From: an uncultured Nitrospira sp.
Lineage (GTDB): Bacteria; Nitrospirota; Nitrospiria; SBBL01; JAADHI01
NCBI GenBank assembly: GCA_964451325.1
Contig: CAYVHO010000004.1
Span: forward strand, 22,254-86,253
Direction: 5' to 3'
Length of the DNA: 64,000 nt
The position numbers were made by a program, and so were the translations under genes. Below, one piece after another: positions 1 through 64,000 of the stretch. The notes under the pieces were generated by a model. That model was not told the DNA's origin. It did not search any database and was given only the letters and a program-made list of their open reading frames with translations. Every line of letters begins with the position of its first letter. Position 1 is the first letter of the stretch.

Positions 1-1223
1 GGATTGTCTATGCTTTTACGCAACCGATAGACATGCGTGTTTCGGAGATGTTGTCCGGTGTGCGGGCGGCACTTGCCGTGAAACTTTACGGGGAAGATCT
101 GGCTTTGTTGGAGGAAACCGGAAAAGAGATCGAAGCCCTTGTGGCTGAAATTCCGGGTAGTGTGGATGTTTTCCGAACAGACATTACCGGTCAGCGCTAC
201 CTGGAAGTACGGCTTCGCTCGGAAGTCATGAGCCGCTTTGGGATCAATACCGAAGACATTAACGCCTTGATCAGCATTGCCGTCGGCGGAAAAGTGGTCA
301 CTGAGGTTCAGGAAGGGGTACGACGAACCCCTGTCTTGCTGAGATATCCTGAAAACATGCGAAACAGTGCAGAAGCCATCGGCAATATCCTGGTGGACAC
401 TCCCACAGGAAACAAAGTACCGATCAGTCTTTTGGCCGATATTGTAGATGTGGATGGCCCGGTTCAGGTGGTTCATGAAGGGATATTGCGACAGGTTGTG
501 ATTCAGACCAACCTGGAAGGCCGGGACATTGTGGGTTTTGTGGATGAAATCCGAGCAACGATTGATGAAAAAATCACGCTACCACCCGGATTTTTTGTGG
601 AATTCGGCGGCCAGTTTGAAAATCAGCAGCGTGCGGCAAAACGTTTGGCCATTGTGCTTCCCATCGCCATCACACTCATTTTTTTGTTTTTATTCAGCAC
701 CTTCAATTCCATTCGGCAAGCAGGACTCATCATCCTGAATATTCCCTTTGCCATGATTGGCGGCATTGTTGCCCTGTTTTTTTCAGGGCTCTACCTTTCG
801 GTGCCAGCCTCGGTGGGTTTTATCGCTCTTTTTGGCATGGCGATTATGAACGGCATTGTGATGGTCAGTTATTTTAATCAGCTTCGGGAAGAAGGTTTAG
901 GTCTTCAACAGGCTGTGCTTCAGGGCGCAGAACGGCGACTTCGCCCCGTGCTCATGACGGCGATTACCACCGGTCTCGGTTTGATCCCCTTATTACTTGC
1001 AACGGGACCGGGTTCTGAACTGCAAAAACCCCTGGCGATTGTGGTGATCGGAGGGCTTGTGACCTCCACACTTTTAACCCTGATTTTATTACCGACACTC
1101 TACGCCTGGTTTGAAGCAGGCGGCGAAAGTAAAAGAACGCTCAAGAAAAGAAAAAAGCTTGAAGAGGAGAAAGTAGATGATGAAATGTTTGACCTTGATC
1201 GTCGCGGCATCCGCGAAGCGTGA
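1..1223 (+). CDS. C-terminal portion of a CzcA-like heavy-metal RND efflux pump. The gene starts upstream of the window.
   Basis: Translation is colinear with the C-terminus of the full CzcA paralogue at 28047-31199 (GGQFEnQQ..., LSVPaSvGFIALFG, LRP.LMT..TT.LGLIPLL, GGLVTST...L.L.P). The reading frame is open to the window edge. Confidence 0.85.
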   Translation, partial: IVYAFTQPIDMRVSEMLSGVRAALAVKLYGEDLALLEETGKEIEALVAEIPGSVDVFRTDITGQRYLEVRLRSEVMSRFGINTEDINALISIAVGGKVVTEVQEGVRRTPVLLRYPENMRNSAEAIGNILVDTPTGNKVPISLLADIVDVDGPVQVVHEGILRQVVIQTNLEGRDIVGFVDEIRATIDEKITLPPGFFVEFGGQFENQQRAAKRLAIVLPIAITLIFLFLFSTFNSIRQAGLIILNIPFAMIGGIVALFFSGLYLSVPASVGFIALFGMAIMNGIVMVSYFNQLREEGLGLQQAVLQGAERRLRPVLMTAITTGLGLIPLLLATGPGSELQKPLAIVVIGGLVTSTLLTLILLPTLYAWFEAGGESKRTLKKRKKLEEEKVDDEMFDLDRRGIREA

Positions 1224-1500
1224 CCTAGCGGACAAACTCAGAAATATCGAGGGAGTTGAAGGTTTCACGATGCTGCCCTGCGAAGGACATGGCTCGGAAA
1301 CACAGCACGATGCTTTTTTAAGCGTCCGGGACCGTGTGGTAGGTTATGTGCCCCGGGCGCGCGTAGATATTATTCTGGAGGATGCCAGGGTGCAAGGCGT
1401 TATTAACGCGCTCAAGGAAAGCTTTTTGACAGATGATGTGGATCGCGCCCGAATCGGAATTTGGTTTGTGAGTGATATTCAGTCCTTTGGCGAAATATAG
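1177..1500 (+). CDS. Small P-II/DUF3240-like protein of the kind commonly found downstream of czcA.
   Basis: 107-aa ORF overlapping the 3' end of czcA. A second P-II-family gene sits in the same position after the other czcA (31241-31564). The GlnB-like fold is inferred from context and size. Confidence 0.55.
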   Translation: MMKCLTLIVAASAKRDLADKLRNIEGVEGFTMLPCEGHGSETQHDAFLSVRDRVVGYVPRARVDIILEDARVQGVINALKESFLTDDVDRARIGIWFVSDIQSFGEI

Positions 1501-1512
1501 AAGGAGATTAAA

Positions 1513-2304
1513 ATGAAGTTGAAGCATCTAAAAATTACGGTGGGCATGTTCGTTCTGCTGCTCATTCCGGTACTTGCACTGGCCCACGGTATTTCCGAAG
1601 CCGACAAAGCCGCGATGTTAAGCGGGGGTTATCTTCAGTATCTATGGCTCGGCGCGAGCCATATGCTGACGGGATATGATCATCTGCTGTTTATTTTCGG
1701 GGTCATTTTCTTTTTGACTGGCTTTAAGGATATTGTTAAATACATCACCATCTTTACCGTGGGGCACAGTCTGACACTCGTTTTTGCCACGATATTGGGC
1801 ATTACGGCCAACTATTTTCTGGTCGATGCCGTCATCGCCCTGAGTGTTTGTTACAAAGGATTTGATAATTTGGATGGCTTTAAGAAATACCTGAAGATGC
1901 CTTCCCCCAATCTCATGTGGGTGATTTTTATCTTCGGCCTGATTCATGGTTTTGGGCTTTCCACACGGCTTCAGCAATTGCCTTTGGGAGACACCGGCCT
2001 GATTATGCGTATCCTTTCATTTAACGTTGGTGTCGAATTAGGGCAGATTACGGCCCTAACGGTCATGCTAATTTTGATTTCGGGTTGGCGTCGGACCAAA
2101 TCATTTGCGCAATTCACTACGGTCTCCAATGCCGGATTGATTGTCGCGGGTGCATTTTTATTTTTAATGCAAATGCATGGCTACACCCATACGACCGATC
2201 CGGATGAATTTGGGTTTAGCTCGGATAATCATTTTCACGAACATTTAGAGATGGAAGAAAAAATACAAGAAGAGCAACAAGGACACCATGAGTCTATTTT
2301 TTAG
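1513..2304 (+). CDS. HupE/UreJ-family membrane protein, a putative Ni/Co/metal transporter.
   Basis: Signal peptide followed by multiple TM segments. Shows the GxDHLLF...GxHSxT motif pattern typical of HupE/UreJ and a His-rich C-terminus (HGYTHTT...HFHEH). RBS aggagat upstream. Confidence 0.7.
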   Translation: MKLKHLKITVGMFVLLLIPVLALAHGISEADKAAMLSGGYLQYLWLGASHMLTGYDHLLFIFGVIFFLTGFKDIVKYITIFTVGHSLTLVFATILGITANYFLVDAVIALSVCYKGFDNLDGFKKYLKMPSPNLMWVIFIFGLIHGFGLSTRLQQLPLGDTGLIMRILSFNVGVELGQITALTVMLILISGWRRTKSFAQFTTVSNAGLIVAGAFLFLMQMHGYTHTTDPDEFGFSSDNHFHEHLEMEEKIQEEQQGHHESIF

Positions 2305-2662
2305 GAGGGATTTAATGAAAAAGTTACCAATCTATTTACTGGTTTTGTTTGTGTTTTCAAATGCCTTGGTTTTTGCTGGCCCTGGCAGCGATCATTCTCA
2401 TGAACCCTCTGAACCCATTTCAGAGGAGAAAGCCCTGAAAACAGCGTCCGGTGTTTTAAAGGACATGGTGAAAAAAGAAAAAATTGATGCTTCCTGGAGC
2501 ACCGTGAAACCTGAAAAAATCATACAAAAAACCTTTAAAAAAGATCCGGAATGGGTGGTCACCTTTGATAATCCCAAGATGGAAAACAAAGAGAAACAGA
2601 CTTTGTATGTCTTTCTCAGTCTGTCAGGACATTTCCTTGGTGCAAATTTTTCAGGGAATTAA
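2288..2662 (+). CDS. Small secreted or periplasmic protein of unknown function.
   Basis: N-terminal signal peptide (MKKLPIYLLVLFVFSNALVFA); Lys-rich. RBS ggaggg upstream. No recognisable domain. Confidence 0.4.
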   Translation: MSLFFRRDLMKKLPIYLLVLFVFSNALVFAGPGSDHSHEPSEPISEEKALKTASGVLKDMVKKEKIDASWSTVKPEKIIQKTFKKDPEWVVTFDNPKMENKEKQTLYVFLSLSGHFLGANFSGN

Positions 2663-2693
2663 GTCTTGAATGCTATTCCGACAGAATCATGCC

Positions 2694-2737
2694 GAAAAAA
2701 GCCCCGGCGACTAATTCAGTCGCCGGGGCTTTTTTGT
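2694..2737. terminator. Bidirectional rho-independent terminator between the converging + strand gene and phoU.
   Basis: aaaaaaGCCCCGGCGACtaattcaGTCGCCGGGGCttttttg: a perfect 12-bp GC-rich stem flanked by A-run and T-run. Confidence 0.75.
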
Positions 2738-2819
2738 ACCCGACTTCCAATCATAAAAATGAAAAATAGACAACCAAAGACATAAACCATAGACAATTGA
2801 GCGACTATCTCCTCTGACT

Positions 2820-3482
2820 CTAATAACTCTCCGGTTGATGTCGAACGATGCTGCCTTCCACCATGTAAATTACCACTTCTGCAATGTTCGTTGCATAGTC
2901 GGCAATGCGTTCAAGATGTCTTGAAACCGAGAGACAATGGCTGAGCGCTTCAACGTGATGGGGGGTAAGACGAATTTCCTCGTAAAATAAAATGTAAATT
3001 TCTCGATTAATGTTGTCCACTTCATCATCGTCGGCACAGACCTGGTACGCAATTTCAGGGTCTTGCTGAATCAGTGAGTCCAGGGCCCGCTTTAACATTG
3101 AACGCGTCTTTGTTGTCATTTCTTCAAAATCAAAAGGGGTTGTCATCGAACTTTCCCGGCATAAATAAAGCGCGCGTTCTGCGATGTTGACGGAGAGGTC
3201 GGCGATGCGCTCCAAATCGTTGTTGATCTTGAGTACGGCGACTAAAAAGCGAAGATCAATCGCCACCGGCTGATGCAGGGCCATAATCTTGAGACAGTCT
3301 TCTTCGACTTCCACTTCGATGGCATCAATGGTGTCATCATATGCGATGACTTCGACGGCCAATTGTTCATTTCTGTCAGAGAACGCCCGGATCGATTTTT
3401 CAAGCGTGCCCTCCACGAGGGCGCTTAATGACAATAGTTTCTTCTTTAATTTTTCCAGTTCATTTTGTAGATGTAAGGCCAT
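2820..3482 (-). CDS. phoU: Phosphate signalling complex protein PhoU.
   Basis: 220 aa with two PhoU repeats (..ERIADxxxNIAE..). Immediately downstream of pstB in the pst operon. Confidence 0.9.
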   Translation of the reverse strand: MALHLQNELEKLKKKLLSLSALVEGTLEKSIRAFSDRNEQLAVEVIAYDDTIDAIEVEVEEDCLKIMALHQPVAIDLRFLVAVLKINNDLERIADLSVNIAERALYLCRESSMTTPFDFEEMTTKTRSMLKRALDSLIQQDPEIAYQVCADDDEVDNINREIYILFYEEIRLTPHHVEALSHCLSVSRHLERIADYATNIAEVVIYMVEGSIVRHQPESY

Positions 3483-3503
3483 TGTGCTTTCTCCTGAGAT
3501 TTT

Positions 3504-4268
3504 TTATCCAAAGCGTCCCGTAATATAATCTTCCGTTCTCTTTTCTGTAGGTTTTGTGAAAATTCTTTCTGTCGGCCCGAATTCGATGAGTCGGCCTTCA
3601 TAGAGAAATGCCGTTTCATCTGAAATTCTTGCCGCCTGCTGCATATTATGTGTGACCACCAAAATCGTATAGTGTGAGCGCAATTCCCCGACTAAGTCTT
3701 CGATTCTTGCGGTGGATCTCGGGTCAAGTGCTGAACAGGGTTCGTCCATCAGAATAATGGCGGGACGCATTGCAATGGCTCTCGCGATGCAGAGACGTTG
3801 TTGCTGACCTCCAGACAAGTCCAGTGCGGAATCATGCAGGCGATCCTTGACTTCATCCCACAGCGCCGCCCGCTTGAGTGAGATTGTAACCAGTTCATCT
3901 GGATCTTTCAGGAAGCCGTTTATTTTTGGTCCCCAGATGATATTGTTGTAGATGGATTTAGGGAAAGGGTTGGGCCTTTGAAACACCATGCCGATCTGAC
4001 GCCTCATATTGGTGGGGTCAATGCCCTTTCCATAGAGCGCTTTCCCGCAGCAGAGGATATTGCCCGAGGTGACAACAACGGGATTAAAATCATTCATGCG
4101 ATTGATTGCGCGAAGCAGGGTGCTTTTCCCGCAACCCGAAGGCCCGATGATCGACGTCACCTGATTTTTTTGAATGTCAAAGCTGACCTTGTCAATCGCG
4201 CACTTTTCACCGTAGGAAATGGAAAGATCTTGTATTTTTAAAATAATGTCGGCCTGATTATTTTCCAT
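3504..4268 (-). CDS. pstB: Phosphate ABC transporter ATP-binding protein PstB.
   Basis: Walker [13 protein letters not shown] signature [14 protein letters not shown], Walker B ILMDEP. Operon position after pstA. Confidence 0.95.
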
Positions 4269-4282
4269 GAGTACTTTGCCCT

Positions 4283-5134
4283 TTACATTTTATATTTTTG
4301 TGCGCGTTGCCGAATAAGAACGGCAAGGAGATTCATTGTAAACAGAAGGATCAATAAAACAATGATGCCTGCCCCGGCCAGTCCGTGAAAATCGGCCTGA
4401 GGTCTTCCCGCCCAATTGAAGATCTGAATGGGCAGGACCGTAAAGGGGTCTGAAGGGCTTTCCGGAACAAAGGCGACATAGGCCAATGCACCGACCATAA
4501 TCATCGGGGCGCTTTCTCCAATCGCTCTGGAAATGGCAAGAATCAAGCCGGTCATGATGCCGGGCAGTGCAGCAGGCAGGATTTGACCTATAATGACCTG
4601 CCAGCGCCTTGCGCCTAAGGCATAGGCCGCATCTCGAATGGCATTCGGCACGGCTCGAATGGCTTCCTGGGAAGAAATGATAATCACGGGTAAAACAAGC
4701 AGACTCAGGGTCAAGGCCCCGGCCAAGAGACTGCGATCCAGATCAAAGAAACGCACAAAAATCGTAAGCCCTAAGAGCCCGTAGACAATCGAGGGCATTC
4801 CCGCCAGGTTTGAAATATTAATCTCTATCCATCGGATCAGTCGTTTCCTGGGGGCATATTCCTCTAAGTAAAATGCCGTTGCGACACCCAGGGGGACGAC
4901 AAAAAGTGTGGTCATCGAAATGAGCCACAAGCTGCCGAACAGGGCGGATTTCACTCCGGCTTTATGCGTAAATCTTGAAGGAAAGCTGTTTAAAAAGTTC
5001 ATGTTGAGCCAGGACAGGCCCTCATTTAGTATATGAAAGAGCAGAATGCCCAGAACGGCCACCGCACAAAACGTGACACTCCGACACAGAAATAAAAAGA
5101 GATGCTCTCTTGTTTGTCGCCATCCTTTGTTCAT
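4283..5134 (-). CDS. pstA: Phosphate ABC transporter permease PstA.
   Basis: 283-aa polytopic membrane protein; operon position between pstC and pstB. Confidence 0.88.
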
Positions 5135-6126
5135 ATCGCCCTTCTTTTGTCTGAAGAAATCAGATAATTCCCAAACATGTTCATGCTCAGGGTCATCACA
5201 AATAACAGTGTCGCCACGGCATATATAGTCAGATATTCAATGCCACCCGCCGGCGTGTCTCCCAAACTCACCTGTACGATGTAGGCCGTCATGGTCTGAA
5301 TGCTCTCCAGAGGGTTCAGGGTCAGGGTCGGGGTCGCCCCCGCTGCAAGGGTGACGGCCATGGTTTCGCCGATTGCCCTGGAAACGGCCAGAACAATGGA
5401 GGCCCCCACGCGAGACTTGGCCGCAGGCAACACGATTTGGGTCGTGACTTCGTAGGGCGTCGCTCCAAGGGCATAAGCCCCGTCACGCAGGTCTCCCGGA
5501 ACAGCACGAAAGGCATCATCGCAGAGCGAAGAAATCATCGGCAGAATCATGATCCCGACAACGATGGCAGCGCTGAGTGCGTTAAAAATCTGTATGTCAG
5601 GCAAGACCGTTTTGATGATGGGTGTGACAAAAGTCAGGGCAAAATAACCGTAAACAACGGTCGGAATGCCCGCCAGAATCTCAAGTGTCGGTTTGATGAT
5701 GGCGCGAAAGCGACTTGAAGCAAACTCATTTAAGTAGGCTGCAATGAGCAATCCGGCAGGCGCTGCCAACAACATCGACCCGACGACAATGAGAAGCGTT
5801 CCCGATACCAGGGGCAGCACCCCGAAGGACTTGGGTTCAAGCAGGGGTTCCCAGCGTGTGCCAAACAAGAACTCGAAGAGGGAAACCTGTGAGAAAAAAT
5901 TCAGAGACTCTCTGCCCAGGATCAGTACGACGGTTCCGGTCGTCAGGACAGTCACCAAAACACAAAGAAGGAGTGTCAGGTGAACACCGTGGTCGATCCA
6001 TTTTGCTTTATCTGTCAATATCGGCAATGGACTACTTTCCCGCCTGATGGATTTGTTTGAGGCCGTCTTCGTATTGTGCCGTCGGCAGTGGCACATAACC
6101 CACTTCTTTGGAAAGCAGCGGCGCAT
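5131..6126 (-). CDS. pstC: Phosphate ABC transporter permease PstC. The true start is probably downstream of the listed ATG, since the listed ORF overlaps the pstS 3' end by about 95 nt.
   Basis: Polytopic membrane protein between pstS and pstA. The first 30 codons or so of the listed ORF overlap pstS and are non-hydrophobic and Arg/Cys-rich, suggesting an internal or alternative start. Confidence 0.85.
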   Translation of the reverse strand: MRRCFPKKWVMCHCRRHNTKTASNKSIRRESSPLPILTDKAKWIDHGVHLTLLLCVLVTVLTTGTVVLILGRESLNFFSQVSLFEFLFGTRWEPLLEPKSFGVLPLVSGTLLIVVGSMLLAAPAGLLIAAYLNEFASSRFRAIIKPTLEILAGIPTVVYGYFALTFVTPIIKTVLPDIQIFNALSAAIVVGIMILPMISSLCDDAFRAVPGDLRDGAYALGATPYEVTTQIVLPAAKSRVGASIVLAVSRAIGETMAVTLAAGATPTLTLNPLESIQTMTAYIVQVSLGDTPAGGIEYLTIYAVATLLFVMTLSMNMFGNYLISSDKRRAI

Positions 6127-6970
6127 TCTCCAGGTAAAATTTCATAAACTCAAACACTTCGGTCCGCCCCAGTGCAGATAAGCTGACATAGATAAAGATG
6201 GGACGGGAAAGAGGAGAATAGCTACCATCGTTGATGTTTTTTTCAGAGGGTGACACGGCTTCTGCGCTATCCTGAATCGGAACCGCTTTGACGAGTTGTC
6301 TGTTTTCAAAATAATAAGCAAAACCAAAATAGCCTAAGGCATCTCGGTCACCAGCAATCCCCCGCACGAGGACATTCGGGTCTGCACTCATGGTATAGTT
6401 CGAACGGCTGGCGTGTGCTTTACCGTTAATCACCTTCGTAAAATAATCAAAAGTGCCTGAATCCGTCCCTGGCCCGTAGAGGCGAATCTTACGATCCGGC
6501 CAGATGGAACGGACATCCTGCCAGGTTTTGACGGTGCTTCCTGGCTGCCAGATTTTTTTTAATTCGGCGACACTTAAAAAATCGACCCAGGTGTTTTCAG
6601 CATTGATCACGACAGCAATGCCGTCATAAGCAATGGGCAGCTCAAGATAGGCGACCTCGTTTTTTCCGGCAGTTTTAATCTCGCTCGCTTTCATCAAGCG
6701 CGATGCATTATTGATATCGATTTCACCTGCAGAAAATTTCTTAAAACCACCGCCTGTACCGGAGATACCGATGGTCACGCGCACCCTGGGGTATTTGTGA
6801 CCGAACTCCTCTGCAACGGCTTCGGTAACGGGGAAGACCGTACTGGAACCGTCAATTTTAACCGTTCCTCTCAAGGGTTTTGCGAAGGTGTCATTGACAA
6901 AAGCCGTGGAGAGAAAGGCAAAAAACACTAATATTTTTAAAAGTTTTGAATAAATCGAATCTCTTTTCAT
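6032..6970 (-). CDS. pstS: Phosphate-binding periplasmic protein PstS.
   Basis: Signal peptide then GSSTVxP...SGTGGG motifs typical of PstS. Start chosen at MKRDS, preceded by RBS ggagaa. First gene of the pst operon. Confidence 0.9.
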
Positions 6971-7092
6971 TTCAGTTTCTCCCTGTTGGATCAAAACAAG
7001 CTTACAATGCCTGTCTTTGAGAATGATGAGAACATTGTGAGGATTGGGTTAGGATTGCGGGGGATGGTTTTTTAAATACTTAATACTTAAAG

Positions 7093-7815
7093 TTAAAATC
7101 CGCTGTCCGGGTCTGTCGGGTCAACGACGCTGTTTGAACCGGAAGAGAAGTCAATGCTTCTACCTTGCACACCGCCGAAGATATAGTAGGCCAGGGCGAC
7201 TTTGAAAGAGAGATCTCCCGCCTTTGCTTTGAGGCCGGGCTGTACGACATACAAAGAGGGATCTGAACTGCTTTTTCCTTCTTCAAGAATAAATCCACCT
7301 GCATTCAAAAAGAGCGCACCCTTTTCAATGGTGATGCTTGCACCTTCAACATTTATGTCCGAATCCCAAAGCAAATCAGAAGGATGCCAGACCGCTTTTT
7401 TTCGAGCGAATTTTCCACCATAGACCGTTAAGGGTTTGGCGAGCTTCAAAGCGGCATAGGCGTAATCCAGTTGAAAACCTTTGGATGAAAACCCATCATC
7501 AAGGGTCTGATTGCTCGACCGTGGGTCATCTCCACCACTCGCGAAGCCAATACCGACCTTGATCCCCTCTGCAACTTTTGCATCCATACCGATTCTAACT
7601 CTCAGTCTGCCACGGCTTCGGTCTGCGATTTCTTTTCCGGTTTCATCTTTTGTAGTGAGCTGATAACGAAGCCTTAAATCTCCTTTGAGGTTGATTGTTT
7701 TAACCCAATCGGGCACTTCATTTTCTTCGGCAGAGGCGGCTGAATTTCCCGATAACATCGGGACAAATAATCCAACAGCCATCATGACAGCCAGACGATT
7801 CTTCATAAGCTTCAC
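7093..7815 (-). CDS. Small outer-membrane beta-barrel or porin-like protein upstream of pstS, possibly a phosphate-regulated porin.
   Basis: Signal peptide (MKLMKNRLAVMMAVGLFVPMLSGNSAASA). Alternating amphipathic beta-strand pattern and a C-terminal aromatic residue (..DSGF). Location immediately upstream of the pst operon. Confidence 0.5.
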   Translation of the reverse strand: MKLMKNRLAVMMAVGLFVPMLSGNSAASAEENEVPDWVKTINLKGDLRLRYQLTTKDETGKEIADRSRGRLRVRIGMDAKVAEGIKVGIGFASGGDDPRSSNQTLDDGFSSKGFQLDYAYAALKLAKPLTVYGGKFARKKAVWHPSDLLWDSDINVEGASITIEKGALFLNAGGFILEEGKSSSDPSLYVVQPGLKAKAGDLSFKVALAYYIFGGVQGRSIDFSSGSNSVVDPTDPDSGF

Positions 7816-7967
7816 TTTTGTATTCCTCCAATTTATCTTGTTTTAAAATCCGTTTTTATTAACGGCAAGACAAACTTACGATAGTGATTTTGGGGAATAA
7901 TGAGGGGATGATGAGAACTTGATTAGAGTGTAAAGAAGTGTCTTATCGAATTCAGGAAGAAGGTGGC

Positions 7968-8243
7968 TTATCGATTTTCCCGCGTATGCCAAATACGCAG
8001 AATGTAAAGATTCGACTGCTGTATTTCGTAACGCAGTTCATAACGACCGATGAGTAGACGGCGAACGTCACGCGGTTCAAATTCTTCAAGTTTTTCGCCA
8101 ATACGAGGTTGTTTGATGAGTAGAGTAGGTGATGTGACAAGAGATTGTACCGTCTGCGCAGCCGCTTTTCTATTGATTGGAGCTAAAAATTCGTACAACC
8201 GGGCCAAATCCGACAGGGCTTTTCTCGTCCATTTCAGTTTCAT
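7968..8243 (-). CDS. Type II toxin of the RelE/ParE family.
   Basis: 91 aa. The 4-nt ATGA overlap with the upstream small RHH gene gives the classic antitoxin-toxin order. Sequence pattern consistent with ParE-like plasmid-stabilisation toxins. Confidence 0.7.
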   Translation of the reverse strand: MKLKWTRKALSDLARLYEFLAPINRKAAAQTVQSLVTSPTLLIKQPRIGEKLEEFEPRDVRRLLIGRYELRYEIQQSNLYILRIWHTRENR

Positions 8244-8500
8244 TTCTTTGGAAGCGGCAAGGGCTGATCGGTATCAAGGCTATCCGCCCAGGCTTGAACA
8301 GCCTGGTGATCAATTACAGCATCATCAACCTCTGCAAGTGCCTCTAAAGTGAGTCGTCTGCGTTCTTCCTCCTGTTCTACCCAGGCGCTGAGCGCTTGTT
8401 TTACGATCCAAGCCCGTGAACGTTCTAGCCGAGAGGCTATCTGATCGACTTTTTCCGCAAGAGAGAGAGGAACATGAGCCGTAATGACTTTGTTATCCAT
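8240..8500 (-). CDS. Type II antitoxin with a ribbon-helix-helix (CopG/ParD-like) fold.
   Basis: 86 aa with an N-terminal RHH-like segment (VITAHVPLSLAEKVDQIASRLERSRAWIVKQAL) and an acidic C-terminus; translationally coupled to the toxin. Confidence 0.7.
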   Translation of the reverse strand: MDNKVITAHVPLSLAEKVDQIASRLERSRAWIVKQALSAWVEQEEERRRLTLEALAEVDDAVIDHQAVQAWADSLDTDQPLPLPKK

Positions 8501-8824
8501 GGAGTACCTCTTTTTATTTTCAGTCTAAATGAATCATAGTGATTTAGATTGATTGAGTCAATGCCGCTTCCCTAGAATTTTGTGGAATTCGATTTGAAAG
8601 ACTGTACAAATAAGAAAAATTCAAAAACCACGAGTACAGGAAGACAGGGAGCGGCATTGACGACATCTACAACTAAACAGCTTTATTGATGAGATATTTT
8701 GAGAAATACGAGGAGGAACAGAGAATAGGGGAAACAGTACCGTCCCAGTTCTAGTAAGATCATTTTTTATAGACTTCAGTCAAATACTCAGGCTTGCAAA
8801 CCAAAATATTTGCTGCATCTCGCC

Positions 8825-9565
8825 TTAGCCAGAGGTTGGACTCCAACCGTCAATCACGGTTGGAAGTTTGGTGGCTTTTCCACCCTCGGATATGCGTATT
8901 GAACTAGAACTTTGTTGCAGCTGGTGAGCAATATATATGGAGTCAATAATGGGGCTAACCAGAATAGATTTGCCCAAAACATGAATCCTTTGTTCGGCAG
9001 ACATTAGATTTAGCGAGGATGCATGATAGGAGTCCCCAGAATCAAGTACCAAAAATCCTTGAGGCATGAGTTCTCTGCATACACTGTGGACAATTCGTGT
9101 ATTGTTTTTAGAGACTTCACAGTGAAAATCTAGAAAATTTAAATGGTGAGATTCTTCGTGCGTGTCAATTACCTCAGAACAGAGACTCACGTTGAGAGTG
9201 TTTCCCTCGGTAACTTTCACGAGGATATCTGATTCCAGATCTCGTCTATAGTAATCAATGGACTGCCCCTGGCCTTGGTGAAAAAATGTCGCTTTCAACA
9301 ATGCAGCGGTACACTCCCCACTCTTCATGCAGGCGGAAAAAATCGCTTCCCAGAAGGGAACCTTCGTGGCCTTTCGAATTGAAAGAGCCTGCTCGATAAT
9401 CGTTTTTTCGAATTCCTTGATCTCAATGCGTTCTTGAAGAAGTGGAGGTGACGTGTACCTGAAGATGGTGCATCTCTCTATATTCTGATGCGCAAGAATA
9501 AGCGTCCGATACGCCAGCGAGGCTGGCTTTCCAATAAGCTCATCTATTTCAGACTGTCTCAGCAT
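8825..9565 (-). CDS. Uncharacterised protein of about 246 aa, encoded immediately downstream of the patatin-like gene and overlapping it. Putative partner in a two-gene module.
   Basis: The listed ORF (8825-9694) overlaps the upstream gene by 115 nt. The internal Met (MLRQSEIDEL...) gives a roughly 14-nt overlap typical of operonic coupling. No recognisable motif. Confidence 0.45.
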   Translation of the reverse strand: MLRQSEIDELIGKPASLAYRTLILAHQNIERCTIFRYTSPPLLQERIEIKEFEKTIIEQALSIRKATKVPFWEAIFSACMKSGECTAALLKATFFHQGQGQSIDYYRRDLESDILVKVTEGNTLNVSLCSEVIDTHEESHHLNFLDFHCEVSKNNTRIVHSVCRELMPQGFLVLDSGDSYHASSLNLMSAEQRIHVLGKSILVSPIIDSIYIAHQLQQSSSSIRISEGGKATKLPTVIDGWSPTSG

Positions 9566-9578
9566 AAATACAATGCTT

Positions 9579-11543
9579 CTAACTTTCTTGCTTCGTTGGG
9601 CGTACAGCACCTTCGATGGAGCGAAAATTTTCGTAATTAAACTCACTGATACGCTCTTCATGAGGCAACTGATAAGTTGACAACAGAGCTTCACGGGGAT
9701 TAATTGGTCGGCCTGGAAGTGGGTGGTCCGCGATATTATTTACGACCAAACTGTAAAGAGAATCCACTCCCATTCTATTAAGATAAAAAACCCGCGTGTT
9801 TCCCTCTATCACAACCAGATTATTTCCCCACTTTTCCATGACCGGTGGGGTCACAGATGAGACGTATTGTCCATCCGCCATTATCTTCGCTGGCTTACAG
9901 AATGGTATTCCGTATTTTTCGTACAACACTGCTAGATGGGCAATTTGACGATACTTGTAAGAACGAACTCGTCGAACGATCATTTTGACAGCTTGATCGG
10001 TCTCTTGTTTTAGAGACACTTGTTGTATCTCGATCTTGACCTTCGGGTCTCTATATTGATGAACTCCTTGTTTCAGTAAGGATATAAGTTTGTTCGAGTC
10101 GTCCTCTTCCAGAGTTAGCTTAGGTCTGCTGTGCCCGCCAGAACCGAGTAGTTGATCCAGCTGCTTAAGGAGAATCTCGATCATGGGGCGATGTTTCGTT
10201 CCGATATAAACCACACCTCTAGGGGAATACTCTGTTGCACTGATGTCTTGGATAAAGACTGAATTGTGACGATTGTCTTCGTGACTAAGAAGAAAGCAGT
10301 TCAGTGGGATCTGGTCAGTCTCAATAACTTTCGCGCCCATTTTTTTAAGCAGGTCTCTCCGGTGGTTTTCCCGGGTATCACCAGATCCTGACTTTACGAG
10401 AATATCAACTTCAGCACCTGCAAACATCCAGTGGGCGATTGAAGGGAAGAGCCGCCAGTACCATTTTGTACCTGAGCAGGAGACAACAAGGCGTTTCCCT
10501 GGTGTTACCATCTCTCTAACGAGATCATCAAACAGCTCGTCTTCACTATACCGGGCAACATCGGACGCCAATGAATCGTTGAGTTCTGAGTGTTCATTCT
10601 GGATGAAGTCCTTCACAGCAGCGCGTCCAGAATCAAGCAATAATTTAACTTCTTCCGTAGAAATATTGAAATTTATGCTGGATACTGCATCGGTATTGAT
10701 ATTAACTGAACTAATGTTGCTCTGCATCTTGATCTGCAGATCCGTCGCTCCGCTGATGATTGTGTCAATCAAACGATGCACTAGCCAACTTAGTGTCCAC
10801 TCAGTTTTCGGTTCTTGATGCTCTACAAGACGAAAAGCGAGAATACGGCCACCAAGTGCCGGTGAATTGTTTCCCTGATCATCAAACACGAACGATGGAA
10901 GATTACTTAGCATTCCGCCATCGACAAAGAAATCATTTCCAGATTCCACTGGCTCAAAAAAGAGGGGAATCGAGCAAGAGCTGCGAACGGCCATTGCAAC
11001 TTTTGCATCGGGTGTGTCTTTCGTACTCCAAATCTTAGGACGTCGACCAGCAAGGTCAGTTGCAATTACCCACGTCGGAAGAATTAGATCACTAAACTTA
11101 ATGGGACGTGGTTTATTTGGAAGTAATTCGGAAAGAAGATCATCCAGCCAATCCTCCAATTTCTCAGATGAGTACGCCGAACCGTTTTTTAGAATTTTCC
11201 CAAAAAGTTCATTCTTCCCTTTAAAAAAAAGGCTCCCGGCGCGACCCCACCAAAATGTCGAAATACGTTTCTTGGGTTCTGCCAGCAGTGTGCTAAATTT
11301 AAGATATGCGCATTTCTCGTAGAGAAATTTCTCGTTTGCGCCAGCTCCAACAAGAACAGCGATAATGGATCCTGCAGATGTACCAGCAACTTCGGAAAAA
11401 TTAACACCGCACTTAATGGCAGCTTCGTAGGCTCCGATGTGACCCGCCCCGCGACAGCCCCCTCCCTCGAATACACCACGACAGGCCTGAAAAAACTTTG
11501 TTTGTGGGTACTGCTCTACAGCTGCATTGTCATTTACATGCAT
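9579..11543 (-). CDS. Patatin-like phospholipase domain protein with a large uncharacterised C-terminal region of about 430 aa.
   Basis: N-terminus has the oxyanion-hole GGGCRG, the catalytic nucleophile GTSAG (GxSxG) and the catalytic-Asp DGG (FFVDGGMLSNLP) motifs in the canonical patatin order and spacing. The C-terminal 430 aa are unrecognised. The distal segment (..NLVVIEGNTRVFYLNRMG..) loosely resembles a ParB/Srx-like core. Confidence 0.8.
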   Translation of the reverse strand: MHVNDNAAVEQYPQTKFFQACRGVFEGGGCRGAGHIGAYEAAIKCGVNFSEVAGTSAGSIIAVLVGAGANEKFLYEKCAYLKFSTLLAEPKKRISTFWWGRAGSLFFKGKNELFGKILKNGSAYSSEKLEDWLDDLLSELLPNKPRPIKFSDLILPTWVIATDLAGRRPKIWSTKDTPDAKVAMAVRSSCSIPLFFEPVESGNDFFVDGGMLSNLPSFVFDDQGNNSPALGGRILAFRLVEHQEPKTEWTLSWLVHRLIDTIISGATDLQIKMQSNISSVNINTDAVSSINFNISTEEVKLLLDSGRAAVKDFIQNEHSELNDSLASDVARYSEDELFDDLVREMVTPGKRLVVSCSGTKWYWRLFPSIAHWMFAGAEVDILVKSGSGDTRENHRRDLLKKMGAKVIETDQIPLNCFLLSHEDNRHNSVFIQDISATEYSPRGVVYIGTKHRPMIEILLKQLDQLLGSGGHSRPKLTLEEDDSNKLISLLKQGVHQYRDPKVKIEIQQVSLKQETDQAVKMIVRRVRSYKYRQIAHLAVLYEKYGIPFCKPAKIMADGQYVSSVTPPVMEKWGNNLVVIEGNTRVFYLNRMGVDSLYSLVVNNIADHPLPGRPINPREALLSTYQLPHEERISEFNYENFRSIEGAVRPTKQES

Positions 11544-11679
11544 GGATCAAACTCCACGATTCAAGGCTAATGTGTTTCGTGATGTAAAGAGTATGTAGCC
11601 AGTGCAAATAGAAGAAATTCGTGCCCATCCAGATAAGTCCAACTCCCGACAACAAGTCTAACGGAAAAGAAAAAAAATG

Positions 11680-11716
11680 ATGACGATGTAGAACTGAGAA
11701 TAAAATCTACATCGTT
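11680..11716. promoter_or_regulatory. Hairpin-forming inverted repeat in the AT-rich region upstream of the patatin operon.
   Basis: ACGATGTAGAactgagaataaaaTCTACATCGT: 10-bp arms with a 13-nt loop. Confidence 0.3.
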
Positions 11717-12049
11717 TAGGAATCTTTTTCAATGCGTATTTCTATTCAAAATTAGCGAATACGGATTGAAACATTGGATTAATCAAGGAAAATCAAAAAC
11801 CAACATTTCAGAAAGAAAGACAGGAAAACTGATCAGCCTGCAGAAAATCTATATCAGAGTCCGGCCTTCTCGGAGAAAGAAAGGAAAAAACCTCAAGAGC
11901 CTTTAAGCATGAACAACCCGTTGATGGGGGTTTTCATCCTTAGAGCGGTTTATATGAATATCACTAATCCATTTATGTACATTTTTACAGAAATTAATCT
12001 TTAATCAAGATAAACTTTTCTGAAAGACGAGAAGTGTGATAAATCCAGA

Positions 12050-12240
12050 ATTAGCTCAGTAACTTCCGGTTAGGAAATTGCGCCACATTAGATCCTAATA
12101 AAAAATGTCATTTCGACGAGGAACGAGGAGAAATCTTAATACGGTGTTCTGGTTTTTTGATCCAAAAGGATAAGATTTCTCTCTTCGTTCGAAATGACAG
12201 GGCTATCGCAAATTTGTAGCCGGAAGTTACTGAAATTAGT
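12050..12240. repeat. MITE-like nested inverted-repeat element, copy A.
   Basis: Inner palindrome GTCATTTCGACGAGGAAcGAGGAGAAATCTTAT...ATAAGATTTCTCTCtTCGTTCGAAATGAC plus an outer stem GTAACTTCCGG...CCGGAAGTTAC. A second copy, about 85-90% identical, lies at 18795-18975. Confidence 0.6.
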
Positions 12241-12249
12241 TGGAAAAAA

Positions 12250-14031
12250 TCAGGCAGGCAGATGGATGGAAAAAATACTCCCCTGATTGAGTGTGCTTTG
12301 TACTTCAACGCTACCGTCGTGAGCCAATGCAATATGCTTGACAATGGAGAGGCCAAGCCCCGTGCCGCCCATTTTTCGGCTTCGTGCTTTATCGACACGA
12401 TAAAAGCGCTCAAAGAGTCGGGGTAGATGTTTCTTGGTAATGCCAGAACCCTGATCTGAGACTGAGATCGTGAGTCCTTTTTCTGTTGTCCCGGCATTGA
12501 GCATGATCCGGCTTTCGCTGTTGCTGTACTTGATTGCATTGTCCAGTAGGTTCACGACAGCCTGCTCGATCAAGGGGGCGTTATGTCTGACCGTGCAGTC
12601 ATCAGCACAAGCCAGTTCAATATTGATATTTCGCTCAGAGGCTCGGCTTTGACAAAGCGACAGTGCACGCTCCAGTGTCGGTTTAATCTTTTGATGGTTT
12701 AAGGCAATTTCCTTGTCTTCACCTTCCTTTTCAAGTCTGGACAGTGTTAACAAATCCTCAAGAATTGTACCCAGTCGTGTCGCCTGTTTATGGATGATTT
12801 TGACAAACGCGTCTTTTTCTTCCTGATCGCTCACTGCCGGATTGAGCAGGGTTTCAGCAAAACCTTGAATCGTCGTCAGGGGTGTCCTCAATTCATGCGA
12901 GACATTGGCGACGAACTCTTTCCGATGTGTTTCAAGCTGCTTTAATTTCGTGATGTCATTGATCACAAGGACAATGCCGCATTTATTTTTCTGGATATCC
13001 AACAGAGGGGCGGATTGAATGAAAAGATGAGGACCCTTTTCTTGCTGAATTTCGATCTCTCGCTCCATCGGCGCATCTTGTTTCAATGAAAACAGAACGA
13101 GCTTTTGTAACTCGGCATTTCGGATGACCTCCTGAACCGCCATGCCTGCAACCTCTTTTTTGGCAATATCAAGAATCTGACAGGCCGCAGCATTGATGCG
13201 CAGTATACGTTCGTTGGTGTCGATGGCGATCACGCCTTCGATCATGCTGGAAAAAACGGCTTCCTGTTCATTGCGTTGATTCAGCACGGTTTCAATGCGT
13301 TGATTCAATTGAATGGCGATTTCATTGATGGCCTGCGCGAGCAAGGCCAGTTCGGAAGGATCGGAGGGCGTGAGTTGCACCCGGCTGGAAAAATCGCCTT
13401 GTGCGATAAGCTGTGCCTGCACTTCCATCGCTTGCAGAGGGCGACTCAGGCTCTTTGATATCCACCAACTTGAGAGGGCAATGAGTAGAATAAAGACAAA
13501 AAATCCAATGGCGACTTGAGTGTAAATATGCCAAAGGGCTTCCTGGATTGCGATTAAAGGCCTTGAGGTGCGAATAACGCCAAGCACCGTATTTGTCGCA
13601 GTGATGGGCATCGCAAAATACATGGACTCTTTTTTTAAGGTGGTACCGTATCGTATTGAGACACCTCGCCCCGATTGCAGGGCTTCTGAAATTTCAGGGC
13701 GCTCCCGGTGATTGTCCATATCCATCGGGTTTTTTTTGCTGTCTCCAATCACGGTTCCAGAGGGCAGAATAACCGTGATGCGGGTCTGGGTCTCCTCTCC
13801 CAACTTTTCACAGCGATCTTGAATCTCTGCAAATTTTCCGTCTTGAATCAGTCGGGCAAATTCCGCTCTCACGAGTTTTGCTCGAACCTCAAGATCGAGT
13901 TCCCGTTGTTGGTAATGAAAAGTCTTAAATGACAGGCAGGCAATGACAGTAACGGCAAGCAGGGAGACAAATGAAATGAAAACAAAGGAGGGATAAAGTT
14001 TCCAGAAAAGCGGGCGACGTTTCATCTTCAA
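12250..14031 (-). CDS. phoR: Phosphate regulon sensor histidine kinase PhoR.
   Basis: 593 aa with N-terminal TM segments, a PAS-like region, H-box HELRTPLTTIQGF and HATPase motifs (DNAIKYS.., GGTGLGLSIVKHI). Directly downstream of phoB. Confidence 0.88.
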   Translation of the reverse strand: MKMKRRPLFWKLYPSFVFISFVSLLAVTVIACLSFKTFHYQQRELDLEVRAKLVRAEFARLIQDGKFAEIQDRCEKLGEETQTRITVILPSGTVIGDSKKNPMDMDNHRERPEISEALQSGRGVSIRYGTTLKKESMYFAMPITATNTVLGVIRTSRPLIAIQEALWHIYTQVAIGFFVFILLIALSSWWISKSLSRPLQAMEVQAQLIAQGDFSSRVQLTPSDPSELALLAQAINEIAIQLNQRIETVLNQRNEQEAVFSSMIEGVIAIDTNERILRINAAACQILDIAKKEVAGMAVQEVIRNAELQKLVLFSLKQDAPMEREIEIQQEKGPHLFIQSAPLLDIQKNKCGIVLVINDITKLKQLETHRKEFVANVSHELRTPLTTIQGFAETLLNPAVSDQEEKDAFVKIIHKQATRLGTILEDLLTLSRLEKEGEDKEIALNHQKIKPTLERALSLCQSRASERNINIELACADDCTVRHNAPLIEQAVVNLLDNAIKYSNSESRIMLNAGTTEKGLTISVSDQGSGITKKHLPRLFERFYRVDKARSRKMGGTGLGLSIVKHIALAHDGSVEVQSTLNQGSIFSIHLPA

Positions 14032-14046
14032 CTTCCGTTCAAACCC

Positions 14047-14745
14047 TTATTCCCTAAAGCGATAGCCGATGCCCCGCACGGTTTCAATGTCCTCAGCCAC
14101 CACAGATAACTTTTTCCGAAGTCCGACCAACTGAAAGTCAATGCTTCGATCTGTGACCGCGTAGCCCTCACCCCGGATGGCATCGACGATTTGGTCCCGC
14201 GTAAAAACCCAGCCCGGCCTTCTCGCCAGCAAATGTAGAATCTGAAACTCAGAAGGCGTTAGCCCGATTTTTTCCCCTGAAACCAGGACTTCATGTTTGC
14301 CGGGATGAAGACTGAGTGCCCGAATTTCAATGACATCGCCTTTTTTTGTCGTGCCCTGAGCCGAACGGCGAAGCACGGTCTTCACACGGGCAATGAGCAC
14401 TTTCGGACTAAAAGGTTTCCTAATGTAATCTTCGGCACCCAACTCAAGGCCTCTGACAATGTCCTCTTCTTCACCTTTTGCCGTGACCATGATGACGGGA
14501 ATGTGTTCCGTATCGGGCTTCGCTTTAAGTTTCTGACAAAGCTGAAGTCCATCCATGCCCGGCAACATCAAGTCCAATAAAACAAGATCGCCTTTGTATT
14601 GTTCAATCGCCTTTAAACCCGCTTCACCGCTGTAAGAGCAAATGACCTCGAAGCCCTCTAAGGCAAGATTATACTGAATCAGCTTGCTGATATCCGTTTC
14701 ATCTTCAATGACATGGATACCTTGTTTGTTTTTCAAGTTCAGGCC
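14047..14745 (-). CDS. phoB: Phosphate regulon response regulator PhoB (OmpR family). The true start is probably internal to the listed ORF.
   Basis: Receiver domain (..HVIEDETDISKL...DLVLLDLMLPGMDG..) and a winged-helix C-terminus (..RGIGYRF). The listed ORF carries about 30 extra N-terminal codons without a plausible RBS. Confidence 0.88.
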   Translation of the reverse strand, partial: GLNLKNKQGIHVIEDETDISKLIQYNLALEGFEVICSYSGEAGLKAIEQYKGDLVLLDLMLPGMDGLQLCQKLKAKPDTEHIPVIMVTAKGEEEDIVRGLELGAEDYIRKPFSPKVLIARVKTVLRRSAQGTTKKGDVIEIRALSLHPGKHEVLVSGEKIGLTPSEFQILHLLARRPGWVFTRDQIVDAIRGEGYAVTDRSIDFQLVGLRKKLSVVAEDIETVRGIGYRFRE

Positions 14746-14956
14746 CTTCCTTATTCTACAATGGCCGATGGTGAAGGCAGCGTCAAAACAGGATACAGTA
14801 TCTTTGTTAGGTTTTTGTGAGAATAGCAAAAAGAAATGAGATCACCATGAAGAGGCCACATTCAGTAAACGTCCTCTTTATCGTCATGATGACAATGGTT
14901 TTTACAGCACAGTTTATGATTTTGAATATGGGCATAAGCCGTAATGGTCGCCCCTA

Positions 14957-15775
14957 TCAATGTGGCTGCTTTTTCACCTGACTCCCAATAAAAAAAGTAA
15001 AAAAGAGCAAACCAAAGACGCAGACGATGGAAGCTCCGGTGGGTGTATCCAGGACAACTGATGCGTAGAGCCCGCCCAGGCTTGCCAGAAAGCCGATCCC
15101 CCATCCTATCGCAAGGCGGATGCGGATGTTTTTTGTGAAGATCAGGGAAATCAAGGCGGGGACAATCAAGTAGGAAAAAACAAGCAGTATGCCCGCAAGG
15201 GCCACTGAGCTGGTCACAACAAGTCCGAAGAGCATGTAAAAAAGAAAATCCCAGGCACGGATATGGATGCCTTCTATCCCTGCCTGTTCCGGATCAACGG
15301 AGATCGCCATCATGGGTCGTCGAAAAACCCAGTGAACGATGCCGATCAGGGTATACAGGAGGGCGGTTTTCATGACCTCATCCTGAGAAACGGTCAGGAT
15401 ATTCCCGACGAGCAGGGAACGGATATGTACTGCGCCACCCGGCACCCGATCAAGCAGAATGAGACTGGCGGCAGCCGAAACGACATAGGTCACACCGATG
15501 ATCGCCTCTTGAGGAATCACTTCCCGGCCTTGGCGTGACAAGGAAAAAAAGGCCGCCCCTAAAAAAGTCATGCCAAGGGAAATAAAATAGGCCTCCCTGT
15601 CGTGCAGATCGAATCCGAAAAGAAGCGCAATGGTTGATCCAAAGGCCGCCAACTGCGCCAGGGCCAGATCCACAAAAATGACACCGCGCCGAACCACATG
15701 GATTCCCAAATAGGTATGGATCGCGGTCAGAATGAGGCAAGCGATAAAGGGTAATATAAGAAGGGAAAGCATCAT
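14957..15775 (-). CDS. znuB: ABC-3 family metal (Zn/Mn) ABC transporter permease, ZnuB-like.
   Basis: 272-aa polytopic membrane protein with the ZnuB/MntB-like topology. Overlaps the upstream substrate-binding gene by 4 nt. Confidence 0.75.
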   Translation of the reverse strand: MMLSLLILPFIACLILTAIHTYLGIHVVRRGVIFVDLALAQLAAFGSTIALLFGFDLHDREAYFISLGMTFLGAAFFSLSRQGREVIPQEAIIGVTYVVSAAASLILLDRVPGGAVHIRSLLVGNILTVSQDEVMKTALLYTLIGIVHWVFRRPMMAISVDPEQAGIEGIHIRAWDFLFYMLFGLVVTSSVALAGILLVFSYLIVPALISLIFTKNIRIRLAIGWGIGFLASLGGLYASVVLDTPTGASIVCVFGLLFFTFFIGSQVKKQPH

Positions 15776-16695
15776 CGCTCCTGTTTTTTTAAGGCCTCTG
15801 TTAGGGTGAAAATCAAATGCTCAAAAAGCTCGAAATAATCGCTGATTCCACTTGCGATTGACACAGAGGGCGGGAGCAGGATGACTTTCACGCCACTCTT
15901 CCTGGCAACGAAGCGTGAGACCTTTCCATCATAATAGGGTTCAACGATGATGATTTTGACCTGCTCGTCCCGGATGCCTTGAATCAATTGTGCCAGATGA
16001 GCGGTCGAGGGTGGAATCCCCGGTTTGGGTTCAATATAGGCGACGGCTTCTAAGGAGAAGTGCTTCAGAAAATAAACCCAGCTATTGTGGTAGGTGACCA
16101 CCTTCACCCCCTTAAAAGGTTTCATCTTTTCCCGCCAGCCTGTGATCGCAAGATCCAGTTTTTCTGAAAATTGTTTCAGATTTTGCTCATAGCGCTCTTT
16201 TCCTTCCGGGTCGATCTTCATCAACCCGGAAGCAATATTATGCGCAATCTGTCGCCCATTCATCGGGTCAAGCCAATAATGCGGATTCCCTTCTCCATGA
16301 ACATCTCCGGCAGAGCGGTCTATTCTGCCGGTGGGAATATCCAGCAGGCTTATGCCTTCGGAAGCATTGACATAACCTTGTCCGCCCCGCTGAACCTTGG
16401 CATTTCGTGCACCCATCAACAAAGAAGGTGCCCAGCCAACCTCTAAACCCAGGCCGATTTGCACAAAAAGATCGGCCCTTGAAAGTTTTAAGATGTGGCT
16501 CGGCTTGGCATCAATAAAATGCGCGTCTTGTGCGCCTCTCGCAATAAAGTCAACCTGAACACGATCCCCCCCAACTGCCCTGGTGATCGCGGCAAGATCT
16601 TCCGTTGTTGTGACCACTCGAATTTTCCGTGCCTCAACAGTGAGAGGATTTTGAATAAGAAGAACCCACATCAGTAGAAAAATGATTTTTTTCAT
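15772..16695 (-). CDS. znuA: Periplasmic metal-binding protein of the ZnuA/TroA cluster-9 family.
   Basis: Signal peptide. Conserved His/Asp metal-ligand positions and a His/Glu-rich loop (..DVHGEGNPHYW..) typical of ZnuA-like proteins. Confidence 0.78.
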   Translation of the reverse strand: MKKIIFLLMWVLLIQNPLTVEARKIRVVTTTEDLAAITRAVGGDRVQVDFIARGAQDAHFIDAKPSHILKLSRADLFVQIGLGLEVGWAPSLLMGARNAKVQRGGQGYVNASEGISLLDIPTGRIDRSAGDVHGEGNPHYWLDPMNGRQIAHNIASGLMKIDPEGKERYEQNLKQFSEKLDLAITGWREKMKPFKGVKVVTYHNSWVYFLKHFSLEAVAYIEPKPGIPPSTAHLAQLIQGIRDEQVKIIIVEPYYDGKVSRFVARKSGVKVILLPPSVSIASGISDYFELFEHLIFTLTEALKKQER

Positions 16696-16706
16696 ACCGT
16701 TTCTCC

Positions 16707-17915
16707 TTAAAAAGTGTGGGCGGCATGTGCGCCAATCGAGAATTCATATTGAAGGAAAACCGCGTGAATTGGATCCTTCCTTTCGTCTGATCGATCATAA
16801 TTGTACTGAAATCGGATCTTCGAGAATTCAGAAGGATAAAACGTGAGGTTTGGAGAAATCCGCCATCTATCCCCGGTTCTTGGATCGCTTGGGTCTGTCG
16901 CATTGGCCGCGCCATAGCGGAGTCCGGCGACCCATTGTCGTTTAAAACCGTAAAGCGTCTGGATGTAGTGGCCCTCTGTTTTGAAGGTTTCTCTCAAAAG
17001 CAGACTGCCGTCCACAAGTGCCGCACCGGCTTGATAGGATCGTTGCATGGCTTCCCCCTGTAAAATAAGAAAGGGCCAGCCGCTATGGGCCAGCGTCGGT
17101 TTCCACTTGATGAAAAAATCGATGCCGTGAATCCGTGTTCTGGTATCAAGCCCTGTGCCATTGGAACCAAAAAGGTGTGAGGTACCAACAACAGATGTGA
17201 TCGTTTCATTCACATCAAACGAGGTTTTCAGCCCCCCCATGTACAGCAGGTCATTCCCCTCATTAATGGTTTGATCCAAAATGGGTCTTCCGGCAAAACT
17301 TTCCTCGCTGGAAGAGAGAAAACTGCTGGCGGTTTCTCCCTTGGCATTTTGCACAGATCCAATGAGTTCAAAGTAAAAAGGAAGAGGAAGCAGTGTGGAA
17401 ACCTGAACACCCAGATTTCTCAAGCCATCCCCCCCAAACATCAAGGTGTTGATGATGGTCTGATCGATAAACTGCCATGCGTGAGGGTGTTGTTTATTCT
17501 TCCGCCCGAATCGTGTGAAAAATTGTCCGGCCATCACCTGAAGACCGTAAGGAAGTCCCGTTGTTGTCATGTGGGCCTCTTCAACCTCCAGGAACGATTC
17601 TCCATCTTCGAGTCCGAAGATCAAATGCGCCTCGGCACGGAAAAAGGGATCGACGACACTAGTGAAGGACAGCTCCAAGTTTTGCAATGTAAATCCTCTT
17701 GTAGCCGGGTCATGCGCGCCGAACTGAAGATGATCCGATTCGGAAAAATAGCCGACAGAAAATAATCCGTTCAATGAGATATCAGGGTTGGCACGCAGCA
17801 CCCGCATGGCCTGAGACCGGGGCTGAAGCCCCTCCTGGGCGAATAGAGGTGTCGCGATTCCCGAGAGGCCGGACAACATTAAAACAAACCATACTATTAA
17901 GGTATTTTTATTCAT
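16707..17915 (-). CDS. Outer-membrane beta-barrel protein, a putative porin, cotranscribed with znuA/znuB.
   Basis: Signal peptide (..LSGIATPLFA). 402 aa with alternating beta-strand pattern and a C-terminal Phe (..AHAAHTF). 11-nt spacing to znuA. Confidence 0.5.
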   Translation of the reverse strand: MNKNTLIVWFVLMLSGLSGIATPLFAQEGLQPRSQAMRVLRANPDISLNGLFSVGYFSESDHLQFGAHDPATRGFTLQNLELSFTSVVDPFFRAEAHLIFGLEDGESFLEVEEAHMTTTGLPYGLQVMAGQFFTRFGRKNKQHPHAWQFIDQTIINTLMFGGDGLRNLGVQVSTLLPLPFYFELIGSVQNAKGETASSFLSSSEESFAGRPILDQTINEGNDLLYMGGLKTSFDVNETITSVVGTSHLFGSNGTGLDTRTRIHGIDFFIKWKPTLAHSGWPFLILQGEAMQRSYQAGAALVDGSLLLRETFKTEGHYIQTLYGFKRQWVAGLRYGAANATDPSDPRTGDRWRISPNLTFYPSEFSKIRFQYNYDRSDERKDPIHAVFLQYEFSIGAHAAHTF

Positions 17916-18044
17916 AGCATTCTCCTTGATTCATACAGAGTTCTGCAAACAGGCCTATTACAGCCAATGGTTGATGCACACCTCCACGGTTGCCCCGTGT
18001 CGTAGGTGGCTCAATACGCAATTACAAGATTGTGTTTAGGATGG

Positions 18045-18389
18045 TCAGGAGAAAAAAGGAGGTCCCCGGGGGAAAATCTGAGAGGCTTGAAACTGAAATA
18101 TAAAGGAGCGCCGATGAATCGGATTTGACGATACCGCCAACAAGAAAACGGCAAGTGCAGCAAAAAAAGTGAGCGTGGCTTGTCCATGCTGCACCCAAAG
18201 ACCGATGGCACATTCGTGGGAATCAAGAATTTCGTTCTCAGAATAAGCATGGTAAAGGGCAAAACAAGAGAAGACGAGGAAATAAAGCAAGAGAAGTGTT
18301 GTAAAAAAGCGTGTGTAGACTTTTTTATCTTGTGAAAAAGACGCAAGCATAAAGGGGCCAAAATATATTATTAGGATATGGTGGGTCAA
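18045..18389 (-). CDS. Hypothetical small membrane protein.
   Basis: 114-aa hydrophobic ORF. Overlaps alternative-frame ORFs and has no recognisable domain. Confidence 0.2.
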   Translation of the reverse strand: MTHHILIIYFGPFMLASFSQDKKVYTRFFTTLLLLYFLVFSCFALYHAYSENEILDSHECAIGLWVQHGQATLTFFAALAVFLLAVSSNPIHRRSFIFQFQASQIFPRGPPFFS

Positions 18390-18496
18390 CCTAAAAATGG
18401 CAAAGGTGACAATCAGTCTTTTATAATCAACGCGACTTAACGACGGGTACGCGCAATGAGGCGCTGGGTTATTGGGCCGTCGCAGACTTTCAATTT

Positions 18497-18736
18497 ATGC
18501 CCGCCTATCATGTCGGTCTGGGTTTTGAATCGACTGAGGTTTTGTTGGATCAATCTCTGAAGTCAGAAGCCTGCAGTATGCACGCGAGTTGGTATTACAG
18601 TGCGCATGGCCGTTTGCAAATAGAGGCACGTCACCTCGATAGAGACAATGCCGATGACGGCCTTGAGGTCTTGTTTCAATGGAATATTGTCTTAGCACCA
18701 CACAGCGAAAAACCTTTTTTGAGTGTGTTGGAATAA
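18497..18736 (+). pseudogene. Possible 3' remnant of a disrupted gene. Its last 14 codons or so are duplicated at 19627-19672.
   Basis: Short ORF with no RBS. Its terminal segment ..APHSEKPFLSVLE* recurs almost identically (..SPQSEKPFLSVWE*) 0.9 kb downstream. Confidence 0.25.
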
Positions 18737-18794
18737 TCCAATAGAATTGTATCCAAATGAGTAATTCTGTCTTCTGGGCATTAGTCCATTTCAG

Positions 18795-18975
18795 TCACTC
18801 CCGCTTAGGAAATTACCTTACTTTAAATCCGCAGGAAAAGTGTCATTTCGACGAGGAATGAGGAGAAATCTTATGTTGTCTTCTGGCTTTTTAATCCAAA
18901 ATGATAAGATTTCTCTCCTCGTTCGAAATGACAGGGCTACTGCAAATCTGCAAGCGGAAGTTACTGGATTCATCT
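18795..18975. repeat. MITE-like nested inverted-repeat element, copy B.
   Basis: GTCATTTCGACGAGGAAtGAGGAGAAATCTTAT...ATAAGATTTCTCTCcTCGTTCGAAATGAC with a flanking AGTCACTCCCGCTT...AAGCGGAAGTTACT stem. Homologous to 12050-12240. Confidence 0.6.
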
Positions 18976-19282
18976 ACGAGAGGATATTTTTGATATTTCT
19001 TGAGATGTGCAATATGCGAATGATTTCAATTTCCTCGCCGCTTGGCCGGTAGAAGACAAGGTATTTTTTAAATCCCTTAATCGGGAAAAATCGTATATTT
19101 GAGAGCAAGCTATTTTGTGAAGGATAACATTCTCCCATTTTGGCTTGCTCAGATAACATCCGATAGGTCTCTTTTGCTGCATCGTACAGCCTTAATGCCG
19201 CATTGAGATTATCTTTAGCAATATGGAAGGCATGTTCATCTAAATCTTTTTCTGCCTCAATAAGAATCCTATAGGACAGCAT
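18974..19282 (-). CDS. parE: Type II toxin of the ParE/RelE family.
   Basis: 102 aa; stop-start adjacent to the upstream ParD-like gene; ParE-like sequence pattern. Confidence 0.72.
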   Translation of the reverse strand: MLSYRILIEAEKDLDEHAFHIAKDNLNAALRLYDAAKETYRMLSEQAKMGECYPSQNSLLSNIRFFPIKGFKKYLVFYRPSGEEIEIIRILHISRNIKNILS

Positions 19283-19525
19283 TTAATGCCCTATTCTTGA
19301 TTTCAGGGCCTTCTTTTTATTCTCCCAAAAAGCATCATCCGGTTTTATCGCTGTGCCGCTATGAAGTCCTTCCAACAACAAAGTATCCAGGTCTTCTTGC
19401 TCCCTTTGGTCGCTGCGTACCAAATCTCGTAGATAATCGCTTGCACTTGTGTATTTACCTGTTTTAATTTGAGAAGTAATCCATTCACGCATGTTTTCAG
19501 GTATGGAAATATTAAGTGTTGCCAT
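19283..19525 (-). CDS. parD: Type II antitoxin of the ParD/COG3609 family.
   Basis: 80 aa. N-terminal MATLNISIPENMREWITSQIKTGKYTSASDYLRDLVR matches the RHH ParD/addiction-module antidote pattern. RBS ggaggt upstream. Confidence 0.75.
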   Translation of the reverse strand: MATLNISIPENMREWITSQIKTGKYTSASDYLRDLVRSDQREQEDLDTLLLEGLHSGTAIKPDDAFWENKKKALKSRIGH

Positions 19526-19705
19526 CTATATACCTCCGTAGTAAAGACTTGTTCTTATTTGAAAAATAGTCTTTTCTGCCAATTGTTGTCAATAATTGGC
19601 TGGGTTTCCTGTACTGGAATATCAGCTTGTCACCACAGAGCGAAAAACCTTTTTTGAGTGTGTGGGAATAAATGAACGTTAAATTCCGCCACTATTCTAA
19701 TCTTT

Positions 19706-20749
19706 TCACATAATAAGTCGTCGTGAGAGATGAACGATGACAAGGGCATAGTGGACGGAGGTATTGTAGCGTGTGATGGCGCGAAAGTTTCCAAAAAGTG
19801 CGATGAGTTCCTTTTCATCCGGGTTAGGTTCAAAATACGAAAAGGATGTGAGGGTCTCTGCTTTTGCAGGGTAGGGGATTTCGACCCCCATTTTGATGGC
19901 TTCTGCTACAGAAATCGTTTTTCGAAAACCACGATTTAGCATTTTTTGCAGTTCGGGGGAGTCTTTGTAGATTTGAGCTGGCAGATAAAGTAGCTTGTCT
20001 TTTTCCCAGCCAAATTTTTTAAGATAATTCGCAACACTGGCAAAAATATCTTTTTTAGATTTCCAGAGATCGACTTTTCCATCTTGATCAAAATCAACTG
20101 CATATCTTAAAAAACTACTGGGGATAAATTGCGGCACGCCAAAAGCACCTGCATAAGAACTATTGATCGAAAAGGGATCGAGCTTTTCTTTGCGTGTCAG
20201 TTTTAAAAAGGAGATGATTTCGCCCCGATAAAACTTTTCGCGTCTGGGGTAAAGAAAAAAAGCCGTATTGAGCACGTCAAAGGCCCGATACCTTTCGATA
20301 CCCGGTTTTCCAAAACGGGTTTCAACACCCAAAATACTTGCAATAATTTCCTTTTCAACCCCGTAGACCGCTTCAACTTCTGAGAGGAGTTTATCGTGTT
20401 CGGCCAAATAAGCCCGGCCTTTTTCTATCATGTCTTTTTTGATGAAAATTTTACGATAGCGGTGAAAAGGGAGGTGTTCTGCGGGGCGATTAAATTTATC
20501 AATAATGTCTTTTTTGAAGACAACCTGTTTAAAAATGGCTTTTAATTCATCAGCCTTAAAATTGTGTTTTTCAGTGAGTTCTTTAATCAAGGCCTGATAT
20601 TTGGGATGCTCCAGTGGAATGCGATCCGGGCCTTCGGCAGCATAAACCGAATAAGCAGACAAAGATCCGAATAAAAGGAAAATAAAAACGCCCGTAAAGA
20701 TTAAGCGTATCTGTTTGGAAAAGTACAGGTCTATTCGCATTGTTTTCAT
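19706..20749 (-). CDS. mltB: Lytic murein transglycosylase (MltB family).
   Basis: Signal or TM N-terminus; conserved ..ETRFG.., ..SYAGAFGVPQFIPSS.. and ..DFDQDGK.. motifs of the MltB/SLT-2 family. Confidence 0.85.
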   Translation of the reverse strand: MKTMRIDLYFSKQIRLIFTGVFIFLLFGSLSAYSVYAAEGPDRIPLEHPKYQALIKELTEKHNFKADELKAIFKQVVFKKDIIDKFNRPAEHLPFHRYRKIFIKKDMIEKGRAYLAEHDKLLSEVEAVYGVEKEIIASILGVETRFGKPGIERYRAFDVLNTAFFLYPRREKFYRGEIISFLKLTRKEKLDPFSINSSYAGAFGVPQFIPSSFLRYAVDFDQDGKVDLWKSKKDIFASVANYLKKFGWEKDKLLYLPAQIYKDSPELQKMLNRGFRKTISVAEAIKMGVEIPYPAKAETLTSFSYFEPNPDEKELIALFGNFRAITRYNTSVHYALVIVHLSRRLIM

Positions 20750-20781
20750 CCTCTGTGTTTTATTAACCCATATATAGCATA

Positions 20782-22200
20782 TTAGGATTTTAATATTTTT
20801 GCCAAAGCTTTTTCTGCGGCATGTGAAAGGGCCGCGTCATGCACGTGATTGAGTGCATAAATCCGACACTGTGACAGGCTGACCGGAAAGGGACTGACAT
20901 ATTCATTTAAAGGATCTTTAGAGACATCTCCCGTGGAAGGGGTATAAACAAAGAGCTGACGTTCCCCCATTTCCAGCGGATCTCCTGGTCGGGGGTCTTG
21001 ACTTGCGATATCAACGCGAAATTCAAGCTTTTTGAGTGTTTTGGGTAAAAAGTGTCGAATGGTTCTGGTCAGTGTCTGCGGATCGATGTTTGGCTGTTTA
21101 TCTGTTTCGCTGGGGCTTAAGGTTGTGTCGTAAGCCATTTTCCATTTGACCTTTCTCAGAAGAATATTTTCCCATTCCTCATAGAGCCCACGTTTGACGA
21201 CAGATCGTGCTTTTCGCCAGGATTTGACTTCAAGCAGTAGTGACCAGTCGGTTAAATCGGCATAGGACTCAAGGTGGTCAAGCGGATTGTGAGGAAAGAC
21301 GGCTTTGATGGTTTTATAGAAAATATCTCTCATGTGCACATCAAGTGCACGTGTCGTGCGATGGTAGTACACATTAAAATAAAGGAAAGACCGTGCATTT
21401 AAAAACATGGTGAGGGCTGAAAGACCCGACTTGTGTAAAGTAAGCCCCTTCGGTGTAAAAAAACTGTAGTGGATGAGACGATTGATGTCTACCGGGCCAA
21501 CGGAGATCCCACACATAAAAGAATCGCGCAAGACATAGTCGAAGTTATCGGCGGTAAACATGCCGGAGAGCAAGGGTTTTAGAATGACGAGCCAACGAGG
21601 GTAGTGTTTCGGCGTAAGATACTTTTTGTCTTTGTGAATGAGAAAAGCGACCTGCTCTGGGTCAAGATATTCACCTGCTGCGAAGGCCCCACCCGGGCTG
21701 CGTTTTATTTTTTTAATGAGAGGGCCTAACTCCCGACAGATAATTTCCTGTCCTAATTTTTCATGGGTGAGTCCAAAACCTCTCAGGACGTTGTGATCAA
21801 AAAAATGACAAAAAGGCCCGTGGCCAATATCATGTAGCAGGACGGCGACACGAAGCAATGCTTCGATAAAAGCGGCCGAAGGGGTATCAGGAACGACTTC
21901 TTTGAGCGAGGGGTAAAGATGTTTTGCGAATCGACCTGCGACATGCATCGCCCCAATGGAATGCACAAAACGGCTGTGTTCCGCTGAGGGATAAACCCAA
22001 CGGGCGGATTGCAGTTGATAAATATAACGCAGACGTTGCATCCATTTGGAATCGATGAGGGCTTTTTCCGTGACTTCATCCGCTGATTCATAGGGGACGG
22101 TAAAGGGGATATAATTATGGATTGGATCGGCAAGCAACGATTGTCCGTTATAAAGCGCTTCTCGGCTACGGTGAAAACGGATATCGGTTATATCGTCCAT
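20782..22200 (-). CDS. HD-domain phosphohydrolase, dGTP triphosphohydrolase-like.
   Basis: HD motif ..AVLLHDIGHGPFCHFFDH.. in a 472-aa protein with dGTPase-like architecture. Confidence 0.7.
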   Translation of the reverse strand: MDDITDIRFHRSREALYNGQSLLADPIHNYIPFTVPYESADEVTEKALIDSKWMQRLRYIYQLQSARWVYPSAEHSRFVHSIGAMHVAGRFAKHLYPSLKEVVPDTPSAAFIEALLRVAVLLHDIGHGPFCHFFDHNVLRGFGLTHEKLGQEIICRELGPLIKKIKRSPGGAFAAGEYLDPEQVAFLIHKDKKYLTPKHYPRWLVILKPLLSGMFTADNFDYVLRDSFMCGISVGPVDINRLIHYSFFTPKGLTLHKSGLSALTMFLNARSFLYFNVYYHRTTRALDVHMRDIFYKTIKAVFPHNPLDHLESYADLTDWSLLLEVKSWRKARSVVKRGLYEEWENILLRKVKWKMAYDTTLSPSETDKQPNIDPQTLTRTIRHFLPKTLKKLEFRVDIASQDPRPGDPLEMGERQLFVYTPSTGDVSKDPLNEYVSPFPVSLSQCRIYALNHVHDAALSHAAEKALAKILKS

Positions 22201-22315
22201 GGGGGTTTAATCTTAAAATTTGTCTCGATCATAACCGATTGTTGTTCACACTCGCAAGTTGCAGCCGATCATTTTATTGTGCTAGAAAACATCGTCGTAA
22301 AAATGAGGAAGCTGT

Positions 22316-23434
22316 ATGTGCCATCATTTCAGAAATAACATCTTATGTTTTATTTTTTATGGATTCTGCGCCACTTTTTTTGTGGGATGTGAACCTGTTC
22401 CCGATAAACCTGCGGCCAGAGAAAAAATAAAAAAAGTCGAGGTTTTTATTGTTGAAGCAAAGGACTTTGAAGAAACGATTGTGACCTCTGCCGTGGCCGC
22501 TGCCCACATGGAATATCGTGTCAGCACGGAAGTGAGCGGTCTCCTCAAAGTAAAACATGCCGAATGGGGGCAGAGGGTCAAAAAAGGAGAGACCCTTTTT
22601 GAAATCGATTCGGAAGAATTTTCACTGATTTTAAAAGAGAAACAAGCGGCACTGACGCGTGCAGTGGCTCAGTTGGATTTTATGCGCGCAGAGCACAAAC
22701 GGAAAAAACCTTTATTGCAATCCAAGACGCTCTCTCAGGCGGGTTGGGAGAAACTTCAATTTGATCTGGCCTCTGCGATTTCACAAAAAAATCAAGCCCA
22801 GGTTGCATTGCATCAAGCCCAGCGTAATGTGCGATTAACGGTACTCAAAAGCCCAATTGACGGCATGATTCTAGAGGATTACCACGATAGGGGAGAAGTC
22901 ATCCCAGTGGGAACCACGCTTGCACGTATCGCCGATACAACTTGGATCAGCTTTGATGTGGGCGTTTCTGATTTGGAATTGCCTCATTTGAACCTGGGTG
23001 ATGTGGTTCCTGTCACAATTGATGCCCTGGGTCATCATAAACTCAAAGGAGAAATTACACGAATTTCTGGAAATGCGTCTCCGACTCGGGGGATTTTTCC
23101 GCTTGAAGTGACATTGAAAAATATTGAGCGGTCGATTTTACCGGGCATGGTCGCGCGTCTTCGACTTTCGGGGGAAAAACATGTGGCTCAGATCATTATT
23201 CCGATGATGGCGATTCATCAAGAGGCCGATACCCCCTTTGTTTTTTTAGTCCAAGATCAGAAGGCCGTAAAAAGACCCCTAAAACTCGGCAAGGTATTGG
23301 GAGATCGTGTGCTGATTCAAGAAGGTCTGAACACAGGGGACGCAGTTGTTTTAATTGCACAAGGTCGATTGAAAATAGGGGAGGTGCTTGAAGTGATTCA
23401 AGTCCCTGCAAAGTCACCCGTAAAAAACAGGTGA
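22316..23434 (+). CDS. RND/MFP-family periplasmic adaptor subunit lipoprotein; orphan, with no adjacent pump.
   Basis: Lipobox FFVGC. Has the coiled-coil hairpin, lipoyl-like and beta-barrel segments of HlyD/AcrA-like adaptors (..SPIDGMI.., ..PGMVARLRL..). Confidence 0.72.
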   Translation: MCHHFRNNILCFIFYGFCATFFVGCEPVPDKPAAREKIKKVEVFIVEAKDFEETIVTSAVAAAHMEYRVSTEVSGLLKVKHAEWGQRVKKGETLFEIDSEEFSLILKEKQAALTRAVAQLDFMRAEHKRKKPLLQSKTLSQAGWEKLQFDLASAISQKNQAQVALHQAQRNVRLTVLKSPIDGMILEDYHDRGEVIPVGTTLARIADTTWISFDVGVSDLELPHLNLGDVVPVTIDALGHHKLKGEITRISGNASPTRGIFPLEVTLKNIERSILPGMVARLRLSGEKHVAQIIIPMMAIHQEADTPFVFLVQDQKAVKRPLKLGKVLGDRVLIQEGLNTGDAVVLIAQGRLKIGEVLEVIQVPAKSPVKNR

Positions 23435-23472
23435 AAAAATGTGCATTTTTTCAAAAAAAAAGGTCTAAGTCC

Positions 23473-23501
23473 TTGACCTAGCAAATAAAGTTTGGTAATA
23501 G
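23473..23501 (+). promoter_or_regulatory. Candidate sigma70-type promoter upstream of the DUF3108-like gene.
   Basis: TTGACC, a 17-nt spacer, then TAATAG, about 45 nt upstream of the start codon. Confidence 0.25.
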
Positions 23502-23543
23502 TTTAACTATGTTTTATAAAGAAAGCCCTGATCAAAGAACCTA

Positions 23544-24374
23544 TTGCGACCTGAATGCCTTGTGAAAAATCGTTATTTTTTCTTTTTTTTAGCCTTTCTC
23601 TCTTTCTATTTCTCCAGCTACGTCACTTTAGTTGCTTCAGAGACTCCTGCTAGGACTGAGTCCTCGGATGTTGCCTACGGCCCGGGAGAACGTCTTGTTT
23701 ACAAGCTGAGTTATTTGGGGGTACCCGCAGGCAGTGCCGTCATGGAGGTCTTAAAAAAGACCTATGTGAATGGTCGGCCCGTGTATCCTGTGCTTTCAAC
23801 CGTGAAGTCGAATAAGTTTGTCTCTGCTTTTTATCCGGTCAAAGATCGCATCGAAACCCTTATTGACGTCGAAGATGGTTATTCTCACGGGATTAAAATT
23901 AATCAACGTCAGGGGCGCAAAAAAAGAGACAAGGTGATTAATTTTGACCAAGTGCGTCACCGCGCGACACAGTTTAAGAATAACAAAGTCGAAACATTTC
24001 AAATTCCTCCGAGGGTTCAGGATTCGCTCAGCTCGCTATATCACTTTAGGCGTCAGACGGTTTTTGAAGTCGGAAAGTCGACCTTCATTGATGTGCATGA
24101 AAGTAATAAAAACTGGGAACTTGAGATCAAAGTCCTTGCCAGAGAAAAAATTACAACAGCACTTGGAACCTTTAACACCTTTAAGGTGAAAGCCTACGTC
24201 CGTTATGAAGGCCTGTTTATGGACAAGGGGGATGTCACCCTTTGGCTCACCGACGATGCACGACATATTCCTGTTTTGATCAAAACAAAGATTAAAATTG
24301 GTTCGATCACCGCCGTTTTGGAATCTTCAGAGTCACCTACGCCGACCTATCAGGTCAAGGCAGATATTCAGTAA
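23544..24374 (+). CDS. Secreted DUF3108-like protein.
   Basis: Signal peptide. 276 aa of beta-rich sequence with (L/V)xYx(L/V) segments typical of DUF3108 periplasmic proteins. This is an assignment from memory, not verified. Confidence 0.45.
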   Translation: MRPECLVKNRYFFFFLAFLSFYFSSYVTLVASETPARTESSDVAYGPGERLVYKLSYLGVPAGSAVMEVLKKTYVNGRPVYPVLSTVKSNKFVSAFYPVKDRIETLIDVEDGYSHGIKINQRQGRKKRDKVINFDQVRHRATQFKNNKVETFQIPPRVQDSLSSLYHFRRQTVFEVGKSTFIDVHESNKNWELEIKVLAREKITTALGTFNTFKVKAYVRYEGLFMDKGDVTLWLTDDARHIPVLIKTKIKIGSITAVLESSESPTPTYQVKADIQ

Positions 24375-24392
24375 AAAAAAGTTAAAAAACAA

Positions 24393-24446
24393 GCTATCCA
24401 CCTCAGTTTTTACTTTATAAAAAACTGGGGTTTTTTATTTTTATGG
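24393..24446 (+). terminator. Probable rho-independent terminator after the DUF3108-like gene.
   Basis: CCACCTCAGTTTTTactttatAAAAACTGGGGttttttatttttat: a stem followed by a T-run. Confidence 0.4.
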
Positions 24447-24457
24447 GGTTTAAGAAA

Positions 24458-24610
24458 ATGAAAGTTACCTGTCCAAATTGTCAAAAAAAAGCAAAATGGG
24501 AGGAAAATCCAGATCGGCCCTTTTGCTCTAAACATTGCAAACTGATCGACCTCGGACATTGGGCCGAAGGAGATTATCGTGTGCCGGGCGAAGAAACCGA
24601 TGAAACTTGA
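24458..24610 (+). CDS. yacG: DNA gyrase inhibitor YacG, a small zinc-ribbon protein. Absent from the provided ORF track because it is under 60 aa.
   Basis: 50-aa [53 protein letters not shown] with the CxxC...CxxxC zinc ribbon and the conserved DLG(H/K)W motif of YacG. Confidence 0.65.
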
Positions 24611-24681
24611 ACCTGTGAAGGTGAGAAACGCGGAGGAATTTTTCAAATAATTGCCTCAATCGAACCCACATGTTATATTAA

Positions 24682-25221
24682 ATGAGTTGGCTTGAGTACG
24701 ACTTCTTCAAAATCAGGATAGAAAAAATGAGCGTCTTGATCTTAGGACTGCGAACAAAAAAATTCATTGTTTTTTCATTTTTGTTGAGTTTTCTATTTTC
24801 GGGGATCGGCGTTGTTCAAGGTCTTCCCATTTTTTTTACCGCAATCGCACACGCCCATCCTGTTTTTTTCTCAAGCGACTCACATCGCATTCGGCTTATT
24901 CTGCATCACCCTGGCAACCAGGATGGGCATGAACCCAGGAAACATACAAAACATCAGCACGATTTATTAGACCGTGTTATGGCCATCTCCGAAAAGGAGG
25001 GGCTTTCACACAGTGATCACGAGTTTGAAATATCCGCCGCCGAAGATATTTTTTCAGTCATCGCAAAAACGGATCTTCTCTCTGAGGTCTTGCAAAAACC
25101 CCTCGTGCAATCGACTCCTTTATTTTTTTCCGCGCAAAAAATAACGCGTTTTTCAGGGCGATCTCCGCCTGATATTTCGCGATATCATGAAATTCACGCC
25201 AGCACCATCCTCCTAATCTGA
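24682..25221 (+). CDS. Hypothetical His-rich protein upstream of czcCBA, possibly metal-associated.
   Basis: 179 aa; possible start at the internal MSVLILGL, which has a hydrophobic N-terminus. Contains His clusters (HAHPVFF, HHPGNQDGHEPRKHTKHQH). No recognised domain. Confidence 0.3.
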   Translation: MSWLEYDFFKIRIEKMSVLILGLRTKKFIVFSFLLSFLFSGIGVVQGLPIFFTAIAHAHPVFFSSDSHRIRLILHHPGNQDGHEPRKHTKHQHDLLDRVMAISEKEGLSHSDHEFEISAAEDIFSVIAKTDLLSEVLQKPLVQSTPLFFSAQKITRFSGRSPPDISRYHEIHASTILLI

Positions 25222-25299
25222 TTCTTCCAAAAAAAATCACGAACGCCAGCCTTTTCTCTTAGGGCTAAGGGCGTGCTGCCCCTTTTTTTGGAGGAATAC

Positions 25300-26655
25300 A
25301 TGTCTATTGTTATAACCGTACTATCATTTGCCCTATTTATTTTTCTGCCATCTTTAGATCTTTCATGGGCACAGGATTCGTCTGTCCTTCCTGAATCACC
25401 TTCGCTTGCACGCGGACTTCGCAGTATCCAAGCGGATGATGCCCATAAGGACTCGATTCTCCCCTCAACTTTCAGTGAACCGACAGGGATTATTAAGGTA
25501 GAGCAGGTACAGGCTTTCGCTTTAATGAATCATCCGGCGCTGCTTGCCGTTTCCTGGGAACTCCGTGCGCGTGACGCGGCGAGACTTCAGGCGGGTTTAT
25601 TGCCAAATCCCGTATTCGGTTTTGACATCGAAAATGTTATCGGAAGCGGTGCATTCAGTGGTACCGATGCCTCAGAAACAACACTGTCGGTCGAACAACG
25701 TTTTGAGACTGCGGACAAGCGGAGTAAACGAAAAAAAGTTGCCGAGTTGGAACGTGTCTTATTTGGCTGGGATTATGAAACCCTGAGGCTGGATTTATTC
25801 ACAGAAGTCTCTCAAATTTTTGTCGAAGTTTTAGGCGATCAGGAAAAAGTCTTACTGGCAGAGGATCTCTTAGCGCTTGCGGCACAAGTGGTCGATGTCG
25901 TTGAGCGGCGGGTGGATGCAGGTAAGGTTTCTCCCGTCGAAGCGGTGAAAGCGAAGGTTTCCCTTGCGTTATCAAAAATTGAATTGAGCCGAGCGGAACG
26001 CGAGCTCATTGCCTCCCGAAAATCCTTGGCCGCAATGTGGGGTAGCACAGATCCTCAGTTTAAATCGGTCGCGGGTCAACTCAAACCCAATGCACATTTG
26101 CAGTCTTTTGAAGAGCTGACTCCCCATCTTTCTCAAAATCCGGAATTGGCGCGATGGGATGCAGAATTGGCACAAAGGACTGCGGTGCTCGATTTGGAAA
26201 AAGCGAATGCGATTCCTGATGTGTCCTTTGGTGCAGGTTTCCGTCAATTTAATGAAACCGATGATAGCGCCTTACTTGCCGGTATCTCAATCGACTTGCC
26301 TGTTTTTGATCGAAACCAGGGCAATATTCAGAAAGCACGCGCACAACATTCAAAAGCACTTGCGGCGCGCCAGGCGACGGTGTTGCGTTTAAGAACCGGT
26401 TTGGCGCAGGCCTATCGGTTTTTGTCCACAACACACCTGGAAGCCGAAGGGCTGAAAAACGAGGTCTTGCCCGGCGCACAAAAGGCCTTTGACGCGGTGA
26501 GTGAAGGTTATCGGCTTGGAAAATTTGATTTGCTGGATGTCTTAGATGCACAACGCACGCTTTCGAAAGCCCGTGCACAATATCTGCAAACGCAAATCGA
26601 TTATCAGAAAGCAGTCTCTGATGTCGAGCGTTTGATTGCGGAAAAATTAAAGTAG
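25300..26655 (+). CDS. czcC: Outer-membrane efflux factor of the CzcC/TolC family.
   Basis: Start taken at MSIVITV.., after RBS ggagg. Signal peptide, two OEP-like halves, first gene of the czcCBA arrangement. Confidence 0.8.
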   Translation: MSIVITVLSFALFIFLPSLDLSWAQDSSVLPESPSLARGLRSIQADDAHKDSILPSTFSEPTGIIKVEQVQAFALMNHPALLAVSWELRARDAARLQAGLLPNPVFGFDIENVIGSGAFSGTDASETTLSVEQRFETADKRSKRKKVAELERVLFGWDYETLRLDLFTEVSQIFVEVLGDQEKVLLAEDLLALAAQVVDVVERRVDAGKVSPVEAVKAKVSLALSKIELSRAERELIASRKSLAAMWGSTDPQFKSVAGQLKPNAHLQSFEELTPHLSQNPELARWDAELAQRTAVLDLEKANAIPDVSFGAGFRQFNETDDSALLAGISIDLPVFDRNQGNIQKARAQHSKALAARQATVLRLRTGLAQAYRFLSTTHLEAEGLKNEVLPGAQKAFDAVSEGYRLGKFDLLDVLDAQRTLSKARAQYLQTQIDYQKAVSDVERLIAEKLK

Positions 26656-26688
26656 GGGTGAGTCATATCACCGGAAGGAGATTTTAAA

Positions 26689-27981
26689 ATGGAAAGTAGT
26701 ACAGAAGAAAAAACACATGAAAAAAAACGGACGCCGCTTATTCCCATTTTAGTGGTGGTGTCCATCCTGCTTGCCGGATTTTGGTTTTGGTCAGGCAAAG
26801 ATGGAGCGCGTACACCGCTTGCAAATGGCGAAGAAAACCATGCCTCTGATGATGGTCACGGACACGATGAAGATGAAGAAGGTGAAGACGCACACGGCGA
26901 CCAGGACGAACATGGTGAAGAAGGGGGAATTAAGCTGAGCGAGGCCGAAATGAAAGAATTTGGCATCAAAGCCGTCAAGGCGGATTCGGGCACACTCAGC
27001 CGTTATGTGGATTTACCCGGAGAAGTTCGTGCAAATGGAGATCGACTGGCGCACATCGTGCCGCGGGTCCCTGGTGTTGTCCGTAAAGTGTTTACGGGTT
27101 TAGGCGACCGTGTGAAAAAAGGCGAAATAATGGCGATATTGGACAGTCGTGAACTTTCAGATAGCAAGGCCGACTTTTTGGCTTCGAGTGAACGGGTCGG
27201 GCTGGCGGAACTTAACTTTACACGGGAAGAATCGCTTTGGAAGAAAAAAATCTCCTCGGAACAAGAATACCTTGAAGCAAAACAAGTCTTGGCCGAAGCG
27301 CGAATCGAACGCCGTTCCTCGGAGCAGAAACTACATGCCCTGGGTTTTTCAAATCGCTACCTCAAAGACCTCTCTCGTCATCCTGAAGAGTCTTTTACGC
27401 AATACAAAATTGTGGCACCGTTTTCCGGTACGGTTATCGAAAAACACATCACGCTCGGCGAGGTCTTGAAAGACGACACAAGTGCTTTTATCATTGCTGA
27501 TTTAAGCTCGGTCTGGGTGGATTTGAGTGTCTATCAAAAAGACCTAGAGGCAATTTCAGAAGGCCAGTCTGTTGTGATTAAAACGATGCAGGAGCACATC
27601 AAAACAGAAGGGAAGATCTCCTACCTGGGGCCGGTCGTCGGAGAAGACACACGAACGGCGCTTGCACGTATTGTACTTACGAATAAGGATGGGAAATGGC
27701 GGCCTGGTCTTTTTATTAACGCACGGGTTGCGGTGGGCACAATAGAATCCGATCTGATTGTCCCGAAGTCGGCGATTCAAAAAATGAACGATGAGGATAT
27801 TTTGTTTGTCATGGCGCATGGCGCCCTGGAGCCAAAGTTGGTCAAACTGGGTCGGAGCGATGAAACACATGTCGAAATTACAGCAGGCATCAATTGGGGC
27901 GATACTTATGTCGTAGAAGGTGGCTTTACGCTACGCGCCCAGATGGGTGTTGGAGACCTGGATGATGGACACAATCATTAA
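26689..27981 (+). CDS. czcB: Heavy-metal efflux RND adaptor subunit CzcB, with a His/acidic-rich N-terminal metal-binding tail.
   Basis: N-terminal TM segment, then HASDDGHGHDEDEEGEDAHGDQDEHGEEGG, then MFP-family domains. RBS ggagat upstream. Confidence 0.85.
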   Translation: MESSTEEKTHEKKRTPLIPILVVVSILLAGFWFWSGKDGARTPLANGEENHASDDGHGHDEDEEGEDAHGDQDEHGEEGGIKLSEAEMKEFGIKAVKADSGTLSRYVDLPGEVRANGDRLAHIVPRVPGVVRKVFTGLGDRVKKGEIMAILDSRELSDSKADFLASSERVGLAELNFTREESLWKKKISSEQEYLEAKQVLAEARIERRSSEQKLHALGFSNRYLKDLSRHPEESFTQYKIVAPFSGTVIEKHITLGEVLKDDTSAFIIADLSSVWVDLSVYQKDLEAISEGQSVVIKTMQEHIKTEGKISYLGPVVGEDTRTALARIVLTNKDGKWRPGLFINARVAVGTIESDLIVPKSAIQKMNDEDILFVMAHGALEPKLVKLGRSDETHVEITAGINWGDTYVVEGGFTLRAQMGVGDLDDGHNH

Positions 27982-28046
27982 TGGTTTTGTTTTCCGTCGA
28001 TGTCGCCATTTCAAAAAGACCCCTTGCAAAATAAAGGAACAACAGA

Positions 28047-31000
28047 ATGCAGAAGCTGATTGATTTTTCGCTCAACAATCGCCTCATGGTGATTGTTTTG
28101 GCCTGTCTGGTTTTGGCTGCAGGCTACGCCAGTTATTTGAAACTCCCTGTGGATGCTTTTCCCGATGTGACGCCTGCCCTGGTTCAGGTCTTTACCGAAA
28201 CCGAAGGACTCGCCCCAGAAGAAATTGAACGCTACGTCACCTATCCTGTTGAGGTGGCTATGAATGGTTTGCCCGATCTCAAGCAAATTCGCTCGGTCTC
28301 AAACTTTGGTCTCTCTGTCGTCAATATCTATTTTGAAGATGGTACCGATATCTATTTTGCCCGACAACTTGTCAACGAGCGTCTTCAGCTTGCCCGCGAT
28401 TCTATTCCGGAGGGTTTTGGAGAACCCTCCATGGGGCCGATTTCAACCGGACTGGGACAGGTTCTTTTCTTTTTTGTCGAAGACGAAACAAAAGAACGTG
28501 GTCCGGAGGAAATGCGGAAAATCCAGGACTGGATCATCCAGTTTAACCTTCAGAGTGTTCCCGGTATTACAGAGGTTCTCTCTCTGGGGGGAGAAGTCAA
28601 GCAGTTCCAGGTTTTGGTTCGCCCGACGGACCTACTTCGATACAAACTTTCGCTCTCAGAAGTCGTTGATGCGGTCAAAAAAAATAATGCCAATGTGGGT
28701 GCCCAGTACATTGTCAAAGGGGCGGAACAGTTTATTGTCCGTTCGGTCGGTCTTGCAAAATCAATTGTCGATTTGGAAGGCATCATTGTGAAGTCCGTAG
28801 ACGGCACACCCATTTTCTTAAAACAGATTGCAGATATTGAAATCGGGGGAGAAGTCCGCCAGGGACTGGCAACAATGGATGGCGAAGGAGAAACGGTCGT
28901 CGGCATGGTGCTGAAACTCATCGGGACCAATACTTCAACCGTGATCCGTGACGCCAAAATCCGCATGGCGGAAATCAACAAAATCCTCCCGCCCGGTATC
29001 AAGATGGTGCCTTATTACGATCAGGCCACTTTAGTTGCAAAATGTATCAAGACCGTGACCGATGCCCTGCTCGAAGGCATTATTCTCGTGATTCTGGTCT
29101 TACTGGTCTTTATGGGTGCGGTGCGTCCTGCCATTGTCGTGGCCGTCACCATTCCTTTTTCGATTTTCTTTGCCTTTATTCTGATGAATCTCTACGACCT
29201 TTCGGCAAATCTTATGTCCCTGGGGGGGCTGGTGATTGCCATTGGGATGATGGTCGATGGTACGATTGTCGTGGTCGAAAATATAGATCGACTGTTGCGA
29301 GAGTCTGATCCGGAAGAGCCACGTATTCATGTGGTCGCACGGGCCTGCAAAGAAGTTGCCCGGCCTATTTTCTTTGCCATCGCCATCATTGTCGTTGTTT
29401 TTCTTCCCCTGATGACCCTGCAAGGCGTGGAAGGGAAAACCTTTAAACCCCTGGCCTTCACGGTGGCTTTTGCCATGGTGGGTTCCCTCATCTATGCGCT
29501 GATCCTGGCCCCCGTGGCAGCACAGATTTTGATGCGTCGCCCTAAGGGGCTTGTGTCCACTCCCTCCGGTGAAGCACCGGAAGGATTCGTCACCCGAGGG
29601 CTTTTGTTTGTTTACCGGCCATTGGTTACTTTTTTTGTGAATAATCGTTGGGTCGCGGTGCTTGTCTTTTTTGTGGTGCTTGGCATTGGTGCAGTGATCT
29701 TTCCCCGTTTAGGGACTGAATTTGTTCCGCGCTTGAATGAAGGCGATTTACTGGTACGCGCAACGATGGCCCCTTCAATTTCATTGGATGAAGCGGCGGC
29801 AACCATCACCCGTTTTGAACGCCGTTTAAAGGAGCAGTTTCCGGAAGTCATTCGTGTGGTCACGCGTGTCGGTCGTGGGGAAGTTGGCGCACATGCCGAT
29901 CCGGTCAACAACGCCGAAGCCTTTGTCGCCTTAAAACCCCAGGAAGAATGGACGACTGCGAAGACACCGGAAGAACTCTATACCAAGATGAGTGCAGCCT
30001 TTGAAAGTTTTCCCGGTGTGCGGTTTAACTTTACCCAGCCCATTGCCGCAGCCGTGGATGAACTCTTAACCGGCACAAAGGCTGAGCTGGCGATCAAGAT
30101 CTTCGGGGAAGACATGGATGTACTTCAGGACAAAGCGGCCGAGATTGAAAAGGTCATCAAAGGTATTCGAGGTGCGGCAGATGTTCAAAAAGATCAGCTC
30201 ACGGGGACCCCGCAGCTTCGTATTATCATTGATCGCGAGGCAATTGCGCGTTATGGCATTAATGTTGATGATGTGCAACAGACCATTCGAACCGCCGTAG
30301 GTGGAGAAAAGGCGGGTCAGATTTTTGAGGGCATTCCGCGATTTGATATTCTGGTGCGTTATGCAAAAAAGGACCGGGACCGGGTTGAGGTCATCCGTCA
30401 GATTCTCATTCCCTCTCCGCAAGGTCCGATGGTGCCCTTGATGGATCTGGCCCTTATTGAAGAAATTGTGGGTCCGAGACAAATTACCCGGGAAAACAAT
30501 CATCGCTTTGTTACGGTTCAAACAAATGTTCGTGGTCGGGATATGGGCTCCTTTGTGGCAGAGGCTCAGGAGGCCATTGATGCTCAGGTCAAACTGCCTC
30601 CGGGCTACCTTGTGAGCTGGGGAGGACAATTCGAATTACAACAAGAGGCCAATCGACGTCTTGCTTTAGTTGTCCCGGTTACCATACTGATTGTCTTTTT
30701 AATGCTCTTTAGTAGTTTCAATTCTCTAAAAAGTGCCCTCCTGATTATGATTGTCATTCCTCTGGCCTTGATCGGGGGAGGCGTGTCCCTATGGCTGACG
30801 GGACAAAACCTCTCGGTGCCCTCATCCATCGGTTTTATCGCCCTGTTTGGTATTGCCCTGGAAGATGCCATGGTCTTGGTCACCTATCTGAATCAACTGA
30901 CAAAAGACGGTGTTGAGCAGGATAAAGCTTCAATTAAAGGAGGTTGTCTCAGACTTCGGCCTATCCTAATCACCACGGTGACGACCGCCCTGGGGCTGAT

Positions 31001-31199
31001 TCCTCTGCTTCTCTCTTCAGGCACAGGAAGCGAAGTACAGCGTCCACTTGCAACGGTTGTGACCGGAGGATTGGTGACCTCTACGGTGATCACCCTGCTG
31101 TTGATCCCGGCATTTTACAAGTGGTTTGCGGTTAAACCCGAACATGCTGTGAAAGCACAACCCGTACTTCCCTTGAAACCAGAGGGTGCGATCACTTGA
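28047..31199 (+). CDS. czcA: Heavy-metal efflux RND transporter CzcA (HME-RND).
   Basis: 1050 aa with 12-TM RND architecture. The TM4 region ..GMMVDGTIVVVEN.. is characteristic of the HME family. C-terminus is colinear with the partial paralogue at 1-1223. Confidence 0.95.
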   Translation: MQKLIDFSLNNRLMVIVLACLVLAAGYASYLKLPVDAFPDVTPALVQVFTETEGLAPEEIERYVTYPVEVAMNGLPDLKQIRSVSNFGLSVVNIYFEDGTDIYFARQLVNERLQLARDSIPEGFGEPSMGPISTGLGQVLFFFVEDETKERGPEEMRKIQDWIIQFNLQSVPGITEVLSLGGEVKQFQVLVRPTDLLRYKLSLSEVVDAVKKNNANVGAQYIVKGAEQFIVRSVGLAKSIVDLEGIIVKSVDGTPIFLKQIADIEIGGEVRQGLATMDGEGETVVGMVLKLIGTNTSTVIRDAKIRMAEINKILPPGIKMVPYYDQATLVAKCIKTVTDALLEGIILVILVLLVFMGAVRPAIVVAVTIPFSIFFAFILMNLYDLSANLMSLGGLVIAIGMMVDGTIVVVENIDRLLRESDPEEPRIHVVARACKEVARPIFFAIAIIVVVFLPLMTLQGVEGKTFKPLAFTVAFAMVGSLIYALILAPVAAQILMRRPKGLVSTPSGEAPEGFVTRGLLFVYRPLVTFFVNNRWVAVLVFFVVLGIGAVIFPRLGTEFVPRLNEGDLLVRATMAPSISLDEAAATITRFERRLKEQFPEVIRVVTRVGRGEVGAHADPVNNAEAFVALKPQEEWTTAKTPEELYTKMSAAFESFPGVRFNFTQPIAAAVDELLTGTKAELAIKIFGEDMDVLQDKAAEIEKVIKGIRGAADVQKDQLTGTPQLRIIIDREAIARYGINVDDVQQTIRTAVGGEKAGQIFEGIPRFDILVRYAKKDRDRVEVIRQILIPSPQGPMVPLMDLALIEEIVGPRQITRENNHRFVTVQTNVRGRDMGSFVAEAQEAIDAQVKLPPGYLVSWGGQFELQQEANRRLALVVPVTILIVFLMLFSSFNSLKSALLIMIVIPLALIGGGVSLWLTGQNLSVPSSIGFIALFGIALEDAMVLVTYLNQLTKDGVEQDKASIKGGCLRLRPILITTVTTALGLIPLLLSSGTGSEVQRPLATVVTGGLVTSTVITLLLIPAFYKWFAVKPEHAVKAQPVLPLKPEGAIT

Positions 31200-31240
31200 T
31201 TTGGGGATTTGTTCCGTCAGCCTTAAAATAAGGAGAAAGA

Positions 31241-31564
31241 ATGAAAGAAATTAAAGCTTACATCAAGCCGCATAAACTCTCACCAGTGACCTTGGCCCTT
31301 CACAAAATACCTGAGTTGACGGGCATGAGTGTCATTGACGCAAAGGGTTACGGGAGAAGCCGGGCACAAAACTACGGCTTGAAAGACTATGTCCCACACG
31401 TCAAAATAGAAGTCGTCTGTACAGATGATTTAGTTGATACCGTGATCGCGATCATTGAAAAAGCCGCTTATACGGGTTTACGCGGGGACGGGAAAATTTA
31501 TGTGAGTCCTGTCGAAAATGCCGTGCGTATTGAAACGGGAGAACGAGGAGAAGATGCCGTTTGA
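31241..31564 (+). CDS. P-II (GlnB-like) family small regulatory protein associated with czcA.
   Basis: 107 aa. MKEIKAYIKPHKL...GDGKIYVSPVENAVRIETGE has the P-II fold pattern (beta-alpha-beta x2, C-terminal GDGKIF-like motif). RBS aaggag upstream. Confidence 0.75.
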   Translation: MKEIKAYIKPHKLSPVTLALHKIPELTGMSVIDAKGYGRSRAQNYGLKDYVPHVKIEVVCTDDLVDTVIAIIEKAAYTGLRGDGKIYVSPVENAVRIETGERGEDAV

Positions 31565-31592
31565 AATCTTCTTGTTAAGTGAGGAGGATGTC

Positions 31593-32447
31593 ATGAAAAC
31601 AAAAATCAGATTGATTGCAATTGTGTTGTTTCCCGCCTTGTTGCTGATGGGTTGCGGTTCCACCGTTGCCCCTGGGAAAATGGGGCTTCGATGGCAGCCG
31701 CTAACTTCCGGTTTAGGCAAAGAACCGCTAAAAGAGGGTTTTTATGGACACATGCCCTGGAACGACGTTCTGATTATGTCGGTACAATGGCAGAGTTTTA
31801 CCGAGCGCATTGATGTGTTGACGAAGGATGATTTGCACATCGAAATAGAAGCTTCCGTGCGGGTCAAACCGCTGGTCAAGGAATTATCCCAACTGAAACT
31901 GATGATCGGATCAAATTTTTACCCCAGCGTCGTAAAGCCGGAGTTTCTCACTGTTGCCAGAAATACCCTGGCAAACTATTTACTCGTTGAAATTCCAGAA
32001 AATAGTCCGGAGATTGAAGTCAAGATAAGACAGGCTTTGGTTGAACGGATGAAGGGAAAACATCTTGAAATTGATAATGTCACCATCAGTGATATTGATT
32101 TCACCAGTGGGGTACTGCGGGCCATTGAGACAAAACTTGCAAAGGAGCAGGAAATGGTTCAAAAGGACTTTGAGCTTGAAATAGCGGTTAAGGATGCTGA
32201 AATTGCCAGGGTCAGAGCAAAGGGCGCGGCCGATTCTCTTCAGATCAGTGCCGTTGGGCAAGCGGAGGCCCAGAAGATTCGAGCAGCCGGTCAAGCAGAA
32301 TCTCAGAAAATTATTGATCAAACCCTGACAACACGCTTCTTGCAATTCAAGGCCTTTGAAAGCCCCAATACAAAGTTCATCTATGTGCCGACCGGAAGAG
32401 ATGGTTTACCTATTATCGTCAACCCGGAAGCGGGACCGATGCACTAA
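31593..32447 (+). CDS. SPFH/band-7 (prohibitin-like) domain lipoprotein.
   Basis: Start chosen at MKTKIRL, after RBS gaggagg. Lipobox LLMGCGS, a band-7 core, and a C-terminal Ala/Gln-rich coiled coil (..AEIARVRAKGAADSLQISAVGQAEAQKIRAAGQAESQKI..). Confidence 0.7.
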   Translation: MKTKIRLIAIVLFPALLLMGCGSTVAPGKMGLRWQPLTSGLGKEPLKEGFYGHMPWNDVLIMSVQWQSFTERIDVLTKDDLHIEIEASVRVKPLVKELSQLKLMIGSNFYPSVVKPEFLTVARNTLANYLLVEIPENSPEIEVKIRQALVERMKGKHLEIDNVTISDIDFTSGVLRAIETKLAKEQEMVQKDFELEIAVKDAEIARVRAKGAADSLQISAVGQAEAQKIRAAGQAESQKIIDQTLTTRFLQFKAFESPNTKFIYVPTGRDGLPIIVNPEAGPMH

Positions 32448-34361
32448 ATGATGGAAGCGATGGACGACGACACACACTTTGAGGGAAAGTGGTGGCAATG
32501 GCCGCCTTTGCGCAACGGTCTAATCGCTGGTGTCTTGGCGAGTATTGCTTTCGTTTTAGGATATCTGGGTTTTATTTCTCAGCCCCTGGAAAACATGCTC
32601 TACATGCTATCCATCCCCATCGGCGGATGGTATTGGGTGCGCGAGGGGATTGAAACACTTGTCTCGGAACGAGAAATCGGCATTGATTTACTGATGATTG
32701 CCGCGACGACGGGTGCCGCCATCCTGGGACTTTGGAATGAAGCGGCTTTTCTCGTTTTTCTTTATGCAGCGGCGGAAGGGTTGGAGGAGTACACACATGC
32801 CCGTGCCCGCTCGGCCATTCGCGCGCTACTTGACCTGGCCCCGAAAGAAGCTTGTCTGCTTAAAAATGGAGCAGAAACGGTCGTGCCTGCCGAGCAGCTT
32901 GTGCCCGGCGACCGTTTTCGTGTGCGACCGGGTGAGTCTATCCCGACGGATGGTGTAATCCGTGTCGGCATATCCAGTTTAGATGAATCTCAAATTACAG
33001 GAGAACCCCTGCCAATTGACAAAGGTGTGGGCATGAAGGTTTTTGCGGGTTCATTGAATCAAGAAGGCGCTTTGGACGTTGAGGCGACAAAACGCTTCGC
33101 GGACAATACCCTCTCTAAGATGATTTATCTTGTGGAAGCAGCCCAGGAACAAAAGGGCAAGGCGCAACAATGGATTGACCGTTTTGGCCGTCGTTACACT
33201 CCGCTGGTCTTGCTTGCCGCAATCCTCATGATCGTCGTTCCCTGGGTTTTAGGACTTTCAATGACATCCTGGTCTCAGCGAGCCGTCGTCCTACTCGTGG
33301 CGGCAGCCCCCTGTGCCTTGATTATGTCGATGCCGGTTGCCATGGCTGCGGGTATCGGATCGGCAGGGAAGCGCGGCATATTGATCAAAGGTGGTGTGCA
33401 TCTGGAGCATTTGGGGGTGATTAAAGTCGTTGCTTTTGACAAGACGGGTACTTTGACAAAGGGAAAACCCGAGGTCAGCGACATCATCTCACTAAAAGGC
33501 CAAGAAGATTTTTGGCTTTCCGTTGCCGCTGGTTTAGAAGTATATTCTGAACATCCATTGGGAAAGTCCATCGTTGAAAGTGTCCGATCAAGGGGGCTTT
33601 CGCTAAAAAAAGTGACAGATTTCGAGGCCCTGACTGGCGCAGGTGCTAAGGGCCGTATGGATGGAGCATGCTGGATGATTGGAAAACCCAGTCTCTTTGA
33701 AAAAATGGGAGGATTTTCGGATACAGTCTGCAAGGAAATCGAAGTACTCCAGAAATCGGGTAAAACAGTGGTCTTGGTGGCGAAGGAAACAGATTTATAC
33801 GGCATCATTGCTTTGCAAGATCAGCCACGGCTTGAGGCCTGTGCTGCGATAAAAGGCCTGCATAAAATGGGGATAAAAACGGCAATGCTGACGGGAGATA
33901 ACGTCTTGACTGCAAATAGGGTTGCCGACTCACTTGGGATCGACGCTATTTACGCAGCCTTGCTTCCTGAGGAAAAAGTCAGTGCTGTGAAAGCACTTGA
34001 AGTACGCTATGGGCCGGTATTAATGGTCGGGGATGGGGTCAATGATGCGCCCGCTCTGGCTGCAGCGACCTGCGGCGCATCAATGGGGGCCGCAGGAAGC
34101 GATGCGGCAATTGAGGCCGCAGATGTTGCCCTGATGTCTGATGATCTCTCAAAAGTCGAAGCTGCCTTGCGGTTAGGACGCGTCACCCGTCGGATCAGCA
34201 AACAAAATATTGTTTTTTCTTTGATTGTCTTGGGTTTGTTAATCCCATCGGCACTTGGGGGTTTTTTGAGTATCGCTGCGGTTGTCTTTTTTCATGAAGC
34301 CAGCGAACTCTTAGCGGTAGCGAATGGTTTAAGAGTGGCACGGTTTGTGAAACAAAACTAA
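32448..34361 (+). CDS. Heavy-metal translocating P1B-type ATPase lacking an N-terminal metal-binding domain.
   Basis: Phosphorylation motif DKTGTLT, hinge GDGVNDAPAL, and a TM6 motif ..AAPCALIMSMP.. (an APC variant of the CPC/SPC motif). Starts directly in membrane helices with no HMA/CxxC domain. Confidence 0.88.
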   Translation: MMEAMDDDTHFEGKWWQWPPLRNGLIAGVLASIAFVLGYLGFISQPLENMLYMLSIPIGGWYWVREGIETLVSEREIGIDLLMIAATTGAAILGLWNEAAFLVFLYAAAEGLEEYTHARARSAIRALLDLAPKEACLLKNGAETVVPAEQLVPGDRFRVRPGESIPTDGVIRVGISSLDESQITGEPLPIDKGVGMKVFAGSLNQEGALDVEATKRFADNTLSKMIYLVEAAQEQKGKAQQWIDRFGRRYTPLVLLAAILMIVVPWVLGLSMTSWSQRAVVLLVAAAPCALIMSMPVAMAAGIGSAGKRGILIKGGVHLEHLGVIKVVAFDKTGTLTKGKPEVSDIISLKGQEDFWLSVAAGLEVYSEHPLGKSIVESVRSRGLSLKKVTDFEALTGAGAKGRMDGACWMIGKPSLFEKMGGFSDTVCKEIEVLQKSGKTVVLVAKETDLYGIIALQDQPRLEACAAIKGLHKMGIKTAMLTGDNVLTANRVADSLGIDAIYAALLPEEKVSAVKALEVRYGPVLMVGDGVNDAPALAAATCGASMGAAGSDAAIEAADVALMSDDLSKVEAALRLGRVTRRISKQNIVFSLIVLGLLIPSALGGFLSIAAVVFFHEASELLAVANGLRVARFVKQN

Positions 34362-34523
34362 GGGTTCTCGCAGTATAGGAGACCCATAAAAACCGGACAA
34401 CTCTATTTGCTTTTAAGATTACATTGATCATTGCTTGTGCGACGCCGTGCAAAATGAGATTATTGCTGTCAAATAGCCTGCAATCGAGATCGATTTAATC
34501 CTGAATTTAAAGGGAGAAAAACA

Positions 34524-35597
34524 ATGACGGATTCAAATAAAAATCTTTTTTCAGAATTAAAAATGGGTCCTCTTACACTTTCAAATCGCATGGTCATGGC
34601 ACCGATGACCCGTGACCGTGCTGCGGCAGATGGAAACGTGCCACAAGAAATGAATGTGACTTATTACCGACAACGGGCGAATGCGGGTTTGATTATCACG
34701 GAAGGATCTCAGGTATCCCCGCAAGGTATGGGTTATCCGGTCACCCCCGGTATTCACAGCGAAGCACAGCTTGCAGGCTGGAAAAAAGTCACAGAAGCCG
34801 TGCATGAAGCAGGCGGGCGGATTTTTTTACAGCTTTGGCATGTCGGACGAATTTCTCACCCCTCCTATCAGGAGAATGCTGCTCTGCCGGTTGCCCCCTC
34901 AGCCATCAAACCCGCTGGAGAATCCTTCACCTATGAGGGTCTGAAACCTTTTGTGACACCTCGCGCCCTTGAAACCGATGAAATACCCGGCATAGTCAAT
35001 CAATTTAAACAGGGGGCTGAAAAAGCCTTGGCTGCAGGGTTTGATGGGGTTGAGCTTCACGGAGCCAATGGCTACCTATTGGACCAGTTTTTAAAAAGCG
35101 GCACAAATCAACGGACAGACCGCTATGGGGGATCGATTGAAAATCGTGCGCGGCTGTTGATGGAAATCACAGACGCCGTGATTTCTGTTTGGGGTGTGGG
35201 TCGTGTTGGCGTGCGTCTTTCACCAGGGGGTGGATTTAACGATATGTCGGATGCAAACCCCGAAGCAACATTTAATACCGTCGCAAGACAACTCAGCACA
35301 CGGGCGCTGGCTTATCTGCATATCGTTGAAACACTTGAATCGGTTTCTGCATTTGATTACAAAAAACTGAGACAAAACTTCGAAGGTTTATACATCGCCA
35401 ATGCGGCATACGACCAAAAACGTGCCACGGATGCGATTATATCCGGTAACGCTGACATGGTTTCTTTTGCCCAGCTCTATCTTGCCAATCCCGATTTGCT
35501 TGCACGTTTTAAAAAAGGTGCAGCACTCAACACCCCAGATCCAGACACCTTTTACGGTGGAAATGAAAAGGGATACATTGATTATCCGAGTCTTTAA
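34524..35597 (+). CDS. NADH:flavin oxidoreductase / alkene reductase of the Old Yellow Enzyme family (NemA-like).
   Basis: 357 aa with OYE motifs (..MAPMTR.R.., ..GFDGVELHGANGYLLDQFL.., ..GRVGVRLSP..). Confidence 0.88.
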   Translation: MTDSNKNLFSELKMGPLTLSNRMVMAPMTRDRAAADGNVPQEMNVTYYRQRANAGLIITEGSQVSPQGMGYPVTPGIHSEAQLAGWKKVTEAVHEAGGRIFLQLWHVGRISHPSYQENAALPVAPSAIKPAGESFTYEGLKPFVTPRALETDEIPGIVNQFKQGAEKALAAGFDGVELHGANGYLLDQFLKSGTNQRTDRYGGSIENRARLLMEITDAVISVWGVGRVGVRLSPGGGFNDMSDANPEATFNTVARQLSTRALAYLHIVETLESVSAFDYKKLRQNFEGLYIANAAYDQKRATDAIISGNADMVSFAQLYLANPDLLARFKKGAALNTPDPDTFYGGNEKGYIDYPSL

Positions 35598-35893
35598 GGA
35601 GTAAGGCTCCTTCCCTCTTATCCTAAAACATTTATAATTGGTTTAATTTGAGGGAGGCCTACCGATGGTCTTGGCCGTTTTATATTTCAAAAAAAAGAAA
35701 ATTGCCCGAGCGTCTTTTTTGTGACCGGGGTTTTGATTTTGGCCGCACTGCTGACACAAACAGAAATTTTAACTTAGAGACTTAGAAAATATACTTTAAT
35801 GGTTTTGTGAATGAAGCTCGGGTGAAGACAGTCTGAAGATGAGATGCAAAGACGGGGAGTTATTTGTTCATAACCCCCTAGAGCGCGACTTGT

Positions 35894-36085
35894 CTAACCC
35901 ACTTTGACGACTTTTCCGGAGCGAATACAGCGGGTACAGGCGCGTATCTTTTTAATTGTTTTGCCAATAAGGGCACGAACGTGCTGAAGGTTCGGGCGAA
36001 AAACACGCTTTGTTTTGTTATGTGCATGACTGACGTTGTTTCCGACCTGACGGCGTTTTCCACAAAGATCACATACTCTGGCCAT
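35894..36085 (-). CDS. rpmB: 50S ribosomal protein L28.
   Basis: 63-aa [33 protein letters not shown]... matches the L28 consensus (MSRVCQVTGKRP..GNN.SHA.N.TKRRF.PNL). RBS aggag 8 nt upstream. The listed 107-aa ORF is an upstream over-extension. Confidence 0.85.
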
Positions 36086-36246
36086 TTTTAATTCTCCTAA
36101 ATTGATTCGCAAAAGACAGACATGATAACATGCGACCCCCTGATTAACAAGTGAATTTTGTGAATCAAAATCAGTGGTTTGCACTTGAGAAAAAGATAGG
36201 TTTTTAAATAAAAACAACTTGTTCTGAAGAGGGTTTTTAAGTCAAA

Positions 36247-38358
36247 ATGTCATCCCAATTCCCCTGGAAAACCGATCTGCAATACATCAAAGGCATCGGT
36301 CCAAAACGGGCATTTCTACTCAAGAAACTCAATCTCTTTACCTTAGAAGATCTTCTCTATTTTGTGCCTTTTCGTTACGAAGATCGGGCCGAACTCAAAA
36401 AGATTGCCCAGCTTACAGCCGGAAAAATCGAAACGGTTGAAGGGGAGGTCATGGCGGTCAGTTTGACTGAAACGCCACGCAGACGCATGAAAATTGTGGA
36501 TGTAGCGATTTCAGATACTTCGGGTCTTTTGCATGCAAAATGGTTTAATCAGCAATATTTAAAAAACTACTTCAAAAAAGGCGACCGCGTGATGCTCTCC
36601 GGCCTTGTAAAAGCCAATCATTTCGGCGGGCGCACCATCGAAATGGAAAACCCCATCTACGAGCGGGTTGAGGCTGATGAGGCGCTACACATGGATCGCA
36701 TTGTCCCAGTGTATCACGAAATCAAAGGGTTCACGAATAAGCAAATTCGGTCGGTGATGAAACAGGTACTAGAACGCTACGCAGATCACATTCCTGAAAT
36801 GCTGCCTTTAGTTTTAATCGAAAGATATCGCCTGCTTCCGCTTTTTCAAGCCATTCAAGAAATACATTTCCCTTTGAAAGAAACCGATGTTTCTTTGTTA
36901 AATCAGGGCCGGGGGCCGGCGCATCGACGGCTGATTTTTGATGAGCTTTTTATTCTTCAAACGGGCTTGGCCTTGCGGAAAAAAGGGAGGTCTGAACAGG
37001 TTTCAGGTATTGCTTTTAAAATTGATACGCCTTCACCCACATCGCTTAAAAAACTATTGCCCTTTTCTTTGACTGACGCACAAGAACGTGTTCTTTCTGA
37101 AATTCGTGCCGATATGTCTAAACCCTTTGTGATGAGTCGGCTGATCCAAGGAGATGTGGGTTGCGGCAAAACGCTTGTGGCCTTGATGTCCATCTTAATT
37201 GCGATTGACAATCTCCAACAAACCGCACTCATGGCCCCAACAGAAATTCTGGCTGTGCAGCATTATTTCGCGCTGAAAACGTATTTGCAGGCCTTAGGAA
37301 AATCTGTGCTTTTACTCACCAGTGATATGAGAAAAAAGGCAAAAGATGAAGTTTTGGGGGCTGTTGCAGCAGGGGATTGTGATTTATTGATTGGCACACA
37401 TGCCTTGATCCAAAAAGCGGTCAATTTTAAAAACTTAGGGTTTGTGGTTGTGGATGAGCAGCATAAATTTGGCGTATTACAGCGTGTGACTTTGCTCAAA
37501 AAAGGCATACAGCCTGACTTATTGATTATGACGGCGACTCCCATTCCCCGAACTTTGGCCCTGACGCTTTATGGAGATTTGAGTCTTTCGGTCATCGATG
37601 AATTGCCTCCGGGTCGTTCTCCGATTCACACACGTTTGCATTATGGCAATAAACGGGATGTGGTTTATCGTTTTATCGCGACTGAGATTCAAAAGGGGAG
37701 ACAGGCCTTTGTGGTTTGCCCCTTGGTAGAAATCTCTGAAAAACTGGATCTAAAAGCCGCAACAGAGCGTTTTGAATATTTTAAAAATGAGGTTTTTCCT
37801 GGGCTCAGTCTCGCGCTTTTACATGGGAAAATGAAAAGAGATGAAAAAGAAGCGGTCATGGCTGCATTTAAAGACGGAAAAATTAATTTACTGGTCGCGA
37901 CAACGGTGGTCGAGGTGGGTATTGATATTCCAAACGCGACGGTCATGGCGATTGAGCATGCGGAGCGTTTTGGTCTGTCCCAACTGCATCAGCTTCGGGG
38001 GCGCGTGGGCCGAGGAAGGGAGCAGTCTTATTGTCTCATGATTGCGGATTATCCCATCTCAAAAGAGGGCAAGCGGCGTTTGAAGGCCATGGTGCAAACG
38101 ACAGATGGGTTTAAGATTGCAGAAGAAGATTTGTCGATTCGTGGGCCAGGGGAATTCTTTGGTACAAAACAGTCGGGGCTTCCCAAACTGCAAGTGGCAA
38201 ACTTGATGAGAGATGTTAAAATATTAGAGATTGCGCGAAAAGAGGCTTTTAACTGGGTGTTAAAACACCCGATGCTTCAAGATGTGGAAAGCCAGCCCAT
38301 TCGAGCCTTTCTTGAAAGGAAGTGGCACGGCAAGTTAGAATGGCTTTCCATTGCCTAA
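36247..38358 (+). CDS. recG: ATP-dependent DNA helicase RecG.
   Basis: 703 aa with N-terminal wedge/OB domain, helicase motifs I (GDVGCGKT), II (DEQH), III (TATPIPRT) and VI (QLHQLRGRVGRG), and the TRG motif. Confidence 0.95.
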   Translation: MSSQFPWKTDLQYIKGIGPKRAFLLKKLNLFTLEDLLYFVPFRYEDRAELKKIAQLTAGKIETVEGEVMAVSLTETPRRRMKIVDVAISDTSGLLHAKWFNQQYLKNYFKKGDRVMLSGLVKANHFGGRTIEMENPIYERVEADEALHMDRIVPVYHEIKGFTNKQIRSVMKQVLERYADHIPEMLPLVLIERYRLLPLFQAIQEIHFPLKETDVSLLNQGRGPAHRRLIFDELFILQTGLALRKKGRSEQVSGIAFKIDTPSPTSLKKLLPFSLTDAQERVLSEIRADMSKPFVMSRLIQGDVGCGKTLVALMSILIAIDNLQQTALMAPTEILAVQHYFALKTYLQALGKSVLLLTSDMRKKAKDEVLGAVAAGDCDLLIGTHALIQKAVNFKNLGFVVVDEQHKFGVLQRVTLLKKGIQPDLLIMTATPIPRTLALTLYGDLSLSVIDELPPGRSPIHTRLHYGNKRDVVYRFIATEIQKGRQAFVVCPLVEISEKLDLKAATERFEYFKNEVFPGLSLALLHGKMKRDEKEAVMAAFKDGKINLLVATTVVEVGIDIPNATVMAIEHAERFGLSQLHQLRGRVGRGREQSYCLMIADYPISKEGKRRLKAMVQTTDGFKIAEEDLSIRGPGEFFGTKQSGLPKLQVANLMRDVKILEIARKEAFNWVLKHPMLQDVESQPIRAFLERKWHGKLEWLSIA

Positions 38359-38385
38359 AATAAAATCAGTAGAGCTGAATCAGAG

Positions 38386-38793
38386 ATGAAATTTTCTTTT
38401 AGTACCTTTACGAATAAAGGTTTGGCGCTCATTGAGCGTCTGACTGCCCGCACAACTTGGAAAGACGATCTCAGTCGGGGATTTCACATGATTTTTACGG
38501 GAGGCGTTTTTCTGGCCGATCGTTCTTTTTCTGAGCTTGAAACCATACGGCTTCGGCGGCAACTGGAACAGATCGAAGAAAAACTTTCTTTGGTTTATCT
38601 AAGACTGGGAAAAAAAAGTATGGATCACTGGAACCATCGACAGAATTTGGACGAGAAAGAAAAAAATAAAATCTTTCAAAAAATTGACAGCCTTCTCCAA
38701 GAACAAGAAAAGCTCACGGCGCAAATCGCTGCGACAAAAAATACGCCGCCATCAGATTTTTCAAAACCACCTGAGTCTCTTTCGGATCAATAA
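38386..38793 (+). CDS. Hypothetical coiled-coil protein.
   Basis: 135-aa charged helical sequence with no recognisable domain. Follows recG by 27 nt. Confidence 0.3.
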   Translation: MKFSFSTFTNKGLALIERLTARTTWKDDLSRGFHMIFTGGVFLADRSFSELETIRLRRQLEQIEEKLSLVYLRLGKKSMDHWNHRQNLDEKEKNKIFQKIDSLLQEQEKLTAQIAATKNTPPSDFSKPPESLSDQ

Positions 38794-38976
38794 GGAAAAC
38801 CTCTTTCTGTTTCAGACTATGATTTGCGAGAAGTGATTTTATTGGATCGTTTCATGCAAACTTCTCAAACTTGATCATTCAAGACCGATATTCCTGCTTT
38901 TCTGCTATTGCTTTCTGAGGGATGCAACAGTAGACTGTCGCGTCACTTCCTGTTTAACTTTCACGAGAGGTCCGAG

Positions 38977-39417
38977 ATGTTTTTTGCAATAATACGATCC
39001 CTAAAGATATGGACTGTTTTGACCTTCCTGATTGCCACTTATGTTTTGATGTCTTTTTCGGTCATGAATGCACAGGCCGAAAACCCTTCAGCCGCTGAAA
39101 TTGAACAGTATGTGCGTGCAAGAATTGATATGGGTGAAAACATCGGTGCATTTTTCAAAAATCGGGAACGACCTCAATTTGGCCCTGAAGGCGGCCCCTC
39201 TATGGAGGCTTTGCAAAAATTGACCGATGAAATCAATACCTTCGTCGGAAATATCTTGTCGAAACATGAACTCACCATCGAAACATATCAGAAAAGAAGC
39301 CCTGATGTTTTTGCAGACAAGGCGGGTGTAAGTGCGTTTCTTGATGCTCACCCAGACCTCAAAAAAAGATATGAAGTGCTTCCTCAAAACCCCATGGGTG
39401 GGCGGAGAAGCCATTAA
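38977..39417 (+). CDS. Hypothetical secreted protein.
   Basis: Start at the internal MFFAIIRSL.. of the listed ORF gives a signal-peptide-like N-terminus (..[11 protein letters not shown]). No recognised domain. Confidence 0.3.
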
Positions 39418-39464
39418 CTCATCCGCAATCGATAGGCTTTAAAAGAATTTCTGGAAAATTTGAA

Positions 39465-40409
39465 ATGAAAAAAAAACGCATTGCAGTAACCGGAGGCGCG
39501 GGTTTTCTGGGTTCGCATTTATGTGAACGCTTGCTTAACGACGGGCACGAAGTACTCTGTATTGACAATTATTATACCGGCAGCAAAGAAAACATCGCCC
39601 ATTTAATCTCAAACCCCTATTTTGAGCTGATACGTCACGATGTTTGTTTTCCGATTTATATTGAAGTGGACGAAATTTACAACTTGGCCTGTCCAGCATC
39701 ACCCGTTCATTATCAATCGGACCCGGTTCAAACCACAAAAACATCCGTGCATGGCGCAATTAACATGTTGGGTTTGGCCAAACGGCTCAAAATAAAAATA
39801 TTTCAGGCATCAACTTCTGAGGTTTACGGCGATCCACTGGTGCATCCACAGATAGAATCCTATTGGGGGAATGTTAACCCGATTGGGGTTCGATCCTGTT
39901 ACGACGAGGGAAAACGATGTGCCGAGACACTTTTTTTTGATTATCATCGTCAGCACGGTCTAGAAATCAAAGTCGCACGAATTTTTAATACCTATGGCCC
40001 GAGGATGTATCAAAATGACGGACGGGTGGTTTCAAACTTTATTGTGCAAGCCCTTAGAAATGAACCGATTACCATTTATGGGGACGGAAAACAGACCCGT
40101 TCTTTTTGTTTTGCAAGCGATATGGTAGATGCTTTTGTACGATTGATGAATAGTCCTGATGGATTTACGGGGCCAGTCAATCTGGGCAATCCAAATGAAT
40201 GTGATATGTTGGTTCTGGCTGAAAAAATCATTGAGTTGACGGCATCAGGCTCAAAAGTTGTTTTCCAGCCACTTCCCAGTGATGATCCCACACGCAGACG
40301 GCCTGATATTACCGTGGCTCAAAAAATACTGGGCTGGCAACCAAAAATCCCTTTGCAAGAAGGTCTTCAGAAAACGATCGACTATTTTCAAAAAGCAGGT
40401 GTTTCTTAG
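39465..40409 (+). CDS. UDP-glucuronate decarboxylase (UDP-xylose synthase), a short-chain dehydrogenase/reductase-family enzyme.
   Basis: GGAGFLGSH Rossmann motif and the YxxxK catalytic motif (..SCYDEGKR..). Strong resemblance to UXS/ArnA-decarboxylase-type enzymes. Confidence 0.82.
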
Positions 40410-40513
40410 CGAAGATGTGTTTGTGCGAGTTCTGTCTGCATTCCCTTATCTTGAAGGTTAGGTCCTCCTCTGGTATAAGTGATACAACTTGTTTCAATTG
40501 TTAATGACGGAGG

Positions 40514-41449
40514 ATGAGTATCTCAGTGAGATCTGTGGACGATTCGAATAGTAGTGAGGATGAGGTTGAGCTCATTGACTTGCTTCGTACGATTTGGGCC
40601 CGTCGTTACTTTATTATCCTTACAACCCTAAGCCTGATCCTGATCGCTGGCGTGGGCATGCAAATGCTTCCCAAAAAATACGAAACAACCGCGCTGATTC
40701 AAATCGGACGGGTCTGGGAAAAGGAAATCGAAAACCCTTATTTAACACGAGAATGGATGGGGAGTGATGCTTTTTTATTAAGAATCATTGAAAAACTCAA
40801 CTTAAATATCACGCCACAAGAAATGAGAGAAAAAAAGCGGATTCAGGCCGAAGTATTAGAAAGTGGTCCCTCTGGGAAAAAGGTGCCGCTTTTACTTTCT
40901 CTGCGTGTTCAGGGTGAAGTCCCGCAGCAGACGGTCAAGATTGCCGAGACCGTTTCCCGTTTTTTAATCGAAAAGCACCACGCAAGGTTTCAGGAACGGC
41001 TTCAGGAACATCAGGTCTATGAAGAGAGCCTGACTCAGAATGTAGCGCAGATTGAAACAGCCATTCGTGGGCTTGAAGTCTTAATCGAAAAGCAGCAGAT
41101 GAAACCCGTTGTCAATGCACCTTCGGTCATTCTCTTGCAATCTCAACTGGAGCAGAAAAATGTACAGCTTCTTGAGTTTAAACGGGAACTAAAAGATACG
41201 CGAATCAATAACAACTCAAAAATAATAACAGAAAATACCCGTTTAATTGCTGCGCCGATTATTCCGACAAAACCTGTTGGTCCTCGAATTTTTCTGTTTT
41301 CTGCCGTGGCCGGGGTACTGGGGTTTTTTAGCGCACTCTGTCTCGCTTTTTTCTTGGAATATTTGAAGCAGGTAAGGTCAAGTGAACTTGAATCTATAAA
41401 CTTAAGAAAGAAAAAAAGAGAAAAGAGGAAGATTAGTGAGTTGATGTAG
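40514..41449 (+). CDS. Wzz-like polysaccharide chain-length determinant (PCP family) protein.
   Basis: Wzz-type N-terminus (..IDLLRTIWARRYFIILTTLSLILIAG..), a periplasmic coiled-coil region, and a C-terminal TM segment (..IFLFSAVAGVLGFFSALCLAFFLEYL). Confidence 0.55.
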   Translation: MSISVRSVDDSNSSEDEVELIDLLRTIWARRYFIILTTLSLILIAGVGMQMLPKKYETTALIQIGRVWEKEIENPYLTREWMGSDAFLLRIIEKLNLNITPQEMREKKRIQAEVLESGPSGKKVPLLLSLRVQGEVPQQTVKIAETVSRFLIEKHHARFQERLQEHQVYEESLTQNVAQIETAIRGLEVLIEKQQMKPVVNAPSVILLQSQLEQKNVQLLEFKRELKDTRINNNSKIITENTRLIAAPIIPTKPVGPRIFLFSAVAGVLGFFSALCLAFFLEYLKQVRSSELESINLRKKKREKRKISELM

Positions 41450-41519
41450 TTTCATGATTTTTTTGTCTTTTTCTAGGTTCTTTTGATTCTGTGTTAATCT
41501 GCTTGTATTCGGAGATCTC

Positions 41520-42941
41520 TTGGGAAATGAATTGAAATATAAAAAGGAAATCAAGCCTTTCTATAAACCGGAAGACCTTCAGGAAGATGAAATTGACTTA
41601 CTCACATTATGGCGAGTATTGGTAAAAAGAAAAAAAGTTATTTTTTGGACGACTTCTCTGGCCGCAATTTCAGGGTTTGTATTTTCCTTCTCACAAACGC
41701 CTGTTTACGAAGTCAAATCAAATCTGGAAATCGGGCACATCGGAGAAACTTTGATTGAAGCACCACAAGTACTGCAAAGAACCCTCAAAATTGTTTTTAA
41801 GGTCGATCCTGAGAGACCGACTTCTGATGAAGTGAATGATTTGATCGTGTCGAGTATTTCTTTGGATAAAAACGCTGAAAATTTTTTGCGTATCAAAACA
41901 GAAGGTCTATCCAAAAATGAAGCCCTCAAAAAAAATGAGGAAGTTGTTCAATATGTTCAGGATCGTTTTCAGAACAAAATTGACCAATATATCCTAAGAA
42001 ATAAAAACCAAATAAGGAATATTCAAAGAGAGATCGTCCATATTGGTACTGTTGAGATAAAAGAGATTGATGCGCGGATCAAGCTCCTAAAAACACAGAA
42101 TATTGTTAAAATTGATGAAGAAATTCAGCGTCTAAAAACCCAAGACCTTGTCAAAATTGATGAAAACCTTGAACGATTAAAAACACAGGATGTTGTTAGA
42201 ATTGATGAAAAAATACATCGCCTAAAAACACAGGATATCCTTAAAATTGACGAAAAAATTGAGTTTTTTCAAAAAGTGAAACTGGTATCTCTTCAAGCCA
42301 AAATTGACTTTCAAATTAAAAAGTTGAATGAATACAGTCATTCTGTCGGAGAAATTAACAGCCTCAAAGAAACAGACACAACATCTTCGATGATTTCTTC
42401 CATACAAATGCTGAATTATCAAAATTTAATTTTAAACGCTCAAAAAGACATCGAAGATCTAAAATTAAACAGGAGTGTTATTTTAAACGAAACAATTCCC
42501 GAACTCTTAAGACAAAAAGAGAATATTCTTAAAGTGAGTATCAAAGATTTAAATATTAGGAAAAACAACATTTTGAATGTCGATATAAAAAATCTTGTGA
42601 TGCAAAAAGAAAATATTTCAAATGTAAGCATTGCAAACCTTCAAAGGAATAAAAATAAAATACAAAACGAAACAATCAGAAAGCTGGAAAATCGACGGAA
42701 TATTGTCTTGAAGGCAAAAACGGCTAAACTGAGAGAAGAGATGGAAACCCTTGAGTTCAATATTTCGAAAGAAAATTTACAAAATGCTGAGGTCGTTGGG
42801 GATTACCTTGTTTATGAATATCCCTTGCGACCACGAAAAAAACTCATCATCTCTCTCGCATTTTTGATGGGCCTTTTTTTGTCAGTTGTATCGGTATTTT
42901 TACTCGAATCTGTTCGTAATCAGAAATTGCAGCGCACTTAG
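41520..42941 (+). CDS. Second Wzz-like (PCP) protein with an extended repetitive coiled-coil periplasmic domain.
   Basis: Wzz-type N-terminus (..IDLLTLWRVLVKRKKVIFWTTSLAAISG..), a C-terminal TM segment (..ISLAFLMGLFLSVVSVFLLESV), and 4 x 16-aa in-frame tandem repeats (LKTQ[DN]xVKIDExIxR). Confidence 0.55.
   Translation: MGNELKYKKEIKPFYKPEDLQEDEIDLLTLWRVLVKRKKVIFWTTSLAAISGFVFSFSQTPVYEVKSNLEIGHIGETLIEAPQVLQRTLKIVFKVDPERPTSDEVNDLIVSSISLDKNAENFLRIKTEGLSKNEALKKNEEVVQYVQDRFQNKIDQYILRNKNQIRNIQREIVHIGTVEIKEIDARIKLLKTQNIVKIDEEIQRLKTQDLVKIDENLERLKTQDVVRIDEKIHRLKTQDILKIDEKIEFFQKVKLVSLQAKIDFQIKKLNEYSHSVGEINSLKETDTTSSMISSIQMLNYQNLILNAQKDIEDLKLNRSVILNETIPELLRQKENILKVSIKDLNIRKNNILNVDIKNLVMQKENISNVSIANLQRNKNKIQNETIRKLENRRNIVLKAKTAKLREEMETLEFNISKENLQNAEVVGDYLVYEYPLRPRKKLIISLAFLMGLFLSVVSVFLLESVRNQKLQRT
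42080..42270 (+). repeat. Four tandem copies of a 48-bp unit, in frame, within the Wzz-like gene.
   Basis: (c)taaaaaca cag/caa gat/aat nttgttaaaattgatgaa...: units start near 42086, 42134, 42182 and 42230. Confidence 0.7.
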
Positions 42942-42989
42942 TGCTTCTTCGATCAAATAGCGCTGCATCACTGCAATCGGAACTTCTAA

Positions 42990-43397
42990 ATGGATGAAAC
43001 ATTAGGAACCCATGTCATTCACACATTGCTCGACCAGTTTCCGGATATCATAGTCGTTTATCGCTTTGGAAGCTGGGGTACCCCACAGGTGCGCAGCGAC
43101 AGTGACATTGATCTGGAAATTCTGTCTGGGCAGAAATTATCCAACCTCGATCGCTGGGAATTGTCACAAAAGTTTGCACAGGTCATTTCCCGTGATGTTG
43201 ATCTGGTCGATCTATCCGGGGCATCAACGGTGATGCGATTACAGGTTGTGGCCTATGGGGAGCGAATTTATTGCGCTGATGAGGCGATGACCAATCGATT
43301 TGAAACCACGGTCTACGCTGCTTATGCAAGATTGAACGAGGAACGGCGTGAAATCCTGTCGGACATCCGGGACAGAGGGCGCGTATATGCCCAATGA
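42990..43397 (+). CDS. mnt: Minimal nucleotidyltransferase (MNT) antitoxin of a HepT/MNT toxin-antitoxin pair.
   Basis: Nucleotidyltransferase motif ..VYRFGSWGTPQVRSDSDIDLEI.. (GSx9-13DxD). Stop overlaps the start of the downstream HepT-like ORF (ATGcccaaTGA). Confidence 0.8.
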   Translation: MDETLGTHVIHTLLDQFPDIIVVYRFGSWGTPQVRSDSDIDLEILSGQKLSNLDRWELSQKFAQVISRDVDLVDLSGASTVMRLQVVAYGERIYCADEAMTNRFETTVYAAYARLNEERREILSDIRDRGRVYAQ

Positions 43398-43799
43398 CGT
43401 TTTACTCAACGAGGTTGGAATTATTGAACGCTGCCTGCATCGTATTGACGAAGAATATCGTGGACATGAAGACGAACTTGACAGAAATTATACCCGTCAG
43501 GATTCAATAATCCTCAACAGCCAACGTGCCTATGAAGCATCAATAGATGCAGCCACGCATGTTGTGCGCCTGCGGAATCTGGGCATCCACAAGATAGCCG
43601 AGAAGCTTTTCTTTTGTTGAGCGAAGCAGGGATCTTGCCAGTCAGCTTATCTGATCAACTTCAGACCATGGTTGGATTTCGCAATATCGCAGTGCATGAT
43701 TACCGAAAGTTGAATCTTGAAATTGTGCGAAATATTATTCAAAAGCGGCTTCCTGATTTTCGTGAGTTTTCGAAAATTGTTTTGGAGTTGGCTTTTTAG
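43387..43799 (+). pseudogene. hepT: HepT (DUF86/HEPN) toxin gene interrupted by a -1/+2 frameshift in a T-run near 43600-43612.
   Basis: The N-terminal part (MPNDVLLNEVGIIERCLHRIDEEY...) and the C-terminal part carrying the HEPN Rx4HxY motif (..MVGFRNIAVHDYRKL..) lie in different frames (listed ORFs 43348-43620 and 43614-43799). One extra T in ..gcttttcttttgttg.. would join them. Confidence 0.7.
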
Positions 43800-43909
43800 G
43801 CATAATTAGGCATTAAGAATTTAAGGTTGTGTAGGTGTATTACTGTAAACGAAACGATCCTAAATTCTATAAGTGAACACAGATTCGCAATGCTAATGAA
43901 GGGAAGTTT

Positions 43910-44920
43910 ATGCTAAATAACAAATCAATACTCATTACTGGCGGCACGGGTTCTTTTGGCAAAGCTTTCGTCAAAACTGTTTTCAGTCGCTATCCAGATA
44001 TCAAGCGTCTTGTCGTATATTCCCGAGACGAACTCAAGCAATTCGAGATGTCTCAACAGTTTCAAGAAAGTTCCCATAAAGGGATTCGCTATTTCATTGG
44101 AGATGTACGTGACCAAAATCGCCTGCGCCGAGCAATGGAAGGTATCGACATGGTGATCCATGCTGCTGCACTTAAGCAAGTGCCAGCTGCTGAATATAAT
44201 CCCTTTGAATGCATCAAAACCAATGTATTCGGAGCACAGAACGTGATCGAAGCTTGTCTGGATAACGATGTGCAACGCGTAGTAGCACTCTCTACCGATA
44301 AGGCTGCCGCACCGATTAATCTTTACGGTGCCACCAAACTCTGCTCGGACAAGTTATTTATTGCTGCTAACAACATTAAAGGTCATCGAGATATCCGCTT
44401 TAGTGTAGTTCGATATGGGAATGTAATGGGAAGTCGTGGTTCAGTGATTCCATACTTCCTAAAAAAACGCCCCAGTAAGGCATTGCCCATTACTGATCCT
44501 GCTATGACGCGTTTTAACATTAGCCTGCAAGAAGGTGTTGACATGGTGTTGTGGTCGCTGGAAAATGCCTGGGGAGGGGAAGTTTTAGTGCCCAAAATCC
44601 CGTCTTACCGCATCACCGATGTCGCCAATGCCATTGGCCCAGAGTGTGAGCATCCGATAATTGGCGTGCGCCCTGGCGAAAAAATCCACGAAGAAATGAT
44701 TACCACCAGTGATAGTTTCAATACTGTAGACATAGGTGCTTATTACGCAATTTTACCTTCTGGAGGTACCTACAGTATTTCAGAATATTGCATTAAAACA
44801 GGCGCAAAACTAGTGGAACCAGGTTTTTGCTACAACAGTGGCAGCAATACCGATTATTTGACTGTCGATGAGCTACGCAATCTAATTAAAACGCATGTCA
44901 ACCCTGAGCATAGCGTTTAA
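43910..44920 (+). CDS. pseB: UDP-N-acetylglucosamine 4,6-dehydratase (inverting), PseB/FlaA1-like.
   Basis: ..ILITGGTGSFGKAF.. Rossmann motif. 336-aa short PseB/CapD-type dehydratase. First gene of the pse cluster. Confidence 0.85.
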   Translation: MLNNKSILITGGTGSFGKAFVKTVFSRYPDIKRLVVYSRDELKQFEMSQQFQESSHKGIRYFIGDVRDQNRLRRAMEGIDMVIHAAALKQVPAAEYNPFECIKTNVFGAQNVIEACLDNDVQRVVALSTDKAAAPINLYGATKLCSDKLFIAANNIKGHRDIRFSVVRYGNVMGSRGSVIPYFLKKRPSKALPITDPAMTRFNISLQEGVDMVLWSLENAWGGEVLVPKIPSYRITDVANAIGPECEHPIIGVRPGEKIHEEMITTSDSFNTVDIGAYYAILPSGGTYSISEYCIKTGAKLVEPGFCYNSGSNTDYLTVDELRNLIKTHVNPEHSV

Positions 44921-44924
44921 TTCC

Positions 44925-46091
44925 ATGCGTGTGATTCCATACGGTCGTCAAGATATCTCGGAAGCTGATATTCAGGTCGTGGTGGACGTATTACGCTCTG
45001 ATTTTCTCACGCAGGGTTCCGTCGTCCCAGCGTTTGAGAAAGCCGTCACCACTTACTGTGGGACAGAGCATGCGGTAGCGGTCAACAGTGGCACGAGCGC
45101 TCTGCATATTGCTTGCTTGGCTCTTGGTGTGGGCCCAGGCGATATTGTCTGGACCAGTCCCATCACATTTGTGGCGAGTGCAAACTGTGCACTTTATTGT
45201 GGAGCACAGGTTGATTTTGTGGACATTGATTTGAGTACATACAACATGTGCGTTGAACGGTTAGCAGAAAAATTAGCACAGGCTGAGAAATCAGGTTGTC
45301 TCCCAAAAGTAGTAATCTCAGTACATTTATGCGGACATCCTTGTGAGATGGCCAGTATCCATGCCTTGAGCCAACGCTATGGCTTCAGAATCATTGAAGA
45401 TGCATCTCATGCTATTGGCGGTAAATATAAGGACAAGCCGATTGGTAGTTGTGACTACAGCGACATCACTGTGTTTAGTTTTCATCCCGTCAAAACCATT
45501 ACAACCGGAGAGGGTGGTATGGCCTTGACTAACAACTCTCAACTAGCCAAACATATGCAGCGATTACGTAGCCATGGGATTACCCGAAATGAGGCAGATA
45601 TGACTCACCCATCAGAGGGTCCTTGGTACTATCAACAGGTCGATTTGGGTTTTAATTATCGCATGACAGATCTGCAAGCCGCCTTGGGTTTAAGTCAAAT
45701 GCAACGTCTGGATACATTTGTGAGCAAACGACATGATATCGCTCGAAGATATGATAGACTACTGGCCGATTTGCCAATTATCAGGCCTTGGCAGCATCCA
45801 GAAAGTTATTCTGGAATGCATCTCTACGTGGTTCGTCTTGAACTCAATGAAATCAAAAAAAAACATCGTGAGGTATTCAAATCGCTAAGAGAAGCTTCTA
45901 TTGGTGTAAACCTGCATTACATCCCGGTGTACTCTCAGCCTTATTACGTCGATCTGGGGTTTAAACCAGGCTACTGTCCAACAGCAGAGCAGTATTACGC
46001 AGAGGCAATTAGCTTGCCGTTATATCCGATGCTGACCGATGAACAGCAGAATGAGGTACTAACTGCTCTAATAGAGGCAATCAAACCATGA
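44925..46091 (+). CDS. pseC: UDP-4-amino-4,6-dideoxy-N-acetyl-beta-L-altrosamine transaminase (DegT/DnrJ/EryC1 family).
   Basis: Start taken at MRVIPYGRQDI.. (typical PseC N-terminus). PLP-lysine region ..SFHPVKTITTGEGG... Follows pseB. Confidence 0.85.
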   Translation: MRVIPYGRQDISEADIQVVVDVLRSDFLTQGSVVPAFEKAVTTYCGTEHAVAVNSGTSALHIACLALGVGPGDIVWTSPITFVASANCALYCGAQVDFVDIDLSTYNMCVERLAEKLAQAEKSGCLPKVVISVHLCGHPCEMASIHALSQRYGFRIIEDASHAIGGKYKDKPIGSCDYSDITVFSFHPVKTITTGEGGMALTNNSQLAKHMQRLRSHGITRNEADMTHPSEGPWYYQQVDLGFNYRMTDLQAALGLSQMQRLDTFVSKRHDIARRYDRLLADLPIIRPWQHPESYSGMHLYVVRLELNEIKKKHREVFKSLREASIGVNLHYIPVYSQPYYVDLGFKPGYCPTAEQYYAEAISLPLYPMLTDEQQNEVLTALIEAIKP

Positions 46092-46783
46092 AAATTGCCG
46101 TGATTCCGGCCCGTGGTAAGAGTAAGCGTATTCCAAGAAAGAATATCAAGGAGTTCTGCGGTAGGCCTATGCTCGCATGGTCTATCGAAACCGCGAAAGC
46201 ATCTAAATTATTCGACCACATTATTGTATCAACAGATGATGCTGAAATCGCCACCGTATCGAAAACTTGGGGGGCAGAGGTTCCTTTCATGCGTCCTGCT
46301 GAACTTTCTAATGATCATGCGAATACCGTCGAAGTTATTGCTCATGCTACGCAGTGGGGGTTACAGCAGGGTTGGATGGTCTCAGCAGTATGTTGCGTCT
46401 ATGCCACTGCGCCATTCATCCAAGTTGAAGACCTCAAGCGGGGCTTAGAAGCACTAGAATCCGGCGACTGGGCATATGCATTCACGGTAACTGACTTTGC
46501 TGCACCTATACTTCGGTCTTTCCGGAAACATTCTGAAGGCGGAGTCGAGATGTTTTTCCCCGAACATTTCTCAACTCGCTCCCAAGATTTCCAAAATGCA
46601 ATACACGATGCAGGACAGTTTTATTGGGGACGTCCTTCAGCTTGGATGGAGGGCAAACAGATTTTTGACCGGCATTCAGTACCCATCGCCATCCCGCGCT
46701 GGCGAGTGCAAGATATCGACACTCAGGATGACTGGATTAGAGCAGAGCTTATTCATAACCAATTAGAGGCCAAGAAAACATGA
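46088..46783 (+). CDS. pseF: Pseudaminic acid cytidylyltransferase (CMP-NeuAc synthetase family).
   Basis: ..AVIPARGKSKRIPRKN.. cytidylyltransferase motif. 231 aa. Cluster context. Confidence 0.8.
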   Translation: MKIAVIPARGKSKRIPRKNIKEFCGRPMLAWSIETAKASKLFDHIIVSTDDAEIATVSKTWGAEVPFMRPAELSNDHANTVEVIAHATQWGLQQGWMVSAVCCVYATAPFIQVEDLKRGLEALESGDWAYAFTVTDFAAPILRSFRKHSEGGVEMFFPEHFSTRSQDFQNAIHDAGQFYWGRPSAWMEGKQIFDRHSVPIAIPRWRVQDIDTQDDWIRAELIHNQLEAKKT

Positions 46784-47415
46784 CGGACACATCTAAACAT
46801 GTAACACCTCAGGAAACATTCTGGGCGGGAGATTTCGGGACAGAATACATCGGCCGAAACGACAGCAAGCAACTTTTAGCATCTAACCTGAACTTCTTTA
46901 CCAAGGCCCTAAAACAAGCGGGAAAGATCTCGTCTTGCTTGGAATTTGGTGCCAATATTGGTATGAATTTAAAGGTACTTCAGTTCCTTTACTCCGAAAT
47001 AAAACTAAAAGGGGTTGAAATCAACCCTGATGCAGCTAAATTACTTAGGGACCTAATAGGTGAAGATAATGTTTACCAAGGCTCGATACTCGATTATCCT
47101 GTAACCGTTCAAGTCAATCTAGCATTGATAAAAGGAGTCTTGATTCACATTAATCCTGAAATCTTGAGTGCTGTATATGAAAAATTATACCAAAGCTCAA
47201 GCCAGTATATTCTAGTTTGTGAATACTACAACCCTTCGCCTGTTGCAATCCCTTATCGTGGTCATGCAGATCGCCTGTTTAAGCGAGATTTCGCTGGTGA
47301 GATGCTAGATAGATATCCTGACCTATGGCTCGTTGATTATGGTTTTGCGTATCACCGAGATATTGCATTTCCACAAGATGATATCACTTGGTTCTTGATG
47401 GAAAAGAGGAACTGA
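46780..47415 (+). CDS. Pseudaminic-acid-biosynthesis-associated methyltransferase-like protein.
   Basis: 211 aa with an SAM-MTase-like glycine motif (..LEFGANIGMNL..). The position between pseF and the amidotransferase genes matches the pse-associated methylase family. Confidence 0.5.
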   Translation: MTDTSKHVTPQETFWAGDFGTEYIGRNDSKQLLASNLNFFTKALKQAGKISSCLEFGANIGMNLKVLQFLYSEIKLKGVEINPDAAKLLRDLIGEDNVYQGSILDYPVTVQVNLALIKGVLIHINPEILSAVYEKLYQSSSQYILVCEYYNPSPVAIPYRGHADRLFKRDFAGEMLDRYPDLWLVDYGFAYHRDIAFPQDDITWFLMEKRN

Positions 47416-47416
47416 A

Positions 47417-48565
47417 ATGTTGAAGTATTGTAAGCATTGTGTAATGCCACACACGAAACCTGATCTTCGTATTGATGAAGAGGGTGTTTGTAATGCATGC
47501 CGTTCCATGGAAGAACGAGAAAAAGTTGATTGGGAACTACGCAGAGAAAAGCTGCTAACCCTTCTCAAAAAGTATCGTCAAAATGCGGGTAATTGGGACT
47601 GTATCGTCCCCGTAAGTGGAGGAAAAGATAGCACATACCAAGTCGTTCGCATGCTACAGTTGGGACTCAATCCGCTTTGCGTGACTTCAACGACTTGTGA
47701 TCTTTCTGATATAGGCCGAAAAAATATTGATAATATCAAAAATCTTGGTGTTGATTACGTTGAGTTTTCTCCCAATCCAATTGTCAGAGCGAAGTTAAAT
47801 CGTATTGGATTAACAGAAGTTGGAGACATTTCTTGGCCAGAGCACGTTGGAATTTTCACTATACCGGTGCGTGCTGCTGTTCAATTTAATGTGCAGCTCA
47901 TTGTTTGGGGCGAAAATTCCCAAAATGAGTACGGTGGGCCTGCTGCTGCTTCAGAAAATAATGTGCTGACTAGGCGATGGCTTGAAGAGTTTGGCGGTCT
48001 TCTCGGCATGCGCGTATCTGATCTCACCGAGACATATGGCATTGAGCAAAGACACCTTTTCCCCTATAAATATCCCGACGAAGAGGAACTAAAGCGCGTA
48101 GGTGTTACGGGACTTTTCTTAGGGTATTATTTGCCTTGGGATGGTTTGTCAAACGCACTTATTGCCCAAGCAAATGGGTTTACAACTTTTGATAAGTCTG
48201 TGGAAGGGTCCATGGTCAATTACGAAAACTTAGATAATTGTCAAACAGGCATACATGATTACTTTAAATTCTTGAAATTTGGATTTTCTCGTGCAACAGA
48301 TATCGCTTGTTTGCATGTGAGACGTGGGCGTATTACACGGCAGGATGCGATGGAAATTGTAAAAGCGCGTGATGGAAAATTCCCTTGGACCTACCTTGGT
48401 AAATCATTGCAGGACGTTCTTGTACCACTGAATCTTTCAATTGATGAATTTATCAAGGTCTGCGACCGTTTCACAAACAAGAAGATATTTAAGCGAGATG
48501 GATCTGGCGCTTTGATTAAGGACAAACGTGGAAATTTGGAAAAATTGAATTACGACAATCCATGA
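47417..48565 (+). CDS. N-acetyl sugar amidotransferase (WbpG/PseA-like, PP-loop ATP pyrophosphatase family).
   Basis: N-terminal Cys cluster (CKHCVMP...CNAC) and PP-loop SGGKDS. Followed directly by hisH/hisF paralogues, the characteristic three-gene set. Confidence 0.75.
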   Translation: MLKYCKHCVMPHTKPDLRIDEEGVCNACRSMEEREKVDWELRREKLLTLLKKYRQNAGNWDCIVPVSGGKDSTYQVVRMLQLGLNPLCVTSTTCDLSDIGRKNIDNIKNLGVDYVEFSPNPIVRAKLNRIGLTEVGDISWPEHVGIFTIPVRAAVQFNVQLIVWGENSQNEYGGPAAASENNVLTRRWLEEFGGLLGMRVSDLTETYGIEQRHLFPYKYPDEEELKRVGVTGLFLGYYLPWDGLSNALIAQANGFTTFDKSVEGSMVNYENLDNCQTGIHDYFKFLKFGFSRATDIACLHVRRGRITRQDAMEIVKARDGKFPWTYLGKSLQDVLVPLNLSIDEFIKVCDRFTNKKIFKRDGSGALIKDKRGNLEKLNYDNP

Positions 48566-49185
48566 GGATAGCAATTATCAACTACGGTATGGGAAACCTG
48601 GGTTCAGTCCGCAGAGCTTTTGAAGATATTGGAGCCGAGGTGTTTGTTGCCAATCATCCTTCTACCATTTACGAAGCAAACAGAGTTGTACTTCCTGGTG
48701 TAGGTGCTTTTTCTGATGGCGTAAAATTTTTAAACAGCAATGGATGGATCGATGCTTTGCGTCATGTTGTTATTCAAGAGCGTAAGCCTCTACTTGGCAT
48801 TTGTTTAGGAATGCAAATGCTTGCCTCTGTCGGCCACGAGGGTGGGCTGACACCAGGACTAGGTTTTATTCCTGGTGAGGTTAAAAGATTAGATTTACTA
48901 GGCTGTAAACTAAGAATTCCGCATATGGGTTGGAATGAGCTCCGATATAAGAGTAGAGACGTGATCTTTAGTGAAATCCCGGATGCATCAGATTTTTATT
49001 TTGTTCATAGTTATGCATTTGTTCCCAAAAATGACAAGCACTTGATTGCTACGACACCCTATGATTGCAATGTGGCTGCGGTTGTGCGGAACGATAATGT
49101 TTTTGGTTGTCAATTTCACCCTGAAAAAAGCTCAAGGGCTGGGAGGCAGCTTCTGAAAAATTTTATGGACTATTCCCCATGTTGA
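48562..49185 (+). CDS. hisH: Glutamine amidotransferase subunit, a HisH paralogue, in the polysaccharide cluster.
   Basis: ..IAIINYGMGNLGSV.. and the catalytic Cys in GICLGMQ; GATase class I. Confidence 0.85.
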   Translation: MRIAIINYGMGNLGSVRRAFEDIGAEVFVANHPSTIYEANRVVLPGVGAFSDGVKFLNSNGWIDALRHVVIQERKPLLGICLGMQMLASVGHEGGLTPGLGFIPGEVKRLDLLGCKLRIPHMGWNELRYKSRDVIFSEIPDASDFYFVHSYAFVPKNDKHLIATTPYDCNVAAVVRNDNVFGCQFHPEKSSRAGRQLLKNFMDYSPC

Positions 49186-49961
49186 AAGTCAGAGTTATCC
49201 CAACCTTGCTTTGGAAAAATTTTGGTTTGGTTAAAGGTACTGGATTTGATAGTTGGCGACGAGTAGGGCCCGTCCTTCCAACTCTTAAGGTCTATAACTC
49301 GCGAGATGTAGATGAATTAATTCTGGTTGATATCATGGCATCGCAAGAAGGAAATGATCCTGATCATGATTCAATCAACGACTTCTCGGAGGAGTGTACT
49401 GTTCCACTTACAGTAGGGGGGGGGATAACCGAGCTTGAGCAAATCGTCTCACTTCTGCATGCTGGAGCCGATAAAATTTCCATCAATACCGCAGCTTATT
49501 CGAATCCCGCCCTCATTGAAGCAGCAGCGAGTCGTTTTGGGGTGCAGTGTGTGGTCGCCAGCGTTGACACCCGTCGATTTGAAGATGGCCGGTATCGTTG
49601 CTTCAGCCACTCTTCTACAGTTGACACTGGTAAAGATCCCGTTGAGTGGACTAAAGAGCTCGTAGCTCGAGGAGCTGGAGAAATCCTTCTAACTTCCATT
49701 GATCGAGATGGTACTATGCTTGGCTACGACCTGGATCTTATAGAGCGAGTAGTGAGCGCAGTGGAAGTCCCTGTGATTGCTTCTGGCGGGGCTGGGAACT
49801 ATCAGAACATGATTGATGCTGTAAAGCAGGCTGGGGCTTCCGCAGTTGCAGCAGCAAGTATCTTTCACTTTACGGAATTGACGCCCGCAGGAGCTAAATT
49901 CGCAATGCATGCCTCAGGGATTCCCGTTCGGAGAAATTTTACCGGTAATACTTTAAGATGA
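49179..49961 (+). CDS. hisF: Imidazole-glycerol-phosphate-synthase cyclase-like subunit, a HisF paralogue.
   Basis: TIM-barrel HisF pattern (..RVIPTLL.., ..DELILVDI.., ..GGGI.., ..ASGGAG..). Confidence 0.85.
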   Translation: MLKVRVIPTLLWKNFGLVKGTGFDSWRRVGPVLPTLKVYNSRDVDELILVDIMASQEGNDPDHDSINDFSEECTVPLTVGGGITELEQIVSLLHAGADKISINTAAYSNPALIEAAASRFGVQCVVASVDTRRFEDGRYRCFSHSSTVDTGKDPVEWTKELVARGAGEILLTSIDRDGTMLGYDLDLIERVVSAVEVPVIASGGAGNYQNMIDAVKQAGASAVAAASIFHFTELTPAGAKFAMHASGIPVRRNFTGNTLR

Positions 49962-51466
49962 ATATTGCGATTCGCGTTGATGCATCTGCCCAAATAGGGA
50001 CAGGACACCTTATGCGATGCCTGACACTTGCGGATGCATTGAAGTCACGTGGACTACAAATTCGCTTTGTCAGTTCCCAGATGCCTAAGCATTTTCAGAA
50101 CTTGCTAGCTACAAGAGGGCATGAGTTTATGATGCTCGATAACAGCCTAAGTGAGGTAAGCTCTGGTGACCTCTCCCATTCTCACTGGCTCGACACCAGC
50201 CAACACGTTGACGCGCAAAATACGATACAGGCGCTAGCTGATCAAATCTGGGGCTGGGTTATTGTCGACCACTATGCTTTAGATTATCGGTGGGAATCAT
50301 TACTTCGTCAAACAGCAAAGAATATCTTGGTCATTGATGATATTGCTGACCGTCGTCATAACTGCGATGTGCTTCTGGATCAGAATTTTTATACGGATAT
50401 GAATGCTAGATACATGGGTAAAGTGCCCAACCATTGCCAGCTACTGCTGGGGCCATATTATGCACTATTACGTGACGAGTTCCGACAACTGCATGAACAA
50501 AGAAAACCGCACACTGGGGCAGTTAAGCGCATATTGATTTTTTTTGGTGGGATAGATAGAGACAATCACACAACGCACGCTATCAAGGCACTAGACGAGA
50601 TAGTGAGCCACGATTTGCATGTGGATGTCGTGATTGGTGCGCAACACACGCACCGCCAGCAAATTGAATCGATATGCGCGGATCGCAAATTTTTCTGTCA
50701 TGTGCAGACCAATCAGATGGCCGAGTTGATGACTGTGGCGGATTTGGCAATCGGTGCTGGCGGCTCAACGACCTGGGAGCGTTGCTGTCTGGGGTTACCC
50801 ACGTTGACCATTTGTACGGCTGAGAACCAACGCAAACAAATTGCTGACGCTGCCTCTGAGGGTTTGCTTTATGCGCCAAATTTGAAAGGCAAGTTGATCT
50901 TCGTCGTGAGAGATCATCTGAAAACACTCATAGAAAACGATTATCTAAGGAATTTTCTTTCCCACAATGGCATGAAGGCTGTGGACGGGCGTGGGGTGTT
51001 ACGAATCATACGGAAATTGGGTTGCAACAATATAGAAATTCGAGTTGCCAAGCATGATGATTCGCAAAACTTGTTCAATTGGCGTAACCATCCCACTGTT
51101 AGAGTCGCTTCTCGGAATAGCGATACAATCACTTGGGAGAGTCACCAAAAATGGTTTACCTCGATTATGAGTGATCGCGACAGATTGCTACTCATAGGTC
51201 AACACAATAATGTTCCAGTGGGGGTTGTGCGTTTCGATGTGCAAGGCAATGAGTCGGAGGTTTCTATTTACCTTGTGCCAAATATCCAGAAAACGGGGTT
51301 AGGACAAGAACTATTACAGAATGCGGAGCATTGGTTGATAAGCCATCGTCCAAGTGTAACTAAAATTCGTGCCCATGTTCTCAATAGAAATAAGCCTTCT
51401 CAATGTCTTTTTCTGAAGACAGGCTACCAAATTAAATCAACTTGCTATTTAAAGAGCCTCCGTTAA
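49958..51466 (+). CDS. pseG: Bifunctional PseG-PseH fusion: a UDP-2,4-diacetamido-2,4,6-trideoxy-beta-L-altropyranose hydrolase fused to a GNAT N-acetyltransferase.
   Basis: N-terminal PseG pattern (MNIAIRVDASAQIGTGHLMRCLTLADAL..). C-terminal roughly 150 aa has a GNAT-like fold (..VGVVRFD...IYLVPNIQKTGLGQELL..). Confidence 0.68.
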   Translation: MNIAIRVDASAQIGTGHLMRCLTLADALKSRGLQIRFVSSQMPKHFQNLLATRGHEFMMLDNSLSEVSSGDLSHSHWLDTSQHVDAQNTIQALADQIWGWVIVDHYALDYRWESLLRQTAKNILVIDDIADRRHNCDVLLDQNFYTDMNARYMGKVPNHCQLLLGPYYALLRDEFRQLHEQRKPHTGAVKRILIFFGGIDRDNHTTHAIKALDEIVSHDLHVDVVIGAQHTHRQQIESICADRKFFCHVQTNQMAELMTVADLAIGAGGSTTWERCCLGLPTLTICTAENQRKQIADAASEGLLYAPNLKGKLIFVVRDHLKTLIENDYLRNFLSHNGMKAVDGRGVLRIIRKLGCNNIEIRVAKHDDSQNLFNWRNHPTVRVASRNSDTITWESHQKWFTSIMSDRDRLLLIGQHNNVPVGVVRFDVQGNESEVSIYLVPNIQKTGLGQELLQNAEHWLISHRPSVTKIRAHVLNRNKPSQCLFLKTGYQIKSTCYLKSLR

Positions 51467-51468
51467 AA

Positions 51469-52524
51469 ATGACCGAAAAACTCAAGATCGCTGGTAGGTT
51501 AATAGGCCAAAACCACATTCCATTTATTATTGCCGAAATATCTGGAAATCATAATCAATCGCTAGATCGGGCACTAGAAATTGTTGAAGCTGCAGCGAAA
51601 TCAGGTGCTCAAGCACTAAAAATTCAAACCTACACACCTGATACAATGACGCTTGATCTTGATGAGCGTGAGTTCCATATCAGCGATTCAAATAGCTTGT
51701 GGGAAGGAACATCACTCTACAAACTCTATGGCAAAGCCTATACTCCATGGGAATGGCATAAGCCAATTTTTGATAGGGCACTTGAACTGGGCATTATAGC
51801 CTTCAGTACCCCATTTGACGACACGGCAGTAGATTTTCTTGAAAGCTTGGATGTGCCGTGCTACAAGATTGCTTCTTTTGAAAACACTGATCTGCAGTTG
51901 ATTCGTCGCGTTGCTGCGACAGGAAAACCGCTGATTATCTCTACAGGTATGGCTACTGTGGCAGAGCTAGATGAAACTGTATGTGCTGCACGTAAAGCAG
52001 GCTGCAATGACTTGATTCTACTCAAATGTACCAGTACCTATCCCGCCACGGCAGTAAATACCAACATACTAACGATCCCACACCTGCGAGAGATGTTTGG
52101 TTGCGAGGTCGGCTTGTCTGACCACACCATGGGTGTGGGTGTGTCTGTGGCCAGCGTGGCTTTGGGTGCTACCGTTATCGAAAAGCACTTCACTCTCAAC
52201 CGGGCCGATGGTGGTGTGGATAGCACCTTTTCCATAGAACCAAGTGAGATGGTTCAACTAGTTCTGGAAACGGAACGCGCTTGGCAGGCACTGGGACAAG
52301 TGAGTTATGGCCCGACTGAAGCGGAAAAAAAATCCCTCCAGTTTCGTCGCTCACTCTATGTGGTGCAAGATCTCAAGGTTGGAGATGTGTTCACGCATGA
52401 TAATGTGCGAGCCATTAGGCCGGGTTATGGATTACCAATAAAGTTTTTTGATGTTTTTTTCGGCAAGCGAGTTACCAGTGATGTTAGCCGGGGAACCCCT
52501 TTATCATGGAAATTATTAGGTTGA
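51469..52524 (+). CDS. pseI: Pseudaminic acid synthase (NeuB family).
   Basis: Start taken at MTEKLKIAGR.. N-terminal ..PFIIAEISGNHNQSLD.. and a NeuB-type TIM barrel plus C-terminal antifreeze-like domain. Confidence 0.85.
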   Translation: MTEKLKIAGRLIGQNHIPFIIAEISGNHNQSLDRALEIVEAAAKSGAQALKIQTYTPDTMTLDLDEREFHISDSNSLWEGTSLYKLYGKAYTPWEWHKPIFDRALELGIIAFSTPFDDTAVDFLESLDVPCYKIASFENTDLQLIRRVAATGKPLIISTGMATVAELDETVCAARKAGCNDLILLKCTSTYPATAVNTNILTIPHLREMFGCEVGLSDHTMGVGVSVASVALGATVIEKHFTLNRADGGVDSTFSIEPSEMVQLVLETERAWQALGQVSYGPTEAEKKSLQFRRSLYVVQDLKVGDVFTHDNVRAIRPGYGLPIKFFDVFFGKRVTSDVSRGTPLSWKLLG

Positions 52525-52769
52525 ATAGCCCACGAGACACAACGTCCCTTGAACGAGAAATAAATGTATTTAGTGCAAAGTGAGCGATGAGTTCGAAGGA
52601 TATCTGCCTCTTTTGATGTTTCTATTTCTTTTCGGATTCTATCGTTGCCTTGCGGCAATGTGGCACACACATTCTTAATTATCCCTAAAGGAGCATTTAT
52701 TAAGCACCCTGGAAGAACTATAAACTAAATACCTGCTGATGCCCTTAAATAAATCGCGTGAGTTAACAT

Positions 52770-54047
52770 TTGAAAGTCTCGCCTAATATCTTCTTACGGT
52801 TTTCTCAACAATTTACTCATTTCCTCTACACTCCAATACTCGGGTTTGCGGCACTGATAGCTATGATCAAGTTAGCTATCTATGCGTACTTTCTTGATGT
52901 GAATGAATTTGGCTTACTATCTAAGTTGCTGTTGATTTCATTTTTTTTTTCCGTTGCAGGAAGCTGTGGATTTCAACACTTAGCCCAACGTGATCTTCCT
53001 GCGGAGTTTGCAGCAGGACGCTATCGTAAAGGTATTGTCATTTTGGGAAAGGCCGGTATCGTTACTTCGGTAACGGCATTAGCCATTTGCTTTATTCCTT
53101 TGTTTGGCTTTTCTTTGTTGGGTGTACCCCCTCTGACATTTATGTTTGCTGTAGTGCACGGTTGGGGACAACAGATATTCATGCTCGTTCTTATCGATAG
53201 TCGAAGTCGTCTAGAAATGACCCGTTATTCTCTGCAGGTTTTAGCAAGAACATTTCTATCTTTTGTTACCACAGTCATTGTGCTAATGTTGGGGGGGGAT
53301 GCTATAAGTATTGTTTTCTCAGAAATGATCATTACAGTATTGATCTCGGCGAAAATAATTAGGTGCTCGTTACATGCGGCTCATCTATCCATCTCTGTCT
53401 TTTTCAGGCTATCAAAAAAAGGGTACAATCAAAAAGAGTGGTATGTTTCAGTGGTTTTATTGGCAGGCGCAGTATTATCTTTTTTAAGTGTCAGTGTCGA
53501 CCGTTGGTTTGCAGCAAATTTTCTTTCCGGTGAAGATTTTGGGTTGTATTCATTTGCCTGGATTTCATTGTCTGCAGCATTATCTATACAAGCACTTCTG
53601 AATGCAGGTTTTTTTCCATTACTTGCACGGAAACGAGTTACTGAGTCGAATAAAAAAGTGTGGCATTTGACGGCGATTTTCTCAGGAGGCTTGTTAATTA
53701 TTGGACTGATTGCAGCATTTATTGCTAATGCCTTGGCTGTTTGGGCTATCCCTATTTGGTATCCAAAATACGTAAGTACTTTACCTTTCTTTCTCCCCTT
53801 ACTCCTGGCAGCAGCTTTTAGGGTTTCAGATTTTTGGTCTAGTTTTTTGATCATAATCCATCGTCAGAAGAGTTTATTGGTGCTGCAGTTTCTACTAATT
53901 CTAATTCCTATTACGTACTACTGGCTCAGCTTAATGGAACTATCTGAGGTACAGCACGTGCCGAAAAATTTTGCCTTGTTGGCTTTGTTTTTGTCTGCCG
54001 GGAATTATATTGTAACTGCATTGATGGCAAGAGCTACAATAACATAG
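52770..54047 (+). CDS. Polysaccharide biosynthesis membrane protein; putative Wzx-type flippase (MOP superfamily).
   Basis: 425-aa polytopic membrane protein with about 12 predicted TM segments, inside a glycan cluster. Assignment rests on topology and context. Confidence 0.45.
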   Translation: MKVSPNIFLRFSQQFTHFLYTPILGFAALIAMIKLAIYAYFLDVNEFGLLSKLLLISFFFSVAGSCGFQHLAQRDLPAEFAAGRYRKGIVILGKAGIVTSVTALAICFIPLFGFSLLGVPPLTFMFAVVHGWGQQIFMLVLIDSRSRLEMTRYSLQVLARTFLSFVTTVIVLMLGGDAISIVFSEMIITVLISAKIIRCSLHAAHLSISVFFRLSKKGYNQKEWYVSVVLLAGAVLSFLSVSVDRWFAANFLSGEDFGLYSFAWISLSAALSIQALLNAGFFPLLARKRVTESNKKVWHLTAIFSGGLLIIGLIAAFIANALAVWAIPIWYPKYVSTLPFFLPLLLAAAFRVSDFWSSFLIIIHRQKSLLVLQFLLILIPITYYWLSLMELSEVQHVPKNFALLALFLSAGNYIVTALMARATIT

Positions 54048-54088
54048 CTCGTTTTTTCATATTACGCAGACCAAGTAGGAAATTAGAA

Positions 54089-54988
54089 ATGCATTGGAAA
54101 TTAAAAGCAAAAGTATTTCGAATACTGTCAACTGTACCATTTGGTTCTCAAATACATTACATGCTTCAACGGTATGTTACTAGAGAGGTCCCGCGCAGAT
54201 CTAAATATCTAGACCAGTTATTAGTCACAGCAAAGAAACTACACGAAGATGTCAAGGTGAATTCCAAATTTGACATTGAAAGCGCATCATTTCTTGAGAT
54301 TGGCTGCGGGAGGGATTTGGCAGTGGCTGTTGCGCTGAGGTTAATGGGTGTCAGACATATTACGTGCGTTGATATTTCCAGACTGGCGAAACTATTTCTG
54401 ATTAACAATGCAGCGCGTCACATGGCAGCACAACTTGGAAAACCGTGTCCTCTAATCGAAACATGGGAAGACTTGGAAAAATTTGGTATTACCTATTCTG
54501 CACCAGAACACCTATCCACTTTAAAACTCGCGTCCAAATCGGTTGATTGTTTTTATTCCGTAGATACTCTTGAACACATTCCGCGTGAAAGCCTTAAAGA
54601 CATTCTTCTAGAGGCTCACAGAATCCTAAATTTGGGAGCGATAACGATTCACTTCATCGACTATAGCGACCATTATGCTAGAGGTAATGACAAAACATCC
54701 GCGCGGTTTAATTTTTTAATTTTTACAGATAAAGAGTGGTCACAATTTAACAGCATGTTCCAGTATGTCAACCGTATGCGACATAGTGAATATGTCGATT
54801 TATTTCTTCAAACTGGACTAAAACCAATCAGTATTGATACTGACATTGAGCCGTCTCAGGAGAAAATTTTGCAGCATCTAGCGCCAGAGTTTAATGGGTT
54901 TGATGTCAGCGACCTGTTTACAGTTCGGGCTAAAATAGTGGCATCTACGATCGGCAATCCTTCCAAAAATAAAAGCACTCAGAAGTAG
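54089..54988 (+). CDS. Class I SAM-dependent methyltransferase.
   Basis: Motif I ..FLEIGCGRDLAV.. and downstream MTase motifs. 299 aa. Confidence 0.6.
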   Translation: MHWKLKAKVFRILSTVPFGSQIHYMLQRYVTREVPRRSKYLDQLLVTAKKLHEDVKVNSKFDIESASFLEIGCGRDLAVAVALRLMGVRHITCVDISRLAKLFLINNAARHMAAQLGKPCPLIETWEDLEKFGITYSAPEHLSTLKLASKSVDCFYSVDTLEHIPRESLKDILLEAHRILNLGAITIHFIDYSDHYARGNDKTSARFNFLIFTDKEWSQFNSMFQYVNRMRHSEYVDLFLQTGLKPISIDTDIEPSQEKILQHLAPEFNGFDVSDLFTVRAKIVASTIGNPSKNKSTQK

Positions 54989-55023
54989 AATTTTTCTATA
55001 TAATTGCAGGAGGGGAATCTACG

Positions 55024-55235
55024 ATGAAGAGATCAAAATTTACAAATTATAGGGATGTCAAAGGGAGCAGAGACCGGGGTATTGATGGTGGGACTCTGCC
55101 GTCAGCATGTGAGTGATGCGATATTTTATAAGTGGCGCTCACAGTACGCTGGGATGGATGTGTCAATAACGAAACGGATGAAAGACTCAGAATGAGGAAA
55201 ACCGTCGTTTGAAAAAAAGGTATCAGACAAAAAAT
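55024..55235 (+). mobile_element. Decayed fragment of an IS3-family transposase orfA (HTH region), carrying internal frameshifts.
   Basis: MKRSKFT.. and, after a frame change, ..LCRQHVSDAIFYKWRSQYAGMDVS.. resemble IS3 OrfA (MKKSRFT...GISDATFYKWRSKYGGMEVS). Stops and frameshifts interrupt it. No intact orfB or terminal repeats were seen. Confidence 0.55.
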
Positions 55236-55242
55236 AAGCACC

Positions 55243-56592
55243 ATGTGTTGTCGTTCTGCTTGTCAAGATTTTACTGTCTTAAAATTAAAAAATATGCCTT
55301 ATAGCCTTCGAGCATTTATCGGAATTTGGTTCCTTTACTTTTTATTTTGGACAATCACACCTGCTCATTCTCTGACTTCAGAAATGGGGCAAGTGCTGTT
55401 GTTGGATATGTTATTTGTCCTCATTATTTCAGTTGTGGCAATTCTAACGCACATTAGTCTACAGTTTTTATTTGGAATCAAAAATAATAAAAAATATTCT
55501 ATTGGTTTTTCATCTATCCTTTCACGACGGATTCTTACTCTAACCCTGCTCGTAGCTTTGATCGGTTTGATGGCTCTAATTTTTGATAAAATAGCAATAC
55601 AAAAAATTAACTATCTAGATGGGTTAGCCGGAGCGAGAGAAGAATGGCGTAGGCTTGGAGAGGCGCGAAAGGGAGCCTCCTCTTTGTACAGTATGATTGG
55701 TTATTTATTATCTTCAAGTTTTATAATAACACTTATTCCGATTGTGATGAACACAGACCAGGTTTCAGTAAAAAGAATTAGAATATCGCTAATGGCACTT
55801 TTTTTCCTTATGATGGCGAACTCCATTTTGATTGGTGGAAGGTCAATTATATTAATCACAATGGCGTTTGCATTCGCATTTTATTCGATTAGATTAGAAC
55901 GAGGAGGAAGAAAATACCATTTTTCAAGGGGAGAAAAAATGGGGTTATCGATACTCTTGTTGGTATCGCTCTCATATGTTTTGTATATCTTTCAATCCAG
56001 AGCAAGTGCCACGCATGGTGGCGTTATAGCATCTACTTACTTAGAATCAATGCATACTTACATGGGCATGCGTAGCTCTTTATGGCCTGCAGATCTAGTA
56101 GATGCATTTCCTAGAGTTGGTACGGTAATCGTATTCGCAATGCTGGCTGTAACTTATTTATCCCATAGCGCTTCTACCTTTGCCGAGTATTTGCAGCATC
56201 AATCAGAATATACTACAGACTCAATGATATTGTTGAATCATATCCGTGGAATACTCTCGAAATTGGGGCTAATCGATCAACAAAATACAGAGTGGTTCAT
56301 GTCTGGACGTTTCCCATCGTTGCCAGGGGCGCTATTTCACGATGGAGGATATCTTTTGTTGTTCACTGGCACATTAACGCTGGGTTTTTTGACAGGTATT
56401 GCCAATTATTATGTTCGGGCAGGTAAAATTTCTTTTTTGAAGCTTGGATTTGTTTCGTCCATTTATACGACGCTCTTTTTGTCCCCCTTGCTTTTTGTTG
56501 GTGATATATTGAGTTTCCCATTCATTGTTTTAGAGTTTATAATGTTTGGAATAATTTTCATAAGGATCAGATTGGTGATTAAATGCGTTTAG
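55243..56592 (+). CDS. Polytopic membrane protein; putative Wzy-type O-antigen or oligosaccharide polymerase.
   Basis: 449 aa with at least 10 TM segments and a large periplasmic loop. Cluster context. Start may be the internal MPYSLRAF. Confidence 0.4.
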   Translation: MCCRSACQDFTVLKLKNMPYSLRAFIGIWFLYFLFWTITPAHSLTSEMGQVLLLDMLFVLIISVVAILTHISLQFLFGIKNNKKYSIGFSSILSRRILTLTLLVALIGLMALIFDKIAIQKINYLDGLAGAREEWRRLGEARKGASSLYSMIGYLLSSSFIITLIPIVMNTDQVSVKRIRISLMALFFLMMANSILIGGRSIILITMAFAFAFYSIRLERGGRKYHFSRGEKMGLSILLLVSLSYVLYIFQSRASATHGGVIASTYLESMHTYMGMRSSLWPADLVDAFPRVGTVIVFAMLAVTYLSHSASTFAEYLQHQSEYTTDSMILLNHIRGILSKLGLIDQQNTEWFMSGRFPSLPGALFHDGGYLLLFTGTLTLGFLTGIANYYVRAGKISFLKLGFVSSIYTTLFLSPLLFVGDILSFPFIVLEFIMFGIIFIRIRLVIKCV

Positions 56593-58151
56593 GTCTTGTT
56601 TCCTTCTACTCATTTCGACCACATGTAGAACACCTTTATTATATTTCTAGTTTGCTGAAAGAGGCGGGTCACGAACTATTTTTTCTTACCTGTGATAGTG
56701 CTTTAAAAAACTGTTACGCGCGAACTCTTAAAGGTACTTCCAAGCTTACAGAGTGTCTGACATGCGTAGCTGGCGGAGTTCGTTCTTTTCCTGTCTCCAA
56801 TATCAGTTCGATCAAGCAAAAAAATAGAATTTCTCTAAGTGACGATGAATGCAACATGATTGTTTCGTCTAGCATATCTACTCTTTTGAGAACAGAAACG
56901 CATGAAGATACATATTCACCTGCATATAAATCTTTAAGGGAAATCTTTCATGGTACTGTTGAGACTGTTTATGGTAACGCAGTCGATTGGATTGAAGCTA
57001 ATCGGCTTGATGGTATCGTTTGCTTCAACGGTCGAATGGAAGTGACGAGGGCCATCACTTACGCATGTGAGCGTCTAGCCATTTCTTACCTTACATTCGA
57101 GCGACCATGGTTCAGCGATGGTCTGCATTTTATACCTCAAGAAAACTGCCTTTCATTAAAGGAGGTGGATCGCCTAAGTTTGCAGTATAGAGATATCCCT
57201 CTGACCGAGCGGCAGGCACGCCGTGCAGCTCAGCTCGTTGCTTCGCGTTTTGTCCGTGCCAATCATAAGGAATGGCGGGTATATAATCTTAACCCGACTC
57301 ATACTGAGTGGCCATCTAATGCTGTAACAGGTCCCAAGGTCTTGATCTTGCCTAGTAGTCGAAATGAGATTCAAGGTCACCCAGACTATATCGATTCTTG
57401 GAGTAGTTACACAGAGGGTTTTGAGTGGGTACTTGATGTACTTGAAGTTCCCATACAAAATGTTGTATTGCGTTGCCATCCGAATTGGGGAGAAAAAATT
57501 GGTCTTAGAGATGGATCAAATTCGGAAAACTATTATGCGTTCTGGGCGGCAAGCCGAGGGATCTACTCCATAGGCAGCAAAGAAACTGCCAGTACATTTG
57601 ATCTTATCCAGGATTGTGACATTCTCCTTGTCAACGGCAGCACTGCTGCTTTTGAAGCCGGCGCATCTGGTAAAAAGATTATTTGCCTCGGACACTCTGC
57701 ATATCAAGAAGCGGGGATTGCTGTACATTTGAATGGTAAAAGCGATTACAATAAGCTGAAACATCTAGAGTCCCATGATCCTACGGAAGTGATTCGTCGG
57801 ACCTTACGTTATGGTTATACAATGGCCCGACGCTTTGCTCAGTATGTCGATTATGTCCAAGCGATATCTCCAACGCGATATCGCTACTTTGCAGGTGCTG
57901 ATCCAGACAAAATTGTACAAGCGCTCCAATCTGGATTTCTTGAGGCTGATGATACAGAGATTGCCCCGGACGACAAAGGTGAGACCAAGATTCTTTCTTT
58001 GATTATGGAGAAAAGGTGGGATGAAATTTCGGCTTTTGGGGATGAAATGAATTCAAAACGGGTTCTGGATATTGGACGCCGATGGTCTTTGCGTTGGTTA
58101 GATGGTTTGCGTGAAAAGCTACCAAGAGGGGATCGCTGGCATGATAAGTGA
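56583..58151 (+). CDS. Uncharacterised 522-aa soluble protein in the glycan cluster; possibly a KpsS/capsule-biosynthesis-like glycosyltransferase.
   Basis: No TM segments and no canonical GT2 or GT4 motifs recognised. Position between the Wzy-like and GT2 genes. Confidence 0.35.
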   Translation: MRLGLVSFYSFRPHVEHLYYISSLLKEAGHELFFLTCDSALKNCYARTLKGTSKLTECLTCVAGGVRSFPVSNISSIKQKNRISLSDDECNMIVSSSISTLLRTETHEDTYSPAYKSLREIFHGTVETVYGNAVDWIEANRLDGIVCFNGRMEVTRAITYACERLAISYLTFERPWFSDGLHFIPQENCLSLKEVDRLSLQYRDIPLTERQARRAAQLVASRFVRANHKEWRVYNLNPTHTEWPSNAVTGPKVLILPSSRNEIQGHPDYIDSWSSYTEGFEWVLDVLEVPIQNVVLRCHPNWGEKIGLRDGSNSENYYAFWAASRGIYSIGSKETASTFDLIQDCDILLVNGSTAAFEAGASGKKIICLGHSAYQEAGIAVHLNGKSDYNKLKHLESHDPTEVIRRTLRYGYTMARRFAQYVDYVQAISPTRYRYFAGADPDKIVQALQSGFLEADDTEIAPDDKGETKILSLIMEKRWDEISAFGDEMNSKRVLDIGRRWSLRWLDGLREKLPRGDRWHDK

Positions 58152-58153
58152 TA

Positions 58154-58899
58154 GTATGGTATCGATTATTACACCAGCTTTTCGGGCGGGACGTTTCATC
58201 GCTGAGACAATCGAGTCAGTGCAAGCCCAAACGTATCGAAATTGGGAAATGATAATAGTCGATGATTGTTCTCCTGATGATACGGCTAAAATTGTGGAAA
58301 AATATTCTAAAGAAGATATCAGAGTTAAGCTTTTTTATAATGAAGTAAATTTAGGACCAGCAATGACCCGCAATAATGCGATAAATCGAGCGCATGGTCG
58401 GTTTATCGCATTCTTAGATAGCGATGATATTTGGTTACCTGAAAAATTAGAGAAGCAGGTTGGTGCCATGCAGGAAAAAGGGTCTGTGTTTACCTACACG
58501 GGCTATCATCGTATCTCTGAAGATGGGATGGTGGCAGGCAGACAAATTAGTGTTCCTGCACAGTTGAACTATGCTCAATTACTCAGAAATACCGCAATAG
58601 TAACTTCTTCCGTTGTTATTGATGTTGATGCCGTAGGTAAGATTCACATGAAAAACACCTATTATGATGATTATGCGTGCTGGCTTGAAGTTATGAAGCG
58701 GGGGTATTTGGCCCATAGCATTGATGAAGACTTAGTTAAATACCGTGTTGCCTCATCATCAGTCTCCAGAAATAAGATAAACTCAGCAATACAAGTTTGG
58801 AAAACTTATCGAAGTGTTGAGGAACTGGGGCTAGTAACTTCAATGTACTGTTTCACCAGTTATGTGTTACATGCAATACAGAAATATAAAAAATTTTGA
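58154..58899 (+). CDS. GT2-family glycosyltransferase.
   Basis: ..VSIITPAFRAGRFIAETIESVQAQTY...IIVDDCSPDDT.. with a DxD-like FLDSDD motif. Confidence 0.8.
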
Positions 58900-58941
58900 C
58901 TATATGGTCAACACCATCTGAGCTTATCTCAAATTTATTCT

Positions 58942-59919
58942 ATGAACGTACTTTTAACAGGGGCAACAGGGTTTCTTGGTAAAGCTTTACTTGAAGTGCT
59001 TTTGGCCCAAAAAATTGAAGTTGTTCCAGCTGTTCGTCACTCAGTTTCTGGTATCCCCAAGGATGTGGTGCCTGTTAATATCGGCGATTTGTTTGTGCTA
59101 GAAAATTCTCAAGACATGCAAGGGATAGAGGTCGTCATTCACTGCGCCGCTAGAGTACACGTAGTGAATGAGAGCGTTGCAGACGCTTTAGAGTTGTTTA
59201 GAAAAGTCAATACGGCAGGCACTCTAAGTTTGGCGAAACAGGCGGCTGATGCAGGTGTTAAGCGTTTCGTGTTTATTAGTTCAATCGGGGTTATGGGTAA
59301 TAGTAACAATCAACCATTTTTGGAGTCTGATTCACCTCATCCAAAAGGAGCTTATGCTATATCGAAATATGAGGCAGAAGTCAGGTTGAGAGTTTTGGCA
59401 GAAAAAACAGGTTTAGAAGTTGTAATTATTCGTCCGCCTTTGGTTTATGGGCCCAAAGCGCCAGGTAATTTTGGTCGTTTGGTCGATTGGGTAAAGAAAG
59501 GTGTACCTCTTCCATTTGGTTCAGTGTATAATCGACGCTCTTTGGTGGCATTAGATAATTTAGTGAATTTCATTGTTCTTTGCGCTGATTATAAGAAGAG
59601 TTCGCAAGCGGCAAATGAAACATTTTTAATTTCTGATGATGAGGATGTTTCCACGACCGAGTTGCTTCGAAAAGTGGGTAAAGCTTTTGGTAAAAAACCA
59701 CTGCTTATCCCTATTTCGGTGGTCTTTATGAGGTCCGTTGCTCGGTTGATGGGCAAAGAAGATATGGCCCATCGTCTTTTTGGTTCTTTGCAAATTGATA
59801 GCTCAAAAGCACGAGACTTATTAAAATGGCGAACCGTTACTTCGATGGATGAGCAACTTAAGAAAACGGCTCATGAATATTTTGAGTCTAGGAATTCAAA
59901 ACTAGGCGACTCATACTGA
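58942..59919 (+). CDS. NAD-dependent nucleotide-sugar epimerase/dehydratase (SDR family).
   Basis: ..VLLTGATGFLGKAL.. and the YxxxK motif (..YAISKYEAE..). Confidence 0.78.
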   Translation: MNVLLTGATGFLGKALLEVLLAQKIEVVPAVRHSVSGIPKDVVPVNIGDLFVLENSQDMQGIEVVIHCAARVHVVNESVADALELFRKVNTAGTLSLAKQAADAGVKRFVFISSIGVMGNSNNQPFLESDSPHPKGAYAISKYEAEVRLRVLAEKTGLEVVIIRPPLVYGPKAPGNFGRLVDWVKKGVPLPFGSVYNRRSLVALDNLVNFIVLCADYKKSSQAANETFLISDDEDVSTTELLRKVGKAFGKKPLLIPISVVFMRSVARLMGKEDMAHRLFGSLQIDSSKARDLLKWRTVTSMDEQLKKTAHEYFESRNSKLGDSY

Positions 59920-60003
59920 CTCTTGATTCTCCTGGGAAAAATTTTTATCTTGATGACGTGTGAGTATTGAAAGGCCGTCGTCATAAGAAGAAATGTTTTT
60001 ATC

Positions 60004-60582
60004 ATGAATTATTGGAGCAGAGCGAAGCGTCCTTTCGATTCGATTCTGGCTCTGTTCCTGTTAATGATTCTCTTTCTTCCCGTCTTGGTCATTGCTTTAA
60101 TGATTAAATTAACCTCTGAAGGCTCGATCTTGTACTGGTCTGATCGAGTTGGAAAAAACAATACCATCTTCAGAATGCCTAAATTCAGAACAATGAAAAT
60201 AAACACACCTGCAGTAGCAACTCATCTCTTATATAACTCAGAACAATACCTCACCCCAATCGGTCGCTTTTTAAGAAAATCAAGTTTAGACGAAATCCCA
60301 CAGCTTTTTAGTATTTTAAAAGGAGACCTAAGTTTTGTAGGCCCCAGGCCAGCTCTCTTCAATCAGGAAGATCTAATTGAACTTCGGACAAAACAAGGAA
60401 TCCATAAAATTAAACCTGGTTTAACTGGGTGGGCTCAAGTTAACGGGAGAGATGATCTGCCTATTCCCAAAAAAGTTGAGCTTGATACTTATTACCTCAA
60501 TCATCGCTCTTTTTTTTTCGATCTTAAAATTTTATTGATGACCCCATTTAAAGTAATGCGTTCAGAAGGAGTTAAACATTAG
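60004..60582 (+). CDS. Small PglC/WbaP-C-terminal-like phosphoglycosyltransferase (bacterial sugar transferase family).
   Basis: N-terminal re-entrant helix (..RPFDSILALFLLMIL..) and conserved ..PKFRTM.., ..DEIPQLFSILKGDLSFVGPRP.. motifs. Confidence 0.85.
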   Translation: MNYWSRAKRPFDSILALFLLMILFLPVLVIALMIKLTSEGSILYWSDRVGKNNTIFRMPKFRTMKINTPAVATHLLYNSEQYLTPIGRFLRKSSLDEIPQLFSILKGDLSFVGPRPALFNQEDLIELRTKQGIHKIKPGLTGWAQVNGRDDLPIPKKVELDTYYLNHRSFFFDLKILLMTPFKVMRSEGVKH

Positions 60583-60716
60583 CGGGGTTTAGCCTTTTGC
60601 CCTTGAAAAAATTAGGAATTCATGGTATCAAAATAGATGCAAGGTCTATAGAATAGACGCTGCACCTAGGGCCGCATCGCCATTTTATCAATCATCATCC
60701 ACTAAGAGTTCTAAGC

Positions 60717-63248
60717 ATGGGAAAGCGATTTTTTGATTTTGCTTTGGCGTTTGTTTGTCTTGTTCTGCTTTTTCCTTTCTTTTTTGTCCTTAGCCTAATG
60801 ATCAAGTCAAGCTCTCCTGGTCCCATTTTTCAGAAACACAAAAGGCTTGGGAAGGGATTTAAACCTTTCTCTCTTTATAAATTCAGAACGATTCAAGAAA
60901 ACAGTTTGAAGGCTGAATCTTTGGCTGGTGGTAAAGCCGAAGTCGAGATGACGCCACTTGGAAGGCGCTTGCGACATCTCAAAATTGACCTTCTCCCGCA
61001 GCTATTTAATATTTTAAAAGGTGAAATGAGTTTTGTCGGTCCACGCCCGGAAGACTCTGACTACGTTGCTTTATTTCAAAAAGAATATGAGACGATTTTT
61101 AAAATTTTGCCGGGGATCACAGATCTGGCTTCAATTGCCTTTATTAATGAGACGATTATCCCGCCTGTCTCGGATCGTACTCAAACAACTGATACACATT
61201 TTGTCCTCCCAAAAAAAACAAAACTGGCACTGGCTTATGTTGGAGAAAGATCTTTTCTGCTTGATTTGAAAATTTTATCTGCAAGTTTCCTGAATTTTGT
61301 TCTTTCATTTCCTTCTCCATTTAGGGAAAAAGGGACACCAGGAAAGCAAGAGATTCGTACTGTTATTTTCAATGCCCGCGCACAGATTATTTTTGTGGCT
61401 CATTCAATTGCAATTATTCTCTGTAACTACGCAGCATTTTGGTTACGTTTTGATGGTAATATTCCTGCAAAAACATTTGATCTTTTTTTGAGCACAATCC
61501 CCCTGGTTTTTCTCGTCCGAATGGGGGTGCTTTATTTATTTGGATTGAATCGCGGTCTTTGGCGCTATGCGGGACTTCGGGACTTACTGACGATTGTCGG
61601 TTCTGTCGTGACGGGGACTGTACTCATCTGGGGTGCCATCACACTCTTGCCCTGGCAGGGCTATCCGCGATCCATTTATTTGATTGACACAGTGCTTCTA
61701 CTTGTTGTTTTTGCAATGCTTAGAAGCCCTAAAAGGGTTTGCAGTATTTTGACCCATACGGGAGTCGGCGGACGTCGGATTTTGATTGTCGGTGCTGGAA
61801 ACGCGGGGGAAATGATTGCGAGGGATATGTGTCAGGATCGTCGCTATGGATGTCGTCCTCTTGCCTTCATTGATGATGACCCGGATAAACGCTTCAAAAA
61901 AATTCACAATATTCCAGTCGCGGGAAATTGTGAGGAAATGGAAAAAATTGTTGCTAAGGTCCGTCCTGATGAGCTTCTTATTGCAATCCCTTCCGCAAAA
62001 CCGGGCGAAATAAAAAGAATAATGGGTTATTGCAAGGTACTGAATCTCCCAATAAAAACATTGCCGAATGTTGCCGCAATGCTCGGAGGCAATCTTTCAA
62101 TGATGGATATTCGAAGTCTTGATATTGAGGATCTGCTGGGAAGGGCCGAGATTCAAATTGATGATCCTGCACTTTCTGAAAAAATTCGTGAAAAAAAGGT
62201 ACTTATTACGGGCGCAGGCGGATCCATTGGTTCTGAACTTTGTCGGCAACTTGCGGTTCTGCAACCGAAGCAGCTTATCTTACTTGAGCGACATGAAAAC
62301 AATCTCTATCAGATTGAAATGGACTTACGTGAGCATTTTTCGGGCTTGAAAATCGAGGGAATTCTTGCTGATATTTGTGATGCTGAAAAGATGGATCAGG
62401 TTTTTTCCGAATTTCGACCTCAAATGGTTTTTCATGCTGCGGCTTACAAACATGTTCCCATGATGGAGCGCAGCCCTTTGGATGCGATCCGAAACAACAT
62501 TCTTGGCACACATCAAATGATTTCAAAATCAAATTTATATGGTGTGGATGAGTTTGTTTTAATTTCGACGGATAAAGCAGTTTCTCCCTCAAGTGTCATG
62601 GGTGCGACAAAACGCATTGCCGAAATGATGATTCGTTATTTTGATTCCTCAAGTCAAACCAAACTCGTTTCAGTGCGTTTTGGAAATGTCTTGGAGAGTG
62701 CAGGCAGTGTTGTGCCACTCTTTCGATCTCAAATCAAAAGAGGTGGCCCTGTTAAGGTAACCCACGTAGATGTGAAACGTTATTTTATTTCTATCAAGGA
62801 AGCGGTACAACTCGTACTTCAAGCTTCTCTATTGGGAAAAGGGGGAGAAATATTTGTCTTGGATATGGGGGAACCGATTAAGATTCTTGATCTTGCAAAA
62901 AAAATGATTACCCTCTCCGGATTTTCTCCAGAACGTGATATTCCAATTCAAATCATCGGTCTTCGTCCTGGAGAAAAACTACATGAAGGGCTTTTTGAAG
63001 TAGGGGAAGAGGTCAAACAGACGCAACACGATAAAATTCGTTTGGCTAAAAAGAGAAAGGTTTCAGTTGATCTTCCTTCTTATATCGAGCGCTTCGCTAA
63101 GATGAATAACCATACAAGTTTAGAGGAAATCAAGTCTCTTTTGAAAGAGTTGATCCCAAAATATCAATACAAAACGGCGTGTCCGCAGCCTAATTTTCAA
63201 GCCGTAAAAAAAACCGCCCATCTAAAAACAACTTCGCTAAAAAGTTAA
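60717..63248 (+). CDS. Fusion protein: an N-terminal phosphoglycosyltransferase (bacterial sugar transferase) domain joined to a WbpM/PglF/CapD-type membrane-anchored UDP-sugar 4,6-dehydratase.
   Basis: Residues 1-200 or so carry ..KRFFDFALAFVCLVLLFP.., ..YKFRTI.., ..DLLPQLFNILKGEMSFVGPRPE... After a 4-TM region, ..ILIVGAGNAGEMI.. and ..VLITGAGGSIGSEL.. Rossmann motifs and ..YGATKR.. mark a CapD/PglF dehydratase. Confidence 0.75.
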   Translation: MGKRFFDFALAFVCLVLLFPFFFVLSLMIKSSSPGPIFQKHKRLGKGFKPFSLYKFRTIQENSLKAESLAGGKAEVEMTPLGRRLRHLKIDLLPQLFNILKGEMSFVGPRPEDSDYVALFQKEYETIFKILPGITDLASIAFINETIIPPVSDRTQTTDTHFVLPKKTKLALAYVGERSFLLDLKILSASFLNFVLSFPSPFREKGTPGKQEIRTVIFNARAQIIFVAHSIAIILCNYAAFWLRFDGNIPAKTFDLFLSTIPLVFLVRMGVLYLFGLNRGLWRYAGLRDLLTIVGSVVTGTVLIWGAITLLPWQGYPRSIYLIDTVLLLVVFAMLRSPKRVCSILTHTGVGGRRILIVGAGNAGEMIARDMCQDRRYGCRPLAFIDDDPDKRFKKIHNIPVAGNCEEMEKIVAKVRPDELLIAIPSAKPGEIKRIMGYCKVLNLPIKTLPNVAAMLGGNLSMMDIRSLDIEDLLGRAEIQIDDPALSEKIREKKVLITGAGGSIGSELCRQLAVLQPKQLILLERHENNLYQIEMDLREHFSGLKIEGILADICDAEKMDQVFSEFRPQMVFHAAAYKHVPMMERSPLDAIRNNILGTHQMISKSNLYGVDEFVLISTDKAVSPSSVMGATKRIAEMMIRYFDSSSQTKLVSVRFGNVLESAGSVVPLFRSQIKRGGPVKVTHVDVKRYFISIKEAVQLVLQASLLGKGGEIFVLDMGEPIKILDLAKKMITLSGFSPERDIPIQIIGLRPGEKLHEGLFEVGEEVKQTQHDKIRLAKKRKVSVDLPSYIERFAKMNNHTSLEEIKSLLKELIPKYQYKTACPQPNFQAVKKTAHLKTTSLKS

Positions 63249-63402
63249 ACAAATCAAAATTTATTTACTTCAACTTATATCAGAAATGTTTTAAGATGCT
63301 TCTGTTTTTATAGAGCTACTTTTCTTTTTTACATACAGACAGCTCATTTTGTCCACATCAGGCATCTAAGAGGTTTTTTGTGTTGTCCGGGAATATTCTA
63401 AA

Positions 63403-64000
63403 ATGAACGAAAAAATTGAAACCATGGAGGCTTTTTCTTTTCGGAGAATAACCTCTGTTTTAGATCAGGACTGGCAAAATAAAATACTCTTCTCTCTTAT
63501 TTTTCTTTTTCCTATTTTGACTGCGACGGTACGTCATGCTGGTAGTACAATTTATGCGATACTCACTTTATTGAGTTTTTTCCATTTCCGAGAAGGAACT
63601 AAAGTACTGAGTCTCAAAGAAAAGCGTTTTCTTGTGGGTTTTGCTGTCTTTTTTTTTCTGGCCTGTTTATCACTTTTTTTGACTGAAGATTTACGTGTGG
63701 GTGTGCAGCGCTTGGAGCGCTATGCCCGTTTTTTAGTGATTATTCCAATCTATTGCATGTTGCGCGGACAAGCACTCGAATCAGGAAGAACCTTTTTGGC
63801 GGGCTCAATCGTCGCCATATTTGTGATGCTTGCTCAAGGGCTTTACCAGATCAATTTTCTCAATGCCTATCAAGCCAATGGCGCCTATAACAAAATTATC
63901 ATGGGAACTTCCGCAATTTTGTTTACGGTCTTGATTGTAATTGGTTTATTCTTTTATGGAAAAAAGTGGGAATATGCGACCTTCGCAATATTGGCGATTG
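63403..64000 (+). CDS. Partial polytopic membrane protein that runs off the window; possibly an O-antigen ligase/polymerase family protein.
   Basis: ATG at 63403 opens a frame running to the window end; multiple TM helices; last gene of the glycan cluster. Not in the ORF track because it has no stop. Confidence 0.35.
   Translation, partial: MNEKIETMEAFSFRRITSVLDQDWQNKILFSLIFLFPILTATVRHAGSTIYAILTLLSFFHFREGTKVLSLKEKRFLVGFAVFFFLACLSLFLTEDLRVGVQRLERYARFLVIIPIYCMLRGQALESGRTFLAGSIVAIFVMLAQGLYQINFLNAYQANGAYNKIIMGTSAILFTVLIVIGLFFYGKKWEYATFAILAI

Follow-up and report, generated by a model that had tools for sequence, protein, structure and literature searches.

What is a patatin-like phospholipase with a long C-terminal extension doing, together with a partner gene, between the pst operon and phoBR of an uncultured Nitrospira sp.? 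The preliminary description of this locus, made from the letters of the 64,000-nucleotide stretch of DNA analysed here (the window), proposed a candidate novel defence system. Using profile and fold searches, structure predictions, and a comparison of homologous loci, we establish which domains the two proteins contain, that their catalytic residues and their pairing are conserved, and that relatives of the locus lie in defence islands. On this basis, we propose how the two proteins may work together.

A compact operon inside a Pho-regulon cluster

The system consists of two genes in 2.7 kb. Gene A (9579..11543, minus strand; ORF list) encodes a 654-aa, three-domain protein (patatin, inactive HKD, and ParB-CE-like), and gene B (8825..9565, minus strand) encodes a 246-aa protein with an archaeo-eukaryotic primase (AEP)-like fold. 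Both sizes agree with those first given, and homologue alignments place the start of gene B at ATG 9565, not at the upstream GTG 9694. Translational coupling, as originally claimed, is possible in this same-strand, operonic arrangement, but the genes do not overlap: the gene A stop codon (TAG 9579-9581) is followed by a 13-nt spacer in which no clear Shine-Dalgarno sequence was found, and then by the gene B ATG. A GGAG is located ~10 nt upstream of the gene A ATG. The junction varies in homologues from a 53-nt overlap to a 65-nt gap, with the genes on the same strand every time.

The gene order in the window is phoB-phoR, the pair, RHH-ParE, and porin-pstSCAB-phoU, which confirms the location first described. 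The RHH antitoxin (8240-8500; Pfam RHH_1, 3.4e-9) and ParE toxin (7968-8243; Pfam ParE_toxin, 6.2e-17), jointly occupying 7968..8500 on the minus strand, are a separate type II toxin-antitoxin pair and no conserved component of the gene A/B system; they are missing from the homologous loci examined. The promoter of gene A presumably lies in the intergenic region at 11544..12249, which is AT-rich (GC 0.363), as reported, but spans 706 bp and not 560 bp; the promoter and terminator scan returned sites no more numerous than in shuffled controls. This region also contains the MITE-like repeat noted previously, a 177-bp element with 27-nt inverted termini (12056-12233) and a second copy at 18791-18966 that is 83% identical. 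Rfam and tRNA scans gave no matches within the window. The idea of an inserted island finds no counterpart in base composition: the GC content of the pair (0.444 and 0.452) equals the window mean of 0.446 and is therefore no evidence for recent insertion.

Domains of the lipase and its partner

Gene A has 174 homologues, mostly full-length (~640-660 aa) and with identities down to 32%. The structure predictions for both proteins are of high confidence, with the AF2 model of gene A reaching a pLDDT of 91.5 and a pTM of 0.91. The N-terminal domain (aa 24-216; 10896..11474, minus strand) is a patatin (PF01734) by fold and by its complete catalytic core, which had been recognised at the outset: the oxyanion hole GGGCRG (aa 27-32), the G-x-S-x-G serine (Ser56 in GTSAG), and the D-G-G aspartate (Asp208). 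Residues G27-29, S56, G58, and D208-G210 are invariant in 79 homologues, and an active phospholipase is the best explanation for this pattern. The closest solved relatives of this domain are the CBASS lipases CapV and CapE, both of which are activated by cyclic nucleotides.

The remaining two-thirds of gene A and the whole of its partner, initially held to be unrecognisable, are resolved by profile and fold searches into iHKD, ParB-like, and AEP-like domains. The first of these (aa 361-463; 10155..10463, minus strand) adopts the PLD/Nuc fold and matches Pfam PF24402 (iHKD) above the curated cutoff; 60 of 69 gene A homologues carry PF24402. It is without the catalytic His and Lys: the H-x-K-x4-D motif is absent, with no conserved His/Lys column across aa 412-452 in the 69 homologues, where the equivalent positions are occupied by G/A and hydrophobic residues, in agreement with the Pfam name 'inactive HKD'. 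The domain would act as a sensor of a ligand or nucleic acid, or as a scaffold.

The C-terminal domain (aa ~476-654; 9582..10118, minus strand) has a ParB/Srx fold with the strand-to-helix G-x-x-R phosphate-binding motif, which bears out an early guess made for this region. Its conserved motifs comprise PPVxE (aa 566-570), EGNTR (aa 580-584; nt 9792-9806), LPG, and FRxIE, and residues E570, G581, R584, and R641 are invariant. EGNTR is an NTP-binding-type motif, kept in the predicted ParB-like domain. The same strand-to-helix motif, (D/E)G-x-(H/T)-R, is common to the ParB/Srx NTPases of defence systems (the GmrSD ParB domain, DndB, DpdB, and SspE), corresponding to IEGNTR in gene A; unlike them, gene A has no HNH, DNA-binding HTH, or other nuclease partner domain and is instead fused to a lipase. 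The window protein is unmatched by the Pfam ParB-CE profile (PF24392) even at E<=10, and its relatives reach that model weakly, with sub-threshold or borderline matches: 6/69 at E<=0.01 (best 6e-5) and, in a smaller set, 4/10 at E 0.01-0.08. PDB sequence and profile searches with this domain found no match, and the fold matches 2hwj, an entry that is among the ParB-family matches in PMC10164549. At E<=1e-10, the domain occurs in ~480 clusters (50% identity) among 1.84 billion representatives, and the patatin-iHKD-ParB fusion architecture is constant across them.

Gene B begins with an N-terminal helical domain of ~120 aa, distinct and conserved (PPLLQxR, PFW, and H96), which is followed by a catalytic core with the AEP fold. 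The protein matches Pfam PF24387 (AEP-like) above the curated cutoff, and this domain is carried by all 123 of 123 partner homologues. Motif I (D146-F-H148), motif II (S176-G-D-S179-Y-H181), and motif III (D208) were assigned from their order and the secondary structure, not from a residue-level superposition; H214 and R224 are conserved as well. Across 40 diverse members, D146, S176, G177, S179, H181, D208, H214, and R224 are invariant, and the third position of motif I is His in 36/40 and Asp in 1/40. Because canonical AEPs have D-x-D/E where gene B has D-x-H, polymerase activity is not assured. We predict from these features a small stand-alone nucleotidyltransferase of the AEP superfamily with an intact-looking active site. 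It differs from known AEP primase-polymerases (RepB', PriS, PrimPol, and the CRISPR-associated Prim-Pol CAPP) in motif I, in the distinct helical domain, and in its size, being only 246 aa with no helicase, PriCT, or zinc-binding module. Sequence similarity to them is undetectable by PDB sequence and profile searches, which gave no match for gene B.

Conservation, neighbourhoods, and known relatives of the pair

Failure of the partner to be conserved beside patatin homologues had been named beforehand as an outcome that would speak against a two-gene system. In 10 of 14 species genomes, distributed over Acidobacteriota, Verrucomicrobiota, Bacteroidota, and Proteobacteria, the patatin gene has a same-strand AEP-like neighbour, and so it does in all metagenomic contigs inspected. 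The two genes also adjoin each other in the metagenome or MAG loci L084, L092, L094, L095, and L096; ~40 patatin and AEP-like matches fall on contigs of identical size. The pair is a real, widely scattered two-gene cassette with a patchy distribution across phyla. Plasmid and phage searches retrieved one plasmid record of the family and none from phages.

The partner is absent from five of 15 genome or plasmid loci (L005, L007, L011, L013, and L097) and is therefore not obligatory. In L007 and L097, its place is taken by a conserved ~260-aa protein with a GG(W)xRD...DIDhV motif, which is probably Pol-beta nucleotidyltransferase-like, judging from this motif and a sub-threshold Pfam match (E 0.052); PDB sequence and profile searches with it gave no match. 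The neighbours in L005 and L007 were also considered as divergent AEPs and rejected, hhalign with the AEP-like profile being negative (probability <1%). In one AEP-like clade, the gene immediately precedes one for a Dgt-type dNTP triphosphohydrolase (1e-70 to PDB 9p8s), without a patatin protein, which links the partner family to nucleotide-targeting effectors and recalls anti-phage dGTPase or dNTP-depleting defences built on Dgt-type HD enzymes. This variant is absent from the window, where a lipase joined to a ParB-like domain takes the place of the dNTPase as effector. A gene A profile found no match in the AEP-paired dNTPases, which therefore do not share a 'coupling' domain with it. The modularity seen in the dNTPase clade and the Pol-beta swap is consistent with a nucleotide-linked system.

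Homologous neighbourhoods are variable and, as a qualitative observation made without background statistics, rich in defence genes, including type I R-M, GmrSD, Lamassu, Mrr, Abi, and toxin-antitoxin genes. In L094 and L096, a type I HsdR gene immediately precedes the pair, and GmrSD, Schlafen/AlbA_2, Mrr, Fic, PIN, and a UvrD+PDDEXK pair are in the vicinity. GmrSD, Lamassu LmuB (4e-135), Cap4 nuclease, AbiEii, AbiLi, and HipA-like genes are present at other loci. The defence-island setting first proposed thus holds for the relatives but is not evident in the window, where the pair is inside the Pho-regulon cluster, with no obvious multi-system defence island and only ParE/RHH adjoining. The case for a candidate defence system is one of guilt by association, drawn from the context of the homologues, and we consider that the pair probably functions in defence.

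The pair is distinct from CBASS with a patatin effector. As first reported, profile searches found no cyclase, SMODS, or TIR domain, and SAVED is absent too; there is no CD-NTase/SMODS gene, no Cap2 or Cap3, and no cyclase among the window neighbours. The CBASS cyclase has a Pol-beta fold, whereas gene B has an AEP fold, and CapV is without the ~430 extra residues (iHKD and ParB-like) of gene A. The NCBIfam CBASS_lipase model scores gene A at 33.9 bits against a cutoff of 200; PADLOC v2 gives only generic CBASS-lipase matches for gene A and has no model for gene B, which matches nothing in PADLOC or NCBIfam. With no cyclase and a score far under the cutoff, CBASS membership is ruled out. The gene A homologue in L008 was likewise rejected as a CBASS effector; the metallo-beta-lactamase-fold protein and E2/E1/JAB fusion upstream of it belong to a separate system.

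Calling the system novel was an overstatement, even though PADLOC v2 has no such system. Pfam delineates a patatin-iHKD-ParB-CE plus AEP-like pair (PF24402, PF24392, and PF24387), and the first and last of these models match the proteins encoded in the window. A curated definition of the family therefore exists, and a computational description has very probably been published. The 'CE' naming and the contiguous accessions point to what we take to be the source, Nicastro, Burroughs, Iyer and Aravind, NAR 2023, reportedly a comparative genomics study with a title on nucleotide-targeting immune effectors. From the Pfam names, we infer that the exact two-gene system is described there. The pair is a member of a predicted system whose parts are already catalogued protein families, and no experimental study or description of it was found in the searchable full-text literature.

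A proposed signalling cassette and its rivals

We propose, with a probability of roughly 45%, that the pair is a two-gene conflict cassette, most likely anti-phage, in which a product of the AEP-like enzyme switches on the gene A lipase. The trigger would come from infection (phage ssDNA or replication intermediates, for instance), and gene B would respond by making a nucleotide or short oligonucleotide. Gene A would bind this product through its non-catalytic iHKD domain, its ParB-like domain, or both, freeing the CapV-like phospholipase to destroy the membrane and bring about abortive infection; the ParB-like domain might hydrolyse NTPs as well. The iHKD, ParB-like, and AEP-like domains found are in keeping with the early suggestion that sensing is the task of the C-terminal extension, of the partner, or of both. 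We infer the defence role, the direction of signalling (gene B upstream of gene A or parallel to it), and the nature of the ligand from these domains and the company they keep. In a more ambitious version, which we would regard as rather unlikely, the AEP-like enzyme represents a new class of immune signal synthase, built on a primase fold instead of a CD-NTase, Cas10, TIR, or another Pol-beta-fold or palm-domain cyclase. Its messenger would be read by the dead HKD and/or ParB-like domain, a new receptor domain, to switch on the lipase, and in the sister clade it would switch on the dNTPase; nucleotide second-messenger immunity would then have arisen independently a fourth or fifth time.

The strongest rival, itself on the unlikely side, is defence without a signal. 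Gene B would directly sense phage DNA or primer-template junctions and activate gene A by protein-protein contact, or would be a second effector making aberrant primers, while nucleotide pools or DNA would be sensed by gene A itself through its ParB-like and iHKD domains. This account is equally compatible with the conserved pairing and the defence-rich neighbourhoods. In the gene A model (pTM 0.91), the three domains pack into a single compact body, which would permit autoinhibition; DNA binding is well established for HKD nucleases and ParB proteins, and the loci that are without any partner suggest that gene A may sense alone. Against this, the catalytic-motif residues of the AEP-like protein are invariant in members down to 19-30% identity, which favours catalysis over mere binding, and the nucleotidyltransferase-like protein that seems to substitute for the AEP-like one in L007 and L097 also points to an enzymatic partner.

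The two-gene operon adjoining a ParE/RHH pair could also be read as a toxin-antitoxin or addiction module, or as an interbacterial effector-immunity pair, with a phospholipase toxin, a neutralising partner, and no dedicated anti-phage role. The patatin toxins ExoU, VipD, and VpdC are structural relatives, and in L086 the patatin gene has decayed beside an intact partner. However, the partner has the fold of an enzyme and an active site that does not vary, which sets it apart from typical antitoxins and immunity proteins, and the partner family is also paired with a dNTPase. In five loci, gene A persists although the partner is missing, a state that a lethal toxin would not permit, and neither secretion-system genes nor domains for secretion or delivery were noted in the loci examined. 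We consider this reading of the pair improbable.

Less probable still is a housekeeping role under Pho control, in which the phospholipase would remodel or scavenge the membrane lipids of phosphate-starved cells and would owe to this its position between phoR and the porin-pstSCAB-phoU cluster. TSTCATCAT, a likely Pho-box-like motif, occurs upstream of pstS, the porin gene, and phoB; a further copy, 134 nt before the start codon of gene A, is imperfect, with one mismatch. Pst/pho neighbours appear in none of the ~20 other homologous loci examined, whose contexts are variable and defence-rich; the patchy distribution across phyla also speaks against such a role, and a primase-like partner and a ParB-like domain would be out of place in lipid remodelling. 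Finally, that the pair is a remnant of a plasmid or integrative-element replication-partition module (AEP primase plus ParB), forming no functional unit with the lipase, is hardly credible given the constant fusion of the ParB-like domain to patatin and iHKD in ~480 clusters, the lack of an integrase, replicase, helicase, or parA gene adjoining the pair in the window, and the near-absence of the family from plasmids and its absence from phages.

The value of the finding is tempered by the presence of the family in curated domain libraries, its probable prediction in print, and the many similar candidate systems. As a compact, clearly delimited cassette with confident structure predictions, the system is readily testable, with S56 and D208 of the lipase, D146, H181, and D208 of the AEP-like protein, and E580 and R584 of the ParB-like domain as candidate key residues, and with the dNTPase sister pairing and the apparent exchange of the AEP-like protein for a nucleotidyltransferase as natural comparative controls. 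If the signalling proposal is true, immune messengers would be made not only by CD-NTases, Cas10, and TIR domains but also by primase-fold enzymes, and a lipase that destroys the membrane would be under the control of a novel type of receptor, the inactive HKD or ParB-like domain.

Architecture of the pair

Both open reading frames of the preliminary description are present in the window on the minus strand, in the order phoB-phoR, pair, RHH-ParE, porin, pstSCAB-phoU. The gene for the 654-aa patatin-iHKD-ParB-like protein (gene A) occupies 11543-9579 and closes with a TAG at 9581-9579. After a 13-nt spacer in which no Shine-Dalgarno sequence is obvious follows the gene for the 246-aa partner, which resembles archaeo-eukaryotic primases (AEP-like); it starts at ATG 9565 rather than GTG 9694, as shown by alignment of 74 homologues, and ends at 8825. 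The two clearly share one orientation and form an operon, without overlap in the window.

The catalytic patatin motifs quoted earlier are all found in gene A (GGGCRG, GTSAG with Ser56, and DGG with Asp208), their key residues do not vary across 79 homologues, and Pfam Patatin matches aa 24-216 at 3e-28. An AlphaFold2 model built from 79 homologues (pLDDT 91.5, pTM 0.91) retrieves CapV and CapE as the top-ranked Foldseek matches (~1e-14), with the PLD/HKD nucleases Nuc (11.6), NucT (11.3) and Zucchini (11.2) also among the fold matches. PF24402, "iHKD, inactive HKD-REase", matches aa 361-463 at 7.8e-8, above the curated Pfam cutoff, and in a 69-sequence alignment no column keeps His or Lys at the expected site of the H-x-K catalytic motif, in agreement with the family name.

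The C-terminal domain (aa ~476-654) has invariant residues that include P566, E570, G581, R584 and R641, and its IEGNTR motif sits in the model at a strand-to-helix junction, where ParB/Srx proteins have their phosphate-binding G-x-x-R motif. The sole Pfam family recurring on this domain among gene A relatives is PF24392, "ParB CE domain", which matches 6 of 69 family members at E<=0.01 (best 6e-5) and 4 of 10 relatives at E 0.01-0.08; the window's own protein does not reach the model. The motif position and this recurrence bear out the initial guess of a ParB/Srx-like C-terminus, which is predicted to be a divergent relative of the curated ParB-CE family.

The partner matches PF24387, "AEP-like, archaeo-eukaryotic primase 1D-like", at 2.3e-19 and is modeled at pLDDT 95.7. 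Residues H96, S130, D146, S176, G177, S179, H181, D208, H214 and R224 are invariant in 40 members reaching down to ~20-30% identity, and conservation of this degree speaks for an enzyme. By residue order and secondary-structure position, rather than residue-level superposition, D146-x-H148 is assigned to AEP motif I, SG-x-S-Y-H to motif II and D208 to motif III. Motif I is thus a D-x-H variant, whereas canonical AEP enzymes carry D-x-D/E, and any catalytic activity is putative.

The intergenic region upstream of the pair measures 706 bp (GC 0.363) and contains a 177-bp element at 12056-12233 with 27-nt terminal inverted repeats; a second copy, 83% identical, lies at 18791-18966, so that the term "MITE-like" was justified. 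This second copy directly adjoins another ParD/ParE pair (ParE ORF 18974-19282). At 0.444 and 0.452, the two genes have the GC content of the window as a whole (mean 0.446), which gives no compositional sign of recent acquisition. Between the AEP-like stop and RHH-ParE is a 324-bp AT-rich spacer (8501-8824, GC 0.373) with a 15-nt inverted repeat (arms 8557-8571 and 8647-8661) and a sigma-70-like site at 8561-8533, features that may mark a toxin-antitoxin promoter or operator.

Distribution and neighborhoods

We detected 174 homologues of gene A, mostly 640-660 aa and down to 32% identity, and 123 of the partner, all stand-alone, ~245 aa long and carrying PF24387 (123/123). Of 1.84 billion cluster representatives, 484 match a profile of the C-terminal domain at E<=1e-10, and the 150 matches listed all have the gene A architecture or are fragments thereof.

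A scan for adjacency in one genome per species yielded 14 full-length homologues of gene A, distributed over Aminicenantes, Methylacidimicrobium, Flavobacterium, Chitinophagales, Saprospiraceae, Bacteroidales, Prevotella, Acidobacteriia, an alphaproteobacterium, Rubrivivax, Noviherbaspirillum, Rhodocyclaceae and Vulcanimicrobiota. An AEP-like gene adjoins gene A on the same strand in 10 of the 14 (nine immediately downstream, one upstream), as it does in all the longer contigs inspected from metagenomes or MAGs, and some 40 gene A and partner matches fall on contigs of identical size in both match tables. At 5 of 15 genome or plasmid loci with gene A the AEP-like gene is missing, which makes this partner the rule rather than a requirement.

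Apart from the partner, no neighbor is conserved; the genes around the pair vary by locus and are often defense genes. In L094, from a Nitrospirota MAG, the genes before the pair encode GmrSD, a Schlafen/AlbA_2 protein and type I HsdR, and those after it Fic, a PDDEXK+UvrD pair, RadC and PIN. At a second locus (L096), Mrr and a complete HsdMSR come before, and an AAA_13 ATPase and a helicase after. Other loci hold GmrSD, Lamassu LmuB (4e-135) with a Cap4 nuclease, AbiEii, AbiLi, HipA-like and PIN/GNAT genes, an E2/E1/JAB system, integrase or transposase. The evidence from these neighborhoods is qualitative, yet it speaks consistently for a defense-island gene pair, whose patchy spread over phyla fits horizontal transfer.

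Two unrelated contigs (L094:4468-10368 and L096:1840-10687, local coordinates) carry the pair directly downstream of type I HsdR on the same strand, and the pair may hence be one of the systems embedded within R-M loci. At another locus (L086:5984-8753), the patatin-iHKD-ParB gene survives only as ORF fragments, at least five in number, beside an intact AEP-like gene; GmrSD and a type I methylase follow.

Alternative partners and effectors

One AEP-like clade has no patatin neighbor and lies immediately upstream of a gene for a Dgt-type dNTP triphosphohydrolase, which matches the PDB dNTPase 9p8s at 1e-70. The patatin gene is absent from these loci (L082:8001-10157, L083 and L087-L089), and two of the clade's AEP-like members (P0236 and P0240) share 61% identity. 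The AEP-like family therefore serves at least two different effectors, both nucleotide-connected.

Conversely, a Rubrivivax MAG (L007) and the Kovacikia minuta megaplasmid pA (L097) lack the AEP-like gene and carry, immediately upstream of gene A, a gene for a ~260-aa protein (L007:7241-8008 and L097:5183-5992). The two proteins are 31% identical (4e-48) and share the motif hGGWxRD (GG(W)xRD), ~12 residues, then DIDhV. This motif is typical of Pol-beta nucleotidyltransferases, and we tentatively read the proteins as members of that superfamily; the one database hint is a sub-threshold poly(A) polymerase head domain (E 0.052). Should they prove to be such enzymes, an unrelated nucleotidyltransferase would have taken the place of the AEP-like one, as would be expected if the partner's role is to make a nucleotide product.

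In a Vulcanimicrobiota MAG, an ORF of 1016 codons stop to stop (L013:4647-7694; 982 aa from the first ATG) keeps patatin and iHKD, and ~330 residues with a weak match (E 0.007) to GAF, a small-molecule sensor domain, replace the ParB-like part; no AEP-like gene was found near it.

Proposed mechanism and relation to known systems

We consider a defense or conflict role in general probable, and favor, at a probability of roughly 45%, a model with CBASS-like logic built from different parts. Upon infection, the AEP-like enzyme, possibly acting on phage ssDNA, would synthesize a nucleotide or a short oligonucleotide. Bound by the dead HKD and/or ParB-like domain of gene A, this product would release the CapV-like lipase to degrade the membrane and abort infection. 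The ParB-like domain may additionally consume NTPs. The analysis establishes which domains are present, that their active sites are conserved where catalysis is expected, that the genes are linked and in what surroundings they lie; a role in defense, the way information passes between the two proteins and the identity of the ligand are inferred. CBASS membership itself was rejected: unlike in CBASS, a CD-NTase is absent, and gene A reaches 33.9 bits with the curated CBASS lipase model, whose cutoff is 200.

A defense system in which the AEP-like protein acts as DNA sensor or second effector, not as signal maker, strikes us as rather unlikely, and a toxin-antitoxin or effector-immunity pair as improbable. 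For a Pho-regulated lipid-remodeling enzyme, the location and a motif are the only hints. The window holds four copies of TSTCATCAT (7023-7031, 7908-7916 and 14886-14894 on the minus strand, 3332-3340 on the plus strand), and three of these precede pstS, the porin_5 gene and phoB and read in the same direction as the genes, so that the motif is probably a Pho-box half-site of the source organism; a one-mismatch copy (CGTCATCAT) lies at 11677-11685, 134 nt ahead of the start codon of gene A. However, the other homologous loci examined have no pst or pho neighbors; the pair's place inside the Pho cluster looks incidental, and such an enzyme is highly improbable. We give almost no credence to the pair being left over from a plasmid-borne primase and ParB module.

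The sequence observations of the preliminary description stand, and its interpretation does so in part: a candidate defense system, with a sensing role for the gene A extension or the partner, is reasonable, whereas "novel" and "unknown domains" do not hold, as curated Pfam models with neighboring accessions cover the iHKD domain (PF24402) and the partner (PF24387) and relate to the C-terminal domain (PF24392). The partner has no match in PADLOC-DB v2. The suffix "CE" belongs to the naming scheme used by Nicastro, Burroughs, Iyer and Aravind in a paper (NAR 2023) with a title on nucleotide-targeting immune effectors and an abstract that reportedly mentions specific ParB domain versions and systems downstream of novel signaling-nucleotide-generating enzymes; we infer that this work describes this very pair. 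Given the curated families, and with no experimental work on the pair found in the full-text literature searched, we file the locus under a computationally delineated, predicted kind of system.

That the AEP-fold enzyme represents a new class of immune messenger synthase is doubtful at present. The pair is one among many predicted, uncharacterized defense cassettes, and it is compact, easy to test and equipped with an unusual primase-fold partner.

Follow-up and report, generated by a model that had tools for sequence, protein, structure and literature searches.

A palindromic composite present twice in a stretch of Nitrospirota DNA is probably a nested inverted dimer of TGTC-tagged REP units

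The 64-kb stretch of Nitrospirota DNA analysed here (the window) contains two direct copies of a palindromic composite of the 178-nt class. Each copy is probably an inverted dimer of TGTC-tagged units of the CGTC-tagged REP superfamily, which is nested in an outer palindrome and does not code for protein. This assignment is based on the traits that the published description gives for the superfamily.

12056–12233, no strand assigned: copy A, 178-nt composite of outer palindrome and inner REP dimer (repeat search, folding)
18791–18966, no strand assigned: copy B of the composite, in the same orientation as copy A (repeat search, folding)

A first-pass annotation had described a unit of about 180–190 bp recurring at a second site, which is borne out by two blocks of direct similarity, 12056–12138 versus 18791–18873 (82%) and 12144–12232 versus 18878–18966 (88%). 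The identity of 85–90% given there holds for the second block, the first block and the BLASTN alignment (83% over 177 nt) lying slightly lower. That the likeness exceeds chance, as had been stated, is evident from this alignment and from the 17-mer GTCATTTCGACGAGGAA, which occurs exactly twice in the 64 kb compared with 0.15 expected occurrences. About 73 kb of this genome (the window and locus L393) yielded just two REP dimers and two copies of the composite, as chance similarity or the remnant of one segmental duplication would have it. However, the similarity between the copies stops within at most about 10 nt of the outer stems, the genes flanking copies A and B are unrelated and the ParE proteins show no detectable similarity, which together with the alignment and the 17-mer leaves such an origin with next to no probability. 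When the folding proposed as a check was carried out, both copies proved far more stable than dinucleotide shuffles on either strand, with energies of −63 to −75 kcal/mol and z-scores of −5.7 to −9.7. The better-folding strand is plus for copy A and minus for copy B, without an overall strand preference.

The core of each copy is formed by two inverted units of 25–31 nt with the frame T-GTC-ATTTC-GA-(mini-hairpin with GNA loop)-GA-GAAAT-C-T, which are separated by a spacer of about 36 nt and whose tags face outward.

12106–12136, plus strand: copy A, left TGTC-tagged REP unit (pattern match; model R1, 31.3 bits, E = 1.8e-4)
12137–12172, no strand assigned: copy A, spacer that separates the inverted units and forms the apex of the long hairpin
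12173–12199, minus strand: copy A, right TGTC-tagged REP unit (pattern match; model R1, 44.1 bits, E = 3e-7)
18841–18871, plus strand: copy B, left TGTC-tagged REP unit with insert CGAGGAATGAG (pattern match; model R1, 31.3 bits)
18907–18933, minus strand: copy B, right TGTC-tagged REP unit with insert ACGAGGA (pattern match; model R1, 41.1 bits)

In copy A, the left unit reads T-GTC-ATTTC-GA-CGAGGAACGAG-GA-GAAAT-C-T, its 11-nt insert being C-GA-G-GAA-C-GA-G, and the right unit reads T-GTC-ATTTC-GA-ACGAAGA-GA-GAAAT-C-T on the minus strand. The inner palindrome, previously described as a near-perfect pair of 33 bp, is real; its base is made of 10 perfect pairs (GTCATTTCGA/TCGAAATGAC) and its top of 11–12 (GAGAAATCTTA/TAAGATTTCTC). 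Its pairing is, however, not perfect over 33 bp, since an asymmetric middle places 11 nt in the left arm opposite 7 nt in the right arm.

Each unit folds on its own into a hairpin on one strand. In a set of 115 distinct 27-nt units, gathered without a complementarity filter, 96.1% of the cells are paired versus 84.2% in shuffles, a value reached by none of 500 shuffles, and 115 cells are changed on both sides versus 39.6 in shuffles; slid controls were 10–60% paired. One stem position is occupied by GC, CG and AU pairs (45, 44 and 14, respectively) and two others by UA/CG, while pairs 5-25 (A-U) and 6-24 (U-A) are invariant. Stem variants that lie outside the search patterns, namely ATCCC/GGGAT, ATCTC/GAGAT and ATTCC/GGAAT, are still complementary. 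The covariation analysis suggested by the first-pass annotation thus returned a strong signal across the 115 units, which proves a single-strand hairpin and fits RNA and single-stranded DNA alike. Counts of matched and mismatched stem variants in viral contigs (at least 120, at least 120 and 23) were discounted as a covariation test, because the chance expectation was estimated at about 50 per pattern; 13 related phage contigs match by coincidence inside a coding region. The two tests without pattern bias, the stem variants and the 115-unit covariation, replace these counts.

The unit stem consists of five Watson-Crick pairs (ATTTC/GAAAT), a tandem G·A/A·G and one, two or more variable pairs, and is tipped by a G-N-A triloop (G-N-A loops in 74 of the 115 units). 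GTC is invariant and preceded by T in 81 and by C in 23 units; the stem is followed by C, with T coming next in 195 of 270 and C or T after it. Inserts measure 5, 7, 11, 13 or 17–25 nt, the left arms in the window having 11 nt. The unit tips (GCGAAGC, GCGCAGC, CCGAAGG, ACGAAGT and others) display exactly the motif of the mini-hairpin DNA d(GCGNAGC)/d(CCGAAGG) of Hirao and co-workers, which is found at phage and plasmid origins and at N4 promoters (PMC13037366) and combines two Watson-Crick pairs, a closing sheared G·A and one looped base. In contrast to this structural motif, the units analysed here make up a dispersed repeat family.

The pattern GTCATTTCGA-N55-85-TCGAAATGAC matched more than 119 genome loci, compared with about 34 estimated by chance. 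The matches listed cover at least a dozen phyla and include Bacteroidota, Chloroflexota, Clostridia, Desulfobacterota, Nitrospirota, Spirochaetota, Pseudomonadota, Bifidobacterium and others, among which some phylum assignments (Bathyarchaeota, Saccharibacteria) may be binning errors because many matches come from metagenome-assembled genomes. The inner blocks GAGAAATC/GATTTCTC, which the pattern leaves unspecified, are present in almost all matches listed. From these loci, 133 dimers with 55–85 nt between the stem feet were obtained and 111 were parsed for arm comparison. The arms are identical in only 28 of the 111, differ in length in 62 and form heterodimers in 83; the dimer arms are independent units. 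Dimers are mostly intergenic (119/133), and their distribution over convergent, tandem and divergent gene pairs (33/56/10 versus a background of 105/387/94) reveals an enrichment of convergent and a depletion of divergent positions, the units lying mostly close to gene 3' ends. At one locus (L094) five dimers are arranged in a tandem array, and some other metagenome-assembled genomes seem to hold many copies, since their contigs (L021, L031 and L071) start and finish within the repeat.

The CGTC-tagged REP superfamily was described by Di Nocera, De Gregorio and Rocco (2013, PMC3733652) and includes dRS3 of Neisseria as well as RPE-4 and RPE-6 of Rickettsia. In that paper the units have an unpaired CGTC tag at the 5' end, frequently in the form TGTC, a stem of 8–9 bp with a loop of 4–5 nt and a short unpaired 3' tail with the consensus CCA, and they occur mostly as inverted dimers with 20–100-bp spacers, heterodimers being common. 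Most of them lie where neighbouring genes run in the same direction or converge, in many cases within 20 bp of a 3' end; no transposase gene is flanked by them, a genome contains tens to thousands of copies, and five phyla are listed. All four window units carry the tag in its TGTC form. The type as a whole shares the stem opening, A·T followed by T·A (ATTCC... or ATTTC...), and the total unit length of about 27 nt, and its short C-rich tail resembles the published one. Also shared are the inverted, outward-tagged dimers, oriented like the dimer peptides of Additional file 3, the frequent heterodimers, the intergenic siting at 3' ends (7 and 16 nt from stop codons in the window) and the lack of a dedicated transposase, no recurrent neighbour protein being found here. 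Even the spurious peptides are similar, SFPRKRES/DSRFRGND there and HFDEERGEI/ISLFVRND here, and canonical CGTC units such as CGTCATTCCCGCGAAAGCGGGAAT coexist with the tandem-G·A type in the fetched loci.

However, the units deviate from the published stem and loop, since a tandem G·A/A·G (CGA...GAG) interrupts the stem and the loop is a 3-nt G-N-A. The 8–9 stacked stem positions are accordingly not all base pairs, in contrast to the 8–9 bp of CGTC REPs, the inserts extend stepwise up to about 25 nt on a variable mini-stem, and the tail C-T-(C/T) resembles CCA without being identical. Moreover, the tandem-G·A type occurs in many more phyla than the five listed, Chloroflexota, Clostridia, Nitrospirota and Desulfobacterota included. 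The nested arrangement has counterparts in CGTC-1 dimers of Halothiobacillus neapolitanus and GTAG-15 dimers of Anabaena variabilis, which are nested in long outer palindromes, 'empty' palindromes not having been found (PMC3733652). A central REP dimer within a genome-specific palindrome is common to both cases, and the outer arms in the window likewise occur only around a dimer; the outer sequence is unrelated, and here it lies 20–36 nt from the dimer behind non-palindromic linkers and is found in two copies.

The outer palindrome and the borders of the element comprise the following features, none of which has a strand assigned.

12056–12069: copy A, outer stem 5' arm, TCAGTAACTTCCGG
12220–12233: copy A, outer stem 3' arm, CCGGAAGTTACTGA
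18792–18804: copy B, outer stem 5' arm, CAGTCACTCCCGC
18954–18966: copy B, outer stem 3' arm, GCGGAAGTTACTG
12049–12054: AATTAG, left 6-bp direct repeat beside copy A, a possible target-site duplication unmatched at copy B
12234–12239: AATTAG, right 6-bp direct repeat beside copy A

The enclosing second stem reported earlier was recovered; copy A has 14 perfect pairs there, and copy B has 12 pairs. The compensatory change claimed for it also stands and amounts to exactly one pair that is altered on both sides, from G-C to C-G; two positions of the copy B stem pair as G-U only or not at all, and one pair becomes G-U on the minus strand. The outer ends read CAGTAAC/GTTACTG in copy A and CAGTCAC/GTTACTG in copy B, and the flanks beyond the dimer are common to the window copies (scores of 23 and 21 versus a 95th percentile of 13 in the background). 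Exact outer inverted repeats of at least 8 nt within 60 nt are found at 29% of family dimers versus 7% in shuffles. In most genomes, similarity between family loci ends at the dimer ends, and the widespread repeat unit is bounded exactly by T-GTCA...TGAC-A without a conserved flank. The outer palindrome of 12–14 bp is specific to this genome lineage, and its outer-arm 12-mer CGGAAGTTACTG has no occurrence elsewhere in the window or in 129 fetched loci, source contigs aside.

These borders bear on whether the composite is a classical MITE, mobilized as a 178-nt element by a DDE transposase acting on the 13–14-bp outer repeats, with the REP dimer as a passenger. Consistent with this, the outer inverted repeat is kept between both copies together with the shared flanks, copy A is framed by the perfect AATTAG repeat (direct repeats of at least 6 bp occur in about 0.8% of shuffled flank pairs) and sits in the phoR-porin spacer, which is short and unit-free in relatives. 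However, the flanking direct repeat measures only 3 bp at copy B, merely two copies, diverged by 12–18%, were found, and the outer-arm 12-mer is confined to them in the window and the 129 loci. Moreover, the gene tables, which cover 5.8–26.7 kb of the window and the region from about 50.7 kb to about 9 kb past its end, contain no transposase with matching ends, no insertion sequence and no RAYT. Mobility of this kind is therefore quite unlikely. In the dimer family as a whole, target-site duplications were not above shuffled controls, and genes bracketed by units include no recognisable transposase, as far as open reading frames judged by eye can tell. The earlier proposal of a non-autonomous or structured repeat is thus upheld for a large, structured and apparently non-autonomous palindromic family, while a classical MITE is not supported by the unit borders, the duplication counts of the family or the transposase searches. 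Correia elements have TA duplications and defined terminal repeats. Small size, terminal inverted repeats, a long RNA hairpin and intergenic siting are features that the Correia/NEMIS MITEs share with the window elements; here, however, the family lacks a duplication and the conserved parts are internally structured hairpins.

The probable REP dimers lie next to the following genes, and the intergenic placement given by the first-pass annotation holds for both copies.

12250–14031, minus strand: PhoR-type histidine kinase, stop codon 16 nt from copy A
18974–19282, minus strand: ParE toxin, stop codon 7 nt from copy B
19283–19525: ParD, beside ParE

The statement that both copies abut toxin-antitoxin or defence cargo is, because of these distances, literally correct for copy B, 7 nt from the parE stop codon, and applies more loosely to copy A, which is located 512 nt upstream of a patatin-like/iHKD gene. 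Copy A is situated at the phoR edge of a 4.4-kb insertion, which is missing from relatives and holds RelB/ParE together with patatin-iHKD and an AEP-like (primase-polymerase-like) gene. Copy B comes after ParDE, where the gene order breaks off, and a 57-nt direct repeat lies on either side of it. The 100–130-nt phoR-porin/pstS spacer of phoR relatives (70–85% identity) contains no unit, nor do SLT_2 relatives (77–92% identity); in the latter the homology ends exactly at the SLT_2 stop codon, so that no clean empty site can be defined for copy B. The sole pair of filled and empty sites found concerns a different unit, in viral contigs L184 and L212.

This setting would suit a recombination or replication signal, i.e. 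an attachment, cassette or priming site of the adjacent toxin-antitoxin and defence islets. In addition to the 4.4-kb insertion edged by copy A and the break with its 57-nt repeat at copy B, CCGAAGG-type mini-hairpins are recognition elements in the single-strand initiation sites of the RepB' primase, and the ends of copy A (...TAAC/GTTA...) are faintly attC-like. However, the element is the sole common part of the two islets and takes opposite positions in them, before the cargo in islet A and after the toxin in islet B. An integron attC site was rejected, since the ends deviate from the cores RYYYAAC...GTTRRRY, copy B having CAC instead of AAC, there is no cassette array, and no integrase appears in the gene tables within 10 kb of either copy. 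At the family level, 150 neighbours of members account for 197 Pfam families, none of which is represented in more than three proteins, without enrichment of toxins or transposases; the survey revealed no association with genes for toxins, defence, integrases or primases, and clustering of nearby open reading frames yielded only generic or phage structural proteins. The association with toxin-antitoxin or defence genes was therefore not seen as a general trait among the 150 neighbours, the closeness of both window elements to toxin-antitoxin genes is probably incidental, and a function as islet signal is very unlikely.

The same proximity to stop codons suggests a role in RNA. As a dedicated structured RNA, the composite would be a phoR or parE 3' UTR or a small RNA selected for its RNA function, which could lie in ending transcription, shielding the transcript from 3' exonucleases, offering an RNase III site or coupling translation. 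The copies begin 7 and 16 nt past the stops on the strand of parE and phoR, their fold energies are extreme, a U-run comes after the inner hairpin on the minus (mRNA) strand (UUUUUU in copy A, UUUU in copy B), and this strand also gives the better pairing of the copy B outer stem when G-U is included. Moreover, mRNA stability and translation are known to be influenced by REPs close to stop codons (reviews: PMC3733652, PMC6006769). On the other hand, folding shows no overall strand preference and the family no wobble bias, G·T and A·C mismatches being about equally common. Since the units of a dimer occupy opposite strands, only one unit per transcript is purine-rich. The family flanks, rich in T upstream and in A downstream, are the reverse of what a two-way terminator would have, and termination at the U-run would leave the 3' arm of the outer stem untranscribed. 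In addition, G-N-A triloops closed by C-G are a hallmark of unusually stable mini-hairpins of DNA, not RNA (PMC13037366). Finally, Rfam lends no support to the structured repeat-RNA family proposed earlier, with 0 matches in the window, only noise in the element region at E ≤ 10 and nothing in 18 family loci beyond a fluoride riboswitch that is unrelated. Selection as a dedicated RNA is thus unlikely.

Further searches did not extend the composite. BLAST of copy A against a plasmid database gave no match, and a literature text search for 10-mers and their variants returned primers only. A metagenome scan with GTTCGAAATGACAGGGCTA, in a collection without the source sample, gave seven matches and no further composite: five lack the family hairpin, one (L126) is an ordinary dimer and one (L127) contains only a half-unit. 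The 51-aa open reading frame across copy B, used as a protein query, retrieved no candidates for translated copies, and Pfam matched none of the six-frame peptides of the element.

In their architecture, the REP dimers resemble the REPIN/BIME elements associated with RAYT (TnpA-REP) proteins (Bertels and Rainey 2011, PMC3116915; Nunvar 2010, PMC2817692; Quentin 2018, PMC6006769). Shared features are the long hairpin formed by two inverted units and a spacer, extragenic siting, arrays, a tetranucleotide 5' of the hairpin foot and the lack of target duplication. However, the guide is GT[AG]G in the GTAG REPs and (T/C)GTC here, and GTAG REPs differ from species to species (table in PMC2817692), whereas the core sequence of the present units is conserved across phyla.

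By analogy with GTAG REPs, the units may spread as single-stranded DNA hairpins through a trans-acting enzyme that leaves no duplication, for which a HUH/Y1-type enzyme could serve as a model. CGTC REPs are not known to have a dedicated enzyme, and the mechanism of spread can only be inferred, because no transposase, RAYT or other, is linked to the units. The 178-nt composite would have arisen once, when a dimer came to sit in the outer palindrome, and two events of copying or import would then have followed. In a transcript of phoR or parE, the stable hairpin 7–16 nt past the stop codon could act as a 3'-end barrier or terminator.

In conclusion, the window elements are probably REP-type repeats and not a new mobile element, an RNA gene or a recombination site; the main outcome for the window is that a false lead has been removed. 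Since neither target duplications nor a linked transposase were found in the family, the puzzle of how 'orphan' REPs spread returns with more data behind it. There is a small chance that the tandem-G·A, G-N-A-tipped TGTC units represent a distinct clade of 'orphan' CGTC REPs, whose near-identical 18-nt frame is kept in bacteria of at least a dozen phyla, and possibly also in archaea, by one trans-acting protein that reads the single-stranded DNA mini-hairpin and could be a HUH/Y1 or primase-like enzyme. If this were true, finding the conserved protein would answer how CGTC REPs spread, and the nested composite beside toxin-antitoxin and defence islets would mark sites of DNA capture. For the family itself, CGTC/TGTC-tagged REPs reach well past the five phyla first described and include one widespread variant with a precisely conserved tandem G·A and G-N-A mini-hairpin, strong covariation and no Rfam family, which gives rise to spurious small open reading frames and can break metagenome assemblies.

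The window contains two copies of a composite element, each an inner dimer of two inverted TGTC-tagged REP units nested in an outer palindrome. These copies and the features discussed with them are:

12056-12233: copy A, between a patatin-like/iHKD gene and phoR, whose stop codon is 16 nt away
18791-18966: copy B, same orientation as copy A, 7 nt past the parE stop codon
about 7816-12249: 4.4-kb insertion comprising copy A, 512 nt, patatin-iHKD, an AEP-like gene and RelB/ParE
18680-18736 and 19615-19671: direct 57-nt repeat, 88% identical

Copies A and B are 83% identical over 177 nt (BLASTN). A repeat search resolves them into two direct blocks with a 1-nt indel in between (12056-12138 and 18791-18873, 82%; 12144-12232 and 18878-18966, 88%), and the 17-mer GTCATTTCGACGAGGAA is found twice in the window, where 0.15 occurrences are expected. 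Folded as either strand, each copy gives a nested hairpin of very high stability (-63 to -75 kcal/mol, z-scores of -5.7 to -9.7), confirming the two-copy hairpin element of the first-pass annotation. The near-perfect 33-bp palindrome pair described there is right as to the inverted arms but not as to their perfection, since the inner palindrome has a foot of 10 perfect pairs and a top of 11-12, with an asymmetric middle of 11 nt versus 7 nt between them. Likewise, the outer stem is present, numbering 14 perfect pairs in copy A against 12 in copy B, but its supposed compensation comes down to one pair swapped on both sides, along with one G-U on the minus strand; in two sequences these changes hint only weakly at selection on the outer stem. 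A single segmental duplication including the flanking genes is ruled out, as the copies cease to resemble each other no more than a few bases beyond the outer stems and the flanking genes are unrelated. The ParE beside copy B has no detectable similarity to that at the far end of the copy A islet. Because flanks are shared beyond the dimer (scores of 23 and 21 versus a background 95th percentile of 13) and the outer-arm 12-mer has no other occurrence across the window and a set of 129 fetched loci, the two composites probably go back, judged by their sequence, to a single ancestral arrangement. With a covariance model of the unit, the window yields four units and no more, two in each copy, and neither 9.3 kb past its end nor 34 kb of sequence from relatives yields any.

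A scan of one genome per species with the pattern GTCATTTCGA-N55-85-TCGAAATGAC returned more than 119 loci, a lower bound. The matches listed include Flavobacterium, Pedobacter, Mucilaginibacter, Bacteroidales, Clostridia, Bifidobacterium, Anaerolineae and other Chloroflexota, Desulfobacterales, Syntrophales, Nitrospiraceae, Leptospirales, Calditrichota, Ignavibacteriales, Hydrogenedentota, Betaproteobacteria, Gammaproteobacteria, Saccharibacteria and one Bathyarchaeota bin, and almost all of them contain GAGAAATC and GATTTCTC, which the pattern leaves unspecified. The conserved unit reads T-GTC-ATTTC-GA-[insert]-GA-GAAAT-C-T, with conservation ending at the T preceding GTC. Both hairpin arms are separate, inverted units, identical in only 28 of 111 parsed pairs and different in length in 62.

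The inserts are mini-hairpins themselves (CGAAG, CCGAAGG, GCGCAGC, ACGAAGT, CTGAAAG), and longer ones repeat the same theme, e.g. C-GA-AC-GAA-GT-GA-G. Among 115 distinct 27-nt units, picked by fixed letters alone with pairing not required, the proposed structure pairs 96.1% of cells versus 84.2% in shuffles (equalled by 0 of 500), and 115 cells are changed on both sides versus 39.6 in shuffles, one stem position being set by the search patterns themselves. Slid controls give 10-60% pairing. A single pair position is occupied by GC, CG and AU in 45, 44 and 14 units, respectively, and the unselected stem variants ATCCC/GGGAT, ATCTC/GAGAT and ACCTC/GAGGT are complementary too. The loop is G-N-A in 74 of the 115 units; C-G-N-A-G and GCGNAGC are well-known DNA mini-hairpins that contain a sheared G·A pair, are exceptionally stable and occur in single-strand replication and transcription signals (PMC13037366). 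By analogy, the G-A/G-A beside the basal stem may form tandem sheared pairs, on the purine strand only. Mismatches of the G·T type are about as common as A·C, and therefore the unit data do not tell RNA from DNA. The unit is a conserved single-strand hairpin with a dimer architecture.

No Rfam family matches element or unit, which speaks against the suggested repeat-RNA family, and a literature search by sequence string found nothing on the element. Di Nocera, De Gregorio and Rocco (2013) split REPs into GTAG-tagged and CGTC-tagged superfamilies, the CGTC-tagged family taking in Neisseria dRS3 and Rickettsia RPE-4/-6 (PMC3733652). CGTC REPs are described there as carrying a short tail, occurring mainly as dimers (spacers of 20-100 bp, heterodimers frequent), sitting between ORFs that run the same way or converge, often <20 bp from a 3' end, and flanking no transposase gene. 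The present units fit this description, with a tail that is similar rather than identical. Tags point outward in the published peptide table as in the present dimers, and the CGTC REP peptides SFPRKRES ... DSRFRGND and VIPAKAGI ... IPAFAGMT are of the same spurious kind as HFDEERGEI ... ISLFVRND (PMC3733652). Unlike the published CGTC REPs, the present type carries tandem G·A in its stem, has a loop of 3 nt and takes inserts that can be extended; structurally unusual CGTC members may have been missed by that survey (PMC3733652). Canonical CGTC units such as CGTCATTCCCGCGAAAGCGGGAAT stand beside the present type in the fetched loci (46 versus 674). Going by the published description, the element is a member of the CGTC/TGTC-tagged REP superfamily; of the original MITE-like or RNA reading, the non-autonomous structured repeat stands and the class does not.

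The arrangement is the known 'dimer nested in an outer palindrome' type, and the nesting tendency is the same as in the CGTC REP paper. No farther than 60 nt out on each side, 29% of dimers are flanked by an exact inverted repeat of 8 nt or more, the share among shuffled flank pairs being 7%, with clear outer palindromes at L053, L066, L107, L056, L054 and L077; some others are neighbouring units or A/T runs. At L054 (about 5009-5145) and L077 (about 5018-5148) the dimers are enclosed by the 21-nt arms of a different type of palindromic repeat (AACCCCTCCTAAATCCTCCCC..., ACCTCACCCCTAACCCCTCTC...), one family of hairpin repeats nested in another.

Among the matches listed, 119 of 133 dimers are located outside long ORFs. 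Convergent, tandem and divergent gene pairs surround 33, 56 and 10 intergenic dimers (background 105, 387 and 94), so that convergent pairs are enriched and divergent ones depleted, and dimers lie a median of 81 nt from a 3' end. No recurrent protein family was found next to dimers: 150 neighbours carry 197 Pfam families, none more than three times, and neither transposases nor toxins are enriched. Intragenome similarity usually spans dimer and spacer and ends at the dimer ends. At L094 (3661-4100) at least five dimers form a tandem array with an 86-nt period between two genes, a BIME-like cluster. Three metagenome-assembled contigs (L021, L031, L071) begin and end in the repeat and enclose ordinary metabolic or cell-wall genes. 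A filled and an empty site are seen in viral contigs of 94-98% identity (L184 10350-10431 versus L212 about 6679-6695), the 82-nt insert consisting of one ATTCC/GGAAT-type unit plus unique flanks directly 3' of a stop codon. Thirteen related viral contigs (L287, L291, L293, L295, L297, L300, L309, L316, L318, L344, L352, L363, L376) were rejected as carriers, the match being coincidental and devoid of a mini-hairpin. The matched stretch is conserved across these phage contigs and in L295 lies inside a prohead protease/capsid ORF, which calls for care with pattern-only counts from the viral collection.

The closest protein relatives are labelled Nitrospiria or Nitrospirae bins. Where PhoR is 70-85% identical, phoB-phoR is followed after 100-130 nt by porin or pstS and then pstCAB-phoU, and no unit was found in this spacer. 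Relative to three related genomes, the window carries the 4.4-kb insertion between phoR and porin/pstS. Its patatin-like phospholipase, fused to an inactive HKD domain, gives weak PADLOC 'phospholipase effector' matches, its AEP-like gene is primase-polymerase-like, and the whole resembles a small defence or addiction islet that lacks an integrase. As to target-site duplications, copy A is flanked by a perfect 6-bp repeat (AATTAG) and copy B by 3 bp only, while direct repeats flanking REP dimers at large do not exceed shuffled controls; copy A may have entered the phoR 3' region as a small insertion of its own.

Around copy B, relatives with SLT_2 77-92% identical share the upstream gene order (CzcA/B, OEP, YacG, DUF3108, HD), and similarity is lost entirely at the SLT_2 stop codon (19706; relatives L394-L398). 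Beyond it they carry a convergent 582-587-aa gene, HPPK and FolB, and the window carries ParDE, a znuA/ABC-3 operon and phoBR; none of these relatives has ParDE, copy B or the 57-nt repeat. The 57-nt repeat, itself an imperfect palindrome (CCACA.AGCGAAAAACC TTTTTTGAGTGTGTGG), brackets ParD-ParE and copy B and was not present in other fetched loci; a partial look-alike lies just past SLT_2 in L395. Elsewhere on the source contig (L393 20092-20633, about 7-8 kb past the window end), a further toxin-antitoxin pair, made up of a 76-aa protein and a PemK toxin, is encoded between carA and S49 peptidase/carB, with no REP unit beside it. Two further repeats lie in genes: four copies of a 63-nt repeat, every 45 nt and 68-76% identical (42066-42263), form a 15-residue coding repeat in a 473-aa ORF (41520-42941), and two short repeats 698 nt apart (60180-60344 and 60878-61042, 81-82% identical) across adjacent sugar-transferase (Bac_transf) genes suggest paralogous N-terminal regions.

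The dimers are placed between genes near 3' ends, with neither duplications beyond the shuffled level nor a linked transposase, and the element is absent from the same sites in relatives. A Y1 enzyme is guided by a 5' tetranucleotide at IS200/IS605 ends and in GTAG REPs (PMC6006769), and by this analogy it is moderately likely that the present element spreads as single-stranded DNA on which an enzyme acts in trans; no such enzyme is known for CGTC REPs (PMC3733652). The predicted hairpin, 7-16 nt past a stop codon, could incidentally act as a barrier to 3' exonucleases or as a transcription terminator. In the mRNA sense, a run of six U (copy A) or four U (copy B) follows the inner hairpin, and family-wide the flanks of units are not terminator-like. 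The tandem-G·A variant is no new kind of system; with its G-N-A tip, its occurrence in many phyla and no Rfam match, it merits a short note and a model.
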